In this document: piece after piece, positions 1-44,829 of the stretch
How the letters are laid out: the number at the start of each line of letters is the position of its first letter
Numbering within the stretch: the first letter of the stretch is position 1
From: Escherichia phage VB_EcoS-Golestan
DNA length: 44,829 nucleotides
Direction: 5' to 3' (one strand)
Sequence record: NC_042084.1
The notes under the pieces: generated by a model
Told to the model about the DNA's origin: nothing
Seen by the model: the letters and a program-made list of their open reading frames with translations, nothing else
Database searches by the model: none
Translations under genes and position numbers: made by a program

Positions 1-27
1 ACGGAGCCGCAAGGCGCGTTTCTCGGT

Positions 28-1251
28 ATGCATTGCAAGTTTCCGGCATTCGTAGCTGGCTTCGGTACGGGTAAATCCGAAGTTATGTGCAACTCTGCAC
101 TACTCGACAGCATGGAAGGTGGTAGCGATTCTATCATCGCCATGTATGAGCCGACCTATGACCTGGTGCGCCTCATCCTTGCACCGCGTATGGAAGAAAA
201 GCTCACCGACTGGGGTATCCGGTACAAATACAACAAGTCTGACAACATAATCTATACGTCTTCCGGACAATTTGGGGATTTTGTTCTGCGTACACTTGAT
301 AATCCAGCAAGAATCGTTGGCTACGAATCGTTTCGTGCGAAAATCGACGAGTTGGACACCCTTAACATGGAGCACGCCGAGCACGCGTGGAACAAAGTCA
401 TCGCCCGTAACCGCCAGTTGCCGCGGACATATAAACCTATTACACCGAAACCTGCTAATACCGTTTCCGTGTTCACTACCCCGGAAGGATTCCGTTTCGT
501 ACATGACCGCTGGGTAGTCAAAAAGAATCCAGGCTACGAGATGATTCAGGCGTCCACCCTGTCTAACCCGTTCCTGCCAGAAGATTATGTGCAGTCGTTA
601 CGCGACACATACCCAGGTCAGTTGATTGACGCCTACATCGACGGCAAGTTCGTAAACCTCACGTCCGGAACGGTATACTATGCTTACGACCGCAGGAAAA
701 ACAGCAGTCGCGAAACAATCAATCCCGGCGAGACTCTGTATATTGGGCAGGACTTTAACGTAGGTCACATGGCGAGCACGGTTTACGTGCAACGCGGTAA
801 GGTCTGGCACGCTGTTGCCGAGTTGGTTGATATGTTCGATACGCCTGACGTAGTGCGGGCCATAACTGAGCGATGGAAAAGTAAGGGCCACTATATCGTT
901 ATGTACCCGGACGCCAGCGGCAAAAACCGTAAAAGCAACAACGCCAGTACCTCAGACATCGCTCAGTTACAGCAGGCCGGTTTCGAAGTACGCGCCAAAT
1001 CAACAAACCCGCCGGTTAAAGACCGCGTATCAGCAATGAACAAGGCGCTTGAATCTGGTATGGTCATGATTAATGAGCAGGCATGCCCGGTTACGGCGCG
1101 ATGCCTTGAGCAACAGGCTTACGACAAGAACGGCGAACCGGATAAATCGGGTGGTGTGGACCACCAGAACGACGGGACCACATATCCTATCGCGTATGAA
1201 ATGCCGATTCGCAAACCAGTTATTAATGTCCCGGTGACTTTCGCACTTTAA
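28..1251 (+). CDS. Terminase large subunit (ATPase/nuclease); reading frame is open back to nt 1, so the N-terminus is probably truncated by the window edge
   Basis: Walker A-like GFGTGKSE near the start; 407 aa; directly followed by portal and head morphogenesis genes; small terminase gene ends at the right window edge. Confidence 0.8.
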   Translation: MHCKFPAFVAGFGTGKSEVMCNSALLDSMEGGSDSIIAMYEPTYDLVRLILAPRMEEKLTDWGIRYKYNKSDNIIYTSSGQFGDFVLRTLDNPARIVGYESFRAKIDELDTLNMEHAEHAWNKVIARNRQLPRTYKPITPKPANTVSVFTTPEGFRFVHDRWVVKKNPGYEMIQASTLSNPFLPEDYVQSLRDTYPGQLIDAYIDGKFVNLTSGTVYYAYDRRKNSSRETINPGETLYIGQDFNVGHMASTVYVQRGKVWHAVAELVDMFDTPDVVRAITERWKSKGHYIVMYPDASGKNRKSNNASTSDIAQLQQAGFEVRAKSTNPPVKDRVSAMNKALESGMVMINEQACPVTARCLEQQAYDKNGEPDKSGGVDHQNDGTTYPIAYEMPIRKPVINVPVTFAL

Positions 1252-1263
1252 GAGGATTATTCA

Positions 1264-2745
1264 ATGTTAACTATGAACGGTCAGAATCAGGGTGTTAAGA
1301 CAAAACACCGGGAATGGCTGCAGCACTTCAATAAATGGCAGAAGGTTCGCCATGCGCTGGAAGGCGACCTTATTCGCTATCTGCGCAACGTTGGGAAGAA
1401 TGAGCCGGACCCGACCTACGCGGCACAGCGCCAGGAAGAATACGAGAACGGCGCTATCTGTTACAACTTCACCAAGAGAACGCTGGCAGGGATGACGGGG
1501 TCGGTGATGCGTAAAGACCCTGAGCAAATTATCCCGCATGAACTGGAATACCTGTTGCACAACGCTGACGGTTCAGGCGTCGGGCTGTGGCAGCACGCGC
1601 AGGATACGTTAATGGAGATTAACTCGATAGGACGTGGTGGGTTGCTGGTTGACGCCCCGGAGACTGCTGCCGCAACGGCAGCTGAACAGAACGCAGGGTT
1701 ATTAAACCCGGTCATCGCATTCTACACCGCAGAGAACATCATCAACTGGCGACTGACCCGCGTCGGTTCTGTTAACCGTGTGACAATGGTCGTGTTGCGT
1801 GAAGTGTGGGAATACTCAGAACCTGGAGCAGAGTTCGAAACTAAGTTCGGTGAACAGTACCGCGTCCTTGACCTGATTGATGGTCGCTACCGCCAGCGCA
1901 TTTACCGTTTCGACGCCGAGGGCGGCGCTCAGGGCGAAGTAATCGAAATCTTCCCGGAACTCGGCGAACAGTTACGCGGCAAAATCCCGTTCACGTTCAT
2001 TGGTGCAAGCAACAACGATGCAACCATTGACGATGCACCTTTGCTGCCGTTGGCTGAGCTTAATATTGGGCATTTCCGCAACAGTGCAGACAATGAGGAG
2101 TCCAGCTTCGTCGTAGGCCAGCCTACTCTGTTCATCGCCCCCGGTGAGAACATGAGCATGGAACAGTGGAAAGAGGCCAACCCACACGGCGTGCGCATGG
2201 GGTCGCGTTCAGGCCATAACATTGGTTACGGCGGCAATGCGTTTCTGGTTCAGGCAGGAGAGAACAACCTCGCCAAGCAGAACATGCTGGATAAAGAGAA
2301 TCAGGCCATCCAGATTGGTGCGCAGCTTATCACCCCTACCCAGCAAATCACCGCTGAATCGGCACGGCTGCAACGCGGCGCGGATACGTCCGTTATGGCG
2401 ACAATCGCACGTAACGTAAGCATGGCATATACCGATGCGTTGCGCTGGGTGGCTGCGATGCTAGGGTTGCGTGAAGGTACAGAGGTTGAGTTCAAGCTGA
2501 ATATGGAGTTCTTCCTGCAACCAATGACCGCTCAGGACCGCACCCAGTGGATGGCGGATATTAACGCTGGCCTGTTACCGGCTACAGCTTACTATGCGGC
2601 ATTGCGTAAGGCGGGGGTAACTGACTGGACAGACGAGGACATTCAGAACGCTATCGAGGATGCGCCGCTGCCGTTAGGTGCTGTTACTCAGGTGGCGGGG
2701 GAGATTCCGCAGTCGGCGCAGCAACAGGACACCACTCAGCCGTAA
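1264..2745 (+). CDS. Portal protein
   Basis: 493 aa ORF immediately after large terminase; RBS AAGAGG upstream; acidic C-terminal tail; conserved gene order terminase-portal-MuF. Confidence 0.7.
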   Translation: MLTMNGQNQGVKTKHREWLQHFNKWQKVRHALEGDLIRYLRNVGKNEPDPTYAAQRQEEYENGAICYNFTKRTLAGMTGSVMRKDPEQIIPHELEYLLHNADGSGVGLWQHAQDTLMEINSIGRGGLLVDAPETAAATAAEQNAGLLNPVIAFYTAENIINWRLTRVGSVNRVTMVVLREVWEYSEPGAEFETKFGEQYRVLDLIDGRYRQRIYRFDAEGGAQGEVIEIFPELGEQLRGKIPFTFIGASNNDATIDDAPLLPLAELNIGHFRNSADNEESSFVVGQPTLFIAPGENMSMEQWKEANPHGVRMGSRSGHNIGYGGNAFLVQAGENNLAKQNMLDKENQAIQIGAQLITPTQQITAESARLQRGADTSVMATIARNVSMAYTDALRWVAAMLGLREGTEVEFKLNMEFFLQPMTAQDRTQWMADINAGLLPATAYYAALRKAGVTDWTDEDIQNAIEDAPLPLGAVTQVAGEIPQSAQQQDTTQP

Positions 2746-2755
2746 GTTCACATAT

Positions 2756-2778
2756 AGCCCCGAAAGGGGCTTTCTTAT
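2756..2778 (+). terminator. Stem-loop (AGCCCC-GAAA-GGGGCT) plus T-rich tail between portal and head morphogenesis genes; probable attenuator
   Basis: GC-rich hairpin followed by TTTCTT, read directly from sequence. Confidence 0.4.
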
Positions 2779-2781
2779 AGT

Positions 2782-3858
2782 ATGCTATTAACTTTAGTAC
2801 CACAGGGTTTAACTATGAGCTTACTTACATCCCTCATCAGCCATCAGATATGGCTGCAACGCACCGCATCCGGTGAGGTGAAAGACCTCACACCGTTCAT
2901 TCAGGAGATGCGGGATGAAATCAAACGGCAGGTGCTGTTATTCGGCGACGACGGGCGAAGCACTGCGCGGCTGAATAAACTGTTACGGGACCTTGAAGAA
3001 GCACTGACAGGGATTACAGGTGACTGGCAAACAAAGCTGACAGAAGACCTCAAGGAACTGGCGGCATATGAGGCTGAGTGGAACGTAAAGACACTGACCG
3101 CCAACGTAGCTGCGGAATTTGTTACACCTACCGCTGAACAGGTGTGGGCTGCTGCCGAGTTTCAACCGTTATCGTTGAGCGACAAGCCTGTTGACTTCAC
3201 TAAGCTGATGTCAGGTTGGGGTGAAACCGAAGTCGCGCGCCTGGTAACGGGTGTTAAGATGGGCTTTGTTCAGGGTAAGACAACACGGCAGATTGTTACA
3301 GAAGTAGTCGGTAAAGGCGGGCTGGCTGACGTATCAGAGAAATACGCCGCTACCGTAATCCGCACTGCGCTGTCTCACGTGTCCAACGAAGCCCGCAATG
3401 AAACATACCGCCAGAACGACGATATCATCGAGAAGTACGAATGGGTGTCAACGCTGGACAGCCGTACCAGTACGATTTGCAGAGCCAGGGACGGAATGAC
3501 GTGGGAAATCGGTAAAGGTCCGATGCCGCCAGCGCATCCGAATTGTCGAAGCACCACGGCTCCGGTAATCAGTTCAGAGTTCGACTTCCTCGATAAAGGC
3601 GCAAAACGGGCGGCTAAGGGCGCTGACGGCGGCACTCAGGTAAGCGCGGACACAACATATTACGAGTTCCTTAAACAACAACCGGCATGGTTCGTGGATG
3701 AAGCACTCGGGCCGACCCGCGGTAAGATTTTCCGCAACAGCGGTATATCGCCGGAAGAGTTTCGCGTAATATCTGTAGATGGTTTCGGGAATCCGCTCAC
3801 GCTTAAGCAGATGGCGGAACTCGATAAACGTGTTGCTGATTATCTGAAAGGGGGATAA
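2782..3858 (+). CDS. Head morphogenesis protein (Mu F / SPP1 gp7-like minor head protein); start may be the ATG at 2814
   Basis: 358 aa; C-terminal PPAHPNCRST resembles the HPNCRC hallmark of MuF-like proteins (from memory); position after portal. Confidence 0.7.
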   Translation: MLLTLVPQGLTMSLLTSLISHQIWLQRTASGEVKDLTPFIQEMRDEIKRQVLLFGDDGRSTARLNKLLRDLEEALTGITGDWQTKLTEDLKELAAYEAEWNVKTLTANVAAEFVTPTAEQVWAAAEFQPLSLSDKPVDFTKLMSGWGETEVARLVTGVKMGFVQGKTTRQIVTEVVGKGGLADVSEKYAATVIRTALSHVSNEARNETYRQNDDIIEKYEWVSTLDSRTSTICRARDGMTWEIGKGPMPPAHPNCRSTTAPVISSEFDFLDKGAKRAAKGADGGTQVSADTTYYEFLKQQPAWFVDEALGPTRGKIFRNSGISPEEFRVISVDGFGNPLTLKQMAELDKRVADYLKGG

Positions 3859-4319
3859 TGATGGGCTTTTTCAAAGTAACTGATGTACCGTCGCGTCGCG
3901 TTGTCCAGTTTGCTCGCGTGTCTGGCTCCGGCGAGAACGTGGTGTCTATTGGGGACGAAAGTGTGCTGGGTACACCAGTAGACGATATGCCGTTTGCGGA
4001 TAAAACCGGTATTGCGCTACCCGCGGCAGGGATGCTTTACGAGATTCCGTATCTGGCGGACGCAGGCGATGTGTATCTCTCTGTACAACCGAAAGACACA
4101 GAACTGACAGACGGCAGCGCGACTATCACTGTCGAAGTTAAGGCCGGTAAAGCACCATACGCGCTGACCTGGTACAAAGACGGTAAGGAAGTGGTAAACG
4201 CCCCTGCAGAGGCTCTGTCTCTGACGGTTAACGCGGTGGGTGAATACTTCGTTAAAGTTACCGATGCCGATGGCGTAGAGGCCTTCAGTAAAGCGGCGAA
4301 GGTTATTAAGCCTGAATGA
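3858..4319 (+). CDS. Ig-like domain protein (probable virion surface/decoration protein)
   Basis: 153 aa; ATGA overlap with upstream gene; beta-rich motif LTWYKDGKEV...GEYFVKVTDADG similar to the ORF at 7627-7968. Confidence 0.55.
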   Translation: MMGFFKVTDVPSRRVVQFARVSGSGENVVSIGDESVLGTPVDDMPFADKTGIALPAAGMLYEIPYLADAGDVYLSVQPKDTELTDGSATITVEVKAGKAPYALTWYKDGKEVVNAPAEALSLTVNAVGEYFVKVTDADGVEAFSKAAKVIKPE

Positions 4320-4322
4320 TAA

Positions 4323-4350
4323 GAGGCCCCGAAAGGGGCTTTATTTTTAT
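4323..4350 (+). terminator. Rho-independent terminator
   Basis: AGGCCCC-GAAA-GGGGCT hairpin followed by TTATTTTTAT. Confidence 0.65.
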
Positions 4351-4414
4351 ATGAACATCGCGGTGATAACCGCAGCCGATACCCACAAAACAACATAAAA
4401 CATCACACTATTTG

Positions 4415-4759
4415 TCATTTGCATTTCTCGTCGTATGTTTGTTGTAACTGCGACAGACGATTACCGGCTGTCATCTCGTCCATAGAAGGCCCAGCGCCTG
4501 TGTCCATAAAGAACAGCGGAACAATCAGGAATGCGCCTGTAACACCGAGTACAACGTTAGTACCTATTTGCTTATTAACACGGTGCGTAGCGTTGGCTTG
4601 AGCTTGTTTTGTCGTGGCGATTCTCGATAGTAACTGATTACATGTTGCCGTTGTATCCCCCGCCTGATAAACCTGTAAAGCTGGGTCTGGCAACGACCTT
4701 ACGCAACCACTCAAACAAACGGCTACAACACCCGCTACTGCTAATTTAATATATTTCAT
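4415..4759 (-). CDS. Lipoprotein with C-terminal hydrophobic segment (candidate superinfection-exclusion or membrane moron)
   Basis: 114 aa; signal peptide with lipobox LSGC; hydrophobic stretch VVLGVTGAFLIVPLFFM; sits alone on the opposite strand within the structural region. Confidence 0.55.
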   Translation of the reverse strand: MKYIKLAVAGVVAVCLSGCVRSLPDPALQVYQAGDTTATCNQLLSRIATTKQAQANATHRVNKQIGTNVVLGVTGAFLIVPLFFMDTGAGPSMDEMTAGNRLSQLQQTYDEKCK

Positions 4760-4857
4760 AGTTCACCATTACCCGTGTCAATTTCACCAATACCACTACA
4801 AGCCCAAAGAAACATCACCGCATCAACTGCAATTACTACTGAAATAACGACTAACAT
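4756..4857 (-). CDS. Small hydrophobic peptide (33 aa) translationally coupled to the lipoprotein
   Basis: Hand-translated MLVVISVVIAVDAVMFLWACSGIGEIDTGNGEL; RBS GAGGAGG 6 nt upstream; stop overlaps lipoprotein ATG (ATGA). Confidence 0.3.
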   Translation of the reverse strand: MLVVISVVIAVDAVMFLWACSGIGEIDTGNGEL

Positions 4858-4884
4858 GACGGCCTCCTCGTTTCGATGTAATGA

Positions 4885-4913
4885 ATAGTACCCTATTATA
4901 TTGGTGTGTGCAA
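4885..4913 (-). promoter_or_regulatory. Family-1 promoter copy A (TTGCAC-N17-TACTAT) containing inverted repeat AATAG-N4-CTATT (4884-4897)
   Basis: About 35 bp near-identical to copies at 14121-14149, 37911-37939 and 39113-39141; lies just upstream of the lipoprotein cassette. Confidence 0.5.
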
Positions 4914-4979
4914 ACTATTTATTTACGTATTCCAGTTATTCCACTCAATTGTAAATGTTGGAATAAACTATTCGAATAG

Positions 4980-5008
4980 TTGACTTTTCACTAAAAATGT
5001 GCTAAGCT
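4980..5008 (+). promoter_or_regulatory. Sigma70-type promoter TTGACT-N17-TAAGCT with extended -10 TG; its -35 overlaps the perfect palindrome ACTATTCGAATAGT (4967-4980)
   Basis: Near-identical promoter at 37602-37630; both followed by the same transcribed leader. Confidence 0.6.
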
Positions 5009-5011
5009 CCA

Positions 5012-5063
5012 CCTGAGCTTGTGAAGTATGAACAAGCGACCGCGGCGCGGGCAGGTAACGGAG
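5012..5063 (+). other. Conserved promoter-proximal leader element, copy 1 (candidate cis-acting RNA, pause/antitermination site or 5' end of a small RNA)
   Basis: 38-nt block CCTGAGCTTGTGAAGTATGAACAAGCGACCGCGGCGCG identical to 37634-37671; contains hairpin GCTTGT-N9-ACAAGC. Confidence 0.5.
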
Positions 5064-5189
5064 CGGGACGTAAGGTCCTGAGTGTAGTTACGCTGACGCG
5101 TTCGGAAGGGCCATACTCTATTGCTTGTGTAAAAAGTAACGGGTTTACTGAGATTACGCCGTTTCTATGTTTAAATGATAAGGACTAGC

Positions 5190-5216
5190 GCCCCGCTTTA
5201 AGGCGGGGCTTTACTT
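5190..5216 (+). terminator. Terminator-like hairpin about 200 nt downstream of the 4980 promoter and upstream of the spanin genes
   Basis: GCCCCGC-TTTAAG-GCGGGGC followed by TTTACTTATC (imperfect U-tract). Confidence 0.4.
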
Positions 5217-5233
5217 ATCGAGAAAGGGGAAAC

Positions 5234-5620
5234 ATGAATCTTAAAGCAACTGTCGTAGCAGGAGCATGTTTCATCATCCTGGCTTACGCCCACGGCATTT
5301 ACCAGTATCGCAGCGGCTGGAGCGAAGGCCGGGCGAATCTCGTTTCGCAGCAACAGCAGAAAGCGCAGGCTGAGTTAGCGAAGAAAACACAACGGCAGCA
5401 GCAGGACGAATCAAAGGCCGCCGCCGCCGACAACGAAGGCAAGACGAAATCAGAGGTGATTACCCGTGAAGTCGTTAAATACATTAAAACGCCAGGTCGC
5501 AGCGTGTGCACTTTTGACCCTGAGCGCGTGCAGCTCAAGTCCCGCGCCGTCGCCAACGCCAATTCCATCCCCGGATACGACGATGATGCAGCCGCCGTGC
5601 AAACTGGCGCAGCCAAGTAG
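5234..5620 (+). CDS. i-spanin (Rz-like inner-membrane spanin)
   Basis: 128 aa; N-terminal TM helix, Gln/Ala-rich coiled-coil periplasmic region; o-spanin-like lipoprotein ORF overlaps in another frame. Confidence 0.55.
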   Translation: MNLKATVVAGACFIILAYAHGIYQYRSGWSEGRANLVSQQQQKAQAELAKKTQRQQQDESKAAAADNEGKTKSEVITREVVKYIKTPGRSVCTFDPERVQLKSRAVANANSIPGYDDDAAAVQTGAAK

Positions 5621-5729
5621 CGACGCTGATGAGGATTTGGCCGTCGACGTTCAGAATGCTGAATGCGTACGGCAACTGAGACTGAAAGTGTTCATGTTGC
5701 AGGATTACGTGAGGAATATTCTGGAATAG
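5466..5729 (+). CDS. o-spanin (Rz1-like outer-membrane lipoprotein), overlapping architecture, GTG start
   Basis: 87 aa; lipobox LSAC, proline-rich mature region (SPAPSPTPIPSP); begins inside and extends beyond the i-spanin ORF; RBS AGAGGTGA. Confidence 0.6.
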   Translation: MKSLNTLKRQVAACALLTLSACSSSPAPSPTPIPSPDTTMMQPPCKLAQPSSDADEDLAVDVQNAECVRQLRLKVFMLQDYVRNILE

Positions 5730-5811
5730 TTGCCTTGCATGTTGGAATAATTTATTCTTGACATGTAAATCCGGGTGGCCCGGATTCCAACGTCCAGGGG
5801 ACATACTGACT

Positions 5812-6513
5812 ATGAATCGTTTTTTACGTTATCCGTTCCAGGAAGAAGCTGGAGCAGAAGATAAAGCTGGTGGCGGTGACGCTCCTAAAATGTTCACCGC
5901 TGAAGAAGTTCAGGCGCTGATTGAGAAAGAAGTTGCCGGGCTTAAGGCCAATCAGGAAGCATTGCTGGCGGAGAAGAAAGAAGCCGCCCGTAAAGCAAAA
6001 GAGGCCGAAGAAGAACGGCAGCGTGCGCACCAGGAGGCGTTAAAGGCCGCCGGTAAGATGGACGAGTTTGAAAAGACGATTCGTAGCCAGTATGACCCGG
6101 TGTTAGCCGAGAAAGATGGCCGCATCTCCAAAATGGCAGAGCGCATCCTCGGCAGCGAACGTAAAGCGGTGCTAGGCTCTTTCGCGGGTGACTTTATTAC
6201 CCCGGAAGCAGTGGACATCCTTGCGCCGTTCGTTAAGACTGAGTTCGAAGGTGATGATGTGGTTACTAAGTTTGTCGGCGCAGACGGTAACGTAATCACG
6301 ACTGACCCGGAACAGTTCCGCAAATACCTGCGTGAACACAAAGCGTTTTCGCATTTGATTAAAGCAAATGCAGCTTCCGGCGGCGGGGCTTCCGGTGGCA
6401 AAGGCGGCGGGGCCGCACCAGCGTTTAAAGACATGAGTGAAGCAGAGCGTTTAGCCCTGTATAAATCGAACCCTGCCGAATTTGAACGGCAACTTAAAGC
6501 CCTGAGGAAATAA
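5812..6513 (+). CDS. Scaffolding protein (probable); start taken at ATG 5812 rather than ORF-track 5758
   Basis: Charged, alpha-helical, coiled-coil-like sequence with Gly-rich tail; directly upstream of the major capsid gene. Confidence 0.55.
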   Translation: MNRFLRYPFQEEAGAEDKAGGGDAPKMFTAEEVQALIEKEVAGLKANQEALLAEKKEAARKAKEAEEERQRAHQEALKAAGKMDEFEKTIRSQYDPVLAEKDGRISKMAERILGSERKAVLGSFAGDFITPEAVDILAPFVKTEFEGDDVVTKFVGADGNVITTDPEQFRKYLREHKAFSHLIKANAASGGGASGGKGGGAAPAFKDMSEAERLALYKSNPAEFERQLKALRK

Positions 6514-6515
6514 TA

Positions 6516-7565
6516 ATGGCAATTACCACTATCGGCGATATCGTAACTGGCAACATCCCGGTCCTGGCGTCTTATATGACCGAGGACCCGGTAGAAAAAA
6601 CCGCGTTCTTCCAGTCTGGTATTCTCACCCCGACCCCATACGCCGCCGAGATTGCCCGCGGCCCGTCCAACGTCGCTAATATTCCTTTCTGGAAAGCGAT
6701 TGATACCTCTATCGAGCCGAACTACTCGAACGACGTATACCAGGACATCGCCACCCCGCGTAACGTGCAGACCGGCGAGATGATGGCGCGCGTTGCGTAC
6801 CTGAACGAAGGTTTCGGTCAGGCGGATTTGACCGTTGAACTGACCAGCCAGAACCCGCTGCAATCCGTAGCGTCACGTCTGGATAACTTCTGGCAGCGTC
6901 AGGCACAACGCCGTCTGATTGCTACCGCGCTCGGGCTGTACAATGACAACGTAGCCGCTACCGACGCATACCACGAGCAGAAGGACATGGTAATCGACGT
7001 GTCTGCTACTCTGGGCTTCGATGCGGGCGCGTTCATCGACGCTACCCAGACTATGGGCGATGCTCTGATGGGCAACGGCGGTGAAGTGCTGGGGGCTATC
7101 GCGATGCATAGCTTCGTTTATGCGCAGGCACGTAAGCAGCAGCTTATCGACTTCATCCGTGACGCGGACAACAACACCATGTTCGCCACCTACCAGGGCT
7201 ACCGCGTGATTGTTGACGACAGCATGACCGTAGTCGGCACTGGCCCGACCCGTAAGTTCATCTCCATCATCTTCGGCAACGGCGCTATCGGTTACGGTGA
7301 AGGTTCTCCGTCCAACCCGCTGGAATACGAGCGCGAAGCGTCCCGCGGCAACGGCGGCGGCGTTGAAACCCTGTGGACCCGTAAGACCTGGTTGCTACAT
7401 CCGTTTGGTTACAGCTTCACCAGTGCAGTAATCACTGGCAACGGCACCGAGACTACCCCGCGCTCTGCTTCCTGGCAGGACCTGGCGAACGCCTCCAACT
7501 GGAACCGTGTGGTTGAGCGTAAGCATGTACCGATTGCCTTCCTGGTAACTGGTGTCGGTGCCTAA
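6516..7565 (+). CDS. Major capsid protein
   Basis: 349 aa; RBS AGGAAA; follows scaffold, followed by strong terminator; typical size and position. Confidence 0.75.
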   Translation: MAITTIGDIVTGNIPVLASYMTEDPVEKTAFFQSGILTPTPYAAEIARGPSNVANIPFWKAIDTSIEPNYSNDVYQDIATPRNVQTGEMMARVAYLNEGFGQADLTVELTSQNPLQSVASRLDNFWQRQAQRRLIATALGLYNDNVAATDAYHEQKDMVIDVSATLGFDAGAFIDATQTMGDALMGNGGEVLGAIAMHSFVYAQARKQQLIDFIRDADNNTMFATYQGYRVIVDDSMTVVGTGPTRKFISIIFGNGAIGYGEGSPSNPLEYEREASRGNGGGVETLWTRKTWLLHPFGYSFTSAVITGNGTETTPRSASWQDLANASNWNRVVERKHVPIAFLVTGVGA

Positions 7566-7582
7566 GGTTAAGCTATAATCGA

Positions 7583-7609
7583 GAGGGACTTCGGTCCCTC
7601 TTTTCATTT
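7583..7609 (+). terminator. Rho-independent terminator/attenuator after the major capsid gene
   Basis: GAGGGAC-TTCG-GTCCCTC hairpin followed by TTTTCATTT. Confidence 0.55.
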
Positions 7610-7626
7610 ACTAAGAGGATTCCTAA

Positions 7627-7968
7627 ATGGCAGACGTATTGAAGCGACGCATCACCGGCGTCTCCGCTGACGCCCCGGGGGCCAAGATTGACATGGAGAC
7701 TATTTCTCCTGCGTCTTTCTCTACGGCACTTAACGCTACTACTGCAGTAACCGCAGGTGAAACTATGACGCTGACAGTCGTAGTAGCTGGCGGTCTTGAG
7801 CCATATTCTTACCAGTGGTATAAGAATAACAACGCTATCGCCGGGGCAAACGCTGCTACCTACGCTAAAGCGTCAACCACTACCGCCGATTCCGGCACGT
7901 ATAAAGTGGTTGTTCACGATGTGTATGGTAATATTATCTCCAGCAGCACCGCAGCAACTGTGTCTTAA
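7627..7968 (+). CDS. Ig-like domain protein (capsid decoration candidate)
   Basis: 113 aa; motif YSYQWYKNNNAI...SGTYKVVVHDVYG typical of Ig-like/Big domains; RBS AAGAGGA; paralogous to 3858-4319. Confidence 0.55.
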   Translation: MADVLKRRITGVSADAPGAKIDMETISPASFSTALNATTAVTAGETMTLTVVVAGGLEPYSYQWYKNNNAIAGANAATYAKASTTTADSGTYKVVVHDVYGNIISSSTAATVS

Positions 7969-7972
7969 TACA

Positions 7973-7990
7973 ACGGCCCTTCGGGGCCGT
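7973..7990 (+). terminator. GC-rich stem-loop (ACGGCCC-TTCG-GGGCCGT) without clear U-tract; RNA-stabilising hairpin or weak terminator
   Basis: Read directly from sequence. Confidence 0.3.
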
Positions 7991-8004
7991 AATAAGGAAA
8001 GGTC

Positions 8005-8184
8005 ATGGCAGATAATTATGTAATCCGCGAAAAGTACACCCACGTTGATGTTGTTGACGGTCAGGTGATGCCTGTTCGCGGTGCGGTAGAAGCGGAAGAA
8101 CTGGTTGCAACACAACCGGACAACGAAGAAGCGCACAACAACGGTGGTGGTACTAAGCGACGTCGCCGTAAGTCAGAGGAATAA
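8005..8184 (+). CDS. Small hypothetical protein (59 aa) with basic C-terminus
   Basis: Hand-translated MADNYVIREKYTHVDVV...; RBS AAGGAAAGG; below the ORF-track length cutoff. Confidence 0.3.
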   Translation: MADNYVIREKYTHVDVVDGQVMPVRGAVEAEELVATQPDNEEAHNNGGGTKRRRRKSEE

Positions 8185-8187
8185 TTT

Positions 8188-8700
8188 ATGCCGCTAATCG
8201 TGGAAGATGGGTCGATAGTACCTAACGCTGACAGTTACGTTAGTCTGGCTGACGCCCGCGCGTTAGCGGCTAATTATGGCCTGGAGCTACCGGAAGACGA
8301 TACTGCCACCGAAGTAGCCTTGCGCAACGGCGCTACTTATGTCGGGCTTGCAGAACCGCAGATGTGCGGCCGCCGTGTGTCCGCCGAGCAGTCCCTGGCG
8401 TACCCACGTACGGGAACAACACTAAACGGCTTCACCGTAGCTGATAATGTTATCCCACCGCAGTTAATCCGGGCGCAGGTAATCGCCGCTGTTACGTATG
8501 GAGCGGGCACTGATGTTCGGGCTAACTCCGATGGACGTTCCGTGCAGACCGAGCGTGTAGAGGGTGCGGTAACAGTTACCTACTTCAACAACGGCAACAG
8601 CGGGGCCACAACCGCGATCACCGCCGCTGACGACGCCTTACGCCCGTTACTGTGTGGTGGTCTTAACAACGGCTTCTCATTTAATGTGTACCGGGGTTAA
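8188..8700 (+). CDS. Head-tail connector / head completion protein (position-based)
   Basis: 170 aa; tight gene packing within the capsid-to-tail connector block. Confidence 0.45.
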   Translation: MPLIVEDGSIVPNADSYVSLADARALAANYGLELPEDDTATEVALRNGATYVGLAEPQMCGRRVSAEQSLAYPRTGTTLNGFTVADNVIPPQLIRAQVIAAVTYGAGTDVRANSDGRSVQTERVEGAVTVTYFNNGNSGATTAITAADDALRPLLCGGLNNGFSFNVYRG

Positions 8701-8702
8701 AA

Positions 8703-9317
8703 ATGGCGAAGACTAAATCAGAGATGTTTACTCTTATCGGCGCAAACCTCCCCGATAACACTACCGGGCTTATTACCCCAGCAGCGTTGCGCGAGGTAAT
8801 GACACAGATGGCTGACTCACCTATTTACGCCACTCCAGGTGTTAAAGAGGTTGAAGTTCTCCGTGCCACGTCTACGGTAACCCAAGCGCCTACCGCGGTA
8901 GATACGGCATTGCAGTTAACTTTCGGTGCAGCTCAGGGTAGTGCATCCGACCCGGTAATGATTAATGCTGCGGGGCTGGTTACATTCAACACCGCCGGTA
9001 ACCACGCCGTTCGCATCAAGTTACAGGCAGGCCGCACAGGTGCCAGCGGAACGTCTATCCTGTTATCACGCATTCTTCTGAACGGTGCTCAGTACGGCTC
9101 ACCTGCCGCCACGAAACTGGTAAGCGCGGACACCACAATCCCGATTGAATCTCGCGTTGTTATTAACCCAACAGCAGGCCAGACGTTTGCCGTTCAGATT
9201 ATGCGGGATAGCGTCGGAACTAACTTCGGTGGTGTATACCCGCAAGCGGCTACCGTAACCGCATGGGGTACAGCCCCGTCCGCGTTGCTGGTTATTTCGA
9301 GACTGGAGGCCGCCTGA
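8703..9317 (+). CDS. Structural protein of the connector region (position-based)
   Basis: 204 aa; 2-nt spacing after upstream gene. Confidence 0.4.
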   Translation: MAKTKSEMFTLIGANLPDNTTGLITPAALREVMTQMADSPIYATPGVKEVEVLRATSTVTQAPTAVDTALQLTFGAAQGSASDPVMINAAGLVTFNTAGNHAVRIKLQAGRTGASGTSILLSRILLNGAQYGSPAATKLVSADTTIPIESRVVINPTAGQTFAVQIMRDSVGTNFGGVYPQAATVTAWGTAPSALLVISRLEAA

Positions 9318-9676
9318 TGAGCACCGCTTTCAGTAAACGTATGCAAGGCGTGGGTACACGCCTGCTAACCAAATTCGGCAGCACGGTATCTCTGGTTCGT
9401 GCTGGCTCGAAAGTGTGGGATGAAGTTCTCGGTGAGTACGTCTGGTCTGCGGATGAAGTGTTGCCGTTGAAAGCGGTTCCGGTTCCGGTTAATGCTGGAC
9501 TGGTAAACGGTTCGACGATTCAGGCGGCCGACATGATTGTTAAAGCCGATTACAGCGTCGTTCCGAAGATGGAAGACAAGGTTCAGTTTAGCGGCGCGCA
9601 ATGGTCTATCGTAGCTATCGAGACGAAGATGGTTAACGATGATGTCGTGGCATATTTTATTCAGGTGAGAAAATGA
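9317..9676 (+). CDS. Head-tail joining protein (position-based); start set at ATG 9317
   Basis: TGATGA stop-start overlap with upstream gene; RBS GGAGGC. Confidence 0.45.
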   Translation: MSTAFSKRMQGVGTRLLTKFGSTVSLVRAGSKVWDEVLGEYVWSADEVLPLKAVPVPVNAGLVNGSTIQAADMIVKADYSVVPKMEDKVQFSGAQWSIVAIETKMVNDDVVAYFIQVRK

Positions 9677-10068
9677 GTTTCGCGCTTGATGTCTCTAAGT
9701 TCGTGGAAAAGGCGAAGAAGAACCCTGAGAAGGTGATGCGTCAGGTGTCTATCAAGCTGTTTTCCGCTATTATAAAGGCGAGTCCGGTAGATACTGGTCG
9801 GTTTCGCATGAACTGGATGGCATCTGGCGGTACTCCTGCTTCCGGGATTACGGATGCTACGGATAAATCAGGAAACACAGCAACCGGAAACGCTACAAGT
9901 TTCGTGCTGAAAGCCACCGACTGGCATGAGTTCACGCTGACAAATAACCTGCCGTATGCACAACGGCTGGAGTATGGCTGGTCGCAACAGGCCCCGCAAG
10001 GATTCGTCAGGACTAACGTGTCCCGCTTCCAGCAACTCATTAACGAAGAAGCTAGCAAGGTGAGATGA
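9673..10068 (+). CDS. Tail completion / neck protein (position-based)
   Basis: 131 aa; ATGA overlap; within connector block. Confidence 0.45.
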   Translation: MSFALDVSKFVEKAKKNPEKVMRQVSIKLFSAIIKASPVDTGRFRMNWMASGGTPASGITDATDKSGNTATGNATSFVLKATDWHEFTLTNNLPYAQRLEYGWSQQAPQGFVRTNVSRFQQLINEEASKVR

Positions 10069-10481
10069 TGGGCTACTTTGAGGACTTAACAAAAGCGTTT
10101 GATGTGCCGCTGGTAGCCTTCGGAACCACCAACGGCATCAAGGTAGCGCTTGAAAACATCGACGCGCCGACGTCAACAGATACGCCGTATCTGGCAAGTT
10201 ACATGTTGCTGGCGGATACCGAGCAGGCTGACTTATTCTTCACGGAACAACGCGCCGGTGTCTATCAGATAGACATTAACTACACATCGGTGAAAGGTAG
10301 CGCGCCAATCAATAAAATGGCAGACTTACTTAACACGGCGTTTAAATCAGGTAAGTCATTTTCACGTAACGACATCTGCGCCGAGGTTCAATCGGTTAGC
10401 CTGGGGCCGCTGATTGTAGAAAACGGATGGGCCAAAAGACCATTGTCAATTAACTTTATTGCATTCACCAAGAGGCTGTGA
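10065..10481 (+). CDS. Tail terminator-like protein (position-based)
   Basis: 138 aa; immediately upstream of the major tail protein. Confidence 0.4.
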   Translation: MMGYFEDLTKAFDVPLVAFGTTNGIKVALENIDAPTSTDTPYLASYMLLADTEQADLFFTEQRAGVYQIDINYTSVKGSAPINKMADLLNTAFKSGKSFSRNDICAEVQSVSLGPLIVENGWAKRPLSINFIAFTKRL

Positions 10482-11650
10482 ATATGGCTACAACTCCTTT
10501 TAAGGGCGCGAATACCGCGCAATTCTATGTGGCGGAAACTACCCCGGGCGTAACACCGGCTAACCCGGTATGGTCGCCACTGCGTAACACAGGCGGCGTT
10601 CCTGCCATTACCCGTGACACGCTGACCTCCAACGAACTGGACGGCAGCCGCGAAACTACATCCATCCGCACCGGTAACAAGCAGGTTAGCGGTGAATATG
10701 CTATTGAGCTTAGCTCGAAAAGCCAGGATGACTGGCTAGCCGGGGCTTTAGGCTCTACGTGGCAGGCTGGCGTATCTCTGTCAGGGCTATCGATTACCGT
10801 CGCACCGGCTGGCAAGACGTTCACACGTGCCACCGGCAGCTTTATCACTGACAGAGTTGGGGTAGGCGACCTGATTGCGTTTACCGATTTAACTGGCGAT
10901 AATGCAAAACCATTTATTGTTACTGCAGTAACGGCTACGGTTGTTACTGGTGCAGGCATCCAACACACCCTGACCACCGAGACAAAAACTAGTAAGGCTA
11001 AAACTGGCGACACGCTGGAAACCGGTAATACGTGTAAGACGTTCTCTATCCTTACCTGGTACAAAGGCCAGTGCGGCGGTACTGACGCGTACACGTTAAC
11101 CAAAGGCGTGGAAGTTTCTGGTTTTACCATCGAACAGGCTGTTAACGCGATGGTAACTGGCAGCTTCCCATTCATCGGTCGCAGTCAGGAGATTCTCACC
11201 ACGCCGCCGACCGGTTCCAACTTCTCATCTGTTACTTTTGGTGATGAGCCGTTTTCTTCGGTTGACGTTTCCGTGTTCGATGGTTCTACGCCGTTGCGAT
11301 GCGACAGTCTGACTATCACCAACGATAACAGCGCGTCCGCGCAGTTCGAACTTGGTAACACTAACGTAGCGTTTGTTGAGCGTAGCCGCGCGGCTAACAC
11401 TTTCTCCATCTCCGGCAAGCTGTACGACATGGCGATGATTCAGAAGTTTATCAACGAACAGCAGGTAGAGATTAACTCTATTCTGGCGGGGGTAAACGGG
11501 GCTATGTCTTTCAGTTTGAAACGCGCAGAGCTTACAGCAGTAACACCAGAGATTGGCGGACCCGAGTCAATCACTCAGTCCATTGAGGGGCAGGCCACCG
11601 GCAACCAGTACCAGTCGTCTATCGTAATTCAACGTATCACCTACGCATAA
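10478..11650 (+). CDS. Major tail protein
   Basis: 390 aa; Thr/Gly/Ser-rich beta-type composition; RBS AAGAGG; followed by terminator and later by tail chaperone/tape measure. Confidence 0.6.
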   Translation: MNMATTPFKGANTAQFYVAETTPGVTPANPVWSPLRNTGGVPAITRDTLTSNELDGSRETTSIRTGNKQVSGEYAIELSSKSQDDWLAGALGSTWQAGVSLSGLSITVAPAGKTFTRATGSFITDRVGVGDLIAFTDLTGDNAKPFIVTAVTATVVTGAGIQHTLTTETKTSKAKTGDTLETGNTCKTFSILTWYKGQCGGTDAYTLTKGVEVSGFTIEQAVNAMVTGSFPFIGRSQEILTTPPTGSNFSSVTFGDEPFSSVDVSVFDGSTPLRCDSLTITNDNSASAQFELGNTNVAFVERSRAANTFSISGKLYDMAMIQKFINEQQVEINSILAGVNGAMSFSLKRAELTAVTPEIGGPESITQSIEGQATGNQYQSSIVIQRITYA

Positions 11651-11682
11651 AACTAAGGCCCCTTTCGGGGCCTTTTTCTTAC
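11651..11682. terminator. Bidirectional rho-independent terminator
   Basis: AAGGCCCC-TTTC-GGGGCCTT flanked by an A-run and a T-run; separates convergent major tail gene and kinase gene. Confidence 0.6.
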
Positions 11683-12233
11683 AAACCTAATTTTAAAGCA
11701 ATGTCTATAACGTTCGATTTAACGTCACCCGGTATGATGTAGGTGTCGTAATCTTTTACACCACTAACATCATACAGATAGCCACGGCTATCGCCGATGA
11801 ACGTATAGCCGTCACGATGGAGGCGAACGATTTGCACGTCATGCCCTGCGGCGACGATAGGGGTAACTTCGCTGGCGAACCCACCATCGGACACCACAAA
11901 AACTTCGCCGCCGTCGGGCAAGTTCCCGGAAAGATACTTACCGAAATAATCATCGCCGAATACCGGTTTAACGAATTGCTCAGAAATGGCAATCATGAAC
12001 TGGCGACGAGATAACCCATTAAGGAAATCTTCTGGCTTTTCTTTCCGCGCCCGGTCGTCGTAGCCGTCGAGAAAGTCGTGGTAAGCATCCTGGCCTAACG
12101 CTGCCAAAGCAATATTGAACATCGGATTCTTGAAACGGGTAGTTCCTTTCGCAAAGCCCATCTCTACCAGCGCCCTAGCAAGTGTGTCTTTCCCACAACC
12201 AGCAGGGCCATTAAGAATAATTACCTTAGCCAT
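11679..12233 (-). CDS. P-loop NTPase / nucleotide or polynucleotide kinase-like protein
   Basis: 184 aa; Walker A GPAGCGKDT near N-terminus; coupled (ATGA overlap) to the upstream HAD phosphatase. Confidence 0.6.
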   Translation of the reverse strand: MAKVIILNGPAGCGKDTLARALVEMGFAKGTTRFKNPMFNIALAALGQDAYHDFLDGYDDRARKEKPEDFLNGLSRRQFMIAISEQFVKPVFGDDYFGKYLSGNLPDGGEVFVVSDGGFASEVTPIVAAGHDVQIVRLHRDGYTFIGDSRGYLYDVSGVKDYDTYIIPGDVKSNVIDIALKLGL

Positions 12234-12721
12234 TACTTATCACTCCCGTGTGATTTTAAGTGTGTAGAGTCCCCGTTACAGTCGTACTCAGTGACCGCGT
12301 GTGTCGTGATTCCTAAGCCACGGAAATGCTTAATCACCGCGGGAGAGTCGTCGAATGCGCACAAGATTCTTTCCAGTCCGAAAGCACGCAACACCTCTTC
12401 TTTAATTACGATGTCTTTTCTGTTGTCGTGTTTGCTGCGCATGATTAGCGTGTCAAACCTAACGTTATTCTCTCGTAACCATTCGCGAGTCTCCTCCTCA
12501 GCGTCATCACTTCGCCCGGTAAGGATAATTATAGTAAGTCCGGAATGCCACAGTACGCTACACAAATGGATATTGTCGTATATCGGAGCGTCATCTTTGC
12601 AGGCCATGTTAAATGGCTTCCACGCCCACGTTTCTCCGTAGTTATCTTTTGGTAACAGGTGTAAGCGATGGGTACCGTCGGCCAATGTCCCGTCTAAATC
12701 GAAAATTACAATATCTTTCAT
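12233..12721 (-). CDS. HAD-superfamily phosphatase (polynucleotide 3'-phosphatase / nucleotidase-like)
   Basis: 162 aa; HAD motifs FDLDGT (DxDGT), ILTGR, and DD (CAFDDS). Confidence 0.7.
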   Translation of the reverse strand: MKDIVIFDLDGTLADGTHRLHLLPKDNYGETWAWKPFNMACKDDAPIYDNIHLCSVLWHSGLTIIILTGRSDDAEEETREWLRENNVRFDTLIMRSKHDNRKDIVIKEEVLRAFGLERILCAFDDSPAVIKHFRGLGITTHAVTEYDCNGDSTHLKSHGSDK

Positions 12722-13848
12722 CCCAGCATCTCCGGTGAAATAGTTAAACGTGCGACCTCGCCATATTCGGCGCTATAAGTAATTACATTTGCACTGCGGC
12801 CCGACATCCATCCGCCGCGAGAGGCGTAGGCGTCTTTAGCCGCTAAGGTGCGGTGTTGCTCAACAATCATGTTACGGCTTTCTACAATCTTCTGGTGGTG
12901 CAGATGGCCTACGTGGGCGTAGCTGTAAACACTCTCGCCGAACGCTTTACGGAACTTGGCAATCATAACCGGTTCGATAGCGTCGAATCGTGCTTTATGC
13001 CCGTGATGGAAGAACAGCGTCGTTTTGCCGTGTTGCACCATCTTATAAACATCCGGCGACGTATCGACGAATACACGAGGCTCGTTGTCGTACAGTGTGC
13101 TGAACATCTCCGCCAGCCAAATCATCCCGGATTCGTCGTGGTTCCCCTGAACTATAAGCAAGCGAACAGTTTTATGCTTAACCAGAGCCATATCAACAAC
13201 ACGGCGGACCATGCGAATCATGTAGCGGACAAGTTTCTGGTAACGCGTGTCGGCGTCAAGGACATGACCACTCGCCGGTGTAACGGCGTCAAGACTATCG
13301 AAGTGAGCTAAGTCGCCAAGAAGATTAATAACCCCCGTACCTGCATCCGGTGCTTTCTGAAACGCAGCATCAAACCAACGAGAGAATAAGTCCTCCGCGA
13401 TTTTCATATCCCAGTCGTCGCCGCTCTCGTCAGCCCAGGCTAACATACCGAGATGGAAATCAGACACGGTGTACAGGTTAAGCAGCTTGTCGTCACGTTT
13501 AGCCCGGGCGGCCTTAACTGGCGGAACGGGAGTAATCTCCGACTTCATGCCTTCGACTACGGCTTTCATCAACTCAACCTGACGTTCGGCATCGGTGTCT
13601 GTCTTAACCCACTGCAACTTAGTGTTACCGAACTCGTCCACCAGAGACGACGTGCCTTTAATCTTGTAGCCGTCTGGTACAAGGTGGCTTACGTCCCGCC
13701 CGTGGCCTACGCCTTTCTTAGCCAGCTTCGCTTTACGGATTCGGATAACGCGGTCTGAGATTCCGTATTTACGGGCGATATCGATATTCTTCATCCCGGC
13801 GTTCAATTCTTCCTGTAATTGCTCGTCGGTTATTTTCTTCTGGGCCAT
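12718..13848 (-). CDS. HTH-containing calcineurin-like metallophosphoesterase (Mre11/SbcD-fold nuclease or phosphodiesterase candidate); start set at ATG 13848
   Basis: Metallophosphoesterase motifs DFH, GDLAHFD, GNHDE, HHGH, GHLHH; N-terminal HTH-like segment; RBS GAGGAAG before ATG 13848 (ORF-track start 13953 would overlap the next gene). Confidence 0.75.
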   Translation of the reverse strand: MAQKKITDEQLQEELNAGMKNIDIARKYGISDRVIRIRKAKLAKKGVGHGRDVSHLVPDGYKIKGTSSLVDEFGNTKLQWVKTDTDAERQVELMKAVVEGMKSEITPVPPVKAARAKRDDKLLNLYTVSDFHLGMLAWADESGDDWDMKIAEDLFSRWFDAAFQKAPDAGTGVINLLGDLAHFDSLDAVTPASGHVLDADTRYQKLVRYMIRMVRRVVDMALVKHKTVRLLIVQGNHDESGMIWLAEMFSTLYDNEPRVFVDTSPDVYKMVQHGKTTLFFHHGHKARFDAIEPVMIAKFRKAFGESVYSYAHVGHLHHQKIVESRNMIVEQHRTLAAKDAYASRGGWMSGRSANVITYSAEYGEVARLTISPEMLG

Positions 13849-13886
13849 GCTTACTTCCTCGTGTTTAGGATTTGTCTTATAGTAGC

Positions 13887-14078
13887 CTACTTCTCTTTCA
13901 CGTTCGAGTTGCAAGCCCAGATTAAAATGAATACCCACGGCAACAGAATCCACCCGAGAAATAAGTTAGCCATGAATATCGCCAGCTTTGCTTTATGGTT
14001 ACGCATATGGGCCACCAAAAACGGGATAAAATAAACGGCTACAAAAATAATTAAGAAGAACATAGTGATACCGGTCAT
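13887..14078 (-). CDS. Small two-TM membrane protein, superinfection-immunity (Imm)-like; start set at ATG 14078
   Basis: 63 aa; RBS AGGAG; motif NLFLGWILLPWVFILIWA recalled as characteristic of the Imm family. Confidence 0.5.
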   Translation of the reverse strand: MTGITMFFLIIFVAVYFIPFLVAHMRNHKAKLAIFMANLFLGWILLPWVFILIWACNSNVKEK

Positions 14079-14120
14079 AACATAACTCCTGATTTGAGAT
14101 AACATCGTCGGTGTAAGTGA

Positions 14121-14149
14121 ATAGTACGCTATTATATTGGGGTGTGCAA
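14121..14149 (-). promoter_or_regulatory. Family-1 promoter copy B (TTGCAC-N17-TACTAT) with inverted repeat AATAG-N4-CTATT (14120-14133)
   Basis: Near-identical to copies A, F and H; upstream of the accessory cassette. Confidence 0.5.
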
Positions 14150-14256
14150 GTAGTGTGCTAGAATAATTTTGCGCCTAGTGTCGCACACGAAAAGCGGGTG
14201 GTTCCCGTCTGGCGCATTTCCTTTAACCAGTAACCTCTTAACCAAAGGATTAAAGA

Positions 14257-14673
14257 ATGAAACTTTCTGATTTTTATTACGAAGCGGAAGCCGAAAAGGG
14301 CGCACGTATGCCGATACCGCTAAAAGACGGTACTGATTCCGGGGAATGGCTTAATGTTGTTTCTCCTGAGGCGGACGTTGCCGTTAAGGCTATGCGCGCG
14401 TTCACCCTTGCATACCGGGCAGTATTAGGGAAATTAAAACCGCTTCGTGATAAGTGCGAAGAGATGAAAGATTTCTCTGAATACAACCTGAAGATGGAAG
14501 ACGCGGCGACGGACCTTAACCGTCAGTTAGCGATTGAATTGGTTAACGGGTGGAGCCTTGACGACGAATTCAATAAAGAGAATCTGAACACACTCCTGAC
14601 GCAATATAAACGACTCGCGGAACTTGTTGTTGTGTTTCATAACGAACAACTGCACCAGCTACAGGAAAAGTAG
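14257..14673 (+). CDS. Tail assembly chaperone (gpG-like)
   Basis: 138 aa acidic protein immediately upstream of tape measure; downstream ORF in -1 frame. Confidence 0.5.
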   Translation: MKLSDFYYEAEAEKGARMPIPLKDGTDSGEWLNVVSPEADVAVKAMRAFTLAYRAVLGKLKPLRDKCEEMKDFSEYNLKMEDAATDLNRQLAIELVNGWSLDDEFNKENLNTLLTQYKRLAELVVVFHNEQLHQLQEK

Positions 14674-14678
14674 ACGCG

Positions 14679-15038
14679 TTGCTCCAGTTCGCCCGTTGGA
14701 ACTTCATAACCCGCCACAAACGGCGGGAATTTGACAGTATCGCCGATGGGCATAAAGCCGCGCTAATTGCTATGGGGGTTATGCAAGACGCGCCGGATGC
14801 AACGCAGGCCGCTGGGCCGGAATGCCCCCCTGAGCTACTAACCACATTTGAGAAGTACAGGGAAATTAAATTCACCCGCCGAGTGGACGACGACGGCATC
14901 AAGATGTACCCGCGCGAGCAATTACGATGGTCAGATTTAGTGGCGTACAGCACCGTTTCAGGCCAGAATATAGGGATGTTCGAATCCGACATCATCATGA
15001 GCTTAGACGCTATTTTCGAGGGTAGAAACGATGGCTGA
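14679..15038 (+). CDS. Tail assembly chaperone frameshift extension (gpT-like), likely expressed as a G-T fusion by -1 frameshift
   Basis: ORF is in the -1 frame relative to 14257-14673 and stays open across the upstream stop; A-rich tract GGAAAAG at 14664-14670 before the stop. Confidence 0.45.
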   Translation: MLQFARWNFITRHKRREFDSIADGHKAALIAMGVMQDAPDATQAAGPECPPELLTTFEKYREIKFTRRVDDDGIKMYPREQLRWSDLVAYSTVSGQNIGMFESDIIMSLDAIFEGRNDG

Positions 15039-17370
15039 TGTAGCTAGTTTAGTAGTAAAAGTAACAGAGCAAGGCGCGAAAGCCACATCAGACCGTCTTG
15101 ACAACCTTTCAAAGTCCGCAAAAGTAGCGGGGGCCGCCGTAGCAGGCCTTGCTTCTATCGTAGCGGCTACCGCGTATAAAGCTGCCCAAGAACTGGTTGA
15201 CTCACAGCGGCAACTGGACAAGATGTCCGCCAGTTTGAAGACCTTAACAGGAAGTACCCAAGGTGCTAAACAGGCGCTAAGTATCCTGCAAGATTTTGCC
15301 CGCGATACCCCATACGGACTGGAGCAGGCGGTGGAAGGCTTCCGTAAGCTGGTGGCCCTTGGCCTTACCCCATCCGAGGAGGCGTTGCGGTCCTACGGCA
15401 ATACCGCATCGGCTATGGGCAAGGACCTTAATCAGATGATTGAGGCGGTAGCCGACGCCAGTACGTTTGAGTTCGAACGCCTAAAAGAATTCGGCATCAA
15501 AGCCAAGCAGAACAAAAACGACGTAGAGTTTACATTCCGGGGGACAACAACCGTAGTTAAGAAAAGCGCTGCCGATATTGAGCAGTATTTACTTAATATT
15601 GGTAACGTAAATTTTGCCGGTGCCATGGCGGACCAGGCCAACACCCTTAATGGCGCTATCGCGAGCGCCAGTGACTCATGGTCGCAGCTAAAAATGACGC
15701 TTGCCACCAGTCTTGATGTTGGCGCACTTGCGGAACCTATCAGGTATATCGATGACTTGATCCAGGAATTAAACGCGTCTGTTGCTTCCGGTGAATTAGC
15801 CGCTGAAATGCAGATGTGGGGCGACATAGCGTCGGAAGTAGGAAGCGCTATCGAGATGTCATTCGACGCTGCGTTTGGCTTTGTTGGTGATGCCATCAAC
15901 GGGCTTAATGAACTGTGGGATTTCAGCAGCAAGAGTATTACCGATAGCGGAGAACAAACGGCCACCACCATCGCTGAATCCGCCGCCGATGCTCTTGACT
16001 TCATCGCGGAAGAGTTCACCGCGATGGAGAGATTCTTTGAAGATATGGTTAAAGGTGCTCAGGACGCTGGCCGTCTTGTACGCGCCGCTTTTACCCCCGG
16101 GGAATCAGTAGACGTAGCTAAAAATATCAACTTCCAGCTTGGCATGGCTTTGGATACCCAGCGCGATGTCGCCGACGTTACGCGTAAAAGTTTCCGCGAA
16201 CAGGTAGAAGCTCAACAGGATATTGTAGCGTTAAAACGCGCGGCGTATGACATCGATAAGGAGTCCGCAAAAGCTGAGGGGTTAAACAAATTTAAGGTAA
16301 CCGGAACCGGCGGCGGTTCTGACGATGACGGGTCAGCCGCAAAAGCCGCTAAGAAAGCAGCGGACGCGTTCGAGCGCCAGAAAAAGGCGGCGGAAGACTT
16401 CTACTATCAGTCAATCCATCTTAATGATGACGTATTTCAGAAAATAGAAGCTAACCAGGAAGAGCAACTGTCTAAGTTGCAGGATTTTTATAGCAATAAG
16501 CTTCTTAGCGACCAACAGTACGAAAACGCCAAGACGCAGATTATGCTCTCTGCCGAACAGGCCCGCCAGGAAGAACTGGACAAGAAAAGGAAAGAAGCCC
16601 AGGAGAAGCAGCAGAAAGGTGATGATTTCATGGCTCAGATTATGGGCCAGAACGCCACCGAGCTTGAGCTTCTGGATATTCAGGAACAGCAGAAACTGGC
16701 GGTAGCCGATAAGTACCGGGAACAAGGTCTGATTAGCGAGAAGCAGTATCAGGCTGCGCTTAACGCCATCAACGAGCAGTACGCAACCAAGCGTGCCGAC
16801 GCAACGGCAACAGCTTTCGGTAACATGGCCTCAAACATCGGGTCTGCGTTGGGCGAGGCTTCTGGCGCGTATAAGGCATTCGCTATCGTACAGGCTACTA
16901 TAGCCACGTACACCGCAGCTATTGAGGCATACAAGTCAACGGCTGCTATCCCTGTTGTTGGCCCGTTCCTGGCCCCTGTAGCCGCTGCCGCTGCCGTCGG
17001 GGCAGGTATGGCGCAGATTTCCGCTATCAGGTCAGCACGTGAACAGGGTGGACAGTTATCCGCCGGGCAGGCTTCCACCATCGCTGAACGCGGTAAACCC
17101 GAAGTTATCATGCCCGCTGGCGCATCGCGTGTGCGCACCGCGCAGCAGATGAAAGAAATTATGGGGCAAAACGGGTCTTCTTCCGGCCCATCTAATGTTA
17201 CCATTGTAAATAATACATCGAGTCAGATTGGCAACGTATCCACCGAGCAGGATGATGAAGGCCGTCTGCGTATCATCATAGAAGAGCAAGTTGCTGCATC
17301 TTTGCAGAACAGCAACAGTAAGATTAGCAAGGCCCGCAAGGCCACAAGAAACGCGCCGGGGTTTAAATAA
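15031..17370 (+). CDS. Tape measure protein
   Basis: 779 aa; Ala/Gln-rich coiled-coil composition; located after the chaperone pair and before tail tip genes. Confidence 0.8.
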   Translation: MADVASLVVKVTEQGAKATSDRLDNLSKSAKVAGAAVAGLASIVAATAYKAAQELVDSQRQLDKMSASLKTLTGSTQGAKQALSILQDFARDTPYGLEQAVEGFRKLVALGLTPSEEALRSYGNTASAMGKDLNQMIEAVADASTFEFERLKEFGIKAKQNKNDVEFTFRGTTTVVKKSAADIEQYLLNIGNVNFAGAMADQANTLNGAIASASDSWSQLKMTLATSLDVGALAEPIRYIDDLIQELNASVASGELAAEMQMWGDIASEVGSAIEMSFDAAFGFVGDAINGLNELWDFSSKSITDSGEQTATTIAESAADALDFIAEEFTAMERFFEDMVKGAQDAGRLVRAAFTPGESVDVAKNINFQLGMALDTQRDVADVTRKSFREQVEAQQDIVALKRAAYDIDKESAKAEGLNKFKVTGTGGGSDDDGSAAKAAKKAADAFERQKKAAEDFYYQSIHLNDDVFQKIEANQEEQLSKLQDFYSNKLLSDQQYENAKTQIMLSAEQARQEELDKKRKEAQEKQQKGDDFMAQIMGQNATELELLDIQEQQKLAVADKYREQGLISEKQYQAALNAINEQYATKRADATATAFGNMASNIGSALGEASGAYKAFAIVQATIATYTAAIEAYKSTAAIPVVGPFLAPVAAAAAVGAGMAQISAIRSAREQGGQLSAGQASTIAERGKPEVIMPAGASRVRTAQQMKEIMGQNGSSSGPSNVTIVNNTSSQIGNVSTEQDDEGRLRIIIEEQVAASLQNSNSKISKARKATRNAPGFK

Positions 17371-18788
17371 TGAGCGACTTATACTTTCCACGTAGCCTTA
17401 AGCCGGTGGTATCAAAAGGCTACTCAATGACCAGACGTAACAACGTCTGGAGTGTAGATTTAGCCGGTGGCGGGGTGCGTCAGGGCCGTGACACGTATTA
17501 CGACGTGTTCCCTGTTAGCGTAACCCTGATTACATCCGCAATGGGGCGACAGGCGTTTCTGTCGTTCCTCGAGAAAGTCGATGGTGGCGCGTCAAGTTTC
17601 TGGATGGCGCACGACTTCGGCATGGGTATTGAGGATTATCAGGTAACCATCACGTCCACTATAGCGGAGTCCACCGAAGACGGGATTAACTGGACAATTA
17701 CCTTCACGGCAACCGCCGAGAAATCGCCGTTCCAGGACCTTGAGAACCAATGCCTGATTAACAATCTTCCGGATTTGTATGGCTGTTATGGTGATTGCCT
17801 GGGCAGTTTCCTGAAAATATATGCGAACTACGAGACTACGTTCCCACGCATCTGGAGTAATGAAGGGCCTGCGGGATACCCGCCAATTAACCTTCTGGCG
17901 TCCGCGCTGGATAGCCGCATTGTTTATGAGGGGCCACAGGTATACCACATCAACCGAAACGGCAATCTTGTGCCATCAGCCGCAAATGAATGGCCCCTTA
18001 CGTTTATTGACGGGGTTGCTGTTGGGCGTGTGCCACCAGAAGGCGGTTCTATTAACTACCAGATAGGCGGGTTAGGTATTGGGTGGGTACATACTTTCAA
18101 CCGTATACCACTAACATCAACAGAGGACAGTGTATATCAAGGCAACCTGGCGGGCACAGTCACCCCAACAGCAGAAAATAACAGCCATTTCTTGTATGCC
18201 GAATCGCTGGGGGATTCAGTAATAGATGTTGGGGAAACATATACTGCTACGGTAATTCTTAAGGCGAATGGTGTCCAGTTTATTCAGGTTTATTGGAACG
18301 CAGGTAGCACAGGGATTTCACCGCACTACTCTAACTTCGACCTTATTAATAAAGCTGTATCAGGCACGGCGACATCGGCTTTCGTAACTGAAATATCTGA
18401 TGGGTGGGTTCTATGCTCAACTACCACAACCGCGACAGGAGACGGTTCTGCACTATCCTCCATCGCGGTGGCAAGCGTACCGTCTATGACGTCTACCAGA
18501 CTCCCGTCTTACGCATCGGATGGAGCATCTTCTTTTTCAGTTGCGTCCGCTCAGGTTGAAAAAAAACCATTTGCCACGTCGCCGATAGTAACTGACGCAT
18601 CACCATCCGCCCGCCCGGCGGCATCGGCAAAAGTAGCAATGAACGGCGCAACAAGCATCGACATTACCTATTCTGACGGCACTGTGGTAAACATTCCAGC
18701 GATTGGAGATTACGCCGCCATCCCACAGGCTGATTCTGCGTGGGGCAGTAAATACATCACTCGTATTGATTTTAATGTGGGCGGTTAA
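17370..18788 (+). CDS. Minor tail protein (distal tail / tail tip component)
   Basis: 472 aa; ATGA overlap with tape measure stop. Confidence 0.5.
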   Translation: MSDLYFPRSLKPVVSKGYSMTRRNNVWSVDLAGGGVRQGRDTYYDVFPVSVTLITSAMGRQAFLSFLEKVDGGASSFWMAHDFGMGIEDYQVTITSTIAESTEDGINWTITFTATAEKSPFQDLENQCLINNLPDLYGCYGDCLGSFLKIYANYETTFPRIWSNEGPAGYPPINLLASALDSRIVYEGPQVYHINRNGNLVPSAANEWPLTFIDGVAVGRVPPEGGSINYQIGGLGIGWVHTFNRIPLTSTEDSVYQGNLAGTVTPTAENNSHFLYAESLGDSVIDVGETYTATVILKANGVQFIQVYWNAGSTGISPHYSNFDLINKAVSGTATSAFVTEISDGWVLCSTTTTATGDGSALSSIAVASVPSMTSTRLPSYASDGASSFSVASAQVEKKPFATSPIVTDASPSARPAASAKVAMNGATSIDITYSDGTVVNIPAIGDYAAIPQADSAWGSKYITRIDFNVGG

Positions 18789-18791
18789 CTT

Positions 18792-19307
18792 ATGAGTCAG
18801 GAATCAGTAGAAGCAGCCTACCGCCGTAAGCTGGCCTCAAACCCCGACGGCGAGATTGACTACACGACGCTGGAGATAGTGCATCCGCTTCTTTCGAAGC
18901 GGTATTTACTTGTGCGCGGGCTACAGGAACTTACGGCAACACTGGAGACAGGCGAAACTATCACATTCGAACCTACCCCGATGGAGGCGTCGGGGGCGGC
19001 TAACAACAGTGATATGGACCAGACGACAACATTCACTCTGCCGGATATTCTCAATCAACTGGATGATGAGATGGATAAAATCCCGATGAGTAATACCGAG
19101 TTACCGAAGTTCATATTCCGCCGTTACGTCAGCACTGACCTGTCTTACCCGGCTGACGGCCCTGTCGTGTACGAGTTACAGGCCATTAATCAGGAGAAGG
19201 GCGAGTTCTCCGCAGATGTCGGTACACCTATGCTGAACCAACGAAGCACTGGTATACTGATGACACCTAAAGAGATACCGTTATTACGCGGCCTGTTGAC
19301 CACATGA
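18792..19307 (+). CDS. Minor tail protein
   Basis: 171 aa; position within tail tip block. Confidence 0.45.
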   Translation: MSQESVEAAYRRKLASNPDGEIDYTTLEIVHPLLSKRYLLVRGLQELTATLETGETITFEPTPMEASGAANNSDMDQTTTFTLPDILNQLDDEMDKIPMSNTELPKFIFRRYVSTDLSYPADGPVVYELQAINQEKGEFSADVGTPMLNQRSTGILMTPKEIPLLRGLLTT

Positions 19308-19669
19308 ATATTAACGACTACACGGGAATACCTTACGACTTTCGCAAACGCAATTGCTGGCATCACGTTCGCATTGTACGGGCCGATGCCGGGTTAGAAA
19401 CCCCGGCGTTCGACGTTACAAGCCCAACGGCGATTAACGAAGCGTTCGACGAAGGCCATCGTGACACGAAGGGGCTTACGAAGATTGATAAGCCTGAAAA
19501 CTTCTGTGCGGTGCTTATGGGGTATCGCCGTGGCGGTCGTATCGTGTGGCACGCGGGAGTTTACTTCGACGGGATGGTGAGTCATTGCGAGCTTGCGTCC
19601 CGTCAGGTACGACTTGACCGGCTGGCGGACCTCAGAGACACGTACACGGAGATTGAATTTTGGCGATAA
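19304..19669 (+). CDS. Tail assembly protein with NlpC/P60-like Cys/His motif (gpK-like)
   Basis: 121 aa; NCWHHV and WHAGVYFDGMVSHCE resemble papain-like NlpC/P60 catalytic Cys and His. Confidence 0.5.
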   Translation: MNINDYTGIPYDFRKRNCWHHVRIVRADAGLETPAFDVTSPTAINEAFDEGHRDTKGLTKIDKPENFCAVLMGYRRGGRIVWHAGVYFDGMVSHCELASRQVRLDRLADLRDTYTEIEFWR

Positions 19670-22227
19670 TCCTGCACTACACGCGAAATGCCGACGGGGC
19701 TTTCGACCGTACAAAACACGTCGGGATGCCGATGGAGTTTGTCGTTAACCGTATCCCGGACGGCGTTCCGGTACGCGTCTATCTTGGCGAGATTGGTGAT
19801 GATACTGATGTTACAGACGACTTCGACGCGCTCAAAGACGAGGACGCCGTGTACCACATTATTGAGGGCGCTGGCGGCGGCATTGGCGACGCCCTTGGGA
19901 GTGTATTCAGTTTCATCCTTAAGCCAATCGCCAAATTGTTCGGGCTAAACACAGCGGCTAACGCTAATTATTCCGCTACCAACAATCAGGCTACGTCGCC
20001 TAACAACAGTCTCACCGACCGCTCAAACAAGCCACGACCTTATGAGCGTTCTTATGATATCTGCGGGACAGTGCAGACCATCCCCAATGACCTGATGCAA
20101 ACATATAAGGTGTTTAATGCCGCGGGTGCGCTTATTGAATATGCGTACTATGACGCCGGTCGAGGGTATCTGCATATTGAGGAAGACGGTGTAACTGAGG
20201 CAGATACCCGAATCAGCGAGATAACTGGCTCGTCGGTGGCGGTGTATTCCCCTTACACTTCGCCGAATAACACCAACGCCCCACAATTGCATATTGGCGA
20301 CCCGATAGACCAGAAATTGTACGTTACATTTAAAAACGCCGATGTCGATGGCGCTGTTCTTCCCGCCCCTAATGATATCGCTATAGACGTGCAGGACTAC
20401 ACTGTCCAGCGGCAGGGAACAACCGGCGTTGTAATAGGCGATGACGCTGGTTTCGATGAGTTTTTGGCTGTCGGAGACCTGGCATATTTCGATAACGTAT
20501 ATGCGGACACAACTCCTGGGTCTTTAGGTAATGAGGTTAACTTAGACGGGAGGTACACTGTTCTTTCTGTTAGTGAAACGACCCTTATTGTGGACGTCAG
20601 TACAAATCAATCAATATGGAACCAGCTAGGGTCATCGGTGTGGTTTATAGGTGAAGAGGGTAACCATCTCATAGGTCCGGCGGACACTTACGCGGCTTCC
20701 CTCTCTGAATGGGCGTACATCACCCGCGGTACGGTCAACCGTGTTGTAGCCAATGTCGCCGCCAGCAACGGCATGTATAAATATAACGGCGATTATAACC
20801 GTGCCTCCGTTACGGTGGAACTGCAATACCAGATGGTGGACGAATTGAAACAGCCCGTTGGTGGCATATTCACCGTGCAAGGCACTGTTACAGGGAGAAA
20901 CACCGATTACACTGGTATTACCCTATACGGAAGCTTGCCTACCGCTTCCAGATTCCGCGCCCGTATGCGCCGTGTTTCCGATACTGATAAAGATTTTGAG
21001 GGTACTGTTAGCGACGAGGTTACTTTCACTAATCTGTACGGGCAGTCACTGGATACAACCCCGCACTACGGCAACCGCACTACTGTACACTGCGCTCGTA
21101 AACAAACCCCACGTGCCGCCGAGGTGTCAGAACCGGAACTGCGCATGATTGCTACCGAGATGTGCTACAAATACTTAGGTAACGGCGTATTCGATACGGT
21201 AATGACACCGAACACTCAGGCCGTGCAGTCGCTAATCAGGCTGGCGCGTGACCCTGTGGTGGGTAATCTGGAACTGACAACGGCAAACATGGACAAGTTA
21301 CTCGCTGTGCAGGAAGAAATTGAATCCTATTTTGGAAGTGAATTAGCGGGGCAGTTCTGCTACACGTTCGACGACTACGACACCACGATGCAGGACATCG
21401 TTCAGACCATCGCGGAAGCCGTTTTCTGTACTGCGTACCGTAAAGGTGCGGATATTATGCTGCGATTTGATCGTCCGGTTGCGGGGCCCGAAATGGTGTT
21501 CACCCACCGCAGCAAAACGACCGGTACGGAGAAATGGACGCGCACGTTCAACGATTCGACAACCTACGATAGCCTGTCGTTCTCGTACATTGACCCGGAT
21601 ACAAACGTACAGGAGACGATTTATATCCCGGAAGAACTCGGCGCGAACACCGAGGAGTACGAATCGAAGGGTGTACGTAACTATCAGCAAGCGTACTGGC
21701 TGGCGTGGCGTCGCTACCAGCGCAACACGTTAAGTAAAGTTGTCGTAGAGTTCGAAGCTACCGAAGAAGGCGCTCTCGCTACTCCCGGCGGCGTAATCAG
21801 CGTGGTTAAAGGTTCACGTATCGCGCCTCAGGATGGTTATGTTGTTGCCGTTAATGGGCTTACGCTGACACTGTCGCAACCTGTTACGTTTACCCCCGGC
21901 GATGACCACTCCATCATCCTCAAGAAGCGCGATGGCTCCGTGCAGAGTATTTCTGTTATCAAAGGAAGCCACGACCGCGAGGTGATTATGCTCTCCGCGC
22001 CGGAGGAGGCAATCTACACGGGGAATAGCGCACTAAAAACTGAGTTTTCATTCGGCAACGAAGCAAGGCATAATGCTCAGAAGATAGTTGTTTCTTCAAT
22101 CGACCCCGGCGACGACCGCACGGTCAAGATTACTGGTTACAACTATGACGACGGATTCTATAAATACGACGGCGTCGCGCCATACGGCAGCAGCTTCTCC
22201 GACGGATTCAGCAATGGTTTTAATTAA
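19660..22227 (+). CDS. Tail tip / host specificity protein (gpI/gpJ-like central fibre); TTG start, alternative ATG at 19729
   Basis: 855 aa; Gly-rich segment GAGGGIGDALG near N-terminus; large beta-rich protein after the gpK-like gene. Confidence 0.55.
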   Translation: MAIILHYTRNADGAFDRTKHVGMPMEFVVNRIPDGVPVRVYLGEIGDDTDVTDDFDALKDEDAVYHIIEGAGGGIGDALGSVFSFILKPIAKLFGLNTAANANYSATNNQATSPNNSLTDRSNKPRPYERSYDICGTVQTIPNDLMQTYKVFNAAGALIEYAYYDAGRGYLHIEEDGVTEADTRISEITGSSVAVYSPYTSPNNTNAPQLHIGDPIDQKLYVTFKNADVDGAVLPAPNDIAIDVQDYTVQRQGTTGVVIGDDAGFDEFLAVGDLAYFDNVYADTTPGSLGNEVNLDGRYTVLSVSETTLIVDVSTNQSIWNQLGSSVWFIGEEGNHLIGPADTYAASLSEWAYITRGTVNRVVANVAASNGMYKYNGDYNRASVTVELQYQMVDELKQPVGGIFTVQGTVTGRNTDYTGITLYGSLPTASRFRARMRRVSDTDKDFEGTVSDEVTFTNLYGQSLDTTPHYGNRTTVHCARKQTPRAAEVSEPELRMIATEMCYKYLGNGVFDTVMTPNTQAVQSLIRLARDPVVGNLELTTANMDKLLAVQEEIESYFGSELAGQFCYTFDDYDTTMQDIVQTIAEAVFCTAYRKGADIMLRFDRPVAGPEMVFTHRSKTTGTEKWTRTFNDSTTYDSLSFSYIDPDTNVQETIYIPEELGANTEEYESKGVRNYQQAYWLAWRRYQRNTLSKVVVEFEATEEGALATPGGVISVVKGSRIAPQDGYVVAVNGLTLTLSQPVTFTPGDDHSIILKKRDGSVQSISVIKGSHDREVIMLSAPEEAIYTGNSALKTEFSFGNEARHNAQKIVVSSIDPGDDRTVKITGYNYDDGFYKYDGVAPYGSSFSDGFSNGFN

Positions 22228-22239
22228 AGAGGACTCTAT

Positions 22240-24225
22240 ATGTCAAGCGGATGCGGTGACGTTTTAAGCCTGGCGGATTTACAGACCGCCAAGAAACATC
22301 AGATTTTCGAGGCCGAGGTTATCACTGGCAAATCCGGCGGTGTAGCTACGGGTGCAGACATTGATTACGCAACAAATAAGGTTACCGGGCAGACGCAGAA
22401 GACGCTTCCTGCCGTGTTGCGCGACGCGGGTTTTTCTCCGGTGTCATGGGATTTCTCCACAGGCGGCACGTTAACCGTTAACGACCGGGACAAGGTGGTG
22501 TATGACCCTGTTAGCAAAACATGGTACTCGTACGCAGGTACGTTACCAGTTGTTGTCCCTGCATCGTTTAATCCAGTCGGTAACGCTAACTGGAAGCCGC
22601 AGACAGACCCAAATTTGCGTAATGATTTGGCGTCAAGTACCGCCGGTTTGGGGGCTTCACTGGTGTCTTTTTCCAACGGTAACACCGTTGAAACATTATC
22701 TGACGCGGACGGTGCCAAGAACATAGGCAGCGGCGAAAGGAGTTTGCTTGCACGTAACAATGATATTAAGCATTCAGGAGACTTCTCTACCCTGCAAGCT
22801 GCAGTAGATGCATCGTTACAGAAAAATGACTTACTTATTTCCCCTGGTGAATATACTGAAAAAGTTACTATTGGTAGCGCACAGTTAAAAGGCGTTGGCG
22901 GGGCTGTAGTACTAAAAACACCAGCAGACTTTACAAACACTGTTCAGGTTAATTTATCGACGCCTCATTGGCAATTCCGCCATAGTGGCGGTTTTGCTAT
23001 AGATGGTTCTGGTACAACCGGGGCCGTAGGTATTAGTTTTGACCCGTCAGACCAATATTCCGGACGTCATAATTTTAGTGATTTATACATACACAACATC
23101 AACAAGGCAATTCAGAAGCCTTCCGGGAACATCGGTAATACATGGAGAAATATTGGGGTATCTACGTGTGATTGGGGGTATTACGCGATTAGTGGCTCAG
23201 AGATGCATTGCGGGGCCGATACCCTCTACAATATCCACTTCGACGGCATCTCCGCCTATGCCGTCTACCTAAACGGCACTGTCGATAACGGCGGGATAGG
23301 CGGATGGTGGCTTAAAGACTCCATTATTGAGGCTTCCGGAGGCGGCGGGATATATTTAAAAAGCAAATCAGGTGACTGCCCTATATCTCCATGCGGGGTA
23401 TCCAATGTATGGACGGAAGCGATTGCAACATCATCGGCTGTTCAGGTAGACGGCGTGGCGCAAAAACCGCGAGTTCTCAAGTTGGTAGACACCGCGATAT
23501 TCTTTGCTGAGTATTCTTATCTCAATAACATCGAGCTATCCAACTCCAACTTAGTAACTTATGGTTGCCGTTTTGACAACGCCGATGGTAATCAGGATAT
23601 TGTAGTGGATGCACAAAGCACCATCGTAGCCCACGACGTGTATTTAAACGGCAGTTCTGGAAAGGACGTTATTGTAGAGTCTGTCGCGTCGCAATCCGCA
23701 ACGGTAGCCACTACAAACTTGTCTCTGCGAGGAAATTTAACAAGGGGACGAGTGTTTAATACGCCGACGGGGAATAAGTTAAAAGCTATCACATTTGACT
23801 CAGGTAGCCATAATTTTTCTGGTAGCGGTACCGTTAACGGTTCGACTGTATCTGACGGACTTCACGCCGCTACATGTACCGAATTTTCATTCCCTGGGTC
23901 CGGTTTATATGAAATGGTAGCGTCAAGAACGACACTTACATCCGGTAGATGGTACGTGTGGGGCGTCAACTCTCGCCTCCAATCAGGAACAGCAGATGTG
24001 AGTATAACGTCAGGTATTACTATGGGTAGCGTTTATACTAAGTCTGGTGAGTGGATTAGCACATTTGGGGTGGGTAAAGCTTCCGCTAACGGTACTGTAA
24101 GTCTGTACGTCTCTACTGCGGGAGGTTCAGGTGCTGTTATCAGATTTAGCGACTTCTTCATCGCTGAGTTTACGACGCAGGCTCAGGCTTTAGCTTTCGC
24201 TAACTCCAGAATGTCGTTGGCTTAA
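22240..24225 (+). CDS. Tailspike / receptor-binding protein with beta-helix depolymerase-like body
   Basis: 661 aa; last structural gene; Gly/Asn/Ser-rich repetitive beta strands (e.g. GGWWLKDSIIEASGGGGIYLKSKSG). Confidence 0.6.
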   Translation: MSSGCGDVLSLADLQTAKKHQIFEAEVITGKSGGVATGADIDYATNKVTGQTQKTLPAVLRDAGFSPVSWDFSTGGTLTVNDRDKVVYDPVSKTWYSYAGTLPVVVPASFNPVGNANWKPQTDPNLRNDLASSTAGLGASLVSFSNGNTVETLSDADGAKNIGSGERSLLARNNDIKHSGDFSTLQAAVDASLQKNDLLISPGEYTEKVTIGSAQLKGVGGAVVLKTPADFTNTVQVNLSTPHWQFRHSGGFAIDGSGTTGAVGISFDPSDQYSGRHNFSDLYIHNINKAIQKPSGNIGNTWRNIGVSTCDWGYYAISGSEMHCGADTLYNIHFDGISAYAVYLNGTVDNGGIGGWWLKDSIIEASGGGGIYLKSKSGDCPISPCGVSNVWTEAIATSSAVQVDGVAQKPRVLKLVDTAIFFAEYSYLNNIELSNSNLVTYGCRFDNADGNQDIVVDAQSTIVAHDVYLNGSSGKDVIVESVASQSATVATTNLSLRGNLTRGRVFNTPTGNKLKAITFDSGSHNFSGSGTVNGSTVSDGLHAATCTEFSFPGSGLYEMVASRTTLTSGRWYVWGVNSRLQSGTADVSITSGITMGSVYTKSGEWISTFGVGKASANGTVSLYVSTAGGSGAVIRFSDFFIAEFTTQAQALAFANSRMSLA

Positions 24226-24254
24226 AACTAAGGCCCCAAACGGGGCCTTTTCTC
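24226..24254. terminator. Bidirectional rho-independent terminator between tailspike and the convergent replication operon
   Basis: AAGGCCCC-AAAC-GGGGCCTT flanked by an A-run and a T-run. Confidence 0.6.
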
Positions 24255-24391
24255 TACTCTTCTGATAACTTCTCCAGTACAAACGCCAGTTGCGCATTAG
24301 CGGCGTCTCTTTGCTGGCGTAATCGTAGAACCTCTTCTTCAAGTTCCTTGATACGTTTTTGTAATGCCGGAATCGGGGCTATGATATTCAT
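24254..24391 (-). CDS. Small coiled-coil protein (46 aa)
   Basis: Hand-translated MNIIAPIPALQKRIKELEEEVLRLRQQRDAANAQ...; ATGA overlap with the upstream Toprim gene stop. Confidence 0.25.
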   Translation of the reverse strand: MNIIAPIPALQKRIKELEEEVLRLRQQRDAANAQLAFVLEKLSEE

Positions 24392-24903
24392 CTGGTAAAT
24401 TTCCTCGCAAGATACGTTATTTCTTCTTCACAAAGTTCATCGAGGTCGTTAGATACAAATCCTCTGGAGAATGTTCTGCTAAATTTTAAACCAGCTTTAT
24501 CATTATCCCCAGCGCACACCCAATCATACGGCAGAAGTGACATTTGCCGCCGTAGGTCAGTTGGTATATTCGACCCAAGTGCGCTTACGGCATTGAACCC
24601 GCAATTCATCAAAGCAACAGCTTTAAATATGCTTTCGGTAACAAATACTGTCCCACTTTCAGGAAGGTACTCCAACCCCCATAAACACGGCCTTGTTGTT
24701 CGGGTAAAGTACCGCGCGTCTTTAGGGTTTTTACAGTTCTTTTCAGCATGTGGCTTGTAATGCTGGTATCCTCGTAGCCTACCGTCAAAACCCCACAAGT
24801 AGAATGTAGCAACGCCAGGGGCTAAGACTACCTGGAGACGGTCTGCGTCAAAACCTCGTGACAGCAGATGCGCCTTAAGTAGTAACTCCTCGCCATCCAT
24901 CAT
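24388..24903 (-). CDS. Toprim-domain protein (DnaG-type primase catalytic-core-like)
   Basis: 171 aa; VTESIF (conserved Glu) and GDNDKAG (DxD) Toprim-like motifs. Confidence 0.45.
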   Translation of the reverse strand: MMDGEELLLKAHLLSRGFDADRLQVVLAPGVATFYLWGFDGRLRGYQHYKPHAEKNCKNPKDARYFTRTTRPCLWGLEYLPESGTVFVTESIFKAVALMNCGFNAVSALGSNIPTDLRRQMSLLPYDWVCAGDNDKAGLKFSRTFSRGFVSNDLDELCEEEITYLARKFTR

Positions 24904-26324
24904 TTCTTACCTCGTCTCTTCATGTAATTAAGCAACTCTTCCTGTACCGATTTCTTCTCGTCAGTACGTGTGGCAACAACCTCGTCCAGCGTGTCTTTAG
25001 CGACGATGTGATAGAGGAACACCGGTCGCTCGTGCCCCGCTTGTTTCTGGCGGACCGGGCCTATACGCTCAACAACCTGCAAATAGTGCTCAAGGTTCCA
25101 GCCTTGCGAGATGAACGCCAGATGATGACCCCCGTCCTGTAAATTCAAACCATGCCCGGCTGACGCAGGATGCACGCATAAAATCTCGATTTCCCCACGG
25201 TTCCACGCTTCCATCTGCTTATTACCCTTCGCACCTTTGGCAAATGCCTGGGCCTGCGGGAATCGCTTAAGGATGCGCTCCAGTTCGTGCTTGAACTGAT
25301 AGGCCACCAGTAACGGCGCGCCCTGTAACTCTTCCACAATGGACTCCAGTGCGTCCAGTTTCGTGTCGTGCACTTTCTCCCAGTCTTTGGTTGCTTCGCC
25401 GTCAGGGCCCGAAACATACACGGCACCGGAGGCAATCTGCAGACACTTCGACGTCTTCGCCGCAGCGTTAGCCGCTTCAACTTCTCCGCTTTCCAGTTCC
25501 GCGAATAGCTTCTCCTCCATATCGATGTACGCCTGACGTGCTTTCTTCGGCAGGTCGATTTCAACCGGCACGATAACAGGCGCTTCACAACCGAACCACT
25601 CGGCGGCGTCAATCGTCAGACTGATGTCCTTCATCTTCTGGTGAATCTCGTTATCTGCACCAGGGCGGGCGTGATATTCACGTGCCATCGCAGATTTTCC
25701 TTTCTGTACCGAATTAAACCAGCGGTCGGTGAATGCTGTATACGACGAACCTAGGCGCTCGCCAGCGTCGATAAACCAGTTCTGGCCCCACAAATCCTTG
25801 AGGCCGTTTGGTGACGGTGTACCAGTCAGGTTAATAAAACGCTTAACCCTTCCGAAAGCCACTTTACTAAGCGCCTTTGCACGCTTGCTACCACCTGAAC
25901 GGCTGCGGAATGATTTAAGCTTCGTGCTTTCATCTGCAACGATAACCGTAAAAGGCCAGTCGTCTTTGCCGTAGTAGTCAATCAGCCACTCGATAACCTC
26001 ATAGTTCGTGCAAACCACGTTAGCATCTGACTCCAGCGCCGCGATGCGGCGCTTCTCTGAACCAGTCGCATCTACAACACGCAGACATGGGAATTGCCAT
26101 TTCTCTTGCTCTGCAGGCCACGTACCAGACGCAACCCGCAGCGGGGCGAGGATTAACACGCGGTCGTCATCATTAAGTTGGCCGTTTCGGAACAGTCGGT
26201 TTAATGCCCACAGTACGCTGCCAGTCTTCCCAGCGCCCATGCTTGCCCATATGTTGCAGCGATGGTGCCGCAGCATGAACGAAGTCATGAGCTTTTGGTA
26301 CTCACGCCTTTGAAACTTACTCAT
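24900..26324 (-). CDS. SNF2/SF2-family helicase
   Basis: 474 aa; Walker A MGAGKTGS, DExx box VIVADEST, helicase C-terminal region. Confidence 0.8.
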   Translation of the reverse strand: MSKFQRREYQKLMTSFMLRHHRCNIWASMGAGKTGSVLWALNRLFRNGQLNDDDRVLILAPLRVASGTWPAEQEKWQFPCLRVVDATGSEKRRIAALESDANVVCTNYEVIEWLIDYYGKDDWPFTVIVADESTKLKSFRSRSGGSKRAKALSKVAFGRVKRFINLTGTPSPNGLKDLWGQNWFIDAGERLGSSYTAFTDRWFNSVQKGKSAMAREYHARPGADNEIHQKMKDISLTIDAAEWFGCEAPVIVPVEIDLPKKARQAYIDMEEKLFAELESGEVEAANAAAKTSKCLQIASGAVYVSGPDGEATKDWEKVHDTKLDALESIVEELQGAPLLVAYQFKHELERILKRFPQAQAFAKGAKGNKQMEAWNRGEIEILCVHPASAGHGLNLQDGGHHLAFISQGWNLEHYLQVVERIGPVRQKQAGHERPVFLYHIVAKDTLDEVVATRTDEKKSVQEELLNYMKRRGKK

Positions 26325-27246
26325 TTACCGCCCCCATGAATGCCTTTATAAATTCAGCAGCTACTTGCGGGACGATGGCATTGCCGTAACCGCGCAATCG
26401 TCCCACTCTGGCGGGTATCCCATCAGCCAGCGGGAATGTGCCGGGTTCAACTGGCCTGAATTTTCCATCCCGGCATCCGAGCCAGTCTGCCTCTGACCAG
26501 AAGCCGTGATGCGGATTGGTCGCGATATTTTCAGTCCCTGCTCCGTTGAGTAGTCCAGCCTGTCGAAAGTCCGGTCCTTTCCGTCCTTGCGAATCACTGT
26601 CTCTCCGCTCCCTCTGTAATCGTTCGCGGTCGGCGTCGCCCATGCCGTCATCGCGGCGGCCCACCCCAGTTTGTTCGGTTTCGTCCTGCCGTCTGTGCTG
26701 CGCATGTTCACGTCGTTTGTTATCAGTGATACTGCTGGCGTGGGCCAATCTATGCGCGCCGAAGAAAAGTCGGTCGCGTTTGTGCGGTGCGCCGACGCTA
26801 CAAGCTGGGAGTACGGCAAACCCGACGGCGTAGTTTTCTCCTTCCAGGTGAGTTTGTAAATCGCACATCCACGATTTTGCAATTGCTGGCGCAACCTGCT
26901 CCCCAAAGAGGACTGGAGGGCGGCACTCGCTGATGAGGTCGAGGAACACAGGTGCGAGGTGTCTCGGGTCGAACTGTCCGAGTTGCTTTCCCGCTGCGCT
27001 AAACGGTTGGCAAGGCGGGCTTCCCGTCCAGAGAGGCGCATCTTCCGGAACTCCCGCAAGTCTGAGCGCGAGAGGCCAGCCGCCGATACCAGCGAAAAAA
27101 TGACACTGGGTGAATCCGTCGAGGTCTTCTGGCTTAACTTCAGTAATGCTTCTTTCATCTACAACTCCAAAAGGTATGTGACCCTGTTTTATTAATTCAC
27201 GCAGCCACGCGGCTGCGCCTTTATCCCATTCGTTGTAATAGTTCAT
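26317..27246 (-). CDS. DNA (cytosine-5)-methyltransferase, orphan
   Basis: 309 aa; motif I FAGIGG, motif IV PPCQPFSAAGK, GEQV, C-terminal GNAIVP; no adjacent restriction endonuclease. Confidence 0.85.
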   Translation of the reverse strand: MNYYNEWDKGAAAWLRELIKQGHIPFGVVDERSITEVKPEDLDGFTQCHFFAGIGGWPLALRLAGVPEDAPLWTGSPPCQPFSAAGKQLGQFDPRHLAPVFLDLISECRPPVLFGEQVAPAIAKSWMCDLQTHLEGENYAVGFAVLPACSVGAPHKRDRLFFGAHRLAHASSITDNKRREHAQHRRQDETEQTGVGRRDDGMGDADRERLQRERRDSDSQGRKGPDFRQAGLLNGAGTENIATNPHHGFWSEADWLGCRDGKFRPVEPGTFPLADGIPARVGRLRGYGNAIVPQVAAEFIKAFMGAVNE

Positions 27247-27434
27247 TTTGCCACCAGAACTAACTCTTTACGCCCGAACGCCGTAACGTTACCGGTTACA
27301 TCTTCGATAACCAGTTTACCGTTCGACTCGACGTACACCGTATCAACGGCAACAGGCCGACGGGTCTTAACGTTGAAAATCATGTCGCCAGGTACGATGT
27401 CACGTGCTGGTTTGCGGTCATATTCGTGTTTCAT
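27243..27434 (-). CDS. Hypothetical protein (63 aa)
   Basis: First ORF downstream of family-2 promoter C; ATGA overlap with the methyltransferase gene. Confidence 0.4.
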   Translation of the reverse strand: MKHEYDRKPARDIVPGDMIFNVKTRRPVAVDTVYVESNGKLVIEDVTGNVTAFGRKELVLVAK

Positions 27435-27464
27435 TTCTCAATTCCTTATATTGTTGGTGTAGGA

Positions 27465-27752
27465 CTAACTATAATAGTTCGCTATTAGGGCGTCAACCTG
27501 TTTAAACGAACCAACGACAAAAACATTAGCACCACGCTTACGCATCCGCTCGTGCTCCCGTAACTGGTGTGGATCCGGCTTCGTGCTTTCGTCTTTCTTT
27601 ATCTCGACGAACCAGATGACGCCGCCGGGGAGAATTACCAGCAGGTCAGGGGCGCCGGAACGTCCTTCGTAGGAAAGTTTACGAACGAGGCCACCAATGG
27701 CCTCGAATCGGTCTTTTGCGTATTTCTGTATTTTGCCCTCAGGCGTACTCAT
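27465..27752 (-). CDS. VRR-NUC domain nuclease (PD-(D/E)xK); start set at ATG 27752
   Basis: PDLLVILPGG...FVEIKK motif; RBS GAGGGG before ATG 27752; ORF-track GTG start at 27788. Confidence 0.55.
   Translation of the reverse strand: MSTPEGKIQKYAKDRFEAIGGLVRKLSYEGRSGAPDLLVILPGGVIWFVEIKKDESTKPDPHQLREHERMRKRGANVFVVGSFKQVDALIANYYS
27468..27496 (-). promoter_or_regulatory. Family-2 promoter copy C (TTGACG-N17-TATAGT) with inverted repeat AATAG-N4-CTATT in the spacer (27473-27486)
   Basis: Near-identical to copies D and E; upstream of the methyltransferase/helicase operon. Confidence 0.55.
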
Positions 27753-27831
27753 CCACACACCCCTCACGTTTCGTATGCGCAATACCACAGCGCGGACAGA
27801 TCCGGCGGTCTTCTTCGTAGAACCAGTAAAT

Positions 27832-27963
27832 TTTCATTCCAGCACCCACAGATAAATTGTTACTAACATACCTAATACGGCAACCATCATGCCGTATTGA
27901 CCCTCGTGACAGTAGACACCGGCGGCGAATCCCGCCAGTACCGCAATAATCAGTTTACTTGGC
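27832..27963 (-). CDS. Small hydrophobic peptide (43 aa) overlapping the 3' end of the polymerase gene
   Basis: Hand-translated MPSKLIIAVLAGFAAGVYCHEGQYGMMVAVLGMLVTIYLWVLE; no clear RBS. Confidence 0.2.
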
Positions 27964-30219
27964 ATATCGCTTCATCTCCGCACCTTCAGCTACAAGAGGG
28001 AACCCCTCCGCCCATTCCGGCAATTCGCACATCAACCGCTCAAGCTCTGCTACATTGTATTCCGGTGAATCTGGTGTCTCGCAGATAATCTCATCGTGTA
28101 CGTGAAGTACAATCGGGTAGCCGTTTGCTTCTACGTTCAGCAGGGCATTAGCCAGCAAATCACGGCACAATGCCTGAGTGCAGTTTTCCACCAGTTTACC
28201 CGAGTAGGTGTACTGGAACCCCCACTGACGGGTTAGCTGATTTTCGCCCTGGTACTTAATGCGCACGTTAGTAGACACCTTCCCGTCTCCATCTGTTTCT
28301 TTCGACACGCTCAACCCGACGCCCGGATAAGACATAACGCGACCCGACGGCAACGTCATGCGCAACCACCAACCAGCGACTTTGTTGCCGTTGTTGTCCG
28401 TTTCTACGTTACGCGAAAACTTAACACCCCGCGGTCCCGCAGTGAACTCTTTACCTGGATTGCGGATAGCTGCCATAGCGGCGTCTTCAATATCCCGCCA
28501 GAACGCTACTGTTTCCGGGTGGGACTCGCGCCACATGCGCTTGATAGCGTCACAGGTACGCCACACTTTCTTATCAAGAATATACGATGGTCGGTCATCC
28601 TTTTCACCTGGCCGCGGAGGTCGCTTGGCTTCCTGAATACGTGCCCATTCATAGCCGCGTGCAGTAGCGGCCCATATATGGTCGGGGAATGTCCCGTCCA
28701 TTGTTTTTGCCATATCAACCAGGTTTAAGCCGAGGTTCTTAGCAAACTGAACGAAAGCACCGACACCACCAGCATAGCCAAGGCCCAATTCACATGCTTT
28801 ACCTATCTGGCGTAGGTCACTACGGCTTTCGAGAATGTAATCAGGGTCCATGCCGAACATCTTACCCGCGGTTACACAGTAAATATCCAATCCCGCACGG
28901 AAGGTATCGAGAGCGGTTTCTTCTCCCGCCAGCCATGCCAACCCGCGACCTTCAACGTTAGAGTAATCAGCTACGACAAACTTACGCCCGGCTTCCGGTA
29001 TGATGCAGCTACGCACCGTCGATGCCGTTAGCTTGGCTACATCGAAACGGCGATGCGCGCGGCCTTTAAACAACAGGTCGATTCCGTAGGACAATGGGTG
29101 TGTTACTCTCCACCAGTCCTTCTCTGACATCCAGTCATAACGTACTTTCTTCTTTTTATTCTTCGGGTCGTCATGATAGTACCCGCGCGCCAGGTTCTGT
29201 GGCTGGAAGCCTTTACCCGCGAACCGTAACGTACGCTTTGCCCCACCGTACTGGATACAACCGCGGCGTCGGTCGTCCGACGAGCGGCCTAACAGCAGCG
29301 GGTTATATTTCGTGGACGCTGTTGACGCGGCCCCGAGGCGCATTTCGATAATCGTGCGGGCGTCGTCAGGTAAATCATCATCGGCCAGCAGGTCATTCAG
29401 CGTCGACTTCTGTGCGTTGTGTATGCGGTGTGCGGGGGCCAGTTCACGTAGAATAGGCAGAAAGTCCTTACCGGTAAGCGAGCCGCCGTATTTACGTTGA
29501 GCTTCTTCCTGTAACTGTGCCTTGTGCTTCTCTACGGCTTCAATCGCGGCTTCCGCCAGTGCGACGTCAACCTTAAATCCGCGGTCGTTGATTAACTGGT
29601 CAAGTTCCAGTACACGGTCTTCGAACTCGGAGTTACCCCAACGCGGCAGCTTATGGAAGACTTCACGCATCGCAGTGATGTCGCTCACGGCGTACCTGAT
29701 GAACATCGCCCACTCGTCAGGGTGAGTTTCTGCGGTGTAGCGGCGGATTTTGTAGTTCTTCGGCGTCGGTTTAGAGAAACGCTTAATCAGAGCCTTGCCG
29801 CGTTTATCTTTCGCGTTGTCGGCGGATACACCCAGCACTTCGCACAGCGCATCAAGAGAACCCGGTAGCGCGTGACGAAACGCCCAAATCATAGTATCAA
29901 TGGTGTTGCTTACCGGAATATCAAAGCCCCAGCAGTGCTTCATGATGAGCCTATCGAAAAGTCCACCGTTGTGCCATACCATCTTAATGCGACTGTTTGG
30001 CTTAACCAGACGGCGTAGAGCGCGGTGTAAATCCACGGGCATATCACTGCCGTCGGTGCAATCCCATACCTGTACAGGCTCGTCGTCAAAAGCGTAGGTA
30101 CAGATAAGCACTTCGGTAGTTGGATGCTCGGCGTAAGCATAGGAGCCGACTTTCTTCAAATCGGCTTCGGAGAATGTTTCAAAGTCTAAGTAAAGCAATG
30201 TGTTCATAGTCTGTACCAC
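27955..30219 (-). CDS. Family A DNA polymerase with 3'-5' exonuclease domain
   Basis: 754 aa; Exo I LYLDFETFS; motif A DYSNVE, motif B RQIGKACELGLGYAG, motif C VHDE. Confidence 0.85.
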   Translation of the reverse strand: MVQTMNTLLYLDFETFSEADLKKVGSYAYAEHPTTEVLICTYAFDDEPVQVWDCTDGSDMPVDLHRALRRLVKPNSRIKMVWHNGGLFDRLIMKHCWGFDIPVSNTIDTMIWAFRHALPGSLDALCEVLGVSADNAKDKRGKALIKRFSKPTPKNYKIRRYTAETHPDEWAMFIRYAVSDITAMREVFHKLPRWGNSEFEDRVLELDQLINDRGFKVDVALAEAAIEAVEKHKAQLQEEAQRKYGGSLTGKDFLPILRELAPAHRIHNAQKSTLNDLLADDDLPDDARTIIEMRLGAASTASTKYNPLLLGRSSDDRRRGCIQYGGAKRTLRFAGKGFQPQNLARGYYHDDPKNKKKKVRYDWMSEKDWWRVTHPLSYGIDLLFKGRAHRRFDVAKLTASTVRSCIIPEAGRKFVVADYSNVEGRGLAWLAGEETALDTFRAGLDIYCVTAGKMFGMDPDYILESRSDLRQIGKACELGLGYAGGVGAFVQFAKNLGLNLVDMAKTMDGTFPDHIWAATARGYEWARIQEAKRPPRPGEKDDRPSYILDKKVWRTCDAIKRMWRESHPETVAFWRDIEDAAMAAIRNPGKEFTAGPRGVKFSRNVETDNNGNKVAGWWLRMTLPSGRVMSYPGVGLSVSKETDGDGKVSTNVRIKYQGENQLTRQWGFQYTYSGKLVENCTQALCRDLLANALLNVEANGYPIVLHVHDEIICETPDSPEYNVAELERLMCELPEWAEGFPLVAEGAEMKRYAK

Positions 30220-30482
30220 GTCTGATAGTCTGCTTCTGTGAGATGGTCGTCGCGATCTTGTTTCTTGTTTTTACCGCGTTCTATGATTTCTGCCCAAGTC
30301 CGGTCTGGGTCTGTGTCTTCTATTAAATGTTTATGCTCCTCGCATGCATAGTGTTTATACCAGTCTCGTACACCGTAAGCTGGAGGGTATTTAGTCATCC
30401 AAATTGCTCTAACTTTTTTACCTTCTGCCTTACAAAATTTGCAGTATGTGATGCGTCTGTATCTCTTAAGTTCCGCTGCCAT
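30204..30482 (-). CDS. Small zinc-finger-like protein
   Basis: 92 aa; CKFCK...CEEHKH Cys/His spacing; overlaps the polymerase start. Confidence 0.4.
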   Translation of the reverse strand: MAAELKRYRRITYCKFCKAEGKKVRAIWMTKYPPAYGVRDWYKHYACEEHKHLIEDTDPDRTWAEIIERGKNKKQDRDDHLTEADYQTWYRL

Positions 30483-30497
30483 TATTTTCGACCCTTA

Positions 30498-30522
30498 GTA
30501 AAAAGGCCCAATGAAGGGCCTT
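30498..30522 (-). terminator. Terminator/attenuator hairpin after the SSB-like gene
   Basis: AAGGCCC-loop-GGGCCTT with a U-run on the - strand (A5 on + strand at 30498-30502). Confidence 0.45.
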
Positions 30523-30541
30523 AGTTAAATTGATTCAGATA

Positions 30542-31171
30542 TTAGCGGCGGCGACGTTCGCGGCGCGGTGCTTCATCTTCTTCTTCGTCGTCTTCCAGGT
30601 CATTGACGCTCGCAGCGACTTTAGAACCGCCGAACGCTTTGCCTTCGCCAACGTATTTAATCGCCAGCAGGTTAACGCCGAGGACTTTATATTTCTGGCT
30701 GAACCAGATTTCTACGCTTACGTTAGCAACGCAGCCGCTGTAAACCTGTTCACCTTCAATCTGTTCACCGTCTACATTGAAGTCCTGCTCTACCTGAGTC
30801 TCGCCTTTTTTAGAGGTTACAATCAGCGGTTGTTTCTGTGCCTTCGCTTTGAAGTAGAAGCCTTCCGGGAAGTCTTCAAACGGATTGTCGCGCTCGGCAA
30901 TGTCTTTAATCGCGCATTTATCCATGTGCTTACCTTCACCGTAGTTGGACTTCATCCATTTCTCGGCAGCGGCTGCGCCTAACGCTTCTTCAACTACAGC
31001 GTAAACGGTGTCGTAGAGCGCATCGATTTGCGCATGGTCAGACGGCAGGATAATCGTTGCGCTGTACTGACCTTTAGTGATTGATCCATCGTCGTTTTCA
31101 CGGTCTTTTTCGCGTTCGAATACGTTAACCCAGGCAGTGTTTACTTTACGCAGATTTAATTTCAGTCCCAT
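30542..31171 (-). CDS. ssDNA-binding-like protein (DUF2815-like by context)
   Basis: 209 aa; acidic C-terminal tail DDEEEDEAP; adjacent to Cas4-like nuclease and polymerase; own strong promoter and terminator. Confidence 0.45.
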   Translation of the reverse strand: MGLKLNLRKVNTAWVNVFEREKDRENDDGSITKGQYSATIILPSDHAQIDALYDTVYAVVEEALGAAAAEKWMKSNYGEGKHMDKCAIKDIAERDNPFEDFPEGFYFKAKAQKQPLIVTSKKGETQVEQDFNVDGEQIEGEQVYSGCVANVSVEIWFSQKYKVLGVNLLAIKYVGEGKAFGGSKVAASVNDLEDDEEEDEAPRRERRRR

Positions 31172-31184
31172 TTGATTTCTCGCT

Positions 31185-31202
31185 TTTCAGTTTCAGTTTC
31201 AG
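31185..31202. repeat. Tandem hexamer (TTTCAG)3 in the 5' UTR of the SSB-like gene
   Basis: Direct read: TTTCAGTTTCAGTTTCAG followed by TTTACT. Confidence 0.8.
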
Positions 31203-31235
31203 TTTACTCCGGGATCTGCCCGGCCAGTGATTAGA

Positions 31236-31264
31236 ACTATAATAGCTAACTATTCATGTGTCAA
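31236..31264 (-). promoter_or_regulatory. Family-2 promoter copy D (TTGACA-N17-TATAGT) with inverted repeat AATAG-N4-CTATT in the spacer (31241-31254)
   Basis: Consensus -35 and near-consensus -10; near-identical to copies C and E. Confidence 0.6.
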
Positions 31265-31483
31265 ATAAAATTTTGCAATAGGGATTATGTTCTCGAAATT
31301 AAGCATATTGGCCGGTTCGAACTCATCCTCTACAGGGTAGTATCGCATCATGGTACCGTTCAAGAACGTGAACGATTCCGAGTGTAGATACCCATCCCAG
31401 CGCCATACCATCAAAAAATCTTTATCAGTCGGCATTTCATTTACTTGAATCATTCTAAATCCTCCTCTGTAACTTGATTCCAC
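31250..31483 (-). CDS. Hypothetical protein
   Basis: 77 aa ORF, coupled to the upstream nuclease gene; start uncertain. Confidence 0.35.
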   Translation of the reverse strand: MESSYRGGFRMIQVNEMPTDKDFLMVWRWDGYLHSESFTFLNGTMMRYYPVEDEFEPANMLNFENIIPIAKFYLTHE

Positions 31484-32691
31484 TCAGGACGTTTGTCATC
31501 CGCCGTTGCGACGCATGGCGCACCGGGCTTACGGGTAATGAAGTCTTTCAGTTCTTCTTCCGGTACAATTTTAACCGCTTCGGTCGGTGTCATAAGAACT
31601 ACCTTTTGCAGCATAGTACCGTACTTCTCGAATACTGCATCGGTATCTTTCCACGCACGATTACCCGGGCGTCCTTCAACCAACTTGTAACCAGGAACTT
31701 TCTTACCTGAATGCAACGCGGCCGCCATAGCTTTCTCAACCTTGTCGATGTGCTGGCGCAACAGCGGCAACTTCTCATACTCAGCTACGAGTTGCTCCGG
31801 CGTCAGTTCCAGCACAAAGTCGTCTTCCAGTTCTTCCGCCAGTACAGAATTAACCGTCTTTGTACGCGCAGCGCATTGTTCAGAGAACCGGCACCACTGA
31901 CAACCATCTACCGATGGCTTGAAGTCCGACGCTTTCAGGTTCTTCTTGCCACGGAAATACGCATCAAGCGCTAACAGCGCGCGTTTCTGTGCGAACTTAG
32001 CGAACAGTTCCAGTCCTTCAACCGAGATGTCCCACTCTGTCGCACCCCCAGCGTAAGGCTGGAAGATGACCAGACGAACGGTTGTTATGTTATAACGTCT
32101 CTTGAGTCGACGATAAACACCGAGAGCGTAAAGCATAAGCTGCTTGTTTTCTTTCGCTTCGACGCGATGCCGCCCGGTTTTCAGGTCGCCGATAATGAGC
32201 ATGTGCTCGTCGGTGTTTGCCAGTTCCTGGACAGCAACGAGGTCAGCGGTTCCGAACGTCTCAACGCCTTCATACCCCGGATGCAATACCTCAGTAAGAT
32301 TAACACGCATTTCCAGCTTGGCGTAAGTCGCTATATCGATAATCGCCTTGCAGTAGTCGGTGTACTTGCGCACCTGCTCAATCATGTCCGCCGTAATCAG
32401 TACCGCGCCTTTCATCGGGCTGATTAGTGCCTTAATCTGGCCTTTGCCTTCATCCAGCACGTAAGCACCGACTTCACGCTCTAACGGCAGCGCAGTTCCG
32501 CGAATATAAGCGTTGAGATGGACCTCAGCTATGGTGTGCATTGCCGTGCCTAATACAGCGGCTTTACCTGGCGTGTTAGGGATATCTTTTTCACAGGCCA
32601 GTGATGCCGCGCAACTTAGCCACTTTTTAGCCCCTGACGGCGACAGTAAGGCATGTACATCGTTATTGCCGCCGCGTTCTTTAAGAATCAT
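31450..32691 (-). CDS. Cas4-like PD-(D/E)xK recombination exonuclease with Fe-S cysteines (DUF2800-like)
   Basis: 413 aa; RecB-nuclease motif IIGDLKTGRHR...QLMLYALG; N-terminal Cys pair plus C-terminal CQWCRFSEQC. Confidence 0.65.
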   Translation of the reverse strand: MILKERGGNNDVHALLSPSGAKKWLSCAASLACEKDIPNTPGKAAVLGTAMHTIAEVHLNAYIRGTALPLEREVGAYVLDEGKGQIKALISPMKGAVLITADMIEQVRKYTDYCKAIIDIATYAKLEMRVNLTEVLHPGYEGVETFGTADLVAVQELANTDEHMLIIGDLKTGRHRVEAKENKQLMLYALGVYRRLKRRYNITTVRLVIFQPYAGGATEWDISVEGLELFAKFAQKRALLALDAYFRGKKNLKASDFKPSVDGCQWCRFSEQCAARTKTVNSVLAEELEDDFVLELTPEQLVAEYEKLPLLRQHIDKVEKAMAAALHSGKKVPGYKLVEGRPGNRAWKDTDAVFEKYGTMLQKVVLMTPTEAVKIVPEEELKDFITRKPGAPCVATADDKRPEWNQVTEEDLE

Positions 32692-33050
32692 CGTAAACTC
32701 TCCAAATACAAGTTTAATGCCTGTAACTGTTCTTCTGTAGGAATGAAAGAATCATCGCGATGTAAGTCGCTTAACTGTTGCAACATTCCTGCGAACTGAC
32801 GTCTTGCGTCAACAGCGTCCATGTGATGCTTTTCACTTTTATATATTAATGTTTTCGGGTAATCCTCAAGCCTGCCAGACGATTTATTCACGCGGAGCGC
32901 ACGAGCTTCATGCACAATGTGAATGTACTTTTTGCCGTTTTGTAACACAGTAGCTACGCCGCTGCTCTTTCTGCGGTCGCCGACTGTGTAAACCTTGTCG
33001 CCACTACGCAGATTAAGCCACCATTTATCGGTCATACCCTGTTCTCCCAC
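32688..33050 (-). CDS. Hypothetical protein
   Basis: 120 aa; ATGA coupling to downstream gene. Confidence 0.4.
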   Translation of the reverse strand: MGEQGMTDKWWLNLRSGDKVYTVGDRRKSSGVATVLQNGKKYIHIVHEARALRVNKSSGRLEDYPKTLIYKSEKHHMDAVDARRQFAGMLQQLSDLHRDDSFIPTEEQLQALNLYLESLR

Positions 33051-33304
33051 TGGTCAATTAAATGTCGTGTCTGGTGCTGGCAGTGCATGGCCCAGCTATA
33101 CATCGACTCGAAGACATAAAAGTCAGGCTTGGCAAAAGTCGTGCGCTTAATCTGCGACACGTGACGGCCTATATCTTTGGGCCTGGGTACTTTGCCTAAG
33201 TACGCCATCTCTTCCATCTGGTGCGCACCGGAAGGAGCGCGCAATAGCCATAGAGCCTCCGTGTTATCCCGTCGGTCAATACCTCGGTAGAGTTGGTAAA
33301 TCAT
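33032..33304 (-). CDS. Hypothetical protein
   Basis: 90 aa. Confidence 0.4.
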   Translation of the reverse strand: MIYQLYRGIDRRDNTEALWLLRAPSGAHQMEEMAYLGKVPRPKDIGRHVSQIKRTTFAKPDFYVFESMYSWAMHCQHQTRHLIDQWENRV

Positions 33305-33346
33305 ATTACGACCCTCTGTTAAAGCGGCCCGAAGGCCGCGGGATAG

Positions 33347-33850
33347 TTATTCTTCTTCGAAATACTTGTTCTTGATTGCCGTCAGGCGTTCAAGGTACTC
33401 GGGCAGGTCTTCATCTTTAATCGCGGCAATCTTCATTTTCTTACCGGTGAACTCCTCCAGCAGTTCATCGGAATCGTCGCACGCAGCATCGCTAGGACCT
33501 TCGTTAATTGCATCGTCGATAGCCTGAATCTGGTCACGAAGAGACTGGTAATCGACCTCTTCTTTCTCTTCTTCTGGTTCTGGAGTCGGCTCCTCTACTT
33601 TAGCTTTACGCGGCTTGCGTTTCGGCTTCTCTTCTTCTTCTGCTGGTTTAGCGTCAACGATGTCTTCACCTTCAACAGGGATTTCTTTTGTTGCTTCTTT
33701 TTCGCACTCAGCTACCGCTTCTTTGGTATACACTACCGTCTCTACTTCTAACGGCGCTGCAACTTGTGCTGACTGTTTCGCACTGTTCGCAGCAATCAGT
33801 TCATGTGCAACTACGAAACGTTCCAGTAATTTTAAGAATTGTTCTAACAT
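33347..33850 (-). CDS. Highly acidic coiled-coil protein
   Basis: 167 aa; long Glu/Asp/Pro/Lys-rich stretch (EEEKPKRKPRKAKVEEPTPEPEEEKEE). Confidence 0.45.
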   Translation of the reverse strand: MLEQFLKLLERFVVAHELIAANSAKQSAQVAAPLEVETVVYTKEAVAECEKEATKEIPVEGEDIVDAKPAEEEEKPKRKPRKAKVEEPTPEPEEEKEEVDYQSLRDQIQAIDDAINEGPSDAACDDSDELLEEFTGKKMKIAAIKDEDLPEYLERLTAIKNKYFEEE

Positions 33851-33872
33851 TTGTTTCTCCTGTTTATTTAGG

Positions 33873-34100
33873 TTACTCGCCGTCGCCTTCTGTAAGGCTA
33901 TCGTCTATTAATTCAAATTTACCGTTTGAGTGTTGGATAGCTTCTTGCCCGCAATGGTCGCAAACCACCAGTTTATCGAATCCGTCAAACTCGTCCCCGA
34001 CTACGCAAGAAAGTACAAATTTATGTTTTGTACATACTTCTTGCGGTGCGCCGAAAATTGCGTGAAAACATTTAGTTATAGCTCCAGTGATTATGTTCAT
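33873..34100 (-). CDS. Small Cys-rich (zinc-ribbon-like) protein
   Basis: 75 aa; C...C...CDHC arrangement; RBS GAGAGGTGA; first gene after family-2 promoter E. Confidence 0.4.
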   Translation of the reverse strand: MNIITGAITKCFHAIFGAPQEVCTKHKFVLSCVVGDEFDGFDKLVVCDHCGQEAIQHSNGKFELIDDSLTEGDGE

Positions 34101-34128
34101 ATCTTCACCTCTCGTTTGGTATGGGTTA

Positions 34129-34157
34129 ACTATAATAGCGAACTATTCACATGTCAA
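34129..34157 (-). promoter_or_regulatory. Family-2 promoter copy E (TTGACA-N17-TATAGT) with inverted repeat AATAG-N4-CTATT (34134-34147); a second half-site ACTATTCACAT repeats at 34186-34196
   Basis: Near-identical to copies C and D; divergent from the Cro-like gene. Confidence 0.6.
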
Positions 34158-34221
34158 TGGGCTTTTCTAAAATAATTAATATGGTACTATTCACATATCA
34201 ACTAACTAAGGAGTAGCTGAC

Positions 34222-34437
34222 ATGCAACCATCTGAACTAGGCATTCGTGTAGAACAACGCCGTAAAGAACTCGGCATCTCCCAGCGCCGTCTGGCGGTCC
34301 TGACCGGCGTTTCCCAGGGCGCAATTAACCAGCTGGCTCTCGGTGTAACTCAGGACGTCCGCCCGGCAACGTTGTTTAAACTGGCGGAAGTGCTGGAAGT
34401 AGACGCTAAGTGGCTGGCGTTCGGTGAAGGGGCTTGA
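34222..34437 (+). CDS. Cro/C1-type (XRE family) helix-turn-helix transcriptional regulator
   Basis: 71 aa; ELGISQRRLAVLTGVSQGAINQL is a classic HTH; RBS AAGGAG; terminator overlaps the stop. Confidence 0.7.
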   Translation: MQPSELGIRVEQRRKELGISQRRLAVLTGVSQGAINQLALGVTQDVRPATLFKLAEVLEVDAKWLAFGEGA

Positions 34438-34454
34438 CGCCCCTTTCTTTTTAT
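34427..34454 (+). terminator. Rho-independent terminator
   Basis: AAGGGGC-TTGAC-GCCCCTT hairpin followed by TTCTTTTTATT. Confidence 0.6.
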
Positions 34455-34648
34455 TGCACCTTTATCGGGTATCTTTTGCGAAACTTACCTAACCCGCAGT
34501 ACACGCTGTAAGCCTCTGTGTAACTGAACACAACATGATACCCGCGCCCATAAGGAACTACGTTAAGAACTTCTACTACTTCGCCTCTGTGGTTGGTGTA
34601 TTTATTACCTTTCAGTTCGTCGCTTACTTCTTTAAATTTACCGCTCAT
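34451..34648 (-). CDS. Hypothetical protein
   Basis: 65 aa; ATGA coupling to the upstream primase gene. Confidence 0.4.
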   Translation of the reverse strand: MSGKFKEVSDELKGNKYTNHRGEVVEVLNVVPYGRGYHVVFSYTEAYSVYCGLGKFRKRYPIKVQ

Positions 34649-36906
34649 TCCAAATCCTCCTCTGTCACTGTCAACATTTCATTCGGTTCGTATATTGTCT
34701 TTGGAATCTTGTTATCGTTTATGCCCCACGGCAGTCGATATTGCTTAGGTATAGGCCTGTTGTTGTTATCCAGCCCAGAGACGATAACTCCCGCCTCGTG
34801 CATCTCTTCCAGTTTCTTTCGAAGGTCGTTATTAGCGTTAATTGGTACGCCGTAACTATCCTCTTTCGCGGCTTTGACGATAGCGGACATAGAAAACCCG
34901 CGCTTGTCGTCGCCCTGCTCCTGCAATTTACCCAACGCGTAAATAACCGTAGCCTCTTTGGTGTCCAGTTTCTCGAACTGACCTACCTTTTCTTTAACGG
35001 CTTCCTTCTGTTCGTCGGTCATACCTTCTACTTTCTTCACGAAGACAGAGAAGGCGTTAAAGTTAACAAAGACATCGATGTGCGGATTTCCCGCGTCAAA
35101 ATCTCGTACATCGTCACTACTATACCCTTCCGGAAGCCCCATGAAGTTGTGAGTTGGTTCTTTCTTTTCCGGTGGCTCCGCTATCTGAATCTTCTGTATT
35201 ACGAATCCTCTGGCTTTCTGCCGTTCTCCGTTTCGGTTCTTTATGTGATACAGGTTTATCTCTAAGTTATTGTCGTTGTCCGGCTTATGCAGGAACATCC
35301 CATTATCAATGGAGTTGTGAAAGTCGCTTCCACCCTTCGGCATCATGCCGTTTTCAGACGGCACAGTTTCGTCGATGTTTTTAGTCGGGTGCACCATAGC
35401 GCCGACCGCGGCGTTAAGCGTCGACGCTATTTCGTTAAGCGCCTGCGCCGCTTCTTTCATCGACCTGTTGTCGTTCTCGTCGAAGCCAGGTATGCAAGTT
35501 TGTAGGGTATCAAACGTAACCTTTACAATTTTCTCTTCACCGGCAACACGGCGCATCATTCTTACTGCCCGGCGGCGCCACACCTCATCGAGTAAGTTAC
35601 ACCCATCCGCAACACAATCGATAATGTGCAAGCGGTCAAGGTTGTCACCGAGGGCGATTTGCAAAGACTTTTTATGACGCTCGAACGACTGTGCACCTTC
35701 ACCGGCGAAAATGAACGCATGTCCTTCCGCGACCTCCGCCCCACCGAACGCATATCTTTTTTCGGAGGCAATAGCGGCGTCAATCGCCATGCTAAATGTT
35801 GACTTACCGGTGTGGGACTTTGCGCAAATGTAGAATGATTCGTTAGTCTGCATAAGGCCGTCTACGACGGAGTAAGCAGGTTCTTTTTCAACTTCCGGCT
35901 CGTCTTCGAGGTCTTCCAGCGTGCAAGTTACAGGCTCCTCGTTCTCTGTGCGATGCAGTTCTTCAACCTCTTCGTCCGGTAAATCAGGCAAAGCCGCACG
36001 AATGCTGTTAATACTGATAGGTTGCTTGTCTACGTTAAGCTCGTCCGGAAGGCCGCACATACGCAGGGCTAGATGTTGCCGGCGGTTAAGCTCGGTACAA
36101 GCGCCATTGTTTGTGTGCTGGCAGACAAAGCGCACTTCTTTACCGTCAAGCATGATGCTGGTGGAGCCTTTACCGGTGTGCAGGTGTTCGTTAGGGCAGG
36201 GCACTTCGTACCCGCGCCCGGAAGATAAAGCGTCAAGTCCAAGCTCCGCTTCGCAGAAATGCGCTATATCTGCGTTAAGCCCATGCTCATCAGCGGCAAG
36301 TGTCTTAGCTTCACGTTTACGCAACCCCATCTCTTCGGCTTTCTTGATGTACCGCTCCGCACGGATAACACGCCCTTCTGTAACCGTTATCTTCGACTCT
36401 CTATGCGGCAGGTAGATAAGGCGGTTGCCGTCTTCTGTGCAGTGGTCACGCAATGCCTCGTCTATTTCTAACTCTGCACAAATAGCCCGTTGCACCATCC
36501 ACGCATCGTTAGAGTTAAACGGCGTGCGAGCCGGAACCAGAACGCGGAAGGCGTAATCACCGTTTTTACACGCGTGCTGATGGGATGCCGTTGTGTGTAG
36601 AATATTGAAGAACGGCGCGTTCTTGAATTTGCGGGTAAGGTCGCGGTACTGAGTACGGTTGAGATGGTCGAAGTCAAACTTAACCACACTGTCTTCCAGA
36701 ATCGCGTTTTTACGGCGACCCCCAACGGGGGCGATAGCCTTCTGCTTAATCTTGGCAGCGTCGTACTCTTCCTTAGTCCATGACGGGTCTACGGACAGAC
36801 GCTTCGATGTATCGCAGACATATTCTACGAACTGCTCCAGCGGCATTTCACGCGCTACAGGGTTTTTATCGAATGTGTTGCGCAGCGTTGCAAAAACAAT
36901 ATTCAT
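34645..36906 (-). CDS. Primase/helicase-type replication protein (RepA/AAA_25-like P-loop ATPase)
   Basis: 753 aa; Walker A AKSHTGKST; Cys cluster; largest gene of the replication operon. Confidence 0.6.
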   Translation of the reverse strand: MNIVFATLRNTFDKNPVAREMPLEQFVEYVCDTSKRLSVDPSWTKEEYDAAKIKQKAIAPVGGRRKNAILEDSVVKFDFDHLNRTQYRDLTRKFKNAPFFNILHTTASHQHACKNGDYAFRVLVPARTPFNSNDAWMVQRAICAELEIDEALRDHCTEDGNRLIYLPHRESKITVTEGRVIRAERYIKKAEEMGLRKREAKTLAADEHGLNADIAHFCEAELGLDALSSGRGYEVPCPNEHLHTGKGSTSIMLDGKEVRFVCQHTNNGACTELNRRQHLALRMCGLPDELNVDKQPISINSIRAALPDLPDEEVEELHRTENEEPVTCTLEDLEDEPEVEKEPAYSVVDGLMQTNESFYICAKSHTGKSTFSMAIDAAIASEKRYAFGGAEVAEGHAFIFAGEGAQSFERHKKSLQIALGDNLDRLHIIDCVADGCNLLDEVWRRRAVRMMRRVAGEEKIVKVTFDTLQTCIPGFDENDNRSMKEAAQALNEIASTLNAAVGAMVHPTKNIDETVPSENGMMPKGGSDFHNSIDNGMFLHKPDNDNNLEINLYHIKNRNGERQKARGFVIQKIQIAEPPEKKEPTHNFMGLPEGYSSDDVRDFDAGNPHIDVFVNFNAFSVFVKKVEGMTDEQKEAVKEKVGQFEKLDTKEATVIYALGKLQEQGDDKRGFSMSAIVKAAKEDSYGVPINANNDLRKKLEEMHEAGVIVSGLDNNNRPIPKQYRLPWGINDNKIPKTIYEPNEMLTVTEEDLE

Positions 36907-37031
36907 TTCTTTTTCTCCGCACGTTCTAAGGCTTCCTGCATACGACGCATTGCGCGGTTCATCTTTACCGGTGCGAAGAAATCAGCGCCATGTTTCTGGC
37001 GGCGTAGCTGTGGAACTATTAACTTCGACAT
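36903..37031 (-). CDS. Small basic protein (42 aa) translationally coupled to the primase gene
   Basis: Hand-translated MSKLIVPQLRRQKHGADFF...; RBS AAGGA; ATGA overlap with primase start. Confidence 0.25.
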   Translation of the reverse strand: MSKLIVPQLRRQKHGADFFAPVKMNRAMRRMQEALERAEKKK

Positions 37032-37081
37032 TGTATAATCCTTGTGCTTACTTTGATGATTTGTGCTTTAGCCCCGACGTT

Positions 37082-37315
37082 CTAGCGTTGGGGTTTCTTT
37101 TGCCTACGTGCCGCATTAATCCACTCTCCTTCGCTCTGGTAGAAACTGCAATCAAGAATATCCTCTATAGAAAATTTAACTATTTTAGTGGGTCCACAAA
37201 AGTTATAAGGGAAAAGTTCTACATAACACCCATCGTCGGTTATATTTGACGCAATCTTGAAATAATATTTAATGCTGTCGTCTTCACGGAAGCTACAACC
37301 CATACGCCCAATCAT
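37082..37315 (-). CDS. Hypothetical protein
   Basis: 77 aa; ATGA coupling to the upstream HTH gene. Confidence 0.4.
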   Translation of the reverse strand: MIGRMGCSFREDDSIKYYFKIASNITDDGCYVELFPYNFCGPTKIVKFSIEDILDCSFYQSEGEWINAARRQKKPQR

Positions 37316-37500
37316 TTCACGTTCTCCTTAATCCACGCTTCAACTTTATTACGGTCAAATGTTCCTGGTAAACGGCGCCCCATAACTTTAATACAGCAGT
37401 CAGGGAATTTACCACTGCGTAACCAGTTATTAATTGTCTGACGTGTTACCCCGATACGTTCTGCTACTTCATTCTGGGTCATGTAATGTTGCATTTTCAT
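37312..37500 (-). CDS. AlpA/excisionase-like helix-turn-helix DNA-binding protein; start set at ATG 37500
   Basis: MTQNEVAERIGVTRQTINNWLRSGKFP HTH; RBS AGGAG before ATG 37500; first gene of the - strand replication operon. Confidence 0.55.
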   Translation of the reverse strand: MKMQHYMTQNEVAERIGVTRQTINNWLRSGKFPDCCIKVMGRRLPGTFDRNKVEAWIKENVK

Positions 37501-37601
37501 ATCTCCTGTTTGTTTGGTGAAAACGAGTATAGGATAGCGGGAATGTAAAAGCAACTAAAACACCACACAAAGTTACTAAGATACAAAAGATGCTACTGGT
37601 A

Positions 37602-37630
37602 TTGACTTTTACTAAAAAATATGGTAAGCT
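37602..37630 (+). promoter_or_regulatory. Sigma70-type promoter TTGACT-N17-TAAGCT with extended -10 TG (paralog of 4980-5008)
   Basis: Near-identical to the 4980 promoter; followed by the same leader. Confidence 0.6.
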
Positions 37631-37633
37631 CAG

Positions 37634-37690
37634 CCTGAGCTTGTGAAGTATGAACAAGCGACCGCGGCGCGCGGCAGGCGAAACGAGCAC
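37634..37690 (+). other. Conserved promoter-proximal leader element, copy 2
   Basis: 38 nt identical to 5012-5049, then similar but diverged sequence. Confidence 0.5.
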
Positions 37691-37799
37691 GTGTAGCGTG
37701 TGGAGTGAGGCTCGCTAGCGCGTTTGGGAGGCCCAAAGTCTATTGTAAATCCCACCTAAATATCTAAGTTACTGATTTGCCGTAGGTCAGAACCGCAAG

Positions 37800-37826
37800 C
37801 TCACTCACTCACTCACTCACTCACTC
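37800..37826. repeat. Tetranucleotide microsatellite (CTCA)6 followed by hairpin GGTGCC-TTCG-GCACC (37831-37846)
   Basis: Direct read: CTCACTCACTCACTCACTCACTCACTC. Confidence 0.9.
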
Positions 37827-37910
37827 TTGGTGCCTTCGGCACCACGTTCGTTTCGTTTCGCTCGCCATCCCATTAAACGAAAGAATCACAACGGCAACGT
37901 AACTATTCTC

Positions 37911-37939
37911 TTGCACACCCCAACATAATAGGATACTAT
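37911..37939 (+). promoter_or_regulatory. Family-1 promoter copy F (TTGCAC-N17-TACTAT) with inverted repeat AATAG-N4-CTATT (37927-37940)
   Basis: Near-identical to copies A, B and H; upstream of the small-gene block starting at 37975. Confidence 0.5.
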
Positions 37940-37974
37940 TCACTTATCGAAACGAGACAGAGGAGTGAGGGTTA

Positions 37975-38165
37975 TGTTTAAGAAGGGTCAGTTGGTTAAA
38001 ACTAAACGCGGAGGGCAATATGTATTAGTGTTGCAGGACGAGAGCGAGTATGACGAGGATAATCTGGTTGACGTATGGGGTCTGGTAAGAAAGAAAACTG
38101 GGTTCGCCTCACGCGATAATTTAGAACTCATCGGCAACAATTTTAAATTCAAAGGGGTGAAGTGA
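37975..38165 (+). CDS. Hypothetical small protein
   Basis: 66 aa; RBS GAGGAGTGAGGG. Confidence 0.5.
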
Positions 38166-38383
38166 TGATTAAGGTGGAGATTAAATCGAAAGAGACAAAA
38201 CAAACTGTAGCCAGTAAAGAATTCAACAGTGAATCCGAAATAGGTCCCTGGTTAAAACAGTACGTACATTTGCAGACGGTTTATATCATTCTGACGAAGG
38301 CAAGTGGCGTTACCGTTTTACTAGAACCGGCATCGAATAATGATGCTTGTGCCGACGACTCTGAGGGAGGTTGCCGTGGATAA
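38162..38383 (+). CDS. Hypothetical small protein
   Basis: 73 aa; ATGA coupling. Confidence 0.45.
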   Translation: MMIKVEIKSKETKQTVASKEFNSESEIGPWLKQYVHLQTVYIILTKASGVTVLLEPASNNDACADDSEGGCRG

Positions 38384-38425
38384 TATTTTAATTGTCAGCG
38401 CTGTTTATGCGGGGTGGAGGTTGAT

Positions 38426-38620
38426 ATGAGTCCATATAATGAATTCCGCTTACGCCGTCTTGTTGGTGGGCTGCGCGCCGCCGAGTTTGGCGTTGAATGT
38501 CGGGAAAAGGCGAAGTACACCCCATGGAAGTCGTGGAATTTGGCCCACGCTAAGGCGGTAGCGCAGTACCGGGAGTACAAGTTAAATAGTTTCCTAAAGC
38601 ACCACGGGGTAGAGCTATGA
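38426..38620 (+). CDS. Hypothetical small protein; start set at ATG 38426
   Basis: RBS GGAGGT 6 nt upstream of ATG 38426. Confidence 0.45.
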   Translation: MSPYNEFRLRRLVGGLRAAEFGVECREKAKYTPWKSWNLAHAKAVAQYREYKLNSFLKHHGVEL

Positions 38621-38760
38621 GAGAAGCATTCGAACGGTGGGCCGTCGTCGAGGGTCTGCCGGTTAACAAGGGTTCGAAGAAAGAGTACCTGAACATTAAG
38701 ACGCGTCTCGCGTGGCGGGCGTGGAAAGCTGGTGTGCAAACTGTGATGAATACGAGGTGA
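38617..38760 (+). CDS. Hypothetical small protein (47 aa)
   Basis: Hand-translated MREAFERWAVVEGLPVNKGSKKEYLNIKTRLAWRAWKAGVQTVMNTR; ATGA coupling. Confidence 0.3.
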   Translation: MREAFERWAVVEGLPVNKGSKKEYLNIKTRLAWRAWKAGVQTVMNTR

Positions 38761-38763
38761 GAT

Positions 38764-38952
38764 ATGAGCGAGTGGATTAAGTGTAGCGAGCGGATGCCGG
38801 AGCCTTATGAATACGTTCTTGTAACTGATGGTTTTGTCGGTTGTGAGGTTATGCGTGTTAATTCAGATGGCTACTGGGGACCAGCGAAGAGTTTATATCA
38901 CGGTGATATCTCCCACTGGATGCCCTTACCTGAGCCACCGGCGCCGGTGTAA
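38764..38952 (+). CDS. DUF551-like small phage protein
   Basis: 62 aa; N-terminal MSEWIKCSERMPE pattern recalled as typical of DUF551. Confidence 0.45.
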   Translation: MSEWIKCSERMPEPYEYVLVTDGFVGCEVMRVNSDGYWGPAKSLYHGDISHWMPLPEPPAPV

Positions 38953-38997
38953 CAGGGGGTATAACAGGTCAATAGGTTACTATTTTACTGAGTGACT

Positions 38998-39036
38998 TAC
39001 GCTGCTACACAGCAGCGTATCATTTTTCTCATTTTT
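38998..39036 (+). terminator. Rho-independent terminator
   Basis: TACGCTGCT-ACAC-AGCAGCGTA hairpin followed by TCATTTTTCTCATTTTTG. Confidence 0.55.
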
Positions 39037-39112
39037 GTTCTATTTCACCAAACGCAACAATCGAAGCGACTATTGCAGGAGATGCAACAATACAGGCACC
39101 AATAAAATTTAC

Positions 39113-39141
39113 TTGCACACTAAGATAGAATAGGCTACTAT
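39113..39141 (+). promoter_or_regulatory. Family-1 promoter copy H (TTGCAC-N17-TACTAT) with inverted repeat AATAG-N4-CTATT (39129-39142)
   Basis: Near-identical to copies A, B and F. Confidence 0.5.
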
Positions 39142-39157
39142 TCATTTACACCAACGA

Positions 39158-39340
39158 GTGGAGAGATGGAAGATGACGTTTAAAGAAGCGGTATCATACG
39201 GGTACTTAAGACGTAGAGGAAATTATAAAGGTGCTCCGTGGGTGTGCAATGGGCGCCAGTTCGATACCTGGAAAGAGGCACTGGCGGAAGCCAATGAAAT
39301 GTTAAAAAGAGACTGGGAGCAACAGAAAAATGGACAGTAA
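39158..39340 (+). CDS. Hypothetical small protein
   Basis: 60 aa; RBS GAGTGGAGAG. Confidence 0.45.
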   Translation: MERWKMTFKEAVSYGYLRRRGNYKGAPWVCNGRQFDTWKEALAEANEMLKRDWEQQKNGQ

Positions 39341-39782
39341 AAACGAAGTATTCGAGTACCTGATTGACCAACTACGTCAGCAGGTAAATAACAACCAGTG
39401 CGAAGACCTGGCGCAAGAGGTGCAGTCGCTTAAGAATCGGTTACGTGACGCGTCGGCGCAGATTAAGGAGTTGCATAAAGAGCTTGAGTATATTGGGGGC
39501 GAGTACAGACGAGCACTTGATTACGATCTTAGCGATGCACCTAAGCAATCTGGTTGCCGTAAGGGATACACCCAGAAATCATGCTGGATTGAGTGGTCAG
39601 GAGGAGCTTGCCCTGTGCCACGCGGAACACTTGTCGATGTTATTTACCGCGACGGGGAAACCTTATGTGGCTTGCCTGCTGATGAGCTTAACGACACGGA
39701 AAGAGATGCTAGCGTCTGCTTTTGGCGACACAATGGTATGTCTAATGACATAGTTCGTTACCGTAAGGCCGTGCGCCAATGA
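39330..39782 (+). CDS. Hypothetical protein with N-terminal coiled coil and Cys-rich C-terminal half
   Basis: 150 aa. Confidence 0.45.
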   Translation: MDSKNEVFEYLIDQLRQQVNNNQCEDLAQEVQSLKNRLRDASAQIKELHKELEYIGGEYRRALDYDLSDAPKQSGCRKGYTQKSCWIEWSGGACPVPRGTLVDVIYRDGETLCGLPADELNDTERDASVCFWRHNGMSNDIVRYRKAVRQ

Positions 39783-39982
39783 CCAGCATCTTATTTATCT
39801 GGGTATTGTCCGCAGGCCAGATGCAACTAGCGGCATCAGAAACGTTCTACTCGATGGAGGCGTGCCAGTCAGCGGCACGCGCCGCAGAGAACGCGCACTT
39901 CCTGTTTCAGGGCGACAAGCCCAACGATTCAGAGGTACGCGCTATCTGCTCACCTAAGCGACTTGGTAAACAGGGGAAATAA
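39779..39982 (+). CDS. Small secreted/membrane protein (signal-peptide-like N-terminus)
   Basis: 67 aa; hydrophobic N-terminus MTSILFIWVLSAGQMQLAAS; ATGA coupling. Confidence 0.4.
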   Translation: MTSILFIWVLSAGQMQLAASETFYSMEACQSAARAAENAHFLFQGDKPNDSEVRAICSPKRLGKQGK

Positions 39983-40166
39983 CATGGTACAGAGATATGG
40001 CTACAACCCGATGTTCGGGTTTACTCCTGATGTTGAAGGCGGGTTAGTGCTTTACGAAGATTACGCGAAACTCGAAGCCGAGTTACAGAAATACAAGGAC
40101 CAGTTCCTCGATTACGTCGAGTGCGCGAACTGTGGGTCAATTACACATGTGGAAGGGGTGGAGTGA
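39963..40166 (+). CDS. Hypothetical small protein
   Basis: 67 aa; RBS AGGGGAAATAAC. Confidence 0.4.
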   Translation: MVNRGNNMVQRYGYNPMFGFTPDVEGGLVLYEDYAKLEAELQKYKDQFLDYVECANCGSITHVEGVE

Positions 40167-40168
40167 AG

Positions 40169-40414
40169 ATGACGAGTAGAGAACGGTTTGAAAAGTGGTT
40201 TAATAGAAGAAGCAACTGGAAAATAACTCCATCAATGAGAAAGAAGGATGGATATATTGGCAACCCATCTGCGCAAAGCAAATGGGAAGTGTGGAAGGCG
40301 TCACGCGAAGAAATTGAGATTCAAGCGTGTCCGTGCCCAAACGACCATGGCCCGTATGTTGATGACCATTATCGCGAGCAAATTAATAACGCAGGCCTAA
40401 AGTTGAAAAAATGA
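40169..40414 (+). CDS. Hypothetical protein; start set at ATG 40169
   Basis: RBS GGAGTGAAG; ORF-track start 40121 overlaps the previous gene. Confidence 0.4.
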   Translation: MTSRERFEKWFNRRSNWKITPSMRKKDGYIGNPSAQSKWEVWKASREEIEIQACPCPNDHGPYVDDHYREQINNAGLKLKK

Positions 40415-40496
40415 TTATCCAACTGAACGACATCATGAAAGCCGATATCATTCAGCTTGAAGATTACGGCATACAACTCGCGGAGATTCTCGGTAT

Positions 40497-40790
40497 ATGA
40501 GCCTCGCAACTGACATCCTGAAACGAAGCGGCCTTGCGCCGCTGTCACCGAGAGCGAAGACGAGTATATACAAGCGCCGAGGTAACGCGCTGTACCCAGA
40601 GATTCAGGCCAGACGTAAAGCTATCCGCGCCTGTGGATTCCAGAACGGGAAGGCTGTGAATCTCGGTGAGTTTAAAACGCAGGAGCGCGCAGCTATTGCT
40701 AATCGGTTATTTAATTACTGGAAATCGCTGGGATACGATGATATTCCGACTAAACCGCAGAGACGACAATACATCTGGCGTCATAAATAA
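40497..40790 (+). CDS. Hypothetical protein, possible AP2-like DNA-binding fold
   Basis: 97 aa; basic; GKAVNLGEFKTQERAAIA loosely resembles AP2-type domains. Confidence 0.35.
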   Translation: MSLATDILKRSGLAPLSPRAKTSIYKRRGNALYPEIQARRKAIRACGFQNGKAVNLGEFKTQERAAIANRLFNYWKSLGYDDIPTKPQRRQYIWRHK

Positions 40791-40865
40791 ACCGTTATTA
40801 GGATAATTCCTACCCGTGGTATCCTCCAGTTACTGCATACTTAATACGCACCTGGAGGATTCATC

Positions 40866-41174
40866 TTGGATAAATTTACTGAAACAGTGACAGGCTGGCT
40901 TCTCGCTGCCGCACTGGTCGGTGGATTGGTCGGACTAAGACAACATAAAAAGTCTATATCCGGGCCGATTGACGGACTGGTATTTCTTCTCACCGGCTTC
41001 GCGTGTGCCATTTTCGGTGCACCTCTTGCTGCTCAATGGTTCGGTATTACCGGTGAGCGCGAGATAGCTGGCCTCGGATTCATCATTGCCATTCTCTGGA
41101 TGCCTATCTATTCCCGCCTTTCTGGCATCGTATCGGGCGGCGATATTGCCCGCCCAGGAGGACCGCATGACTGA
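40866..41174 (+). CDS. Holin (three predicted TM segments), TTG start
   Basis: 102 aa; RBS GGAGGA 7 nt upstream; hydrophobic segments; upstream of endolysin. Confidence 0.6.
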   Translation: MDKFTETVTGWLLAAALVGGLVGLRQHKKSISGPIDGLVFLLTGFACAIFGAPLAAQWFGITGEREIAGLGFIIAILWMPIYSRLSGIVSGGDIARPGGPHD

Positions 41175-41439
41175 GCTATTCTGGTTTGTCGTAATGCTTT
41201 CAATTGGCGCTTCGTCCCTGTTCAACGTGTATAACGAACACGTGGACGACGGGCTGTTCGGGCGTGTGCTTTATATTCTGACTGCTATTGTCTGCGCCGC
41301 CGGATGTATCCACCTGTTACAGGGCAGCATGTCACCGACGCTGCCTGAGACATTAATCACATTAGTTGCGCTGCGTCAGATTCGTCAGGCGTGGCTGTCG
41401 TACGGAGGGCATAAGCGTGTCTCGAAACATTTCAGATAA
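41167..41439 (+). CDS. Second lysis-associated membrane protein (holin/antiholin-like)
   Basis: Two or three hydrophobic segments; overlaps the holin stop and the endolysin start. Confidence 0.45.
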   Translation: MTELFWFVVMLSIGASSLFNVYNEHVDDGLFGRVLYILTAIVCAAGCIHLLQGSMSPTLPETLITLVALRQIRQAWLSYGGHKRVSKHFR

Positions 41440-41902
41440 TGGGTTGCATTTCACCGCAGCATTTGAGGGATTCCGCGGAACCGCGTATCGCGCTACACCG
41501 AACGAGAAGTACCTTACGATTGGGTATGGTCACTACGGGCCGGACGTTAAGGCGGGGCAGACCATCACACCGGGACAAGGACTCCTGTTACTGAATCGTG
41601 ATATGGCTAAGGCTGTAGCCGCAGTTGATGCGGCAGCACACCATTCGCTTACACAGGCACAGTTCGACGCAGTGTGCGACCTGGTGTATAACGCTGGTGC
41701 CGGTGTGATTGCGGCTACTACTGGCACAGGTAAGGCACTGCGTTCTGGTGACGTCACGACTCTGCGGGCTAAGCTGGCGCTGTTCATCAACCAGAACGGC
41801 AAACCGATACTTGGACTGCGTCGTCGTACCGCCGGTCGTCTGGCGCTGTTCGACGGTAAACCGTGGCAGGAGGCGGAGGCTATCGGGAGGGCTGTTAGAT
41901 GA
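41417..41902 (+). CDS. Endolysin, GH24 lysozyme-like; start set at GTG 41417
   Basis: FEGFRGTAYRATPNEKYLTIGYGH matches the GH24 lysozyme N-terminal pattern; RBS GGAGGG before GTG 41417. Confidence 0.75.
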   Translation: MSRNISDNGLHFTAAFEGFRGTAYRATPNEKYLTIGYGHYGPDVKAGQTITPGQGLLLLNRDMAKAVAAVDAAAHHSLTQAQFDAVCDLVYNAGAGVIAATTGTGKALRSGDVTTLRAKLALFINQNGKPILGLRRRTAGRLALFDGKPWQEAEAIGRAVR

Positions 41903-41964
41903 TGGAAGAAAACTGGGACGTATAGTAAACTTACTCCCACGCTGCTTGTGCTTGCACCACCCGA

Positions 41965-41995
41965 AACCCGGACCGCGAATCCGGGTTTTATTTTA
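41965..41995 (+). terminator. Rho-independent terminator after the lysis cassette
   Basis: AACCCGG-N9-CCGGGTT hairpin followed by TTTTATTTT. Confidence 0.65.
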
Positions 41996-42068
41996 CCAAT
42001 TGACACCTAAGACTAATCCGACGATACTTAAATCACCTCCTGTTCCATCCCTCTGCTCTCCAGTTTTA

Positions 42069-42100
42069 TCCCGGCCCTGACCCAGCCGGGATTTTTTTTA
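42069..42100 (+). terminator. Second rho-independent terminator
   Basis: TCCCGGC-N9-GCCGGGA hairpin followed by T8. Confidence 0.65.
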
Positions 42101-42121
42101 TCTATTTTCGGTAATGACTAG

Positions 42122-42150
42122 TTGACTATTACCCTCGACCCTATTATATT
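42122..42150 (+). promoter_or_regulatory. Promoter TTGACT-N17-TATATT
   Basis: Good -35/-10 with 17-bp spacer about 35 nt upstream of the ORF at 42184; shares CCCTATTATATT with family-1 region A. Confidence 0.5.
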
Positions 42151-42183
42151 TACTCCATCGACAACGAGAACGGAGTAGAGAAG

Positions 42184-42432
42184 ATGAGTAACGTACTGAC
42201 AATCGCAATAACCGAGGAACTTGAAGCCAAATGTATCGCATGGACTATGGGTAATGACCCGGTTGCTATGCGTAAATTTCCAATGAAAATCACAGACATC
42301 GAAGCATTCAAAGATGCACAACTGATGGCACGCATCGCCGTTAGTAACCTGAGCAATAGCATCCCTGCGGACGCGTTCTGGTTCGCTGCAATGCAGACAC
42401 TTAAAGCAGCATATGCAGGAGAGAAGAAATGA
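42184..42432 (+). CDS. Hypothetical protein
   Basis: 82 aa; RBS GGAGTAGAGAAG. Confidence 0.45.
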   Translation: MSNVLTIAITEELEAKCIAWTMGNDPVAMRKFPMKITDIEAFKDAQLMARIAVSNLSNSIPADAFWFAAMQTLKAAYAGEKK

Positions 42433-42626
42433 AAGTTAAAGCAGCTAAAATTCTCTGGTTACCCGCCCTTGACTATGTGACAGAGGGTAAAGTGTATGAC
42501 GTATACAACCCGAAAACTACTGGTTTTGGTTATATAGTTGCCGATGACGGCTGTGATATTTACATAGACTTTGGTAGCGATGAAGGTGATGGTTTCCACG
42601 GCGTTAAATGGGAGATTGTCGAATGA
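42429..42626 (+). CDS. Hypothetical protein
   Basis: 65 aa; ATGA coupling; RBS GGAGAGAAG. Confidence 0.45.
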   Translation: MKVKAAKILWLPALDYVTEGKVYDVYNPKTTGFGYIVADDGCDIYIDFGSDEGDGFHGVKWEIVE

Positions 42627-42784
42627 GCGAACAAACACCAATCAGCCAACCGTTACGAGTAGGCCGTAAAGTCAGTCACATCCCGTTCCCGACACGCGAA
42701 GAACTGATGAAACGTAACAGTTTCCCGGGGCCGGACAAGAACAAGTATCTCAACCGCATGTGGGGAGAGCGTAAAAATGACTGA
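42623..42784 (+). CDS. Hypothetical small protein (53 aa)
   Basis: Hand-translated MSEQTPISQPLRVGRKVSHIPFPTREELMKRNSFPGPDKNKYLNRMWGERKND; ATGA coupling. Confidence 0.3.
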   Translation: MSEQTPISQPLRVGRKVSHIPFPTREELMKRNSFPGPDKNKYLNRMWGERKND

Positions 42785-42962
42785 CCGTGAATATGAAAAG
42801 ATGATGGTAGAGGCCGTTAACGGCGGCGTAGACATTAGCCACGTGATGTGCGTCCTGAATAATAAAATCGCGGTAGCCGAGCAAATGGTGGAGTCGCTTT
42901 ACGAGACGCGCCGTGAACTGATTAACCGCTTCAACCTGAACAAAGGTGACACCAATGCCTAA
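42777..42962 (+). CDS. Hypothetical protein
   Basis: 61 aa; overlaps previous ORF. Confidence 0.4.
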   Translation: MTDREYEKMMVEAVNGGVDISHVMCVLNNKIAVAEQMVESLYETRRELINRFNLNKGDTNA

Positions 42963-43242
42963 AATCACAATCGCATCTCTCGAGCGCCGTATTCTGGTGC
43001 TTGAGTCGGAGAAACAGACGTTAGGCGGGCAACTGTCGATTAACGGTGAGTTTCAGCTGGAGGCGTTCCGTATACTCCTCGGCGTTATGAAGCAGGAACC
43101 CAGCGCATACGCGGGAGTGTTCCTTGACGAGGAAGGTTCGCAGACACTAAGTTACTACGCTACCGAAGAAGAATTAGCGTTCGACGGCCCCGCGGTATCT
43201 ATCCCGCTGTTCGATAACTGGATGGTGTACGACTATGACTAA
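42955..43242 (+). CDS. Hypothetical protein; start set at ATG 42955
   Basis: RBS AAAGGTGA; ORF-track GTG start at 42946. Confidence 0.4.
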   Translation: MPKITIASLERRILVLESEKQTLGGQLSINGEFQLEAFRILLGVMKQEPSAYAGVFLDEEGSQTLSYYATEEELAFDGPAVSIPLFDNWMVYDYD

Positions 43243-43420
43243 AGCGCCTGAACCAGTAGTTATCGATGGCGTCCTGTGGAAGCCATACTCGGTTTACCAC
43301 ATCGACGCCGACGGGAAGAAGTTTAGCTTCTACATTTTTGCAATTAGCCGTGAGCACGCCGCTTGTGTGGTTGACGATATTCGAGAAACGGCGTGGCTTG
43401 GTGATGAGATAGCGGGGTGA
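43235..43420 (+). CDS. Hypothetical protein
   Basis: 61 aa; overlaps previous stop. Confidence 0.4.
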   Translation: MTKAPEPVVIDGVLWKPYSVYHIDADGKKFSFYIFAISREHAACVVDDIRETAWLGDEIAG

Positions 43421-43507
43421 GAGTATGAGTCTCGAGGTGGTTATCGGTCTGGTGGGTCTTAGTTACTTCATTGGGCTGTTGGTTGGGTTTCTGTGGGGTA
43501 AATACTA

Positions 43508-43678
43508 ATGTTCAGTGACATTAACGCGGCAATCGAAGAAGCAATCTGGCGTCGCTACAACGGCGAGCAACAACGGCATTTCTGCCTGGTGCAACGCGGT
43601 AACATGATTGCCGTAGTGCAGGACCGCGATAACAAATATCCGAATGCGATGTGGACAACGAGGAATTTTTTAGGATGA
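43508..43678 (+). CDS. Hypothetical small protein (56 aa)
   Basis: Hand-translated MFSDINAAIEEAIWRRYNGEQQRHFCLVQRGNMIAVVQDRDNKYPNAMWTTRNFLG; preceded by a 27-aa hydrophobic mini-ORF (43425-43508). Confidence 0.3.
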   Translation: MFSDINAAIEEAIWRRYNGEQQRHFCLVQRGNMIAVVQDRDNKYPNAMWTTRNFLG

Positions 43679-43911
43679 TTACCAGCATTCCGAACCTGAT
43701 TAAAGAATTCGGCACGATGGCCGAGACATGCCGGCAAACCGGCATCAACGAAATGACGATTGCGAAGTACAGCAAAGACGTTGATTGCGAGCGCCACGTA
43801 ATTTATAACAATCGTCTGATGACACATGTTAAGACAAGCCCGGTGTTATTCACGCGCCGAGGTATCACTAAAACTGAGCAACGCATTGCTAAAGGGGAGA
43901 GTGGGGAATGA
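43675..43911 (+). CDS. Hypothetical protein, possible HTH; start set at ATG 43675
   Basis: ATGA coupling to 43508-43678; contains CRQTGINEMTIAKYSK. Confidence 0.4.
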   Translation: MITSIPNLIKEFGTMAETCRQTGINEMTIAKYSKDVDCERHVIYNNRLMTHVKTSPVLFTRRGITKTEQRIAKGESGE

Positions 43912-44090
43912 TTGAGATTTTGAGGGCTACGAATGTTGCTGGTGACCTGGTGTTTTGGCTGGCCTTTCTCGGTGTGCTGATAAAACAACCGACTCTGTTT
44001 AACAGTCTCCCTCGTTACCTGTGGTGGCCTATGTTTTTAGGCATGGGTGTATCAGGCGTGGCAGGCATCCTTTTGTGGTTTTTCAAATGA
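43908..44090 (+). CDS. Small membrane protein (two hydrophobic segments)
   Basis: 60 aa; LVFWLAFLGVLI and MFLGMGVSGVAGILLWFF segments. Confidence 0.4.
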   Translation: MIEILRATNVAGDLVFWLAFLGVLIKQPTLFNSLPRYLWWPMFLGMGVSGVAGILLWFFK

Positions 44091-44192
44091 GACTACTAAT
44101 CATCCCTAACGCCTGGGCCATTCCCGTAGCCAACGACCATTACGGCGGCGACGGTAAAAGAGCGCAACGACACGGCCTATACAACTGATACA

Positions 44193-44215
44193 AGCCCTCT
44201 ACGGAGGGCTTTTCT
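44193..44215 (+). terminator. Terminator-like hairpin upstream of the small terminase gene
   Basis: AGCCCTC-TACG-GAGGGCT followed by TTTC. Confidence 0.4.
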
Positions 44216-44309
44216 GTACATCCCGCCCAATCCCCTTATATAATCTATTTAGACGCGTAGGGCGCGTCTGGTGCGCTCTGATGGTCAGACGCATATGCAA
44301 GGGGATTCT

Positions 44310-44819
44310 ATGAAGCTGAAACTTAAGCAGCCATCGCCAGAGGTGGTGCAAGCTGCACATGAAGAAGCTGTTAGCGCAAACCGTCGCCGTAAACAACCGC
44401 GCGGTAAACAGAGCCTTTATCAATCATCCCGTAATTCCGCGGCGTTGTGGGACCCGGACTATTGCGACGAACTGATTCGTTTCTTCGACCGCACGTCATG
44501 GAAACTTGTGCCCACGTCCAAAGGTGACGAACGCCCGCTGATTCAGGATAAACCGCCATCACTGGCCCGCTTCGCCTTACACATCGGCGTCACTATCCCT
44601 ATTATTAAGCTTTGGCTGCGTGAGATTCCCGCATTTGCAGAAGCCTGGGAGACAGCACAGGCGCTGGAAGAGGCATACTTCACTGAAACGGGGGCCGCGG
44701 GCATCTCTGCTACGTTTGCTGCCGCGAAACTGGGCCTGAATAAAACAGTTGTCGCCGAAGAAGTACGCGACGAGCCAATCAGCGAAGTAACAATTAAGGT
44801 GGTGTCCGGTGAACGTTAA
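44310..44819 (+). CDS. Terminase small subunit; start set at ATG 44310
   Basis: 169 aa; RBS AAGGGGA; basic N-terminus; immediately precedes the window end where the large terminase would follow. Confidence 0.6.
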   Translation: MKLKLKQPSPEVVQAAHEEAVSANRRRKQPRGKQSLYQSSRNSAALWDPDYCDELIRFFDRTSWKLVPTSKGDERPLIQDKPPSLARFALHIGVTIPIIKLWLREIPAFAEAWETAQALEEAYFTETGAAGISATFAAAKLGLNKTVVAEEVRDEPISEVTIKVVSGER

Positions 44820-44829
44820 TATCACGGCA

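Follow-up and report, generated by a model that had tools for sequence, protein, structure and literature searches.

The window analysed here is the entire 44,829-nucleotide stretch of DNA from Escherichia phage VB_EcoS-Golestan (sequence record NC_042084.1). The phage is a Kagunavirus, and its plus strand bears two consecutive ORFs in different frames that are followed immediately by the tape measure protein gene (Table 1). The first ORF, gene G, codes for a 138-aa protein of 15.9 kDa with the C-terminus ...LQEK. A Shine-Dalgarno-like sequence is placed upstream of it from a reading of the sequence, and phages Shashou and Shelanagig have an annotated ribosome binding site at the corresponding position. 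The second ORF lies in the -1 frame relative to the first. This frame is open from 14643, directly after a TAA at 14640-14642, to 15038, and it thus crosses the stop codon of G with an overlap of 28 nt, in which any productive -1 shift would have to occur. In relatives the zone open in both frames is between 7 and 205 nt long, and the peptide it would encode in the -1 frame is not conserved. The first-pass annotation had described these two ORFs as a pair with a -1 frame open across the upstream stop, and both the coordinates and the frames proved correct. Joining the two frames gives a predicted GT fusion (G + T) of 260 aa and 29.8 kDa with the junction ...LQEK-VDALLQFAR...; translation of the second ORF from its TTG alone would produce a free T-like protein of 119 aa and 13.6 kDa.

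Table 1. Features of the G-T locus and its surroundings in the window.
Feature	Position	Strand	Remarks
Tail tube (major tail) protein gene	10478-11650	+	PF18906 Phage_tube_2, E=3.9e-38
Bidirectional hairpin terminator	11655-11674	both	3' of tube gene, before inverted block
Inverted four-gene block	11679-14078	-	Hypothetical protein, polynucleotide kinase, metallophosphoesterase, superinfection immunity (annotation of ON001686.1)
Shine-Dalgarno-like AAGGA	14245-14249	+	7 nt 5' of the G start codon
ORF1, gene G	14257-14673	+	ATG to TAG, 138 aa
Zone open in both the 0 and -1 frames	14643-14670	+	28 nt
Heptamer G_GAA_AAG	14664-14670	+	Non-canonical; slipped tRNA-Glu on GGA would form a second-position G-U
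Core slip site A_AAG	14667-14670	+	Candidate; tRNA-Lys re-pairing AAG to AAA; only in-phase Z_ZZN in the overlap
T segment	14670-15038	+	-1 frame, 122 codons, GTA (Val139) to TGA
G stop codon TAG	14671-14673	+	Abuts the slip codon; candidate stimulator ('shifty stop')
GCG TTG patch (Ala141-Leu142 of GT)	14676-14681	+	Suppressed synonymous variation
ORF2	14679-15038	+	TTG to TGA, 119 aa; -1 frame relative to ORF1
Tape measure protein gene	15031-17370	+	PHROG 1538 E=3e-206, PF20155; start lies within T, giving an 8-nt overlap from the ATG

Both halves of the pair belong to families of tail assembly chaperones. G matches PF08748 (Phage_TAC_4; E=1.1e-7, 32.5 bits against a cutoff of 21.1) and T matches PF23812 (Phage_TAC_18; E=1.8e-18, 66.9 bits against a cutoff of 27). 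The pair also matches PHROG 313, 'tail assembly chaperone', and PHROG 15027, a profile of 259 positions in which positions 1-138 correspond to ORF1 and positions 136-259 to the -1 translation, with the switch at Lys138/Val139. An NCBIfam search with the pair gave no match, and no solved structures were found among its homologues. We also noted that, of the 66 non-overlapping window ORFs with 60 aa or more, G alone ends in A_AAG followed by a stop, and that the -1 frame continues for 122 codons from this end; by our own estimate the chance of a random open run of that length is about 0.003. Together, the unique ORF end, the long -1 run and the family matches of both halves confirm a chaperone pair with a -1 frame open across the stop, beyond what chance would provide.

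The G/GT arrangement as defined by Xu et al. 2004 consists of two ORFs between the tube gene and the tape measure gene, the second overlapping the first in a shifted frame without a conserved start of its own, with a conserved slippery sequence in the overlap and products of tail assembly chaperone families. The window pair shows each of these features: the four families given above are of this kind, the slip codon is invariant in relatives with its synonymous sites frozen, and the second ORF has no conserved start (see below). The tube gene, whose product is expected to be the binding partner of the T domain, likewise lies upstream, yet it is parted from G by a 2.4-kb minus-strand block. The proposal of the first-pass annotation, that this is a G/GT-type pair arranged for a -1 frameshift, is hence in keeping with gene order, protein families and comparative sequence alike.

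Read in phase, G ends in CAG GAA AAG TAG, so that the tract GGAAAAG takes the form G_GAA_AAG rather than X_XXY_YYZ and the TAG follows directly 3' of it. In this heptamer the two tRNAs could not both re-pair cognately, as they would in canonical tandem slippage, because the move from GAA to GGA entails a mismatch or a G-U pair. What it does hold is an in-phase A_AAG on which tRNA-Lys could re-pair. Such Z_ZZN sequences are minimal -1 sites, with A_AAG being the most efficient tetramer in E. coli since the single tRNA-Lys of this organism pairs weakly with AAG (PMC5009743; PMC4066793). The AAG TAG end further places a slip-prone codon directly 5' of a stop, which is the configuration defined as a 'shifty stop' (PMC3082878). 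Across the 66 ORFs of the window the stop codon is TAA in 30, TGA in 30 and TAG in 6.

For the comparative analysis, tblastn matches of G were each read through to their stop codon without any pattern filter. All full-length loci recovered in this manner, from 99% down to 41% G identity, display A_AAG, then TAR, and then a -1 ORF of 119-122 codons. The same pattern of A_AAG, stop and -1 ORF was detected in two more lineages from Logan assemblies, and in the Shewanella phage 3/49, with G identity of only 28%, the junction reads GCA AAA AAG TAG followed by V-D-A-L-L. A broader census gathered 67 distinct junction contexts (99% to 28% G identity), in which A_AAG is present in 67/67 and the stop is adjacent in 66/67. 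It should be noted that the census located junctions by a pattern that includes AAAGT, and hence it is not independent evidence for the invariance of A_AAG, which is supplied by the unfiltered G read-throughs. The only locus with a displaced stop (L132) has it one codon later, with a sense codon after AAG, and in two others (L047 and L050) the -1 frame opens just 7 nt before the stop.

Far less constraint is seen in the 5' half of the heptamer. The codon preceding AAG may be GAA, GCA, GTA, GGA, TCA or AAA, with only its last base always being A, and the junction heptamers are distributed as G_GAA in 43, C_GCA in 11, G_GTA in 4, A_AAA in 3, G_GCA in 2, A_GCA in 2, G_GGA in 1 and G_TCA in 1 of the 67 contexts. 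Thus, the first-pass annotation had picked the right tract in the window, non-canonical and abutting the stop as it had stated, but the conserved core is limited to A_AAG and the stop. The stops themselves are TAG in 56 contexts and TAA in 11, with no TGA. A slip tract lying against its stop is also seen in L029, there as A_AAA_AAC-TGA. Two further regularities of the junction broke down: an invariant first-position G in the codon before AAG is contradicted by the TCA and AAA variants, and the restriction of the base after the stop to A or C, seen in a first set, did not survive enlargement of that set, after which T occurs as well (A 51, C 13, T 3).

Codon choice around the junction is also unusually fixed. 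Lys138 is encoded by AAG in 23/23 representatives, against a lysine usage in these genes of 55% AAA and 45% AAG, and the Val139 codon, which overlaps the stop, is GTA in 23/23 although valine is 4-fold degenerate. Only 5 of 74 conserved degenerate codon columns are devoid of synonymous variation, and K138 (AAG), V139 (GTA) and A141 (GCG) are among them. On the protein level, conservation in the T frame begins at the very first -1 codon, three codons 5' of the TTG, as the motif V-x-A-L, of which V1, A3 and L4 are invariant in an alignment of 14 T sequences extending down to 37% identity. A homology search with the 260-aa fusion returned only 5 matches and no full-length natural fusion. A scan of genome contigs gave a single full-length match, which sits on a Taishania assembly that is probably contaminated, and a series of prophages is hence not available.

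We then consider sequence elements that commonly assist frameshifting. Slip sites of the A_AAG class are flanked by a hairpin or pseudoknot 5-9 nt away or by an upstream SD-like element, and no such flanking stimulator was found here. RNAalifold on 22 diverse junctions returned -0.3 kcal/mol with 3 trivial pairs, i.e. no conserved downstream structure. The window itself does fold at 14671-14766 (z = -2.96), but as this fold is not conserved over the 22 junctions we rejected downstream RNA structure as a family-wide stimulator. The same applies to a CCCGCC/GGCGGG hairpin at 14710-14727, which is not conserved in these junctions and starts 39 nt from the slip site, and to a hairpin enclosing the slip site (UACAG...CUGUA), which is confined to the K1G lineage and is absent from the window and GCA lineages. 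Inspection of the 24 nt 5' of the site across lineages revealed no SD-like motif at a fixed distance, and the AGGA at 14663-14666 overlaps the slip site and is too near to it for -1 stimulation.

A comparison with known systems brings out both the familiar and the unusual aspects of this junction. The classical instance is the lambda G/GT frameshift (Levin, Hendrix & Casjens 1993; Xu, Hendrix & Duda 2004, 2013, 2014, as cited in PMC5009743). As in lambda, the tape measure gene is directly preceded by two ORFs, the second of them shifted to the -1 frame, G has about 140 aa, the slip would end with Lys AAG to AAA followed by Val, and a low-frequency fusion is expected. The lambda site is, however, the canonical G_GGA_AAG with the stop 5 sense codons further on, whereas the window has G_GAA_AAG with the stop adjacent; the lambda-like order is also broken by the inverted block between the tube gene and G. 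In hhalign comparisons with lambda G and T the probabilities were 0.06% and 0.23%, i.e. there is no detectable homology. Judged by sequence, the window proteins should not be filed as homologues of lambda G and T, and the arrangement does not require such homology. The site also resembles those of IS3 (C_CA A_AAG), IS1222 (G_CGA_AAG) and Bacillus subtilis cdd (A_CGA_AAG), in which tRNA-Lys moves from AAG to AAA and the preceding codon re-pairs poorly. These rely on a pseudoknot (as in IS3) or an upstream SD-like element, whereas in the window family the stop is the sole conserved flanking feature besides the slip codon. The slip-prone codon 5' of a stop recalls the shifty stops of Weiss et al. 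1987 (CCC_UGA in pheL, antizyme and Listeria phage tail genes); however, the cited cases are +1 and mostly at UGA, in contrast to the -1 direction and the UAG/UAA stops of this family.

Given these features, we consider the two segments to be very probably the G and T of a lambda-like G/GT chaperone, joined by a -1 slip at A_AAG. Most ribosomes would stop at the TAG, releasing the 138-aa G, and a minority would slip back by one base as tRNA-Lys re-pairs from AAG to AAA, read GUA (Val) next and continue to 15038, yielding the 260-aa fusion. The rarity of this slip would determine how much G is made relative to GT. On the lambda model, coating of the tape measure protein would fall to G and to the G portion of GT, and the T portion would bring in the tail tube protein. 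The frames, the protein families and the conservation of A_AAG with its adjacent stop are direct observations; by comparison of sequences we infer that the slip occurs, that it is infrequent and that it is more likely a P-site than an A-site event, and the functions of the proteins are likewise those that the families and the lambda analogy would predict. The stop codon is the most probable trigger, acting as a shifty stop: while a UAG or UAA in the A site is being decoded slowly, the peptidyl-tRNA-Lys of the P site would gain time to re-pair. In the window lineage the G_GAA context might lend weak additional help if the preceding tRNA formed a G-U pair. Without a stimulator, A_AAG alone gives a background of ~0.15% frameshifting in an E. 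coli reporter (PMC4066793); this figure, and the lack of a conserved structure or SD-like element, imply that efficiency would rest on a putative effect of the stop codon. Working with E. coli translation reconstituted in vitro, Peng et al. 2019 (PMC6924986) used G GAA AAG as a 'less slippery' control; the heptamer is the same as in the window, but a sense codon, UUC, follows it in place of TAG. That it is barely slippery in normal translocation in vitro favours the pause-dependent route. Our search of the literature on this phage family yielded no experiment that demonstrates the fusion.

The principal competitor to the stop-driven slip is a classical two-tRNA slip during translocation, in the A and P sites, on G_GAA_AAG, with the stop being conserved merely as the C-terminus of G. 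It draws on the GAA-type junctions, in which the base before GAA is G in 43/43 cases across five different preceding codons (CAG, ATG, GCG, TCG and CTG), while the base before GCA, where re-pairing is impossible anyway, is free (C, G or A). In a few relatives the heptamer is in fact canonical (G_GGA_AAG in L036, A_AAA_AAG in Shewanella phage 3/49 and L129), and the literature on several eukaryotic viruses recognises G_GA as an intermediate class of X_XX. Furthermore, L132 tolerates a sense codon after AAG, and UGA, usually the slowest of the stop codons, is missing from the 67 junctions, both of which are counterpoints to a stop-driven trigger; the stop could also stay adjacent because the length of G is under selection, and not on account of the slip. 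However, at least 15 junction types without usable P-site re-pairing (N_GCA, G_GTA, G_TCA) retain A_AAG and the stop, no conserved structure that might slow translocation was found in the 22 junctions, the synonymous site of Val139 that preserves the stop is frozen, and with wild-type EF-G the same heptamer in vitro yields mainly the 0-frame product (PMC6924986). We thus regard tandem slippage as a possible but rather unlikely basis for the shift. Slippage of RNA polymerase, adding or dropping an A, could in principle exploit the AAAA at 14666-14669, but this run is merely 4 nt long and shrinks to 3 nt in the GCA and GTA variants, whereas productive transcriptional slippage needs much longer homopolymers. 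As the invariant G after the run and the adjacent stop would have no role in such a process, we consider it extremely improbable.

The shift might also be dispensable altogether if T were made as a free 119-aa protein, initiated or re-initiated at the TTG at 14679 with the aid of the AGGA 12 nt 5' of it. Several annotations treat T as a separate gene, namely those of ON001686.1 (as 'hypothetical protein'), fEg-Eco06, XY1, UTEC10, KMB36 and Shashou, the genome paper of the last stating that a canonical slippery sequence is absent; such separately called T-like proteins are collected in PHROG 4557. Against this, the TTG is limited to the Kagunavirus/Jerseyvirus branch and is replaced elsewhere by CTG (CTG 53 and TTG 12 of 67 contexts), and 41 of the 67 junctions have no ATG, GTG or TTG between the -1 opening and +60 nt. 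The annotated start of the second ORF of Salmonella phage PhiSEP1 is about 100 nt 3' of the G stop, and in the Logan contig L161 the T region has no called gene. The spacing of 12 nt is long for a Shine-Dalgarno interaction, and the invariant residues V139, A141 and L142 lie at or 5' of the TTG. In lambda the free T domain is not known to be the active species, which also counts against an independent T. Therefore the alternative raised in the first-pass annotation, translation of the downstream ORF from its own TTG, appears improbable as a conserved mechanism. Comparison of the sequences indicates that the TTG is more likely an internal Leu codon of GT than a start, and the AGGA upstream of it may permit weak independent initiation in the window lineage.

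The reading of the locus as a frameshifted G/GT pair is not new, since relatives including K1G, the type phage of the genus, already carry a joined CDS: it is annotated in K1G ORF22A/22B (GU196277), fFiEco03 (MT711524), Salmonella phage Shelanagig (MK931446) and Shewanella phage 3/49 (NC_025466). The junction in the first three of these is CAG GAA AAG TAG GAC GCG, as in the window pair, and the joined CDS of relatives measures 782 nt or 260 aa, equal to the fusion predicted here. The record ON001686.1 (vB_EcoS_SCS44), in which G is called a tail assembly chaperone, and many relatives have two separate genes instead, and many records of the Guernseyvirinae term T a 'hypothetical protein' or start it at arbitrary codons. 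We suggest that these be annotated with a join at A_AAG, giving the 260-aa GT. While the G/GT frameshift itself is textbook knowledge, the placement of A-AAG directly against a stop codon is unusual. The family offers a natural series in which the Lys slip codon and the stop are fixed and the codon before them varies between canonical (A_AAA, G_GGA) and non-re-pairing forms (GCA, GTA, TCA), which makes it a handy system for studying how far a stop alone can drive -1 slippage and for refining frameshift prediction programs built around a heptamer.

A more speculative extension concerns the codons just beyond the stop. We tentatively raise the possibility, which we hold to be on the unlikely side, that a bare A_AAG against a stop readable by RF1 (UAG/UAA) constitutes the whole signal, free of RNA structure and SD elements, and that GCG-YUG at the GCG TTG patch acts as a new linear stimulator, for instance by contacting the mRNA entry channel. 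If true, the family would use in nature a minimal -1 signal that is coupled to termination and accepts nearly any codon before it. Ala141 is GCG in 23/23 representatives, against a GCG usage of 33% in these genes, while the conserved neighbour Ala146 uses all four codons; Leu142 is encoded only by CTG or TTG. Departures from GCG at Ala141 occur in L135 (ACG) and Shewanella phage 3/49 (GCC).

The chaperone pair begins with an ORF (ORF1, here G) that extends from ATG 14257 to TAG 14671-14673 and encodes 138 aa, followed by a second ORF (ORF2) listed from TTG 14679 to TGA 15038. The -1 frame, to which ORF2 belongs, is open from 14643, immediately after a TAA at 14640-14642, and both frames are open for 28 nt. 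The 3' end of G reads CAG GAA AAG TAG in phase, and the GGAAAAG tract must therefore be parsed as G_GAA_AAG (underscores marking 0-frame codon borders), with the stop directly after it. The sole in-phase motif of the Z_ZZN type in the overlap is A_AAG, and of the 66 non-overlapping ORFs that the window has at a length of 60 aa or more, G alone ends in A_AAG and a stop. The first-pass annotation had described a -1-frame ORF remaining open across the upstream stop, with GGAAAAG as the only slippery-looking tract, placed just before that stop and departing from a canonical heptamer; this observation is confirmed in every detail. Gene names for the pair and its downstream neighbour could be taken from Escherichia phage vB_EcoS_SCS44 (ON001686.1; Kagunavirus, Guernseyvirinae), which is 99.9% identical to the 44,829-bp window over the query region.

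Features of the chaperone region, with window positions
Feature	Position	Strand	Annotation or match
Tail terminator	10065-10481		
Tail tube protein	10478-11650		PF18906
Perfect bidirectional hairpin terminator	11655-11674		closes the minus-strand block
Four-gene block	11679-14078	minus	hypothetical protein, polynucleotide kinase, metallophosphoesterase, T4 Imm-like superinfection immunity protein
G (ORF1)	14257-14673		'tail assembly chaperone' (GenBank, ON001686.1)
Antisense ORF	14570-14998	minus	
A_AAG tetramer	14667-14670		
T (-1-frame segment)	14670-15038		
GCG-YUG patch	14676-14681		
ORF2, inside T	14679-15038		'hypothetical protein' (GenBank, ON001686.1)
Tape measure gene	15031-17370		'putative tape measure protein' (GenBank, ON001686.1); PHROG 1538, E = 3e-206

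Profile searches matched G to PF08748 (Phage_TAC_4; 32.5 bits against a cutoff of 21.1) and the -1-frame translation (T) to PF23812 (Phage_TAC_18; 66.9 bits against a cutoff of 27). The 259-position profile of PHROG 15027 ('tail assembly chaperone') aligned with G over positions 1-138 and with the -1 translation over 136-259, and it was therefore built from proteins joined at Lys138/Val139. Both parts lack sequence similarity to lambda gpG and gpT, and a search found no homologue with a solved structure.

For comparison of the junction, loci were gathered from IMG/VR by scans with the G protein, the G alignment and the T alignment, from annotated GenBank relatives, and from two contigs of the Logan assemblies. 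Initially every tblastn match to G was read through to its stop without imposing any sequence pattern. In this reading all full-length loci, whose G identity ranged from 99% to 41%, had A_AAG with TAG or TAA directly after it, followed by a -1 ORF of 119-122 codons. A later census over all loci yielded 67 distinct 70-nt junction contexts and missed only 5 loci, all truncated or partial matches; as it located junctions by a pattern including AAAGT, its A_AAG count (67/67) describes variation and is not independent proof of that tetramer. The immediately adjacent stop was seen in 66 of these contexts. The heptamer was G_GAA_AAG in 43, C_GCA_AAG in 11, G_GTA_AAG in four, A_AAA_AAG in three, G_GCA_AAG and A_GCA_AAG in two each, and G_GGA_AAG and G_TCA_AAG in one each. 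Thus, the residue preceding the final lysine varies (E, A, V, G, S or K), yet the third base of its codon is always A, which is a signature of selection on a nucleotide motif rather than on the protein. Even Shewanella phage 3/49, with 28% G identity, shows GCA AAA AAG TAG and continues as V-D-A-L-L in the -1 frame. In two loci (L047 and L050) the -1 frame opens just 7 nt ahead of the stop, so that a shift is possible only on the last two codons. Strong comparative evidence thus supports the proposed G/GT-type -1 frameshift, which would yield a GT fusion.

The single exception to stop adjacency is the metagenomic locus L132 (IMGVR_UViG_2162886012_000023, about 1190-1215), which reads GCA AAG TTA TAG, with the stop one codon later, while its T reads K-V-I-A-L. 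Either the variant is tolerated or this old, short contig contains a sequencing error. Another locus, L025, contains a second in-phase G_GAA_AAG 15-21 nt upstream of the G stop (CGG GAA AAG CTA AAC GCA AAG TAG), where a TAA closes the -1 frame within three codons, so that a slip there would be abortive. A distant, only partly alignable G-like ORF (L029; IMGVR_UViG_2899916314_000002, about 1610-1655) ends CTA AAA AAC TGA, with a -1 ORF of 163 codons after it; here, in a different chaperone lineage, the slip site abutting the stop is A_AAA_AAC. We also noted a G gene 93% identical to that of the window phage on a 13-kb scaffold (NZ_JACVEL010000023.1) of a Taishania pollutisoli assembly (Bacteroidota), which is probably contaminating Jersey-like phage DNA and not a prophage.

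The junction was further examined in a codon alignment of 23 representative predicted fusions sharing less than 93% nucleotide identity. Synonymous variation was absent in only 5 of the 74 conserved, degenerate columns, namely K138 (AAG), V139 (GTA), A141 (GCG), D251 (GAC) and G260 (GGC). The first three of these lie at the junction, and the G260 codon overlaps the beginning of the tape measure gene. Otherwise, these genes show mixed codon usage (AAA 55% and AAG 45%, GTA 29%, GCG 33%). The GTA of V139 keeps the adjacent 0-frame stop, which is abolished by Val codons other than GTA and GTG, as in L132. All 23 representatives encode Ala141 as GCG and Leu142 as either CTG or TTG, whereas all four Ala codons occur at the conserved Ala146 close by. 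Exceptions to GCG are ACG in one related locus (L135) and GCC in Shewanella phage 3/49, which has a canonical heptamer. The frozen GCG-YUG points to a constraint at the RNA level 6-11 nt past the slip site, for which no structure accounts. TGA would preserve Val139 (as GTG), yet none of the 67 junctions uses it, the stop being TAG in 56 and TAA in 11 (kinship ignored); across the window genome TGA serves in 30 of 66 stops and TAG in 6. TGA may be lacking because the stop has to be decoded by RF1, or because a leaky UGA is avoided.

Independent translation of the downstream ORF from its TTG is unlikely to be the conserved means of T expression. Leu142 is encoded by the TTG at 14679, and this codon is CTG in most lineages (CTG 53/67, TTG 12/67); in 41 of the 67 contexts the -1 frame has no ATG, GTG or TTG between the point where it opens and 60 nt beyond the slip site. 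Moreover, conservation of T starts at its first codon, with V1, A3 and L4, which lie at or upstream of TTG 14679, invariant in a 14-sequence alignment reaching down to 37% identity. The annotated second ORF of Salmonella phage PhiSEP1 lies some 100 nt beyond the G stop. Together these features argue against independent initiation as the conserved route to T. Weak additional initiation may nevertheless occur at TTG 14679 in the window lineage, where an AGGA (14663-14666) sits 12 nt upstream; the annotation of phage Shashou marks this motif as a ribosome binding site.

Regarding the mechanism, the minimal -1 site is Z_ZZN, and in E. coli A_AAG far outperforms the other such tetramers, since the only tRNA-Lys binds AAG weakly but is cognate to AAA on re-pairing; unstimulated, A_AAG gave only ~0.15% frameshifting, versus 5.6% with the IS3 pseudoknot (PMC4066793; PMC5009743). 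Slow decoding of the next codon raises frameshifting (PMC6924986), and the classical 'shifty stop' places a slip-prone P-site codon beside a slowly decoded stop (PMC3082878). We accordingly favor a P-site slip at the stop, in which peptidyl-tRNA-Lys on AAG, with UAG or UAA in the A site, would re-pair to AAA, GUA would then be read by Val-tRNA and translation would go on, producing a predicted 260-aa, 29.8-kDa GT fusion alongside the 15.9-kDa G. There is also some evidence for a conventional tandem slip on G_GAA_AAG, which would yield the same protein. In a reconstituted E. coli system G GAA AAG served as a 'less slippery' control and with wild-type EF-G gave mainly 0-frame product (PMC6924986), the reason being that tRNA-Glu on GGA would be mismatched at the second position. 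On the other hand, all 43 GAA-type junctions have G as the base before GAA although the preceding codon takes five forms, and this base is free before GCA, a pattern suggesting that tRNA-Glu, re-pairing with tolerance of G-U, helps where it can. The functions of G and GT, and the role of their ratio, are inferred by analogy with lambda (PMC5009743).

Downstream of the slip the window sequence folds better than its shuffles (z = -2.96). A consensus fold of 22 diverse junctions gave no structure (-0.3 kcal/mol, with three pairs explained by coding), and no Shine-Dalgarno-like motif was found at a fixed upstream distance across the compared junctions; conservation in the flanks is confined to the stop codon and the GCG-YUG patch. 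The putative signal is thus an invariant A_AAG abutting an RF1-readable stop, with the preceding codon free, no RNA structure and a frozen GCG-YUG a few bases further on, and this is the modestly interesting residue of the analysis.

The feature itself is an ordinary G/GT chaperone frameshift that is already annotated and not new, although unevenly so. A joined two-piece CDS is given for K1G (the genus type phage; GU196277, ORF22A/22B), fFiEco03, Salmonella phage Shelanagig and Shewanella phage 3/49, spanning 782 nt (260 aa) in the three Guernseyvirinae records and 803 nt in the last, whereas SCS44, fEg-Eco06, XY1, UTEC10, KMB36 and PhiSEP1 carry two separate genes. Our literature search found no paper describing or testing the slip site of this family.

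Lambda slips on the canonical G_GGA_AAG, with five sense codons between this site and the G stop, whereas the window has a non-canonical heptamer with the stop adjacent. Gene order also differs from lambda, in that a minus-strand block parts the tube gene from G. Given this block and its terminator, G/GT and the tape measure gene must begin a separate transcription unit; a search for a sigma-70-like promoter in 14079-14256 found none. The chaperone genes of K1G, Shelanagig, Shewanella phage 3/49 and a Logan contig (L160) likewise follow minus-strand genes, which in the latter two separate the chaperone from the tube (major tail) gene.

At the other end, T and the tape measure gene share 8 nt at 15031-15038 (ATGGCTGA), beginning with the ATG of the latter, and the last two T codons, D259 and G260, show almost no synonymous variation across relatives, which fits double coding. 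A 142-aa antisense ORF with an ATG start runs opposite T; it is absent from the ON001686.1 annotation and conserved coding sequence faces it along its whole length, so it is most likely a shadow ORF.

Follow-up and report, generated by a model that had tools for sequence, protein, structure and literature searches.

A phage C5 cytosine methyltransferase gene that probably encodes a second protein in its +1 frame

The methyltransferase gene and the reading frame nested within it

The window analysed here is the whole 44,829-nucleotide stretch of DNA from Escherichia phage VB_EcoS-Golestan (NC_042084.1), a Kagunavirus-like E. coli phage, and the region under study is 100% identical to its counterparts in BEU33, BEU35 and vB_Eco_K-02. 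Compared with ON001686 (SCS44), the window differs by 52 substitutions over 4.4 kb with zero indels and equal length and coordinates, an observation that has no bearing on dual coding. Two open reading frames on the same strand, designated ORF A and ORF B, occupy the locus (Table 1).

Table 1. Features of the locus, with positions in the window
Feature	Position	Strand	Basis or remark
ORF A, C5 cytosine methyltransferase homologue	26317..27246	minus	309 aa; ATG start; PF00145, PHROG 363, hhalign
A motif I region HFFAGIGG, aa 50-56 (FAGIGG 51-56)	27079..27099	minus	direct reading; A-type constraint
A motif IV PPCQPFS (PCQPFS 78-83; catalytic Cys79)	26998..27018	minus	direct reading; hhalign
A motif VI variant FGEQV (GEQV 115-118)	26893..26907	minus	direct reading; hhalign
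A motif VIII GAPHKRDRL (variant HKRDR 155-159)	26767..26793	minus	direct reading; hhalign; dN/dS A 0.17, B 1.77
A charged segment, aa 166-248	26503..26751	minus	spacer without stops in frame A; frame B encodes W-x-T-P modules here
A motif X GNAIVP (GNAI 288-291)	26368..26385	minus	direct reading; dN/dS aa 283-309: A 0.17, B 1.49
GGAG, Shine-Dalgarno-like motif	27165..27168	minus	6 nt upstream of B ATG (27156-27158)
ORF B, PHROG 1008	26361..27158	minus, +1 frame	265 aa; wholly nested in A
B leader, aa 1-75	26934..27158	minus	dN/dS in B 1.4-1.6; AF2 pLDDT <50, predicted disordered
B helix, aa 76-96, and beta-hairpin, aa 97-123 (GCAIYKLTWKEKTTPSG...)	26790..26933	minus	hairpin AF2 pLDDT ~80
B W-x-T-P modules (WPTP aa 138, WATP aa 173)	26511..26750	minus	
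B C-terminal motif QLNPAHSRWLMGYPPEW, C5-methylase motif-IX-like	26403..26453	minus	near-invariant in alignment; dN/dS B 0.29, A 0.68

ORF A, whose ATG start shares an ATGA overlap with the stop of an upstream ORF of 63 aa, matches Pfam PF00145 with 62.6 bits (cut-off 22) over aa 68-186 only, and PHROG 363 ('DNA methyltransferase') over its full length (E 8e-89). Alignment with M.HhaI using hhalign gives a probability of 98.5% across motifs I-VIII; motifs I and IV-VIII are aligned, and a gap of 35 residues falls where M.HhaI carries motifs II-III. A motif II/III-like segment of A, YYNEWDKGAAAWLRELI, was read by eye N-terminal to motif I. The motif patterns tested in A were FxGxGG (I), PCQ (IV), ENV (VI), QxRxR (VIII) and GN[AS]V (X). 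Besides motif X, ORF A holds a degenerate motif-IX-like stretch, KFRPVE...FP. Conservation in A is found in the N-terminal catalytic core (motifs I, IV, VI, VIII), in a short element reading 'FW.DADWL.CRDGK.RP' and in the helix of motif X. Solved structures match motifs IV-VIII only, and the structure predicted from a shallow alignment has a pLDDT of 44, with which Foldseek still returned C5 methylases. The sequence-only reading of this DNA had proposed an orphan C5 methyltransferase with motifs I, IV and X, and this identification is borne out by PF00145, hhalign and motif reading, which add motifs VI and VIII. The gene is also an orphan in the sense proposed, as no restriction endonuclease gene occurs among its neighbours, which encode a Toprim-like protein, an SNF2 helicase, the 63-aa ORF, a VRR-NUC-annotated nuclease and a family A DNA polymerase; it lies in the phage replication module. 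A putative role of A in self-protection against restriction is reasonable.

ORF B, which escaped the sequence-only reading, starts with an ATG about 88 nt inside A. Its leader is unconstrained, its sequence being set by A, and distant tblastn matches of B begin only at aa 97, at the first residue of the beta-hairpin. The number of W-x-T-P modules varies from 1 to ~9 across relatives (K1G is shorter by one block, L073 has nine), and segments specific to frame B include LTWKEK, DWPTPAVSLITNDVNMR and WLMGYPPEWDDCAVTAMPSSR. When the C-terminal motif of B is compared with M.HhaI 273-291 (motif IX) by hhalign, the match is not significant (E 0.3), and motif X is found on A and not on B. Apart from the helix and hairpin, the AF2 model of B, built from a 77-sequence alignment, is of low confidence (mean pLDDT 51). 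A Foldseek search of this model against the PDB gave no meaningful match, and no homologue of known function was found for B in Pfam, NCBIfam or PDB sequence profiles. PHROGs give B 'DNA methyltransferase' labels only, which probably derive from its location.

Selection and open-frame persistence in the two frames

Frame-specific dN/dS values were obtained from 24 independent pairs and reveal constraint that alternates between the motifs of A and those of B in at least six interleaved blocks. Over aa 1-120 of A, dN/dS is 0.09-0.15 in frame A and 1.4-1.6 in frame B; over aa 121-143 both frames are constrained (A 0.36, B 0.49); over aa 144-165 the values are 0.17 for A and 1.77 for B. The order is then reversed over aa 166-250 (A 1.03, B 0.42) and aa 251-282 (A 0.68, B 0.29), and returns to constraint on A over aa 283-309 (A 0.17, B 1.49). 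The same pattern emerges from a frame-agnostic nucleotide alignment and from an A-guided alignment, which is biased against it; the counts in these selection tests are not fully independent, since the sequences are related.

The part of A between motifs VIII and IX deserves particular attention. The sequence-only reading had described it as a short charged variable region, and its richness in Arg, Asp, Glu and Gln is real: aa 166-248 contain 42% R/D/E/Q and 11% hydrophobic residues, the corresponding values for the N-terminal domain being 20% and 32%. As the variable or recognition region of the enzyme it does not stand, since dN/dS in this segment is 1.03 in the methylase frame and 0.42 in the +1 frame. 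Differences fall mostly at first codon positions of A (0.374 vs 0.215 and 0.205). By dN/dS and by its 11% of hydrophobic residues, no target-recognition domain selected in the methylase frame is found between motifs VIII and IX. The charged composition arises because the middle of A is an out-of-frame image of the conserved motifs of ORF B, as where 'WATPTANDYRGSG' in B reads 'MGDADRERLQRER' in A. The charged middle of A is merely a stop-free spacer, the amino-acid sequence of which is dictated by the other frame.

That both frames are also kept free of stops is apparent from synonymous shuffles (2000 per gene, with the protein of one frame held fixed) of five diverged genes. With protein A fixed, the +1 frames, open over 265, 230, 348, 274 and 353 codons, were equalled in 0, 0, 3, 23 and 0 of the 2000 shuffles, respectively, and the +2 frame behaved as expected. 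With protein B fixed, frame A contains 0-1 stops where 6-13 are expected, and a stop-free A was obtained in 0-3 of 2000 shuffles. In the middle region, frame A is stop-free in all 57 of the viral-contig and phage genes, against 2.7 stops expected, and among the chromosomal relatives frame A is full-length in 76 of 80. In the window itself, 24 single-nucleotide changes are possible that would stop A yet leave B silent. For the B leader, where 0.49 stops are expected, the open frame of any single gene exceeds chance only slightly. A Shine-Dalgarno-like motif followed by ATG accompanies the +1 frame in 44 of 57 homologues and the +2 frame in 1 of 57, and these start signals lie at non-identical positions, being GGAG-N6-ATG in the window and AAGGAG-N8-ATG in epsilon15. 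Both ORFs are held open by selection.

Distribution, proposed partnership and competing readings

Some 130 phage and prophage relatives share this arrangement of two genes in one. Of 58 IMG/VR loci, 54 contain A as well as B; A measures 264-449 aa there, the length of B scales with that of A and the nested ORF spans 81-94% of its host gene. The two ORFs also occur together in all 76 of the full-length chromosomal relatives, which are spread over many phyla, and in 8 of 8 annotated phage records examined. Carriers include K1G, epsilon15, Pseudomonas phage 5399 and Erwinia phage Gungnir39, as well as a cyanophage, an environmental podovirus, an EBPR siphovirus and a P. aeruginosa prophage. The B family comprises 10,028 representatives of 50%-identity clusters (E<1e-3), and even in very distant phages B keeps specific motifs and an identity of 30-45%. 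At all of the about 140 loci inspected, B lay within an A gene.

Imbalances between the two ORFs were seen at three loci only. One of them (L046) has a single stop in B, and in two others (L019 and L032) A is cut at 82 aa, in L019 by a 1-nt indel. Two relatives speak for translation of frame B. In a prophage (L071), B continues in-frame into a Dam methylase domain. In L072, frame B has received an insertion that looks like a genuine Zn-finger/HNH-type domain, with A remaining open through ~290 extra codons. L029 carries an HNH ORF in the +1 frame of the methylase gene. A Pfam scan detected PF00145 in 2 of 147 diverse B representatives; single-frame ancestors or fusions were considered and rejected here, both representatives being sporadic indel variants with different junctions.

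On the strength of these sequence comparisons, the locus is highly likely to be a dual-coding gene. The explanation that we favour, to which we assign a probability of roughly 0.75, is that one DNA stretch would give rise to two separately translated overlapping proteins. Protein A would consist of a catalytic core (motifs I, IV, VI and VIII), the stop-free spacer and motif X. Protein B, translated from its own GGAG-ATG start, would comprise the leader, helix, beta-hairpin, W-x-T-P modules and the 'QLNPAHSRWLMGYPPEW' C-terminal motif. B would act with A, supplying or modulating DNA recognition beyond the reach of the spacer of A, and the pair would methylate phage DNA and thereby protect it from host restriction. 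Working with A is the most likely activity of B because it is always embedded in A and bears a motif-IX-like element and repeat modules of variable number, and because one prophage has it joined to a Dam methylase domain; we nevertheless regard the partnership itself, possibly in DNA recognition, as tentative. A more far-reaching version is rather unlikely, in which A and B would form an obligate two-subunit cytosine methyltransferase, the recognition subunit being encoded in the +1 frame of the gene for the catalytic subunit and contributing 1 to ~9 exchangeable W-x-T-P modules together with motif IX, so that module number and type would set (multi)specificity and allow evasion of diverse restriction systems.

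The best-surviving alternative is that B is a translated nested gene unrelated to methylation, for example with an anti-defence or replication-accessory function, which was overprinted for space or co-regulation on a self-sufficient A with a disordered loop. This is conceivable, though not what we expect. Homology searches connect B with no characterised protein or solved structure; partial disorder, as in B, is frequent among overprinted viral proteins; and A may indeed be self-sufficient because it keeps both motif X and the degenerate motif-IX-like stretch, each under A-type constraint. These points are to be weighed against the embedding of B in an A gene at all of the ~140 loci inspected, the occurrence of its motif-IX-like element at the position expected for motif IX, its fusion to another DNA methylase domain in L071 and the fact that A is without selected sequence at the site expected for a target-recognition domain.

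It is also conceivable in principle that two programmed frameshifts generate one methylase, by passing from A1-165 (motifs I-VIII) through a +1 shift into B138-254 (modules and motif IX) and through a -1 shift into A283-309 (motif X). The order of the frame-specific constraint blocks roughly fits this scheme, the motif-IX-like end of B lies just upstream of motif X of A, and in P0121, a rare variant found in nature, a 1-nt deletion fuses precisely A1-165 with B137-265. Such single-frame variants are, however, sporadic and differ in their junctions (P0121, P0129, P0162). A slippery heptamer (X_XXY_YYZ) is found at the B-to-A border in only 1 of 57 genes, and the A-to-B border is without a conserved shift site. 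Moreover, both frames are open over their entire length, which frameshifting does not need, B has its own Shine-Dalgarno motif and ATG and is constrained upstream of motif VIII of A as well (A121-143, dN/dS 0.49), and four shifts would be needed to join all conserved blocks, making this reading very improbable. The notion of a single orphan C5 methylase with the charged segment as its variable or recognition region and the +1 ORF as a non-functional by-product of composition, although A is a genuine member of PF00145, its ORF is intact and GenBank records such as ON001686 annotate A alone, is contradicted by the selection analysis of that segment, by the shuffles of the window gene (0/2000 reaching the length of the +1 ORF) and by the conservation of B motifs in very distant phages together with the start signal, and is hardly tenable.

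Returning to the dual-coding explanation, the thousands of phage and prophage annotations reading 'DNA cytosine methyltransferase' may cover half of the coding content of the locus, and specificities predicted from the annotated protein would mislead, since the sequence of its 'variable region' is not under selection. The locus provides a clean natural case of long-lived dual coding with partitioned constraint, useful for the study of overlapping-gene evolution, and a warning to gene callers that forbid same-strand nesting. Should B turn out to assist A in recognition, the locus would represent a methyltransferase architecture of a new kind, with relevance for phage anti-restriction and also for phage therapy candidates, the A/B locus being present in Kagunavirus K1 phages. 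If the obligate two-subunit enzyme were real, the architecture would be widespread and unrecognised, and the locus would to our knowledge count among the longest interleaved dual-coding regions known in bacterial viruses.

Relation to known systems

Neither ORF is new as an annotation. ORF B has been on record since ~2010 as a 'putative Mte8-like protein' (K1G, K1H, K1ind, GU196277-81) and belongs to PHROG 1008 'DNA methyltransferase'; in the searchable literature 'Mte8' occurs as an annotation label only. GenBank and PHROGs annotate both ORFs and nothing more, and the overlap, dual coding, selection or distribution of A and B is not described in the searchable literature.

With PF00145 enzymes such as M.HhaI, A shares the catalytic cysteine of PCQ and a motif X, which reads GNAIVP; in common with many phage methylases, it is an orphan. 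It differs from the PF00145 enzymes in being without a selected target-recognition domain in the methylase frame, in the apparent placement, by eye, of its motif II/III-like segment before motif I and in having EQV rather than ENV as motif VI.

M.AquI alpha/beta is a two-subunit C5 methyltransferase. Fragments of M.SssI have also been found to complement one another (PMC3404938). These split enzymes provide a precedent for catalysis (motifs I-VIII) and recognition residing on separate polypeptides that assemble. Their second polypeptide, however, bears motifs IX and X and is separately encoded, whereas in the present locus A retains motif X, the two ORFs overlap in different frames and any assembly is hypothetical.

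Out-of-frame insertions of a 'hidden HNH endonuclease', the ShiLan domain, have been described in actinophage methylase genes (Arsenault, Gosselin and Gogarten 2025, PMC11855218). There too, the methylase ORF stays stop-free across DNA that codes for a protein in another frame, as it does in L029 and L072. Differently from these sporadic and mobile insertions, B is resident in nearly all relatives examined and is no endonuclease; the window is without such an insertion.

A parallel in gene organisation is the Rz/Rz1 spanin of phage lambda, in which one gene is nested in the +1 frame of another and the products act together (PMC9409062). Similarly to Rz/Rz1, the A/B pair consists of an ORF contained in full within a second one, in the +1 frame of the same strand, and the two have separate start signals. 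It differs from Rz/Rz1 in that the cooperation between A and B is a proposed one, in that B covers as much as 81-94% of its host gene and in that constraint is interleaved between the two frames in at least six blocks.

A methylase gene and the ORF nested within it

The ORF termed A here (Table) encodes a C5 cytosine methylase homologue with motifs I, IV and X, as the sequence-only reading had proposed. Its PF00145 match (Pfam, 62.6 bits) is confined to aa 68-186, PHROG 363 ('DNA methyltransferase') covers it over its full length, and an A-family profile aligns with motifs I-VIII of the structural reference M.HhaI at 98.5% probability (hhalign; the reference sequence was checked against PDB entries). 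In this alignment the place of M.HhaI motifs II-III is a 35-residue gap. Ahead of motif I (aa 50-83 compared), residues 3-19 of A (window 27190-27240) read YYNEWDKGAAAWLRELI and resemble M.HhaI motifs II-III, YSNEWDKYAQEVYEMNF; the N-terminus appears to be permuted, with a II-III-like segment preceding motif I, which would account for the partial Pfam match. The Arg/Asp/Glu/Gln-rich segment noticed earlier lies at aa 166-248 (42% R/D/E/Q, 11% hydrophobic). The orphan status of the methylase was likewise borne out, as it lies among genes for replication, whose products are a Toprim-like protein, an SNF2 helicase, a VRR-NUC-annotated nuclease and a family A polymerase, and no restriction enzyme gene was found among the adjacent genes. 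With ORF, motif, composition and neighbour data in agreement, the observation itself is real.

The start of A overlaps the stop of an upstream 63-aa ORF (ATGA, window 27243-27246), and its 3' end shares 8 nt with the start of the SNF2 helicase ORF (window 26317-26324), which suggests translational coupling along a replication operon. The window belongs to a Kagunavirus-like E. coli phage, and its methylase region is 100% identical in BEU33, BEU35 and vB_Eco_K-02. Phage vB_EcoS_SCS44 (ON001686.1) has the same length (44,829 nt) and equal gene coordinates; across window 24600-29000 it differs by 52 substitutions and 0 indels in 4.4 kb, and none of the substitutions falls within the dual-coded middle (26488-26778).

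What had been overlooked is a second ORF, B, which matches a family other than that of A (PHROG 1008, E 2e-59) and is annotated in GenBank K1-phage records as a 'putative Mte8-like protein' overlapping a 'C-specific methylase'. Relatives of B numbered 6084 among 5.8 billion proteins searched, matching over the full length at identities as low as 57%, and an exhaustive search recovered 10,028 representatives of 50%-identity clusters at E<1e-3. Of the 58 IMG/VR loci that could be used, 54 have both frames open (A 264-449 aa, B scaling to 220-424 codons); in chromosomal relatives, from bacteria of many phyla, A is full-length in 76/80, and both frames are open in 76/76 full-length cases. The pair also occurs in a cyanophage, an environmental podovirus, an EBPR siphovirus and a P. 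aeruginosa prophage. It recurs in epsilon15 and in Pseudomonas and Erwinia phages, in which the B-like tblastn match has an offset of 1 mod 3 from the annotated methylase CDS. B lay inside the A gene at every locus inspected (~140). The sole relative found with a broken B (locus L046:1571-2629) has a single in-frame stop, leaving 203 + 149 codons beside an intact A of 390 aa; the stop may be an error of sequencing, or the allele may be naturally B-null.

Table. ORFs of the locus (window nt), motifs of A read directly from its sequence (A aa), and segments of A with dN/dS in each frame
Feature	Position	Strand/frame	Length or sequence	dN/dS A	dN/dS B	Constrained
ORF A	26317-27246	minus	309 aa
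ORF B	26361-27158	same strand as A, +1 frame, wholly within A	265 codons
Motif I	aa 51-56		FAGIGG
Motif IV	aa 78-83		PCQPFS
Motif VI	aa 115-118		GEQV
Motif VIII	aa 155-159		HKRDR
Motif X	aa 288-291		GNAI
Segment	aa 1-29			0.09	1.61	A
Segment	aa 30-120			0.15	1.40	A
Segment	aa 121-143			0.36	0.49	both
Segment (motif VIII)	aa 144-165			0.17	1.77	A
Segment (charged middle)	aa 166-250			1.03	0.42	B
Segment	aa 251-282			0.68	0.29	mostly B
Segment (motif X)	aa 283-309			0.17	1.49	A

Selection in the two frames

Synonymous codons of A were shuffled with A protein and codon usage kept (2000 shuffles per gene) in five diverged genes, those of the window, K1G, epsilon15, Pseudomonas phage 5399 and Erwinia phage Gungnir39. 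Shuffled versions attained the +1 open run of the real gene in 0, 0, 3, 23 and 0 cases, respectively, while the +2 frame behaved as expected. When B was shuffled in the same manner, frame A showed 0-1 stops observed vs 6-13 expected, and a stop-free frame A arose in 0-3 of 2000. Within the charged middle, 2.7 stops per gene would be expected in A, yet all 57 of 57 genes have none; in the window, 24 distinct single-nucleotide changes there would stop A and be silent in B. B is not a compositional accident.

Nei-Gojobori dN/dS, calculated for 24 phylogenetically non-overlapping pairs on a frame-agnostic nucleotide alignment, places constraint on different frames along the gene (Table), with the +2 frame at 1.2-4.1 across all segments. 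Raw differences in the middle amount to 0.374 at A position 1 (= B position 3) vs 0.215 and 0.205 at the other phases, and in its flanks differences are, as is usual, most frequent at A position 3. An A-protein-guided alignment, which is biased against B-frame constraint, gives the same pattern. Given the dN/dS values and per-phase differences, the charged middle behaves as neutral sequence in the methylase frame and like coding sequence in frame B, and its earlier reading as a variable region of the methylase is not supported. Judged from the two translations, its charged composition is the shadow of B motifs: A 'MGDADRERLQRER', for example, is the out-of-frame reading of B 'WATPTANDYRGSG', and a relative with nine 'SWPTP' modules has nine 'QLADA/QLADT' shadows in an A that is still open.

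One product or two

Two overlapping proteins are most likely made from this locus. A single enzyme produced by a double frameshift from A to B and back would rebuild a canonical-looking methylase, and a rare variant, the B-family representative P0121, does have A1-165 joined exactly to B137-265 by a 1-nt deletion. However, such single-frame variants are sporadic and their junctions differ, and PF00145 is found in only 2/147 diverse representatives. The constrained blocks are moreover interleaved, and since B is constrained also upstream of A motif VIII, joining every block would take four shifts. A conserved shift site was not found at the A-to-B border, and a slippery heptamer at the B-to-A border is present in 1/57 genes and not conserved; nor does frameshifting need the end-to-end openness observed in both frames.

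Separate initiation of B has its own signals, GGAG-N6-ATG in the window, AAGGAG-N8-ATG in epsilon15 and AGGAG-N7-ATG in other lineages, at non-identical positions; an SD-like motif with ATG occurs in the +1 frame of 44/57 genes vs 1/57 for the +2 frame. In an enterobacterial prophage with an adjoining integrase (L071:2501-3994), frame B reads straight through into a Dam N6-adenine methylase domain (PF05869), giving a 497-aa B-Dam fusion beside an intact A of 331 aa. At L072:2350-4185, frame B carries an inserted Zn-finger/HNH-type domain and A stays open over ~290 extra codons (612 aa), and the 480-aa A of L029:1495-2934 contains a classic HNH ORF in its +1 frame. All three loci point to frame B being translated. 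In another representative, P0137, B is fused to a DUF2800/PD-(D/E)XK nuclease. As two proteins, A would comprise the catalytic core, a spacer free of stops, a short element that is conserved, and motif X; in B, a leader under no constraint would precede a helix, a beta-hairpin, W-x-T-P modules and a motif at the C-terminus.

Possible role of B and relation to known systems

No relatives of B were found in Pfam, NCBIfam or PDB. Its AF2 model (77 sequences) has aa 1-75 disordered, a helix at 76-96, a hairpin at 101-123 (pLDDT ~80) and little else, and Foldseek found nothing with it. To M.HhaI, hhalign aligned no part of B other than the nearly invariant 'QLNPAHSRWLMGYPPEW', which falls exactly, if weakly (E 0.3), on motif IX (KLHPRECARVMGYPDSY). 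Tentatively, B might help A to recognise DNA, much as the parts of split C5 methylases work together, a guess prompted by its embedding in A at all loci inspected, the varying number of its repeat modules, its motif-IX-like element and the lack of selected sequence in A at the recognition-domain position; a function unrelated to methylation by A is about equally possible.

The resident B ORF is so far known as annotation labels ('Mte8-like', PHROG 1008). No analysis of it was found in searchable full texts, outside which most subscription journals lie, and an earlier description is possible; 'Mte8' was found in one paper, as a label. The locus is apparently an undescribed, widespread dual-coding methyltransferase gene, with components of known kinds, a C5 methylase and nested overlapping genes. 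The classic case of a nested +1 gene is lambda Rz/Rz1, and B is likewise one. In the methylase gp44 of EBPR siphovirus 2 (832 aa; L076:3-2039), an intein-like insertion ends ...VVHN directly before the catalytic CQPFS, and past this insertion the nested ORF B resumes. Phage methylase ORFs that stay open across out-of-frame HNH insertions were described in actinophages in 2025 (the 'ShiLan domain'; PMC11855218), and the insertions at L029 and L072 are the same phenomenon in phages of Gram-negative hosts.

Follow-up and report, generated by a model that had tools for sequence, protein, structure and literature searches.

Three probable leftward promoters in the replication region

The window, i.e. 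the whole 44,829-nt stretch of Escherichia phage VB_EcoS-Golestan DNA that was analysed (NC_042084.1), contains three near-identical sites on the minus strand, strung along the ~10-kb leftward replication/recombination transcription unit of this virulent Kagunavirus: site 1 (27496-27467, TTGACGCCCTAATAGCGAACTATTATAGTT), site 2 (31264-31235, TTGACACATGAATAGTTAGCTATTATAGTT) and site 3 (34157-34128, TTGACATGTGAATAGTTCGCTATTATAGTT). Read on that strand, they follow the common pattern TTGAC(R)-N4-AATAG-N4-CTATT-ATAGTT, in which the hexamers TTGACR and TATAGT are separated by a 17-nt spacer and match the sigma-70 consensus at 10, 11 and 11 of 12 positions. With three mismatches tolerated, the 30-nt pattern matches these sites only in the window and finds no match in 100 dinucleotide shuffles; in a scan of 24.0-43.9 kb, the sites make up three of the four top sigma-70-like sites, the top two included. 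An earlier note on this DNA had described the three copies, their near-consensus hexamers and spacing, and the genes downstream (methyltransferase/helicase, SSB-like gene, recombination operon), all of which are present as claimed.

Site 1 (-35 TTGACG, 27496-27491; putative operator AATAGcgaaCTATT, 27486-27473; -10 TATAGT, 27473-27468; predicted start ~27460-27461) lies inside the VRR-NUC gene, within its final 10 codons (..VDALIANYYS*), and is followed by a 63-aa ORF and the C5 methyltransferase and DEAD helicase genes. Site 2 (-35 TTGACA, 31264-31259; operator AATAGttagCTATT, 31254-31241; -10 TATAGT, 31241-31236; predicted start ~31228-31229), whose left arm contains the stop codon of the upstream ORF (31250-31453), precedes the DUF2815 (Gp2.5-like SSB) and DNA polymerase genes. 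Downstream of site 3 (-35 TTGACA, 34157-34152; operator AATAGttcgCTATT, 34147-34134; -10 TATAGT, 34134-34129; predicted start ~34122) is an operon running from 34100 to 31250, with genes for hypothetical proteins and the DUF2800 (PD-(D/E)XK exonuclease) gene. An A/T-rich tract, TTAATTATTTTAGAAAAGCCCA (34158-34179, minus strand), abuts the site-3 -35 on its upstream side and may be a near-consensus UP element, the consensus reportedly being AAAWWTWTTTTNNAAAANNN (Estrem et al. 1998). Given near-consensus hexamers, suitable placement, retention at orthologous positions and, for sites 1 and 2, homologues annotated as promoters in the RefSeq record of Salmonella phage Jersey (29238-29266 and 32925-32953), the three sites are very probably sigma-70 promoters.

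A palindrome in three promoter registers

The 14-bp inverted repeat that the earlier note placed in the spacer, (T/G)AATAG-N4-CTATT(A), indeed fills spacer positions 5-17, but its last T is also the first base of the -10. In sites 1-3 it spans about -25 to -12, with two 5-bp arms at a centre-to-centre distance of 9 bp. It proved not to be specific to the replication block, since copies occur genome-wide: the window holds 8 exact copies of AATAG-N4-CTATT (0.047 expected) and 13 with at most one mismatch (1.13 expected), the exact ones beyond sites 1-3 lying at 4884, 14120, 37927, 38971 and 39129, and one-mismatch copies at 2776, 4975, 34178 and 42117. The operator set comprises at least 11 copies genome-wide, with at least 8 other promoters besides sites 1-3. 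Nor does the 'family 2' of the earlier note stand as a separate class, the operator being common to these sites, to promoters of the form TTGCAC-N17-TACTAT (Family 1), where it is inverted, and to two TTGACT promoters. A single core, TG-AATAG-Tnnn-CTATT-AT(A/G)T, accommodates all copies; Family 2 reads it rightward, Family 1 leftward.

Relative to the start, operator centres fall at ~-33 (on the -35), at ~-18 (sites 1-3) or at ~-12 (on the -10, inverted); every promoter-linked copy overlaps a core promoter element, both orientations are used, and the three registers are present in the window, Bas70 and Jersey. Family 1 is found on the minus strand at 4885-4913 (operator 4884-4897 over the -10, centre ~-12) and 14121-14149 (operator 14120-14133), the latter driving superinfection-immunity, metallophosphoesterase and PNK genes, and on the plus strand at 37911-37939 (operator 37927-37940; small early genes from 37974) and 39113-39141 (operator 39129-39142; genes from 39173). 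The third register occurs twice, on the plus strand. At 42117-42150, the centre and right arm of the operator-like ACTAGttgaCTATT (42117-42130) make up the -35 of TTGACT-17-TATATT (42122-42150), placing the operator centre at ~-33, an arrangement kept in Bas70 (L144, 41332) and Jersey (L143, 42338). At 4975-5008, AATAGttgaCTTTT (4975-4988) lies around the -35 of TTGACT-17-(TGc)TAAGCT, which precedes head and tail genes and is kept in Bas70 (L144, 5229); a perfect palindrome, AACTATTCGAATAGTT (4966-4981), is found ahead of AATAGttgaCTTTT. One exact operator has no recognisable promoter (38971-38984, plus strand): it lies 158 bp from the 39129 operator, between a gene end at 38952 and a terminator at 38998-39019.

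Site 3 adjoins the gene of a small HTH_3 protein, and the intervening region contains an imperfect second operator, AATATggtaCTATT (34178-34191, plus strand), at a distance of 44 bp from that of site 3. Within this copy lies the -10, TACTAT (34185-34190), of a promoter of Family-1 type that serves the HTH_3 gene; Kagunavirus relatives keep the imperfect arm of this operator, whereas in Jersey-level ones the arm is degenerate. An alternative promoter for this gene, TTCACA-16-TAAAAT (10/12; 34146-34173, plus strand), has its -35 directly next to that of site 3, overlapping the end of the operator.

Conservation was assessed on orthologous sites extracted from 73 related loci without using the motif. 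With ~40 distinct relatives compared at each site, arm conservation is 0.985-1.00, against 0.71-0.83 for the centre and 0.70-0.86 for the 5' spacer; in the same alignments the -35 scores 0.90-0.99 and the -10 0.94-0.99. Site by site, the arms score 0.99 at site 1 (47 orthologous loci, with 34 of the 37 distinct sequences having exact arms), 0.985-0.995 at site 2 (39 distinct orthologues) and 0.988-1.00 at site 3 (33 distinct orthologues). At site 1 the substitutions in the centre alter the encoded amino acids, yet positions in the arms that could change silently do not vary. Distant relatives have a promoter with a 17-bp spacer at an equal distance from the DUF2815 gene, whose spacer is unrelated and lacks the palindrome. 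Conserved arms, a drifting centre and 5' spacer, and a distant promoter without the palindrome therefore mark the palindrome as an added operator, and this pattern argues that it is selected in its own right, apart from the hexamers. Among repeated palindromes it ranks first in Kagunavirus and Jersey-level loci, and distant groups lack it, the Family-2 promoter-plus-palindrome design being restricted to this phage lineage. Relatives of intermediate divergence were not found among these loci (DUF2800 identity drops from 74% to 56%) and the informative ones are all fairly close; compensatory changes between operator and protein are therefore not observable.

Proposed occlusion by a phage protein, and candidate binders

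Repetition of the palindrome in at least 8 other promoters makes a single phage regulator its most likely binder. The earlier note had proposed a dimeric repressor occluding the polymerase; with the palindrome overlapping the polymerase footprint and under selection of its own, a polymerase-occluding dimeric protein is the best reading, binding itself being deduced. We consider it probable, though well short of certain, that sites 1-3 are host sigma-70 promoters carrying an operator for a phage-encoded helix-turn-helix dimer that excludes the polymerase and shuts down the operator set. Host sigma-70 RNA polymerase, which does not need the operator sequence, would fire these strong promoters; the dimer would then bind the two 5-bp arms and sterically shut the polymerase out. 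Protein binding and its repressive effect are inferred from sequence comparisons, and the binders considered below are candidates; the searchable literature yielded neither binding assays nor footprints nor mapped transcription starts for any Guernseyvirinae phage.

As to timing, promoters that match at 10-11 of 12 positions, one with a UP-like element, should fire on DNA entry, and an occluder can only turn them down; the 'middle' timing of the earlier note is not supported. The one transcriptome available, a coarse K1B4 time course (PMC12645636), puts the Family-2-driven methylase and polymerase genes in a 'late' class; it is too coarse to decide the timing, but a late class is not what simple early firing and later shut-off would predict, which counts against the simple form of the mechanism.

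Two proteins named in the earlier note remain candidates, with one point of comparative evidence against each. The first, a 62-aa protein (37312-37500, minus strand), is the binder with a probability we put somewhat below even. It is an excisionase-type winged-helix protein (Pfam HTH_17, 1.9e-8), so that the label 'AlpA-like' fails at the family level (Pfam does not give Phage_AlpA). Its gene is the first in the primase-helicase operon, its 441 homologues are all from Guernseyvirinae, and it is ~82% identical in Jersey-level relatives and missing in relatives without the palindrome. On the other side, its recognition helix is altered in two loci (L004 and L027) in which the operators are unchanged. 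The probable promoter of its operon, TTGCTT-17-TATACT (8/12; 37526-37554, minus strand), carries no operator; its TATACT is kept in ~40 distinct upstream regions, none of which contains an operator at one mismatch or fewer. The second, a 71-aa XRE/Cro-type protein (34222-34437, plus strand; Pfam HTH_3, 2.3e-12), has 434 Cro as its closest solved structure (2.1e-6). It suits the operator's geometry and location, yet diverges where the operator stays constant: it is ~50% identical in Jersey-level relatives, with an altered recognition helix and unchanged operators. We regard it as a doubtful binder. The remaining probability goes to another phage or host protein.

Alternatives and known systems

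A phage protein at the palindrome might instead activate transcription, or load onto RNA polymerase like Q or Pseudomonas aeruginosa AlpA, making transcription factor-dependent or terminator-resistant. AlpA and lambdoid Q elements are likewise short, lie between -35 and -10 and are read by the HTH of a phage-type regulator; this phage encodes an excisionase/AlpA-superfamily HTH protein, the -33 register on structural-gene operon promoters resembles an activator replacing sigma region 4 contacts, an int-alpA RNA motif of terminator-like shape is found in the leader of a late operon, and the K1B4 late class is in keeping. However, promoters at 10-11 of 12 with optimal spacing need no activator, and their spacers are 17-18 bp, compared to 19-20 bp in MerR-type promoters. 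AlpA, as a monomer, recognises an asymmetric 6-bp site and depends on a sigma-dependent pause, needing a downstream -10-like pause element and a terminator, whereas the minus strand from 34.1 to 24.2 kb has no predicted terminator-like site that would have to be bypassed. The DNA-contacting HTH residues of AlpA (128-142) belong to a far larger protein, and the 62-aa protein is ruled out as an AlpA-type antiterminator. Typical of occlusion, by contrast, is a symmetric site that overlaps the -10 and occurs in either orientation, and we judge positive control unlikely.

Rather improbable, too, is a host protein (a nucleoid-associated protein or an Enterobacteriaceae transcription factor) exploited by the phage. 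Co-variation with the operator is not clean for either of the phage HTH proteins, and the lineage infects hosts (Escherichia, Salmonella, Raoultella, Klebsiella) that have most global regulators in common. Against this, an E. coli regulator whose consensus is AATAG-N4-CTATT is not known to us, and the palindrome arises in a phage lineage that also carries several lineage-specific phage genes. The Family-2 promoter-plus-palindrome gave a single match, about chance, in 185,579 bacterial genomes, which excludes the design, not lone palindromes.

It is more improbable again that the palindrome is functionless, a passenger or strength tuner in copies of a single cassette that duplication or recombination has spread. 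Sites 1-3 are near-identical, the upstream flank of site 2 is mosaic, with homology starting exactly at TTGAC, and close relatives limit the power of conservation. The arms are nonetheless better conserved than neighbouring columns of identical alignments, and each site retains its own centre and flank across genomes, hence no sign of recent copying between sites. The identical 14 bp recurs inverted in another promoter architecture, around the -35, and at 38971 without a promoter, while the equivalent promoter of distant relatives has an unrelated spacer.

The motif itself is in the literature as a 'phage promoter' reported by PHIRE, the fBC-Eco01 consensus being tgAATAGTa-ccTATTat-T. The 20-mers of Golestan Table S4 (34133-34152, i.e. 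site 3; 4898-4879; 14134-14115; 34177-34196; 37926-37945; 39128-...) coincide with copies in the window, although the table gives site 3 in the opposite orientation and omits sites 1 and 2. These reports and the Jersey annotation take the motif as a promoter signature, in one case a phage-RNAP promoter, without splitting the operator from the hexamers or mentioning the three registers. The phage-polymerase reading, which rests on the labels 'phage-specific promoters' (Golestan Table S4) and 'Phage RNAP promoter' (fBC-Eco01 Table S2), is refuted by gene content: the 78 annotated genes include no RNA polymerase, and neither a sigma factor nor another polymerase subunit turned up when 32 small proteins, mostly without annotation, were scanned with Pfam/PHROGs. 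The hexamers are also canonical sigma-70 ones, and PHIRE detects repeated 20-mers only.

The proposed occlusion by a phage dimer has familiar counterparts. The Cro (and cI) proteins of 434 and lambda are small HTH dimers; the 434 operator has 14 bp, conserved at its outer bases but variable in the centre, and such operators overlap early promoters, so that binding turns down early transcription in lytic growth. The HTH_3 protein of the window is, among solved structures, nearest to 434 Cro and has two operators in the adjoining divergent control region. By contrast, the operators here are spread over at least 11 promoters in three registers rather than one immunity region, the window has no cI, integrase or lysogeny module, and the Cro-like protein is only a candidate binder, with comparative data somewhat against it. 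P22 Arc, a ribbon-helix-helix tetramer and one of the repressors sited on or between promoter hexamers, occludes the polymerase at a 21-bp site over core elements of a strong phage promoter, but acts on a single promoter (Pant), and no ribbon-helix-helix protein was found in the scans of the 32 small proteins. LexA, the cleavable repressor of a host regulon, reads a 16-bp SOS box (CTGT-N8-ACAG). As in that regulon, the operator is a single palindrome, conserved in its arms and variable at its centre, that takes varied positions relative to the -35 and -10, and perfect and imperfect copies could grade repression; unlike it, the present set is borne by a phage of ~45 kb, with a 14-bp box and candidate binders only. 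The circuit is an ordinary kind of phage control, and as its binder accumulated, all operator-bearing promoters would be turned down together.

Three probable host-type promoters and the unit that they would feed

The three minus-strand promoters reported in the earlier note (Family-2), which read TTGAC(G/A)-N4-AATAG-N4-CTATT-ATAGTT, are indeed present at 27496-27467 (site 1), 31264-31235 (site 2) and 34157-34128 (site 3): with up to three mismatches allowed, the pattern returned these same three sites only in the window, and nothing in 100 shuffles. Each pairs TTGACR with TATAGT across a 17-nt spacer, as sigma-70 promoters do, with scores of 10/12, 11/12 and 11/12 for sites 1, 2 and 3, respectively. 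A generic sigma-70 scan was not enriched overall relative to shuffles (20 found, 20.5 expected); sites 1-3 account for three of the four best sigma-70-like scores between 24 and 44 kb, the top two included. Orthologous promoters in related phages have a spacer of 17 or 18 bp, and an A/T tract by site 3 matches the UP-element consensus reported by Estrem et al. (1998). The palindrome AATAG-N4-CTATT does occupy the spacer (positions 5-17), as first described, except that its final base is the first base of the -10 hexamer.

Genes begin 33-64 bp downstream of the three sites, on the same strand. Site 1 falls within the final ten codons of the VRR-NUC gene, the left arm of site 2 contains the stop codon of the upstream ORF, and site 3 lies in a divergent intergenic region that it has in common with the gene of an HTH_3 protein (34222-34437, plus strand). 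From 34.1 to 24.2 kb the minus strand lacks any predicted terminator-like site, so that the three promoters would all feed into a single long leftward unit: the recombination genes come first, the Gp2.5-like SSB and DNA polymerase next, and the methylase and helicase last.

Two features of this unit deserve mention in their own right. The first gene after site 1 (27243-27434, minus strand) encodes a 63-aa protein that is 92-100% identical across Kagunavirus and Jerseyvirus, amid genes (the methylase and several small ORFs) that are mosaic; it falls in PHROG 4879 (unknown function) and has no Pfam or solved-structure relative. The 5' leader (31169-31235, minus strand) of the DUF2815 gene, which encodes the Gp2.5-like SSB, contains a GC hairpin (CCGGG-loop-CCCGG) with a stem that is invariant and a loop that is variable in relatives. 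Behind the hairpin come (ACTGAA)x3 and an unstructured, A-rich tract; this leader could be mRNA-stabilising or autoregulatory.

The palindrome across the genome and among relatives

The palindrome is not confined to these three promoters: the window holds eight exact copies (0.047 expected) and 13 copies with at most one mismatch (1.13 expected). Once co-oriented, all of them align to the core TG-AATAG-Tnnn-CTATT-AT(A/G)T, and those found at promoters occur in three registers. At sites 1-3, where transcription reads the core rightward, the palindrome is centred at about -18. At five further promoters (Family-1: 4884 and 14120 on the minus strand; 37927, 39129 and the weaker 34178 on the plus strand) the -35 TTGCAC lies on the opposite side and the right arm supplies the -10 TACTAT, which places the centre at about -12. 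Finally, at 42117 and 4975 (plus strand) the centre is at about -33, and the palindrome centre and right arm spell the -35 itself (AATAG-TTGA-CTnTT, giving TTGACT). All three registers were also found in phage Bas70 and Salmonella phage Jersey.

Several related elements accompany this set. An exact copy at 38971-38984 has no promoter hexamers and is kept in relatives; it lies just upstream of a terminator (38998-39019), 158 bp from the copy at 39129, and is possibly a looping partner or a roadblock. A perfect 16-bp palindrome, AACTATTCGAATAGTT (4966-4981, plus strand), has the same half-sites in reversed arrangement (CTATT-cg-AATAG) and abuts the -35 of the lead promoter of the head-gene operon. 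The Family-1 -35 region, TTGCACAC(C)CCAA (hexamers at 4908-4913, 14144-14149, 37911-37916 and 39113-39118, and flanks), is conserved well past the hexamer, TTGCAC agreeing with the consensus at only three of six positions, and is a possible second recognition element. Several promoters are also followed by a 10-nt "leader" motif, ACCAAACGAG, which was discarded as too loose for genome-wide significance.

The window is a complete phage genome and, over the 8 kb compared (27000-35000), it is 99.5% identical, at the same coordinates, to Escherichia phage vB_EcoS_SCS44 (ON001686.1; Guernseyvirinae, Kagunavirus). For a wider comparison, 73 related loci were gathered through the neighbouring DUF2800 protein, independently of the motif, and the orthologous positions were found from flanking sequence alone, which gave 33-40 distinct sequences per site. 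In these sequences the palindrome arms show the consensus base at a frequency of 0.985-1.00. The corresponding values are 0.71-0.83 for the 4-bp centre and 0.70-0.86 for the 4-5 nt separating the -35 from the left arm, against 0.90-0.99 for the -35 and 0.94-0.99 for the remainder of the -10. The spacing of -35 and arm differs by one base among sequences, and that from the arm to the -10 is constant. At site 1, centre substitutions change the VRR-NUC protein (N, D, S, G, H), and synonymous positions within the arms are invariant. At site 2 (31259-31300, minus strand, and homologues in L002-L049), homology between relatives starts precisely at TTGAC and at least four unrelated sequences occur upstream of it, so that this promoter acts as a mosaic (recombination) junction. 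The centre and flank characteristic of each site recur from genome to genome, which marks the three as long-standing orthologues that were not recently copied from each other.

Distant relatives (43-56% DUF2800 identity) have a sigma-70-like promoter with a 17-bp spacer of unrelated sequence, 83-92 bp from the DUF2815 gene, which is the same distance; no replacement palindrome (5-bp arms, gaps of 0-8) is repeated among them. The position of the promoter is thus old, the palindrome being an addition of the Kagunavirus/Jerseyvirus lineage. In 185,579 bacterial genomes the Family-2 design gave a single match, at chance level (a Bacillota MAG), and no temperate relative with an identifiable repressor, and in IMG/VR it was found only in Guernseyvirinae-type contigs of ~40-45 kb or their fragments. 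Note that the palindrome-free promoters (L050-L073, ~85-90 bp upstream of the DUF2815 homologue) have a different short spacer motif, GCAACCAA, in common, and this holds for two groups whose neighbouring proteins are otherwise no more than ~45-55% identical; the motif may be the distant relatives' own regulatory signal.

The palindrome as a probable operator, and its candidate binders

In its DNA the element resembles a repressor operator of the Cro/cI (XRE) type, an inverted repeat of 14-18 bp whose arms are conserved around a variable centre: it measures 14 bp, and it overlaps the polymerase site in each register (centres at about -18, -12 and -33). Symmetric arms, a free centre, dispensability to the polymerase, overlap with its footprint and use in either orientation together point to the operator of a dimeric DNA-binding protein, and on this anatomy the palindrome is best explained as such an operator, acting by occlusion. 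The earlier interpretation is partly supported: a site for a dimeric repressor is the best reading, and the two phage proteins named with it are candidates.

We considered other readings of the palindrome. MerR-type promoters have an over-long spacer of 19-20 bp, on which a coiled-coil MerR-family dimer acts. A spacer-binding activator of this type was rejected: the spacers are 17-18 bp, not 19-20, and the sole MerR-superfamily protein, at 62 aa, is too small for the MerR-type coiled-coil domain. AlpA/Q-type loading involves an asymmetric spacer element, a large antiterminator, a downstream pause element and a terminator. This reading was rejected as well: here the site is symmetric, the protein has 62 aa with an N-terminal HTH, and no terminator-like site is predicted downstream (34.1-24.2 kb, minus strand). 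The name "AlpA-like" given to this 62-aa protein (37312-37500) could not be upheld at the family level: it shows no match to Pfam Phage_AlpA at E<=0.01, and AlpA of P. aeruginosa, an antiterminator of far greater size, binds as a monomer to an asymmetric site of 6 bp (PMC9371919). Finally, the reading as phage-RNA-polymerase promoters, which is the PHIRE label, was dismissed, no RNA polymerase being found in the 78 annotated genes or in family scans (32 small proteins).

The motif has a published history. The Golestan paper lists the 20-mer as a PHIRE "conserved promoter" with seven sites, site 3 being in the opposite orientation and sites 1 and 2 absent; its motif coordinates fit the window exactly. 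The fBC-Eco01 paper gives the consensus tgAATAGTa-ccTATTat-T under the label of phage-RNAP promoters, and in the RefSeq record of Jersey the homologues of sites 1 and 2 are annotated as sigma-70 promoters. The group encodes no RNA polymerase, and the fBC-Eco01 label is an annotation error, one that may spread. No paper treating the palindrome as an operator, or assigning it a binder, was found in the openly searchable literature.

The phage is virulent, and neither an integrase nor a cI-type repressor nor an RNA polymerase is found among its 78 annotated genes. In family scans, two phage proteins only have a detectable sequence-specific DNA-binding domain, HTH_3 and HTH_17 (the 37312-37500 protein, minus strand). 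HTH_3 is closest to 434 Cro (E = 2.1e-6), whose 14-bp operators have a variable centre, and its gene adjoins two operators. In Jersey-level relatives it is only ~50% identical and its recognition helix changes from SQGAINQ to SQSLITH, with operator arms unchanged; the two operators nearest the HTH_3 gene are degenerate in these relatives, and a homologue is still present in a group of relatives without the palindrome (distA). HTH_17 is 80-100% identical wherever the palindrome exists and absent where it is absent; its homologues (441 records) all belong to this subfamily, none with less than 60% identity. Its gene leads the only early operon with a promoter that never bears the operator, as seen in ~40 distinct upstream regions. 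Proteins of the excisionase-type fold are not known to bind palindromes as symmetric dimers, and in two Kagunavirus variants the HTH_17 helix is changed and the operators are not. The palindrome being invariant where present, and HTH_17 having no homologue outside its subfamily, there is no operator/protein co-variation series, and only presence and absence can be used for the binder question. This mixed comparative evidence fixes neither protein as the binder and places HTH_17 somewhat ahead as a candidate.

Timing of expression and implications

The anatomy does not support the "middle gene" timing that had been deduced from it, since near-consensus promoters would be active from DNA entry and a bound protein would turn the operator-bearing promoters down. 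The transcriptome of Kagunavirus K1B4 was obtained from an unsynchronised culture (120 min) at gene-level resolution, and by such sampling one HTH gene was classed as early, with the methylase and polymerase genes in the late class (PMC12645636). From gene order, and not from the K1B4 paper, we infer that K1B4_008 is HTH_17 and K1B4_004 is HTH_3.

It is conceivable, if improbable, that one small lineage-specific protein (most likely HTH_17) times the whole programme through 11-13 operators, as a one-operator, three-register early-to-late switch. In such a switch the early and DNA-metabolism promoters would be the first to be shut off, through the perfect copies (at -12 and -18), and the imperfect copies on the -35 of structural-operon promoters would leave these spared longest, or even activated; HTH_17 would be made from the sole early promoter that never bears the operator, in a virulent siphovirus without a polymerase or sigma factor of its own.

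Other putative control elements were observed elsewhere. The tail-gene operon has in its leader an Rfam int-alpA RNA (RF02996; 36.6 bits, gathering score 35.8; 14168-14232, plus strand), which begins where transcription from an extended -10 promoter directed rightward (TGc-TAGAAT, 14159-14164) is predicted to start; no further copies of this RNA were found near other control regions. It forms a long GC stem with a U-rich tail behind it, and this terminator-like shape in such a leader suggests control of the late operon by termination or antitermination. A perfect (CTCA)6.8 / (GTGA)n microsatellite (37800-37826) lies beside a hairpin (37828-37844), inside the divergent control region of 470 bp that separates the HTH_17 operon from the early genes running rightward.

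Host-type promoters bearing operators follow a familiar, Cro-like or LexA-like logic, and no new class of mechanism is opened; a modest departure is that a single operator recurs, in three registers and in either orientation, around the genome of a virulent phage. Reading the published "phage promoter" 20-mer as an operator inside host-type promoters would correct a mislabel in the literature, and it defines a small regulon that can be tested, with 11-13 sites and two obvious candidates for the protein. The Guernseyvirinae (Kagunavirus, Jerseyvirus) are among the phages most commonly isolated against E. coli and Salmonella for use in therapy and in the biocontrol of food, and published descriptions of their gene regulation consist of automated promoter lists. 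Sites 1-3 would be very strong, probably switchable promoters (10-11/12, one with an UP element) that could serve phage engineering.

Follow-up and report, generated by a model that had tools for sequence, protein, structure and literature searches.

A DUF2800 nuclease, a gp2.5-type SSB and a small acidic protein in the replication–recombination region of an Escherichia siphophage

The genes duf2800, gp2.5 and polA have been named together as a phage module (Steczkiewicz et al. 2021, PMC8093625). Like T7 gp2.5, members of the DUF2815 family bind ssDNA, and both a structure and ssDNA binding have been reported for ORF6 of Enterobacter phage Enc34 (PMC5686142). A DUF2815 protein also gave weak oligonucleotide recombineering, the lowest activity in its panel, in a single test (PMC5743808); DUF2815 proteins are not known to anneal DNA in vitro. 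The T7 polymerase is bound by gp4 and gp2.5 through their acidic C-terminal tails (PMC8472574, PMC5686142). The "iron-staple" class of nucleases has been defined previously (PMC3466216). A Dhillonvirus DUF2800 protein, Bas14_0045 (B14T), is the subject of a preprint, whose available text reports that it cuts DNA at the junction of a stem and a single strand, cleaves retron msDNA, triggers retron type IX and requires its D-x-K motif, with data for D177A/K179A (bioRxiv 10.64898/2026.07.14.737667). The activity described in that text is endonucleolytic, at the stem base, and a 5'-3' exonuclease is not demonstrated there. Bas14 escapers with a truncated nuclease still form plaques; the nuclease is dispensable in the laboratory (same preprint text). 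Lambda Red (Gam, Beta, Exo) is also counted among the closest known systems.

The window analysed here is a stretch of 44,829 nucleotides from Escherichia phage VB_EcoS-Golestan (NC_042084.1). The SSB, nuclease and acidic-protein ORFs picked out by the first-pass annotation were all recovered on the minus strand (Table 1) and match exactly CDS in GenBank ON001686.1 (Escherichia phage vB_EcoS_SCS44, Kagunavirus), from which the window differs by 220 substitutions, with 78/78 CDS intact. The gene order is primase-helicase, HTH regulator, small accessory protein (X), DUF2800 nuclease, gp2.5-type SSB and family-A polymerase. Taken as a whole, the best explanation, which we consider likely, is that this region is the centre of a conserved replication–recombination module of a Guernseyvirinae siphophage.

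Table 1. Features of the region, in order of position in the window.
Feature	Coordinates	Strand	Basis and remarks
92-aa ORF and family-A DNA polymerase	27955..30482	-	PF00476, phrog_17, synteny; downstream part of module
Intrinsic terminator 3' of SSB gene	30500..30522	-	AAGGCCC-N6-GGGCCTT and T-run
T7 gp2.5-type SSB (DUF2815), 209 aa	30542..31171	-	PF10991, phrog_112
SSB 5' leader	31185..31223	-	Hairpin CCGGG-CAGAT-CCCGG 31223-31209, then A-rich (ACTGAA)x3.5 tract 31205-31185
Promoter P2 (SSB gene), TTGACAcaTGAATAGTTaGCTATTATAGT	31236..31264	-	TTGACA-17-TATAGT, 11/12
67-aa ORF	31250..31453	-	phrog_6314, GenBank CDS; overlaps nuclease stop; 3' end contains P2 -35
DUF2800 PD-(D/E)XK nuclease, 413 aa	31450..32691	-	PF10926, PF12705, phrog_69
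115-aa ORF	32688..33035	-	Weak ProQ C-terminal-like match (PF24203, 3.2e-05, 25 bits, under the 27-bit cut-off); phrog_20588
90-aa ORF	33032..33304	-	phrog_4965
Acidic accessory protein X, 167 aa	33347..33850	-	phrog_3127, 3.7e-69
75-aa Cys-rich ORF	33873..34100	-	GenBank CDS, phrog_32657, 5 Cys; first gene of operon
Promoter P1, TTGACAtgTGAATAGTTcGCTATTATAGT	34129..34157	-	Sigma-70 consensus 11/12
DicA/Cro-like HTH regulator, divergent	34222..34437	+	NCBIfam DicA subfamily, 4.2e-11; promoter 34146-34173, own terminator 34426-34446
Primase-helicase, 753 aa	34645..36906	-	phrog_3228, 4.5e-297; AAA_25; upstream neighbour; C-terminus VTEEDLE

The nuclease, SSB and polymerase match PF10926, PF10991 and PF00476, and they are the already described duf2800–gp2.5–polA module, an ordinary rather than a new arrangement. 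Thirteen other genera were sampled, and 12 of them kept the order nuclease, SSB, PolA. The exception was Phocaeicola phage BV200P1, whose record stops just downstream and has no SSB or PolA annotated. The module was seen in Dhillonvirus, Chivirus, Kokobelvirus and Triavirus as well as in Streptococcus, Corynebacterium, Vibrio, Pseudoalteromonas, Rhodobacter, Yersinia and gut phages, so that its synteny is conserved across phyla. The proposal that a nuclease and an ssDNA-binding or annealing protein form a pair is thus borne out by the published module (PMC8093625) and by this synteny. The label "recombination module" fits the pair, but not as a stand-alone cassette, because the unit is embedded in a replisome operon.

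The nuclease scored 226.6 bits against DUF2800 (PF10926) and 1.5e-09 against PDDEXK_1 (PF12705), and matched the PHROG family phrog_69, annotated as "exonuclease," at 9e-121. Seven Cys are present rather than the four first counted; four of them (C27, C264, C267 and C273) are invariant in 17 homologues with identity down to 26%, as are E127, D150, D169-x-K171 and Q184xxxY188. The pattern C27…C264-x2-C267-x5-C273 is of the iron-staple type, and C-x2-C-x5-C is the spacing of the C-terminal Cys in AddB and Cas4. A weak profile alignment to AdnA (6ppu) covered the full domain with all motifs and Cys at an E value of 0.18, which is below significance. The Pfam search gave no match to the Cas4 family. 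The nuclease is Cas4/AddB-like and not Cas4 proper; the "Cas4-like" description holds for the architecture, with RecB-type motifs, one N-terminal Cys and three C-terminal Cys, and not for family membership. Because a related four-Cys nuclease, DUF3799, was crystallised with Zn, the Fe-S cluster can only be called putative. The predicted structure was of low confidence (pLDDT 35). Dhillonvirus orthologues share 45.7-46.6% identity with the window nuclease.

The SSB was identified as a DUF2815/gp2.5-type protein by Pfam (Enc34_ssDNA-bd/DUF2815, PF10991, 58.7 bits), PHROG (phrog_112, Gp2.5-like, 4.6e-42) and PDB matches (4jg2, 2.8e-4; Enc34 ORF6 5odj, 8e-3), in agreement with its annotation as SSB-like. 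Its C-terminus carries an acidic run, NDLEDDEEEDE, followed by a basic PRRERRRR, and basic ends of this type are common to Dhillonvirus and Jerseyvirus. The strong promoter and terminator ascribed to this gene were both found, as a near-consensus sigma-70 promoter (P2) and a hairpin with a T-run at 30522-30500. Bas72 retains P2, and phiEap-2 has a TTGACA-type promoter at the equivalent site; the leader hairpin is kept in SCS44, Bas72 and phiEap-2. The terminator was read directly from the sequence and its hairpin is present in the MFE fold, while it was missing from the output of the consensus scanner. At the equivalent site, GeorgBuechner and phiEap-2 have a hairpin and T-run with a different stem (GCCCGC/GCGGGC), which indicates that the terminator is kept across three genera through compensatory stem changes. 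P1 heads an operon running from the 75-aa ORF through X, the 90-aa and 115-aa ORFs and the nuclease to the 67-aa ORF, and together P1, P2 and the conserved terminator define two transcription units. A new observation is that one 29-bp promoter heads both units: P1 and P2 are the only two copies of this motif in the genome, with the spacer conserved, against a chance expectation of 0.

The C-termini of these proteins provided two further new observations. One heptapeptide, VTEEDLE, forms the C-terminus of both the nuclease and the primase-helicase and of no further protein of the genome; in Jerseyvirus, both proteins carry TE-x-DLE. In addition, the tails of nuclease and SSB change together from phage to phage. 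When tail similarity within the same phage was compared to that with other phages, p was 1e-4 for nuclease and SSB (n = 13) and 0.007 for nuclease and primase (n = 11), the 13 phages compared not being independent. In SCS44 itself the nuclease and SSB tails are loosely alike (score rank 7/13). X tails showed no co-variation with those of the nuclease, SSB or primase in this comparison. A common docking of the tails on the replisome may be inferred by analogy with T7.

X has a pI of 4.41, 46 D/E (27.5%) against 23 K/R (13.8%), a net charge of −23 and 10 Pro. An N-terminal helix (2-23), a disordered mixed-charge linker (~27-100) and a three-helix bundle (101-164) are predicted, with AF2 pLDDT values of ~84, <50 and ~90. 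The helix and the bundle are the conserved parts, whereas the linker varies in length and sequence by indels and duplications. The Pro/Glu-rich stretch reported by the first-pass annotation is this linker, and "extremely acidic" is somewhat overstated because the stretch is mixed-charge (12 K/R) and predicted to be disordered. Acidity is kept in the family (median pI 4.59), which has 37 representative clusters. With the near-identical Bas72 set aside, 15/15 further phages sampled, drawn from several phyla, had the same architecture upstream of DUF2800, and in 6 of these 15 the gene either adjoins the start of the nuclease or overlaps it. Only some lineages have the 90-aa ORF between X and the nuclease; it is absent from that place in Jerseyvirus 5sent1. 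In other lineages the proteins at the position of X frequently show far less acidity, and their pI reaches 7.8. The C-domain aligned by hhalign with those of 10 distant phages (probability 78%, E 1.7e-5), while comparison of the N-terminal helix with the same set was not significant; phrog_18562, which is common to phrog_408 proteins of Streptococcus and Vibrio phages, was also matched by 12/21 X family members. Homology to these counterparts is moderately supported. X looks like the enterobacterial-phage version of a widespread accessory protein in which a flexible linker joins an N-terminal helix to a three-helix bundle, and its most probable role is that of an adaptor or regulator for the nuclease or replisome.

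In the mechanism that we propose, the nuclease would convert DNA ends or flaps to single strands, and the SSB would coat and anneal them. Alongside the polymerase and primase-helicase, the pair could thereby serve recombination-dependent replication and concatemer formation. The acidic C-terminal peptides of the nuclease and primase-helicase, and the related SSB tail, may dock at one common replisome site, parallel to T7 gp4 and gp2.5 on the polymerase, and the N-terminal helix of X may oligomerise or bind a partner.

The nuclease could instead act mainly at the replication fork, where, like Dna2 or T7 gp6, it would remove flaps or primers; the pair would then be part of the replisome rather than a recombination module. 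Its place between primase-helicase and polymerase, the peptide shared with the primase-helicase, the presence of Dna2 and Exo5 in the iron-staple class and a polymerase that by Pfam has a 3'-5' exonuclease domain and no 5'-3' nuclease domain are all in keeping with this, as is the cut at a duplex/single-strand junction in the available preprint text (bioRxiv 10.64898/2026.07.14.737667). However, the truncated-nuclease escapers of Bas14 still plaque, though host enzymes could substitute, and gp2.5-type SSBs are grouped with annealing proteins in phages that have no other recombinase (PMC8093625). We therefore regard a mainly fork-bound role as somewhat unlikely; fork and recombination roles are not mutually exclusive. 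It is quite improbable that the breakdown of host or defence-related DNA, for nucleotide scavenging or counter-defence, is the main task of the nuclease and that recombination is incidental. The msDNA cleavage and laboratory dispensability reported in the same text would suit such a role, but cleavage activates immunity and therefore harms the phage, which makes an accidental by-product of substrate preference the better reading, and the tight phylum-wide linkage to SSB and polymerase points to work on phage DNA.

For X, the first-pass annotation had suggested a DNA mimic acting on type I restriction or other DNA-binding defence proteins, or a histone-like chaperone. The acidity of X and its family, the strong host-type promoter and the lack of any other recognised anti-restriction gene among 20 early small ORFs agree with this idea. 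It is nevertheless unsupported and very improbable, because Ocr/ArdA likeness was not found and same-architecture proteins upstream of DUF2800 are mostly much less acidic. Comparison with protein families, Ocr and ArdA included, gave no sequence or profile match even at E ≤ 1, searches of Pfam, NCBIfam and PDB sequences gave no similarity, and fold comparison returned generic three-helix bundles only and no DNA mimic. The basic residues of X also argue against mimicry, as does the location of about half of its net negative charge in the indel-prone linker predicted to be disordered. Another possible explanation, which we hold to be unlikely, is that X is functionally analogous to lambda Gam or T7 gp5.9: it would inhibit a host end-processing nuclease of the RecBCD/AddAB class and so protect linear phage ends while phage enzymes work on them. 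Lambda gam lies upstream of bet/exo and T7 gene 5.9 upstream of gene 6, and the position of X, which in all lineages sampled lies close upstream of the phage nuclease, recalls both. The all-helical prediction with an amphipathic N-terminal helix, the acidity in enterobacterial phages and the absence of a recognisable Gam-like gene elsewhere in the genome also favor inhibition. Yet the X sequence did not match Gam or gp5.9 structures in the PDB, acidity is not kept outside enterobacterial groups, and the conserved C-domain occurs in phages that infect Proteobacteria, Firmicutes, Actinobacteria and Bacteroidota, groups with different end-processing enzymes. An adaptor or regulator remains our preferred reading of X.

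Compared with known systems, X resembles Ocr and ArdA in its low pI and high D/E fraction, and differs in having no sequence or fold similarity to them, many basic residues and much of its charge in a disordered, variable linker. The nuclease shares RecB-type motifs and the one N-terminal plus three C-terminal Cys with Cas4, AddB and AdnA (PMC3466216, PMC5704561), but has an extra C-terminal region of ~120 residues with an acidic tail and is a single-domain phage protein outside any helicase-nuclease or CRISPR adaptation complex. Bas14 belongs to a different genus from the window phage; Bas14_0045 has in common with the window nuclease the Pfam family and the GDLKTG catalytic motif (D169/K171), and a CQWCRF..QC motif is common to the window nuclease and the Dhillonvirus GeorgBuechner protein. 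The available preprint text describes a disordered C-terminal region and not a peptide shared with the primase-helicase (bioRxiv 10.64898/2026.07.14.737667). The SSB is like Enc34 ORF6 and T7 gp2.5 (PMC5686142) in its DUF2815 family, OB fold and long acidic C-terminal segment, and differs in ending on the basic PRRERRRR rather than an acidic/aromatic tip. As in the T7 replisome, the helicase-primase and SSB have acidic C-tails, and tails of separate proteins are similar within a single phage; here, in contrast, the nuclease is tailed too and a thioredoxin-binding domain is not evident. In the duf2800–gp2.5–polA module (PMC8093625), a separate classical ssb gene is likewise not annotated. In the window, X and the nuclease are separated by two small ORFs, and nuclease and SSB by a 67-aa ORF and a dedicated promoter, while the essentials are identical: the same three families, in the same order, over a wide host range.

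A megablast comparison of 30000-34200 with Escherichia phage vB_EcoS_SCS44 (ON001686.1; Kagunavirus, Guernseyvirinae) covered 100% of the query at 99.7% identity. The window and ON001686.1 are both 44829 bp long. Over the whole window, 220 positions differed (0.5%), all of them substitutions with 0 indels, and 78/78 annotated coding sequences were still open. The three ORFs proposed in the first-pass annotation were each matched exactly by a deposited CDS of ON001686.1, labeled 'DUF2815 family protein', 'DUF2800 domain-containing protein', and 'hypothetical protein', and are referred to here as the SSB, the nuclease, and the acidic protein. The observation itself is confirmed. An Rfam search of 30000-34600 gave no match. 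The finding itself is routine, a deposited phage genome with a module that the literature has named before.

Coordinates of the features in the window and, where a locus is named, in its relatives
Feature	Position	Strand	Remark
Family-A DNA polymerase (PolA)	27955-30207		Residues 472-566 also match an 'endonuclease' PHROG
92-aa ORF	30204-30482	-	CKFC…C..H; overlaps polymerase start
Terminator	30522-30500	-	AAGGCCC-TTCATT-GGGCCTT then Ts; after SSB stop codon
SSB (DUF2815, 209 aa)	30542-31171	-	
SSB tail	30542-30604	-	Acidic NDLEDDEEEDE, then basic PRRERRRR
SSB mRNA leader hairpin	within 31185-31223	-	CCGGG-CAGAT-CCCGG; kept in Bas72, phiEap-2
SSB promoter	31264-31236	-	TTGACA-17-TATAGT; 11/12 consensus; 65 nt upstream of SSB start
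Nuclease (DUF2800, 413 aa)	31450-32691	-	
Nuclease tail	31450-31470	-	Ends in VTEEDLE
115-aa ORF	32688-33035	-	Between acidic protein and nuclease
Acidic protein (167 aa)	33347-33850	-	
Acidic protein linker	33550-33770		
75-aa ORF	33873-34100	-	First gene of its operon; 5 Cys
Second promoter copy	34157-34129	-	Heads operon holding acidic protein and nuclease
DicA-like HTH protein	34222-34437	+	
Primase-helicase	34645-36906	-	
Primase-helicase tail	34645-34668	-	Ends in VTEEDLE
Excisionase-like HTH protein	37312-37500		
Bas72 endonuclease VII gene	L002:1252-1947		Additional gene beside polA
Jerseyvirus 5sent1 polymerase and helicase	L017:8367-11465, 12143-13425		1032-aa polymerase; 'intein-containing helicase'
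GeorgBuechner gp48	L003:3793-4491		Annotated start 60 codons upstream of conserved Met

The nuclease was assigned by Pfam to DUF2800 (PF10926; 6.9e-67, 226.6 bits against a cut-off of 21, residues 13-402 on profile positions 1-368), with a further match to PDDEXK_1 (1.5e-09), and by PHROGs to phrog_69 'exonuclease' (9.1e-121). It was aligned with 16 homologues, at identities down to 26%, from phages of Escherichia, Salmonella, Providencia, Yersinia, Rhodobacter, Vibrio, Pseudoalteromonas, Staphylococcus, Streptococcus, Corynebacterium, and Phocaeicola and from one gut metagenome. C27, C264, C267, C273, E127, D150, D169, K171, Q184, and Y188 were invariant in 17/17 sequences, so the PD-(D/E)XK catalytic set (D150, D169-x-K171, and Q184-x3-Y188) is kept throughout. 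The protein had been credited with four Cys. Its total is seven, and exactly four are invariant, with the other three unconserved. The invariant ones are arranged as one N-terminal residue, C27, and a C-terminal trio, C264-x2-C267-x5-C273. The C-x2-C-x5-C spacing is also present in AddB and Cas4. A RecB-type active site surrounded by one N-terminal and three C-terminal Cys is the 'iron-staple' arrangement of AddB, Cas4, Exo5, and Dna2 (PMC3466216; PMC5704561), and the structure of DUF3799, which is related to the nuclease, has zinc bound (PMC3466216).

The 17-sequence profile also aligned with the nuclease domain of mycobacterial AdnA (6ppu) at a weak score (E = 0.18). The alignment runs through LSPS…C, GxxD, DLKxGK, QLxxY, and CxxCxxxxxC, and the Cys of both proteins coincide. 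With its RecB-type motifs and iron-staple Cys pattern, the nuclease resembles Cas4, AddB, AdnA, and Dna2 and has a putative metal site. Membership of the Cas4 family does not stand. At E ≤ 0.01, the nuclease matched solely DUF2800 and PDDEXK_1 in Pfam, with no match to the Cas4 family, and no cas genes were found in the window's genome. 'Cas4-like' is, therefore, right as a description, though not as a family assignment. An AF2 model of the nuclease, built from a shallow alignment (94-98% identity), had a pLDDT of 35.

In a 2026 preprint (10.64898/2026.07.14.737667), the DUF2800 protein of a Dhillonvirus, Bas14_0045, is reported to trigger retron type IX. Missense or truncating mutations in this protein were found in escaper phages, and it is therefore dispensable for plaque formation. 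Its purified catalytic domain cleaved msDNA at the base of a stem-loop, this effect was lost in D177A/K179A, and the predicted fold is, per the authors, nearest to AdnA/RecB. What has been demonstrated is thus endonucleolytic cleavage at a junction, and to call the nuclease a '5'-3' exonuclease' is an extrapolation from Cas4 and AddB. Dhillonvirus orthologues share 45.7-46.6% identity with the window's nuclease and have the motifs GDLKTG and CQWCRF..QC in common with it. The representative compared here was GeorgBuechner, which is Bas16, not Bas14 (PMC11564622). DUF2800 nucleases are, by the preprint's account, a recently shown target sensed by retron type IX, and the motif map provided here for Kagunavirus and Jerseyvirus (D169/K171 and the four Cys) makes it easier to predict exposure to this system among therapeutic Salmonella and E. 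coli phages.

The description of the second protein as SSB-like was borne out by Pfam (Enc34_ssDNA-bd/DUF2815, PF10991; 7.4e-16, 58.7 bits against a cut-off of 26, residues 5-199), by PHROGs (phrog_112, 'Gp2.5-like ssDNA binding and annealing protein', 4.6e-42), and by PDB sequence matches to the DUF2815 structure 4jg2 (2.8e-4) and to Enc34 ORF6 (5odj, 8e-3). Strand annealing is known from T7 gp2.5 alone and is not known for any DUF2815 protein. Enc34 ORF6 has a T7 gp2.5-like OB-fold and binds ssDNA, and its acidic tail sits in the DNA groove of its neighbors (PMC5686142). One DUF2815 protein gave weak oligonucleotide recombineering, at the bottom of its panel (PMC5743808). In contrast to gp2.5-type and bacterial SSBs, the window's SSB has the basic PRRERRRR in place of the usual acidic/aromatic tip. 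The acidic-then-basic tail is also present in Dhillonvirus and Jerseyvirus, and the SSB of GeorgBuechner has this tail unit repeated.

A promoter scan returned 13 promoter-like sites compared to 11.5 expected, so the count alone is uninformative. However, the 29-bp promoter TTGACAnnTGAATAGTTnGCTATTATAGT occurs in exactly two copies in the genome, with the spacer conserved, where 0 are expected by chance. At the terminator position, GeorgBuechner and phiEap-2 have AAGCCCGC-N5-GCGGGCTT followed by Ts, and thus the sequence of the stem has changed while the hairpin has been kept. The two-copy promoter and the stem changes that conserve the hairpin across genera confirm that the SSB gene has its own strong promoter and terminator, as had been claimed. 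The TTGACAnnTGAATAGTTnGCTATTATAGT spacer contains an inverted repeat, ATAG-N4-CTAT, which might serve the divergent DicA-like HTH protein as an operator. In the SSB leader, the hairpin is followed by an A-rich (ACTGAA)x3.5 tract that reaches the ribosome-binding site. This layout recalls the T4 gene 32 translational operator, so autoregulation of the SSB through its leader is possible.

DUF2800 homologues were detected by tblastn in 1501 phage records. In the window, the DUF2800, DUF2815, and PolA genes are adjacent and co-oriented, and the annotation has no separate ssb gene. The same gene order was seen in 12/13 other genera sampled, and the record of the 13th, BV200P1, ends just downstream. 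All sampled loci with flanks present had a primase or primase-helicase gene and an HTH gene on one flank, mostly on the opposite strand, and beyond the HTH gene came a small ORF, DUF2800, a DUF2815-sized protein of 170-250 aa, and PolA. A VRR-NUC and an SNF2 helicase gene often lie downstream of PolA. A duf2800–gp2.5–polA module has been named in phages of Firmicutes and of Gram-negative hosts that have no separate ssb gene (PMC8093625). The families and their conserved order are those of this module, which supports the proposed exonuclease plus annealing/binding pair and also means that the pair was already known.

Several small genes surround these proteins. The 115-aa ORF matches PF24203, a phage ProQ C-terminal-like (Tudor-like) domain, below threshold (25 bits against a cut-off of 27), and Jerseyvirus has neither this ORF nor the neighboring 90-aa ORF between the acidic protein and the nuclease. 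Its Cys/His motif and its overlap with the polymerase start suggest that the 92-aa ORF may be a zinc-binding accessory protein of the polymerase. The variation in the polymerase region among relatives (see table) looks like traces of homing elements.

The acidic protein has a pI of 4.41, with 46 D/E and 23 K/R (net −23, split into −12 in the linker and −11 in the C-terminal domain). AlphaFold2 predicted a helix at residues 2-23 (pLDDT ~84), disorder at ~27-100 (< 50), and a three-helix bundle at 101-164 (~90). The predicted linker, at pLDDT < 50, holds 24/46 acidic residues. The only PHROG match of the acidic protein was phrog_3127 (3.7e-69), and when 1.84 billion representatives were searched exhaustively with a profile, just 37 clusters were returned for the family. 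The N-terminal 25 residues (MLxKFLxLLERFVVAHELIAANS) and the last ~65 residues are conserved. Between them are indels and tandem duplications, and the C-terminal domain is doubled in two relatives. Neither the protein nor its family matched Pfam, NCBIfam, or PDB sequences, and Foldseek found nothing in the PDB at E ≤ 0.001. Against BFVD, Foldseek returned relatives only. A single one of them, from Salmonella phage MB78, has a name, '13.88 kDa late protein', and this accounts for the odd label in some annotations. The linker evolves through tandem duplication, with EEPTPEPEEEKE doubled in the relative P0098 and a 30-residue unit doubled in GeorgBuechner. The start of GeorgBuechner gp48 may be mis-called since the conserved Met lies downstream of the annotated one.

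A counterpart of the acidic protein gene, encoding 107-244 aa, was found upstream of the nuclease in 15/15 other sampled phages beyond the near-identical Bas72, and it abuts or overlaps the nuclease start codon in 6/15. In the counterparts, an amphipathic N-terminal helix is joined by a low-complexity linker rich in K, E, A, P, and T to a C-terminal domain of ~55-65 residues with the recurring pattern …E[DE]h[RK]…G……hhxxLLxx[FY]GAxKLSxh…[YF]…. Those of Staphylococcus, Streptococcus, and Vibrio phages belong to phrog_408 and also match phrog_18562, 5053, and 3709. Within the acidic protein's own family, 12/21 members match phrog_18562 (best 1.7e-6), and a few match 5053, 408, and 3709. The two sets of C-terminal domains were aligned by hhalign with a probability of 78% (E 1.7e-5, 57 columns), and the comparison of the short N-terminal helices was not significant. 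A search with the combined C-terminal domain profile gave 1132 clusters, all small unannotated phage or prophage proteins, and no fused domains were found among them. The pI of the counterparts ranges from 4.1 to 7.8, and acidity is, therefore, a lineage trait and not a conserved feature. We conclude that the acidic protein apparently belongs, as a divergent member, to an uncharacterised accessory family that is widespread and tied to the DUF2800 nuclease.

Other roles have been considered for this protein and its neighbors. The first-pass annotation had likened the acidic protein to DNA-mimic anti-restriction proteins, an idea that found no positive support beyond charge. Similarity to Ocr/ArdA-type mimics was sought in Pfam among 21 family members at E ≤ 1 and yielded noise only, and there was no fold match to a DNA mimic. 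A mimic of the Ocr/ArdA type would be expected to present a rigid DNA-like acidic array with few basic residues, whereas the acidic protein has 23 K/R and its linker is predicted to be disordered. Another possible explanation is that it acts, like Gam or gp5.9, against host end-processing nucleases, which fits the position of its gene. However, the conserved domain spans phages whose hosts have very different enzymes, and we thus consider this unlikely and rank it below an adaptor or regulator role. The Dhillonvirus protein Ksap1, which KpAvs2 senses, is 74 aa long and lies at another locus, and it was ruled out as the identity of the acidic protein. No Gam, Ocr, or other anti-defence annotations were found in a scan of 20 early small ORFs; one encodes the excisionase-like HTH protein, and the rest have no function assigned. 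The acidic protein belongs to a large 'hypothetical' family that always travels with DUF2800, so it is well placed to bring a function, through a single experiment, to about a thousand database clusters. For the nuclease and SSB pair, the genes sit inside a replisome operon, so a role in processing flaps and primers at the fork is as plausible as classical recombination.

The C-terminal ends of the proteins bear on how they work. VTEEDLE ends both the nuclease and the primase-helicase and no other protein of the genome, and the window's own SSB has just a looser internal DLE-acidic motif. Similar pairs were seen in Jerseyvirus (nuclease TTEDDLE, primase-helicase TTEGDLE) and GeorgBuechner (ATDEDLSDE, ATDDDLKD). 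In iEPS5, the tails are AWDDEDDDEV (nuclease), PFDDEDEV (primase-helicase), AWDEDEDWEDEV (SSB), and VWDDEE (SNF2). The nuclease and SSB tails are AEDDFDKL and AEDDFDEL… in SAP11 and ESAESLI and ADAESLI in YeP6. These observations come from the window and nine loci of other phages (L003, L004, L005, L008, L010, L011, L013, L017, and L018). A permutation test compared tail similarity within the same phage to that with other phages, which controls for shared acidic composition. Nuclease and SSB tails were alike within a phage among distant phages (p = 1e-4, n = 13), as were nuclease and primase tails among enterobacterial phages (p = 0.007, n = 11). The likeness of primase and SSB tails was not significant overall (p = 0.10). 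The acidic protein was rejected as a sharer of this tail pattern since its tails do not co-vary with those of the nuclease or SSB (p = 0.19-0.25).

Tails that are identical in the window and co-vary across phages suggest a common docking site, and, by analogy with T7, they probably dock the nuclease, primase-helicase, and SSB to one site. We tentatively propose, at less than even odds, a lineage-specific 'tail code' in which the co-evolving acidic tails of these three proteins would compete for one docking site, and the acidic protein and its counterparts, which range over phages of Firmicutes to Proteobacteria, would act as a dedicated fourth subunit and either regulate the nuclease or target it. 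If so, the processing of DNA ends and flaps would be physically coupled to the fork. The co-varying tails suggest a simple, testable rule for the recruitment of accessory nucleases to phage replisomes. The precedent is T7, whose helicase-primase and gp2.5 bind the polymerase through their acidic tails (PMC8472574; PMC5686142).

Follow-up and report, generated by a model that had tools for sequence, protein, structure and literature searches.

A Cro-like gene and two candidate operators that look like part of a phage-wide repression circuit in the virulent phage VB_EcoS-Golestan

In the genome of Escherichia phage VB_EcoS-Golestan, the region between positions 34129 and 34454 looks like the regulator gene and two of the operators of a repression circuit that spans the phage genome, and not like a local lysogeny-type switch. 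The window that we analyzed is the whole of record NC_042084.1 (44,829 nucleotides), the complete genome of a virulent Kagunavirus, 6.4% of which is non-coding. The original prediction had seen in this region a possible timing switch of the lytic cycle rather than of lysogeny. The lytic role stands and lysogeny is excluded, but the switch is not self-contained, because the palindrome found there lies at about ten other core promoters, which makes the Cro-like region one node of a phage-wide regulon. Our literature search returned annotations and one RNA-seq paper, with no functional study of the Cro-like gene or of the dyad, and the genome-wide operator set appears to be undescribed in the literature searched.

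The Cro-like gene and its product

The gene at 34222 to 34437 on the plus strand is an annotated CDS of 71 amino acids, recorded as UOL50938.1 ("helix-turn-helix domain-containing protein"). As had been predicted, it is the sole plus-strand CDS within the minus-strand block from 24254 to 37500, in a genome with 78 annotated genes. Its assignment to the XRE/Cro-type HTH proteins was confirmed by domain, sequence and fold. Residues 11 to 65 match Pfam HTH_3 (XRE-Cro-CI superfamily) with an E value of 2.3e-12 and 47.2 bits, against a gathering threshold of 23, and the top match in a sequence search of the PDB is 434 Cro (E = 2e-6, 40% identity). The AF2 model consists of five helices (residues 5-16, 21-28, 32-39, 48-57, and 62-66; mean pLDDT, 81.5), and its first Foldseek match is 2cro (TM, 0.73/0.79; 38% identity). 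As the model was built from one sequence alone, our confidence in it is moderate. We take the protein to be an HTH protein of the 434-Cro type, with the same predicted five-helix fold.

Kagunavirus, Jerseyvirus, Cornellvirus, and a fourth lineage known from metagenomes (L096) all conserve the gene, with more than 500 phage records. Among 27 orthologs, the first, second, and third codon positions have 11, 2, and 49 variable columns, respectively, a pattern that points to strong purifying selection. The recognition helix reads SQGAINQL in Kagunavirus, SQSLITHL in Jerseyvirus, and TQSAISHL in Cornellvirus.

The characterized proteins nearest to the Cro-like protein are the Cro, CI, and DicA-type proteins of temperate phages, and its orthologs in relatives already carry the annotations Cro, DicA, or repressor. 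More distant homologs (L055 and L056) lie in unrelated genomic contexts.

Transcription signals at the locus

(i) The Cro-like transcript. The original prediction placed an extended -10 promoter at 34182 to 34190, and this element, which we call Pcro (TGGTACTAT; TGG followed by TACTAT, plus strand), is present, with its nine bases invariant in 27 of 27 Kagunavirus sequences. It has the features of a sigma-70 extended -10, namely, a TGn directly upstream of the hexamer, an A at position 2, and a T at position 6. The hexamer 17 nt upstream reads CTTTTC, so no -35 can be recognized, and we can predict Pcro to be a weak, -35-less promoter. The same TACTAT is used as -10 by the family 1 promoters at 4889, 14125, 37935, and 39137. 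A Shine-Dalgarno sequence, AAGGAG, lies at 34208 to 34213, 8 nt before the ATG; it shows only one substitution across 27 relatives and is annotated as an RBS in relatives. From TGTCAA through the ATG, 13 of 70 columns vary in the 27 relatives; for the third codon positions of the adjoining gene, the figure is 49 of 71. The constrained stretch between the promoters (GGGCTTTTCTAAAATAATTA, 34158 to 34177), which shows low column variation in relatives, is possibly a UP-like element or a surrogate -35 for Pcro. Another plus-strand promoter is predicted at 34146 to 34173 (TTCACA-16-TAAAAT), the -35 of which varies and carries an indel in relatives, and the promoter scan also gave a second leftward one (TTGATA-18-AATTAT, 34201 to 34172).

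The gene was expected to have its own terminator, and an intrinsic one overlaps the stop codon at 34426 to 34454 on the plus strand. Its hairpin (34426 to 34446; 8-bp stem with 5 GC pairs, -13.3 kcal/mol) is followed by a U tract (UCUUUUUAUU) on the plus strand, while the sequence after it on the minus strand, CACCGAACGCC, contains no U tract, so that termination is expected in one direction only. Transcripts of the primase operon are predicted to read through the gene in antisense. This terminator is also annotated in the relatives Schulenburg and Shelanagig. The Cro-like transcript is monocistronic, with its own promoter and terminator at its bounds and both neighboring genes on the opposite strand.

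(ii) The divergent promoter. The leftward promoter from which the gene had been said to diverge was also recovered by our promoter scan. This promoter, PL (34129 to 34157, minus strand), is of the sigma-70 type, with TTGACA from 34157 to 34152, a 17-nt spacer, and TATAGT from 34134 to 34129. It matches 11 of 12 consensus positions, and both hexamers are invariant in relatives. PL is predicted to drive the gene at 33873 to 34100 (minus strand; phrog_32657, 75 aa, no Pfam match), the first of the leftward unit, and the replication and recombination genes that lie downstream. Two paralogous promoters share its layout and run from 31264 to 31236 and from 27496 to 27468.

(iii) The local repeat. 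The 11-mer ACTATTCACAT had been proposed as a half-site present in two copies. It does occur exactly twice, at 34142 and 34186, but it is not a half-site. The repeat around it extends to 25 nt (34133 to 34157 and 34177 to 34201, 84% identical, with a period of 44). The 11-mer is not enriched in the genome (14 matches at two mismatches versus 9.6 expected) and relatives do not share the CACAT of its 3' part, so we replaced it as the unit with a 14-bp dyad, AATAG-N4-CTATT. Helical phasing of the two dyads was discarded, as their spacing is 44 here and either 44 or 45 in relatives, due to a 1-nt indel.

Lifestyle, expression, and retention of the gene

In agreement with the original prediction, neither a CI-type repressor nor an integrase is found among the 78 annotated genes. 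No prophage copy of the phage was detected across 5,426 complete E. coli genomes, and the genus Kagunavirus has been reported as strictly lytic. Taken together, these facts exclude a lysogeny switch and make a regulatory role in the lytic cycle the sensible reading. The Cro-like locus also lacks the second, antagonistic, divergently arranged regulator of a lambda-type switch layout.

The gene had been expected to be expressed during infection, and its ortholog in the Kagunavirus K1B4 (gene 004) is indeed transcribed in infected cells and classed as "middle" by RNA-seq (PMC12645636). Since this data set is coarse (8 time points and 3 classes) and assigns the replication genes to the middle and late classes, it is not in itself evidence of a shut-off (PMC12645636).

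The kinship with regulators of temperate phages, together with the position of a lone gene in opposite orientation, could suggest a leftover from the immunity region of a temperate ancestor, or a moron, which would play no part in the lytic cycle. We consider this very improbable, given that the gene has been kept under strong purifying selection in four lineages, three of them genera, that its promoter and 5' UTR are better conserved than synonymous sites, that the K1B4 ortholog is transcribed, and that there are neither neighboring lysogeny genes nor prophage copies.

A 14-bp palindrome at promoters across the genome

The dyad AATAG-N4-CTATT has 13 matches with at most one mismatch in the genome, versus 1.13 expected, a number reached by 0 of 100 shuffles. 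Nearly all of the matches fall inside core promoters of the sigma-70 type, about ten of them besides the Cro-like locus, and six of the eight perfect palindromes are wholly non-coding. Across 27 relatives, the 30 half-site columns are all invariant, and variation occurs in 9 of the 12 central columns.

Both promoters of the Cro-like locus carry a copy identified by motif scan. Site 1 (AATAGCGAACTATT, 34134 to 34147) is perfect and lies in the spacer of PL, at about -25 to -12; a perfect copy is found at the same position in 33 of 33 Kaguna-type IMG/VR loci, and in the 27 relatives its half-sites are invariant and its central positions variable. Site 2 (AATATGGTACTATT, 34178 to 34191) has one mismatch and extends over the -10 of Pcro, from about -19 to about -6; none of its 14 positions varies in the 27 relatives. 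The mismatch, G5 to T, supplies the TG of the extended -10.

The same two arrangements recur elsewhere, with at least eight further phage promoters carrying the palindrome in the PL or the Pcro register. In the spacer of leftward promoters we found AATAGCTAACTATT (31241 to 31254; TTGACA-17-TATAGT, upstream of an SSB-like gene), with invariant half-sites and a variable center in the 27 relatives, and AATAGTTCGCTATT (27473 to 27486; TTGACG-17-TATAGT). Overlapping the -10 of rightward TTGCAC-17-TACTAT promoters are AATAGGATACTATT (37927 to 37940), which precedes a cluster of small genes from 37974 and has invariant half-sites in the 27 relatives, and AATAGGCTACTATT (39129 to 39142), which precedes the genes from 39173. 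Leftward promoters of this same sequence have the -10 overlapped by AATAGTACGCTATT (14120 to 14133), before a block coding for Imm-like, phosphoesterase, and kinase proteins, and by AATAGTACCCTATT (4884 to 4897), before the genes at 4756 to 4857 and 4415 to 4759. ACTAGTTGACTATT (42117 to 42130), with one mismatch, overlaps the -35 of a rightward TTGACT-17-TATATT promoter in front of the genes from 42184 and has an orthologous site in Jerseyvirus. Finally, AATAGGTTACTATT (38971 to 38984) lies between the gene at 38764 to 38952 and a terminator at 38998 to 39019, with no clear -35.

The palindrome is therefore placed differently with respect to the -10 in the two promoter families (spacer in the PL type, -10 overlap in the Pcro type), in registers offset by 6 bp, and for this reason we do not consider it to be defined by RNA polymerase. 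Its conservation pattern is operator-like and suggests selection, and we regard AATAG-N4-CTATT as a probable operator.

It could be argued that the palindrome is an intrinsic feature of these promoters, such as two opposed -10-like hexamers or a spacer favored by sigma-70. Duplicated promoter cassettes would have spread it, and the Cro-like protein would act at other places or have only a marginal effect. The right half-site does overlap or abut the -10 every time (CTATT within TACTAT, or CTATT followed by ATAGT), the paralogy within each family extends far beyond the palindrome and in family 1 includes the 5' UTRs, and the Cornellvirus variants follow a change of the -10 from TACTAT to TAATAT. 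However, the left AATAG (-25 to -21 or -19 to -15), at which sigma-70 makes no base-specific contacts, is invariant in 27 genomes, while the four bases between the half-sites vary. Polymerase recognition also leaves unexplained the symmetry of the dyad, its maintenance in two registers 6 bp apart, and the copy at 38971, which has no recognizable -35, so we hold such an origin to be improbable.

Candidate binders of the palindrome

Within the genome, the Cro-like protein is the only palindrome-type DNA binder of the HTH_3 family that was found, and a 14-bp dyad is the operator geometry of 434 Cro and repressor. Among thirty other small proteins, the search for HTH domains gave only one further protein and a sub-threshold match to NinH. 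This second small HTH protein (62 aa; 37312 to 37500, minus strand), which is excisionase/MerR-like and assigned to HTH_17 by Pfam and PHROGs, is the rival candidate. We lean slightly toward the Cro-like protein as the best candidate binder.

Under the competing explanation, the palindromes would be operators of another factor (the early HTH_17 protein, an unrecognized phage protein, or a host protein) and the Cro-like gene would itself be regulated, with its product having a target of its own, one candidate being the 34158 to 34177 stretch or the conserved 5' UTR. The phyletic profile fits this scheme, as the perfect dyad goes with the HTH_17 protein. This protein is 82% identical between Kagunavirus and Jerseyvirus, which share the half-site TAATAG, and has no homolog in Cornellvirus, where AATAG-N4-CTATT gives 0 matches; the variant dyads belong to Cornellvirus and L096. 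The co-occurrence in Kagunavirus and Jerseyvirus weighs little, since it amounts to a single phylogenetic event. The ortholog of the HTH_17 gene is one of only four "early" genes of K1B4 (PMC12645636). Its promoter (TTGCTT-17-TATACT) carries no palindrome, as would be expected of a regulator that precedes control of its targets. Covariation of recognition helix and half-site gave no clean code, which speaks against the Cro-like protein as the binder: its helix differs at three of the four DNA-facing positions between the two genera with one half-site, and the helix of Jerseyvirus is nearer to that of Cornellvirus, whose dyad differs.

Related dyads are found at the same places in Jerseyvirus, Cornellvirus, and L096, and their retention in Cornellvirus and L096 speaks against another binder. 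The Cornellvirus Shemara, which lacks the HTH_17 protein and keeps the Cro-like gene, has dyads over the promoter -10 (TATTAG-N4-nTAATA, 8 matches versus about 1.1 expected). Some Cornellvirus sites are non-symmetric (ATTAG-N4-GTATT), and because the sites are heterogeneous and A/T-rich, part of this signal could reflect generic promoter composition. L096, represented by a contig of only 5.7 kb, has AATAC-N4-GTATT-type dyads in both promoters beside its Cro-like gene; the argument from a missing HTH_17 homolog applies to Cornellvirus. Scans of IMG/VR and metagenomes turned up no additional independent lineage with sufficient sequence. Excisionase/MerR-like domains of 62 aa that have no dimerization region are usually monomeric binders, not binders of 14-bp dyads, and we know of no host regulator with an AATAG-N4-CTATT consensus. 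Overall, we judge a different binder unlikely, though the most serious competitor for the Cro-like protein.

Proposed mechanism and implications

With the Cro-like protein as the binder, the circuit could work as follows. Upon DNA entry, host polymerase would fire all the strong promoters, while the regulator would build up more slowly from the weak Pcro. As a dimer, it would bind the palindromes with the geometry of 434 Cro on 14-bp operators, blocking RNA polymerase, and as it accumulated it would lower the early and middle promoters across the genome. Pcro would be repressed last, because its operator holds the one mismatch (the G to T that makes the TG). We give somewhat better than even credence to this scheme, in which negative feedback by a Cro-type protein alone, with no CI, would limit or time the early and middle transcripts of a strictly lytic cycle, with no bistable switch. 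The wider proposal, that a CI-less 71-aa Cro-type protein is the master repressor of the Guernseyvirinae, acting on nearly every strong early or middle promoter through one dyad in two registers, with its own promoter escaping longest, is more tentative, and we hold it at a little short of even.

If the master-repressor proposal is true, these phages would have a "Cro-only" timing circuit that is minimal and acts on the whole genome, and the half-site variants of the lineages (AATAG, ATTAG, and AATAC) would be a natural specificity series. Few small siphoviruses are put forward as often as Kagunaviruses and Jerseyviruses for phage therapy and as chassis for synthetic biology, and annotations such as repressor, Cro, or DicA regularly prompt doubt about whether they are safely lytic. 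Our analysis answers this doubt with a lytic-cycle regulator, no CI, integrase, or prophage relatives, and a 14-bp dyad at about ten promoters as the probable operator. The dyad set results in a testable map of transcriptional control in the phage, and the repressible sigma-70 promoters form a compact set that, together with a candidate cognate repressor of 71 aa, could be reused as parts. The conceptual advance is incremental: the Cro paradigm is carried over to an obligately virulent lineage, with no new principle.

Comparison with known systems

Several identities were considered and rejected. DicA-type repressors have about 135 aa, a C-terminal oligomerization region, and TGTTAG...CTAACA-type operators between dicA and dicC, while the Cro-like protein has 71 aa and only the HTH domain. 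The DicA of the Rac type (L082) is 42% identical to it over the HTH, and the idea of a DicA mimic that silences cryptic prophages found no support, because both the recognition helix of Rac DicA (VAHVTISQ) and its intergenic dyad are different. An XRE antitoxin (HipB-, HigA-, or MqsA-like) does not fit a monocistronic unit with no co-transcribed toxin, and the match to MqsA (E = 0.08) is below threshold. A controller of the phage cytosine methyltransferase was dismissed since the Jerseyvirus Shelanagig lacks the methyltransferase and still keeps the regulator and the palindromes. Neither is this a lambdoid CI/Cro bistable switch, as there is no CI, the divergent gene codes for a 75-aa protein with no Pfam match, and the operators are single.

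The controller (C) proteins of restriction systems, such as C.AhdI and C.BclI, are similar in being small HTH_3 dimers with dyads that overlap their own promoter and with concentration-dependent autoregulation, and C proteins appear among the structural neighbors of the Cro-like model. Their C-boxes (GACT...AGTC type) are unlike AATAG-N4-CTATT, however, and there is no linked restriction gene here.

Virulent cos-type phages of Streptococcus thermophilus have lost CI and integrase but still carry cro-like and ant genes, resembling Golestan as obligately lytic phages that have a Cro-type gene and neither CI nor integrase. Their cro-like genes sit in a recognizable remnant of the lysogeny module, whereas the gene described here has no such remnant around it, lies within the replication block, and has been conserved throughout the subfamily.

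The repressor C1 of P1, with its many monovalent operators, and gp71 of mycobacteriophage L5, with its "stoperators," have near-identical sites scattered over the genome at or near promoters. The dispersed set of sites found here likewise implies one regulator for many transcription units. C1 and gp71 are unrelated proteins that maintain lysogeny in temperate phages through asymmetric sites, in contrast to the symmetric dyads and HTH_3 candidate of this virulent phage.

The closest parallel is 434 Cro, with clear differences. There is no CI partner here, nor are there OR1-3/OL1-3 triplets, PRM, or lysogeny. The operators of 434 (ACAA-N6-TTGT) are clustered at two loci, while the putative sites here are single, dispersed over about ten promoters throughout the genome, and built on the half-site AATAG. 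The similarities extend from the protein to its putative function. Both proteins have 71 aa, with 40% identity and a five-helix fold, and they share the Gln at the start of the recognition helix. The candidate operator is also a 14-bp dyad, the four central bases of which vary between sites and genomes. As in 434, the operators overlap the cores of divergent promoters, and the predicted role, lowering early promoters during lytic growth, matches that of Cro.

Gene context and conservation

The Cro-like gene (34222-34437, + strand, 71 aa) is the sole + strand CDS within 24254-37500 in the deposited annotation. It has an extended -10 promoter, Pcro (TGGTACTAT, 34182-34190, + strand), invariant in 27/27 Kagunavirus sequences, an RBS (AAGGAG, + strand) 8 nt 5' of the ATG, and a terminator hairpin followed by a U tract (34426-34446, + strand; fold of -13.3 kcal/mol). 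Read on the other strand, this hairpin precedes CACCGAACGCC, so only the rightward transcript is terminated here; we infer that leftward transcripts of the primase operon cross the gene antisense. Next to the gene lies the divergent promoter PL (- strand; TTGACA at 34157-34152, 17-nt spacer, TATAGT at 34134-34129), matching 11/12 consensus positions, and exact copies of the 11-mer ACTATTCACAT occur at 34142 and 34186, part of a repeat that extends to 25 nt with a period of 44 bp. This arrangement agrees with the original prediction of a 71-aa HTH protein encoded by the lone + strand gene of a - strand block, with its own extended -10 and terminator, diverging from a promoter with two repeat copies.

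The protein matches Pfam HTH_3 (E = 2.3e-12), and its nearest solved relative is 434 Cro, likewise of 71 aa (40% identity across 63 residues). The AF2 model, from single-sequence input, has five helices (pLDDT 81.5), with 2cro as the top PDB match (TM 0.73/0.79). When the window was aligned with 26 IMG/VR Kagunavirus loci (27 sequences), 11, 2 and 49 columns of the gene were variable at codon positions 1, 2 and 3, a pattern of strong purifying selection, and the recognition helix SQGAINQL was invariant except for one G33S change. From the -35 of PL to the ATG of the gene, 13/70 columns vary, versus 49/71 third codon positions.

Homologues in Jerseyvirus (~50% identity) and Cornellvirus (~40%) have the same location, adjoining leftward replication genes. 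As relatives carry the labels Cro, DicA, XRE or repressor, the gene as such was already known; literature searches found no functional study of it. The DicA label is not supported by helix, length or operator, and readings as an antitoxin or a restriction-modification controller fail on gene context. In a Jerseyvirus-type genome (IMGVR_UViG_638275545_000001, 10001-10165) an apparent 1-nt insertion frameshifts the gene and leaves the palindromes intact. The cause could be a sequencing error, the record being an old one; otherwise this is a natural knockout. Gene order also differs among genera: in Cornellvirus Shemara (19930-22769) the Cro-like gene, one small gene, a terminator and then primase/helicase are all on the + strand, while Kagunavirus and Jerseyvirus have this primase segment in inverted orientation (window 34451-37500), so that the Cro-like gene stands by itself and converges with primase. 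The metagenomic contig L096, a fourth lineage, appears to have the Cornellvirus-type order.

Lifestyle and expression

By Megablast the window is a complete Kagunavirus genome (Guernseyvirinae), with several hundred relatives that have Escherichia and Salmonella as hosts, and the literature describes Kagunavirus as a strictly lytic genus. The claim that no CI-type repressor or integrase is present holds for the deposited annotation, with neither among its 78 genes. A search of 5,426 complete E. coli genomes matched the locus only through one CRISPR spacer of 33 nt, 100% identical to window 34153-34185. This spacer belongs to the type I-E array next to iap in strain 2017.09.02CC (NZ_AP025214.2, 4038667-4038699); its protospacer falls within the invariant stretch from the PL -35 to the Pcro -10, preceded by an I-E-type PAM (ATG, 34151-34153).

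Temporal RNA-seq of Kagunavirus vB_Eco_K1B4, although coarse, establishes transcription of the orthologue in the course of infection (PMC12645636). This is gene 004 (3386..3601, +, 216 nt), a lone + strand gene with a minus gene on one side and primase on the other, described as "specific DNA binding" and classed as middle (PMC12645636). One of only four early genes is gene 008 (6308..6490, -) (PMC12645636), the orthologue of the gene for a second small HTH protein, HTH_17 (window 37312-37500, -).

A genome-wide 14-bp dyad in core promoters

The 11-mer, originally taken as a half-site, did not stand as the repeat unit: with mismatches allowed it was not enriched (14 matches versus 9.6 expected). 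The conserved core of the 11-mer is part of TATAATAG-N3-ACTATTCA (11 matches versus 0.24 expected), which includes the 14-bp dyad AATAG-N4-CTATT. This palindrome is the real unit and is found genome-wide, with 13 matches at ≤1 mismatch versus 1.13 expected in the window, a count reached by 0/100 shuffles. Perfect dyads lie at 4884, 14120, 27473, 31241, 34134, 37927, 38971 and 39129, and one-mismatch dyads include 34178 and 42117. Six of the eight perfect dyads are wholly non-coding and two are at CDS 3' ends, in a window that is 6.4% non-coding.

Two promoter families contain the dyad. In family 1 (TTGCAC-N10-dyad; 4889(-), 14125(-), 37935(+) and 39137(+)) the -10 TACTAT is dyad positions 8-13, while in family 2 (TTGACA-N4-dyad-ATAGT; 27496, 31264 and 34157, all leftward) the dyad falls inside the spacer, with TATAGT as the -10, so that the two families place it in registers 6 bp apart with respect to the -10. 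Pcro, with its dyad at 34178, has the register of family 1 without the TTGCAC -35, and the sole deviation of this site, AATAT for AATAG, provides the T of the extended -10 TG motif.

A perfect dyad is present ~88 nt 5' of the Cro-like start in 33/33 Kagunavirus-type IMG/VR loci. For the dyads at 34134, 31241 and 37927, variable columns in the 27 sequences number 0/30 in the half-sites and 9/12 in the centres. Half-sites that stay fixed around freely varying centres, in two registers, would be expected from a DNA-binding protein acting as a dimer and not from recognition by RNA polymerase; a non-protein promoter feature is a very improbable explanation.

Sigma-70-like promoter matches are fewer than expected in the structural-gene region (window 1-20000; 9 versus 17.9 in shuffled sequence), with no strong one on its + strand; late genes could be served by read-through from the 42122 promoter or by an unrecognised late promoter type.

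Several other elements were observed. Two paralogous ~200-nt units without ORFs (4980-5215 and 37603-37850, both +; 77% identical) occupy the two largest intergenic regions and are candidate small RNAs of the phage. Each combines a structured, GC-rich body with a terminator hairpin (5190-5209 and 37828-37844) and a sigma-70-like promoter (TTGACT-17-TAAGCT). Neither has an Rfam match at the gathering threshold, and copy B also has a (CTCA)n microsatellite (~37797-37822). A perfect 16-bp palindrome, AACTATTCGAATAGTT (4966-4981), with the dyad half-sites in inverse order (CTATT-CG-AATAG), abuts the -35 of the presumed small-RNA promoter on the upstream side and shares bases with it. An int-alpA RNA match (RF02996; 14168-14232, +; 36.6 bits versus a gathering threshold of 35.8, E = 4.7e-4) falls in divergent intergenic sequence, with the 14125 promoter on one side and the gene for the tail assembly chaperone on the other. 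No words recur more often in the window and Shemara than the 9-mers AACGGCAAC and ACGGCAACA (≤11 copies, mostly coding; 10/11 on one strand in Shemara), with related 9-mers among the most repeated in Jerseyvirus Shelanagig; codon or peptide usage may drive this, or the words may be a Chi-like signal.

Candidate binder of the dyad

Solved members of the Cro-like protein's family bind dyad operators as dimers, and the 434 operator has the same geometry, a dyad of 14 bp whose four central bases vary. Among thirty other small proteins scanned, HTH_17 was the one hit apart from a NinH match below threshold, so the Cro-like protein is the sole one scanned from a family with dimeric dyad binders, a point in its favour. 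Shemara keeps the Cro-like gene and lacks AATAG-N4-CTATT; it has TATTA-N6-TAATA dyads instead (8 matches versus ~1.1 expected), and the perfect ones overlap the -10 TAATAT of sigma-70-like promoters. In L096, whose Cro-like protein is 44% identical (helix TQGGIGHI), the PL spacer contains AATAC-GACG-CTATT and the Pcro -10 is overlapped by AATAC-TACG-GTATA. All four lineages thus pair the Cro-like gene with an AWTAS-N4-STAWT dyad.

Other evidence speaks against this assignment. The exact AATAG dyad is common to the two genera, Kagunavirus and Jerseyvirus, that share an 82%-identical HTH_17 protein, yet their Cro-like recognition helices (QGAINQ and QSLITH) are unlike at most DNA-facing positions; the Jerseyvirus helix resembles the Cornellvirus one (QSAISH), whose dyad differs, and several Cornellvirus sites are asymmetric. 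Shemara, however, has its dyads without an HTH_17 homologue. Binding by HTH_17 or another factor is unlikely in our estimation, and with modest confidence we favor the Cro-like protein as the candidate binder.

Proposed role and known systems

Building on the observed layout of gene, promoter, terminator and dyads, the conservation of these features and the transcription of the orthologue, we propose the following circuit. Upon DNA entry, host sigma-70 polymerase would fire the strong family 1 and family 2 promoters, while the Cro-like protein would build up more slowly from the -35-less Pcro. Its dimers could then fill the perfect core-promoter dyads, throttling early and middle transcription genome-wide, and the mismatched operator at Pcro would be filled last, giving negative autoregulation. 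Most likely, the lytic function of Cro is exercised here in the absence of CI, which partly supports the lytic-cycle timing switch originally suggested; it would be a feedback or timing device and not a bistable switch, and the candidate operators are genome-wide rather than local.

The gene is real and conserved, and its product, a Cro-type regulator in a virulent phage, had been annotated before; what is added is the recognition of the "half-sites" as a selected, genome-wide family of 14-bp candidate operators within sigma-70 core promoters. By sequence, fold and proposed action, the closest known system is 434 Cro. By site distribution, the closest are the dispersed-operator repressors P1 C1 and L5 gp71, but these maintain lysogeny and are unrelated to the Cro-like protein.
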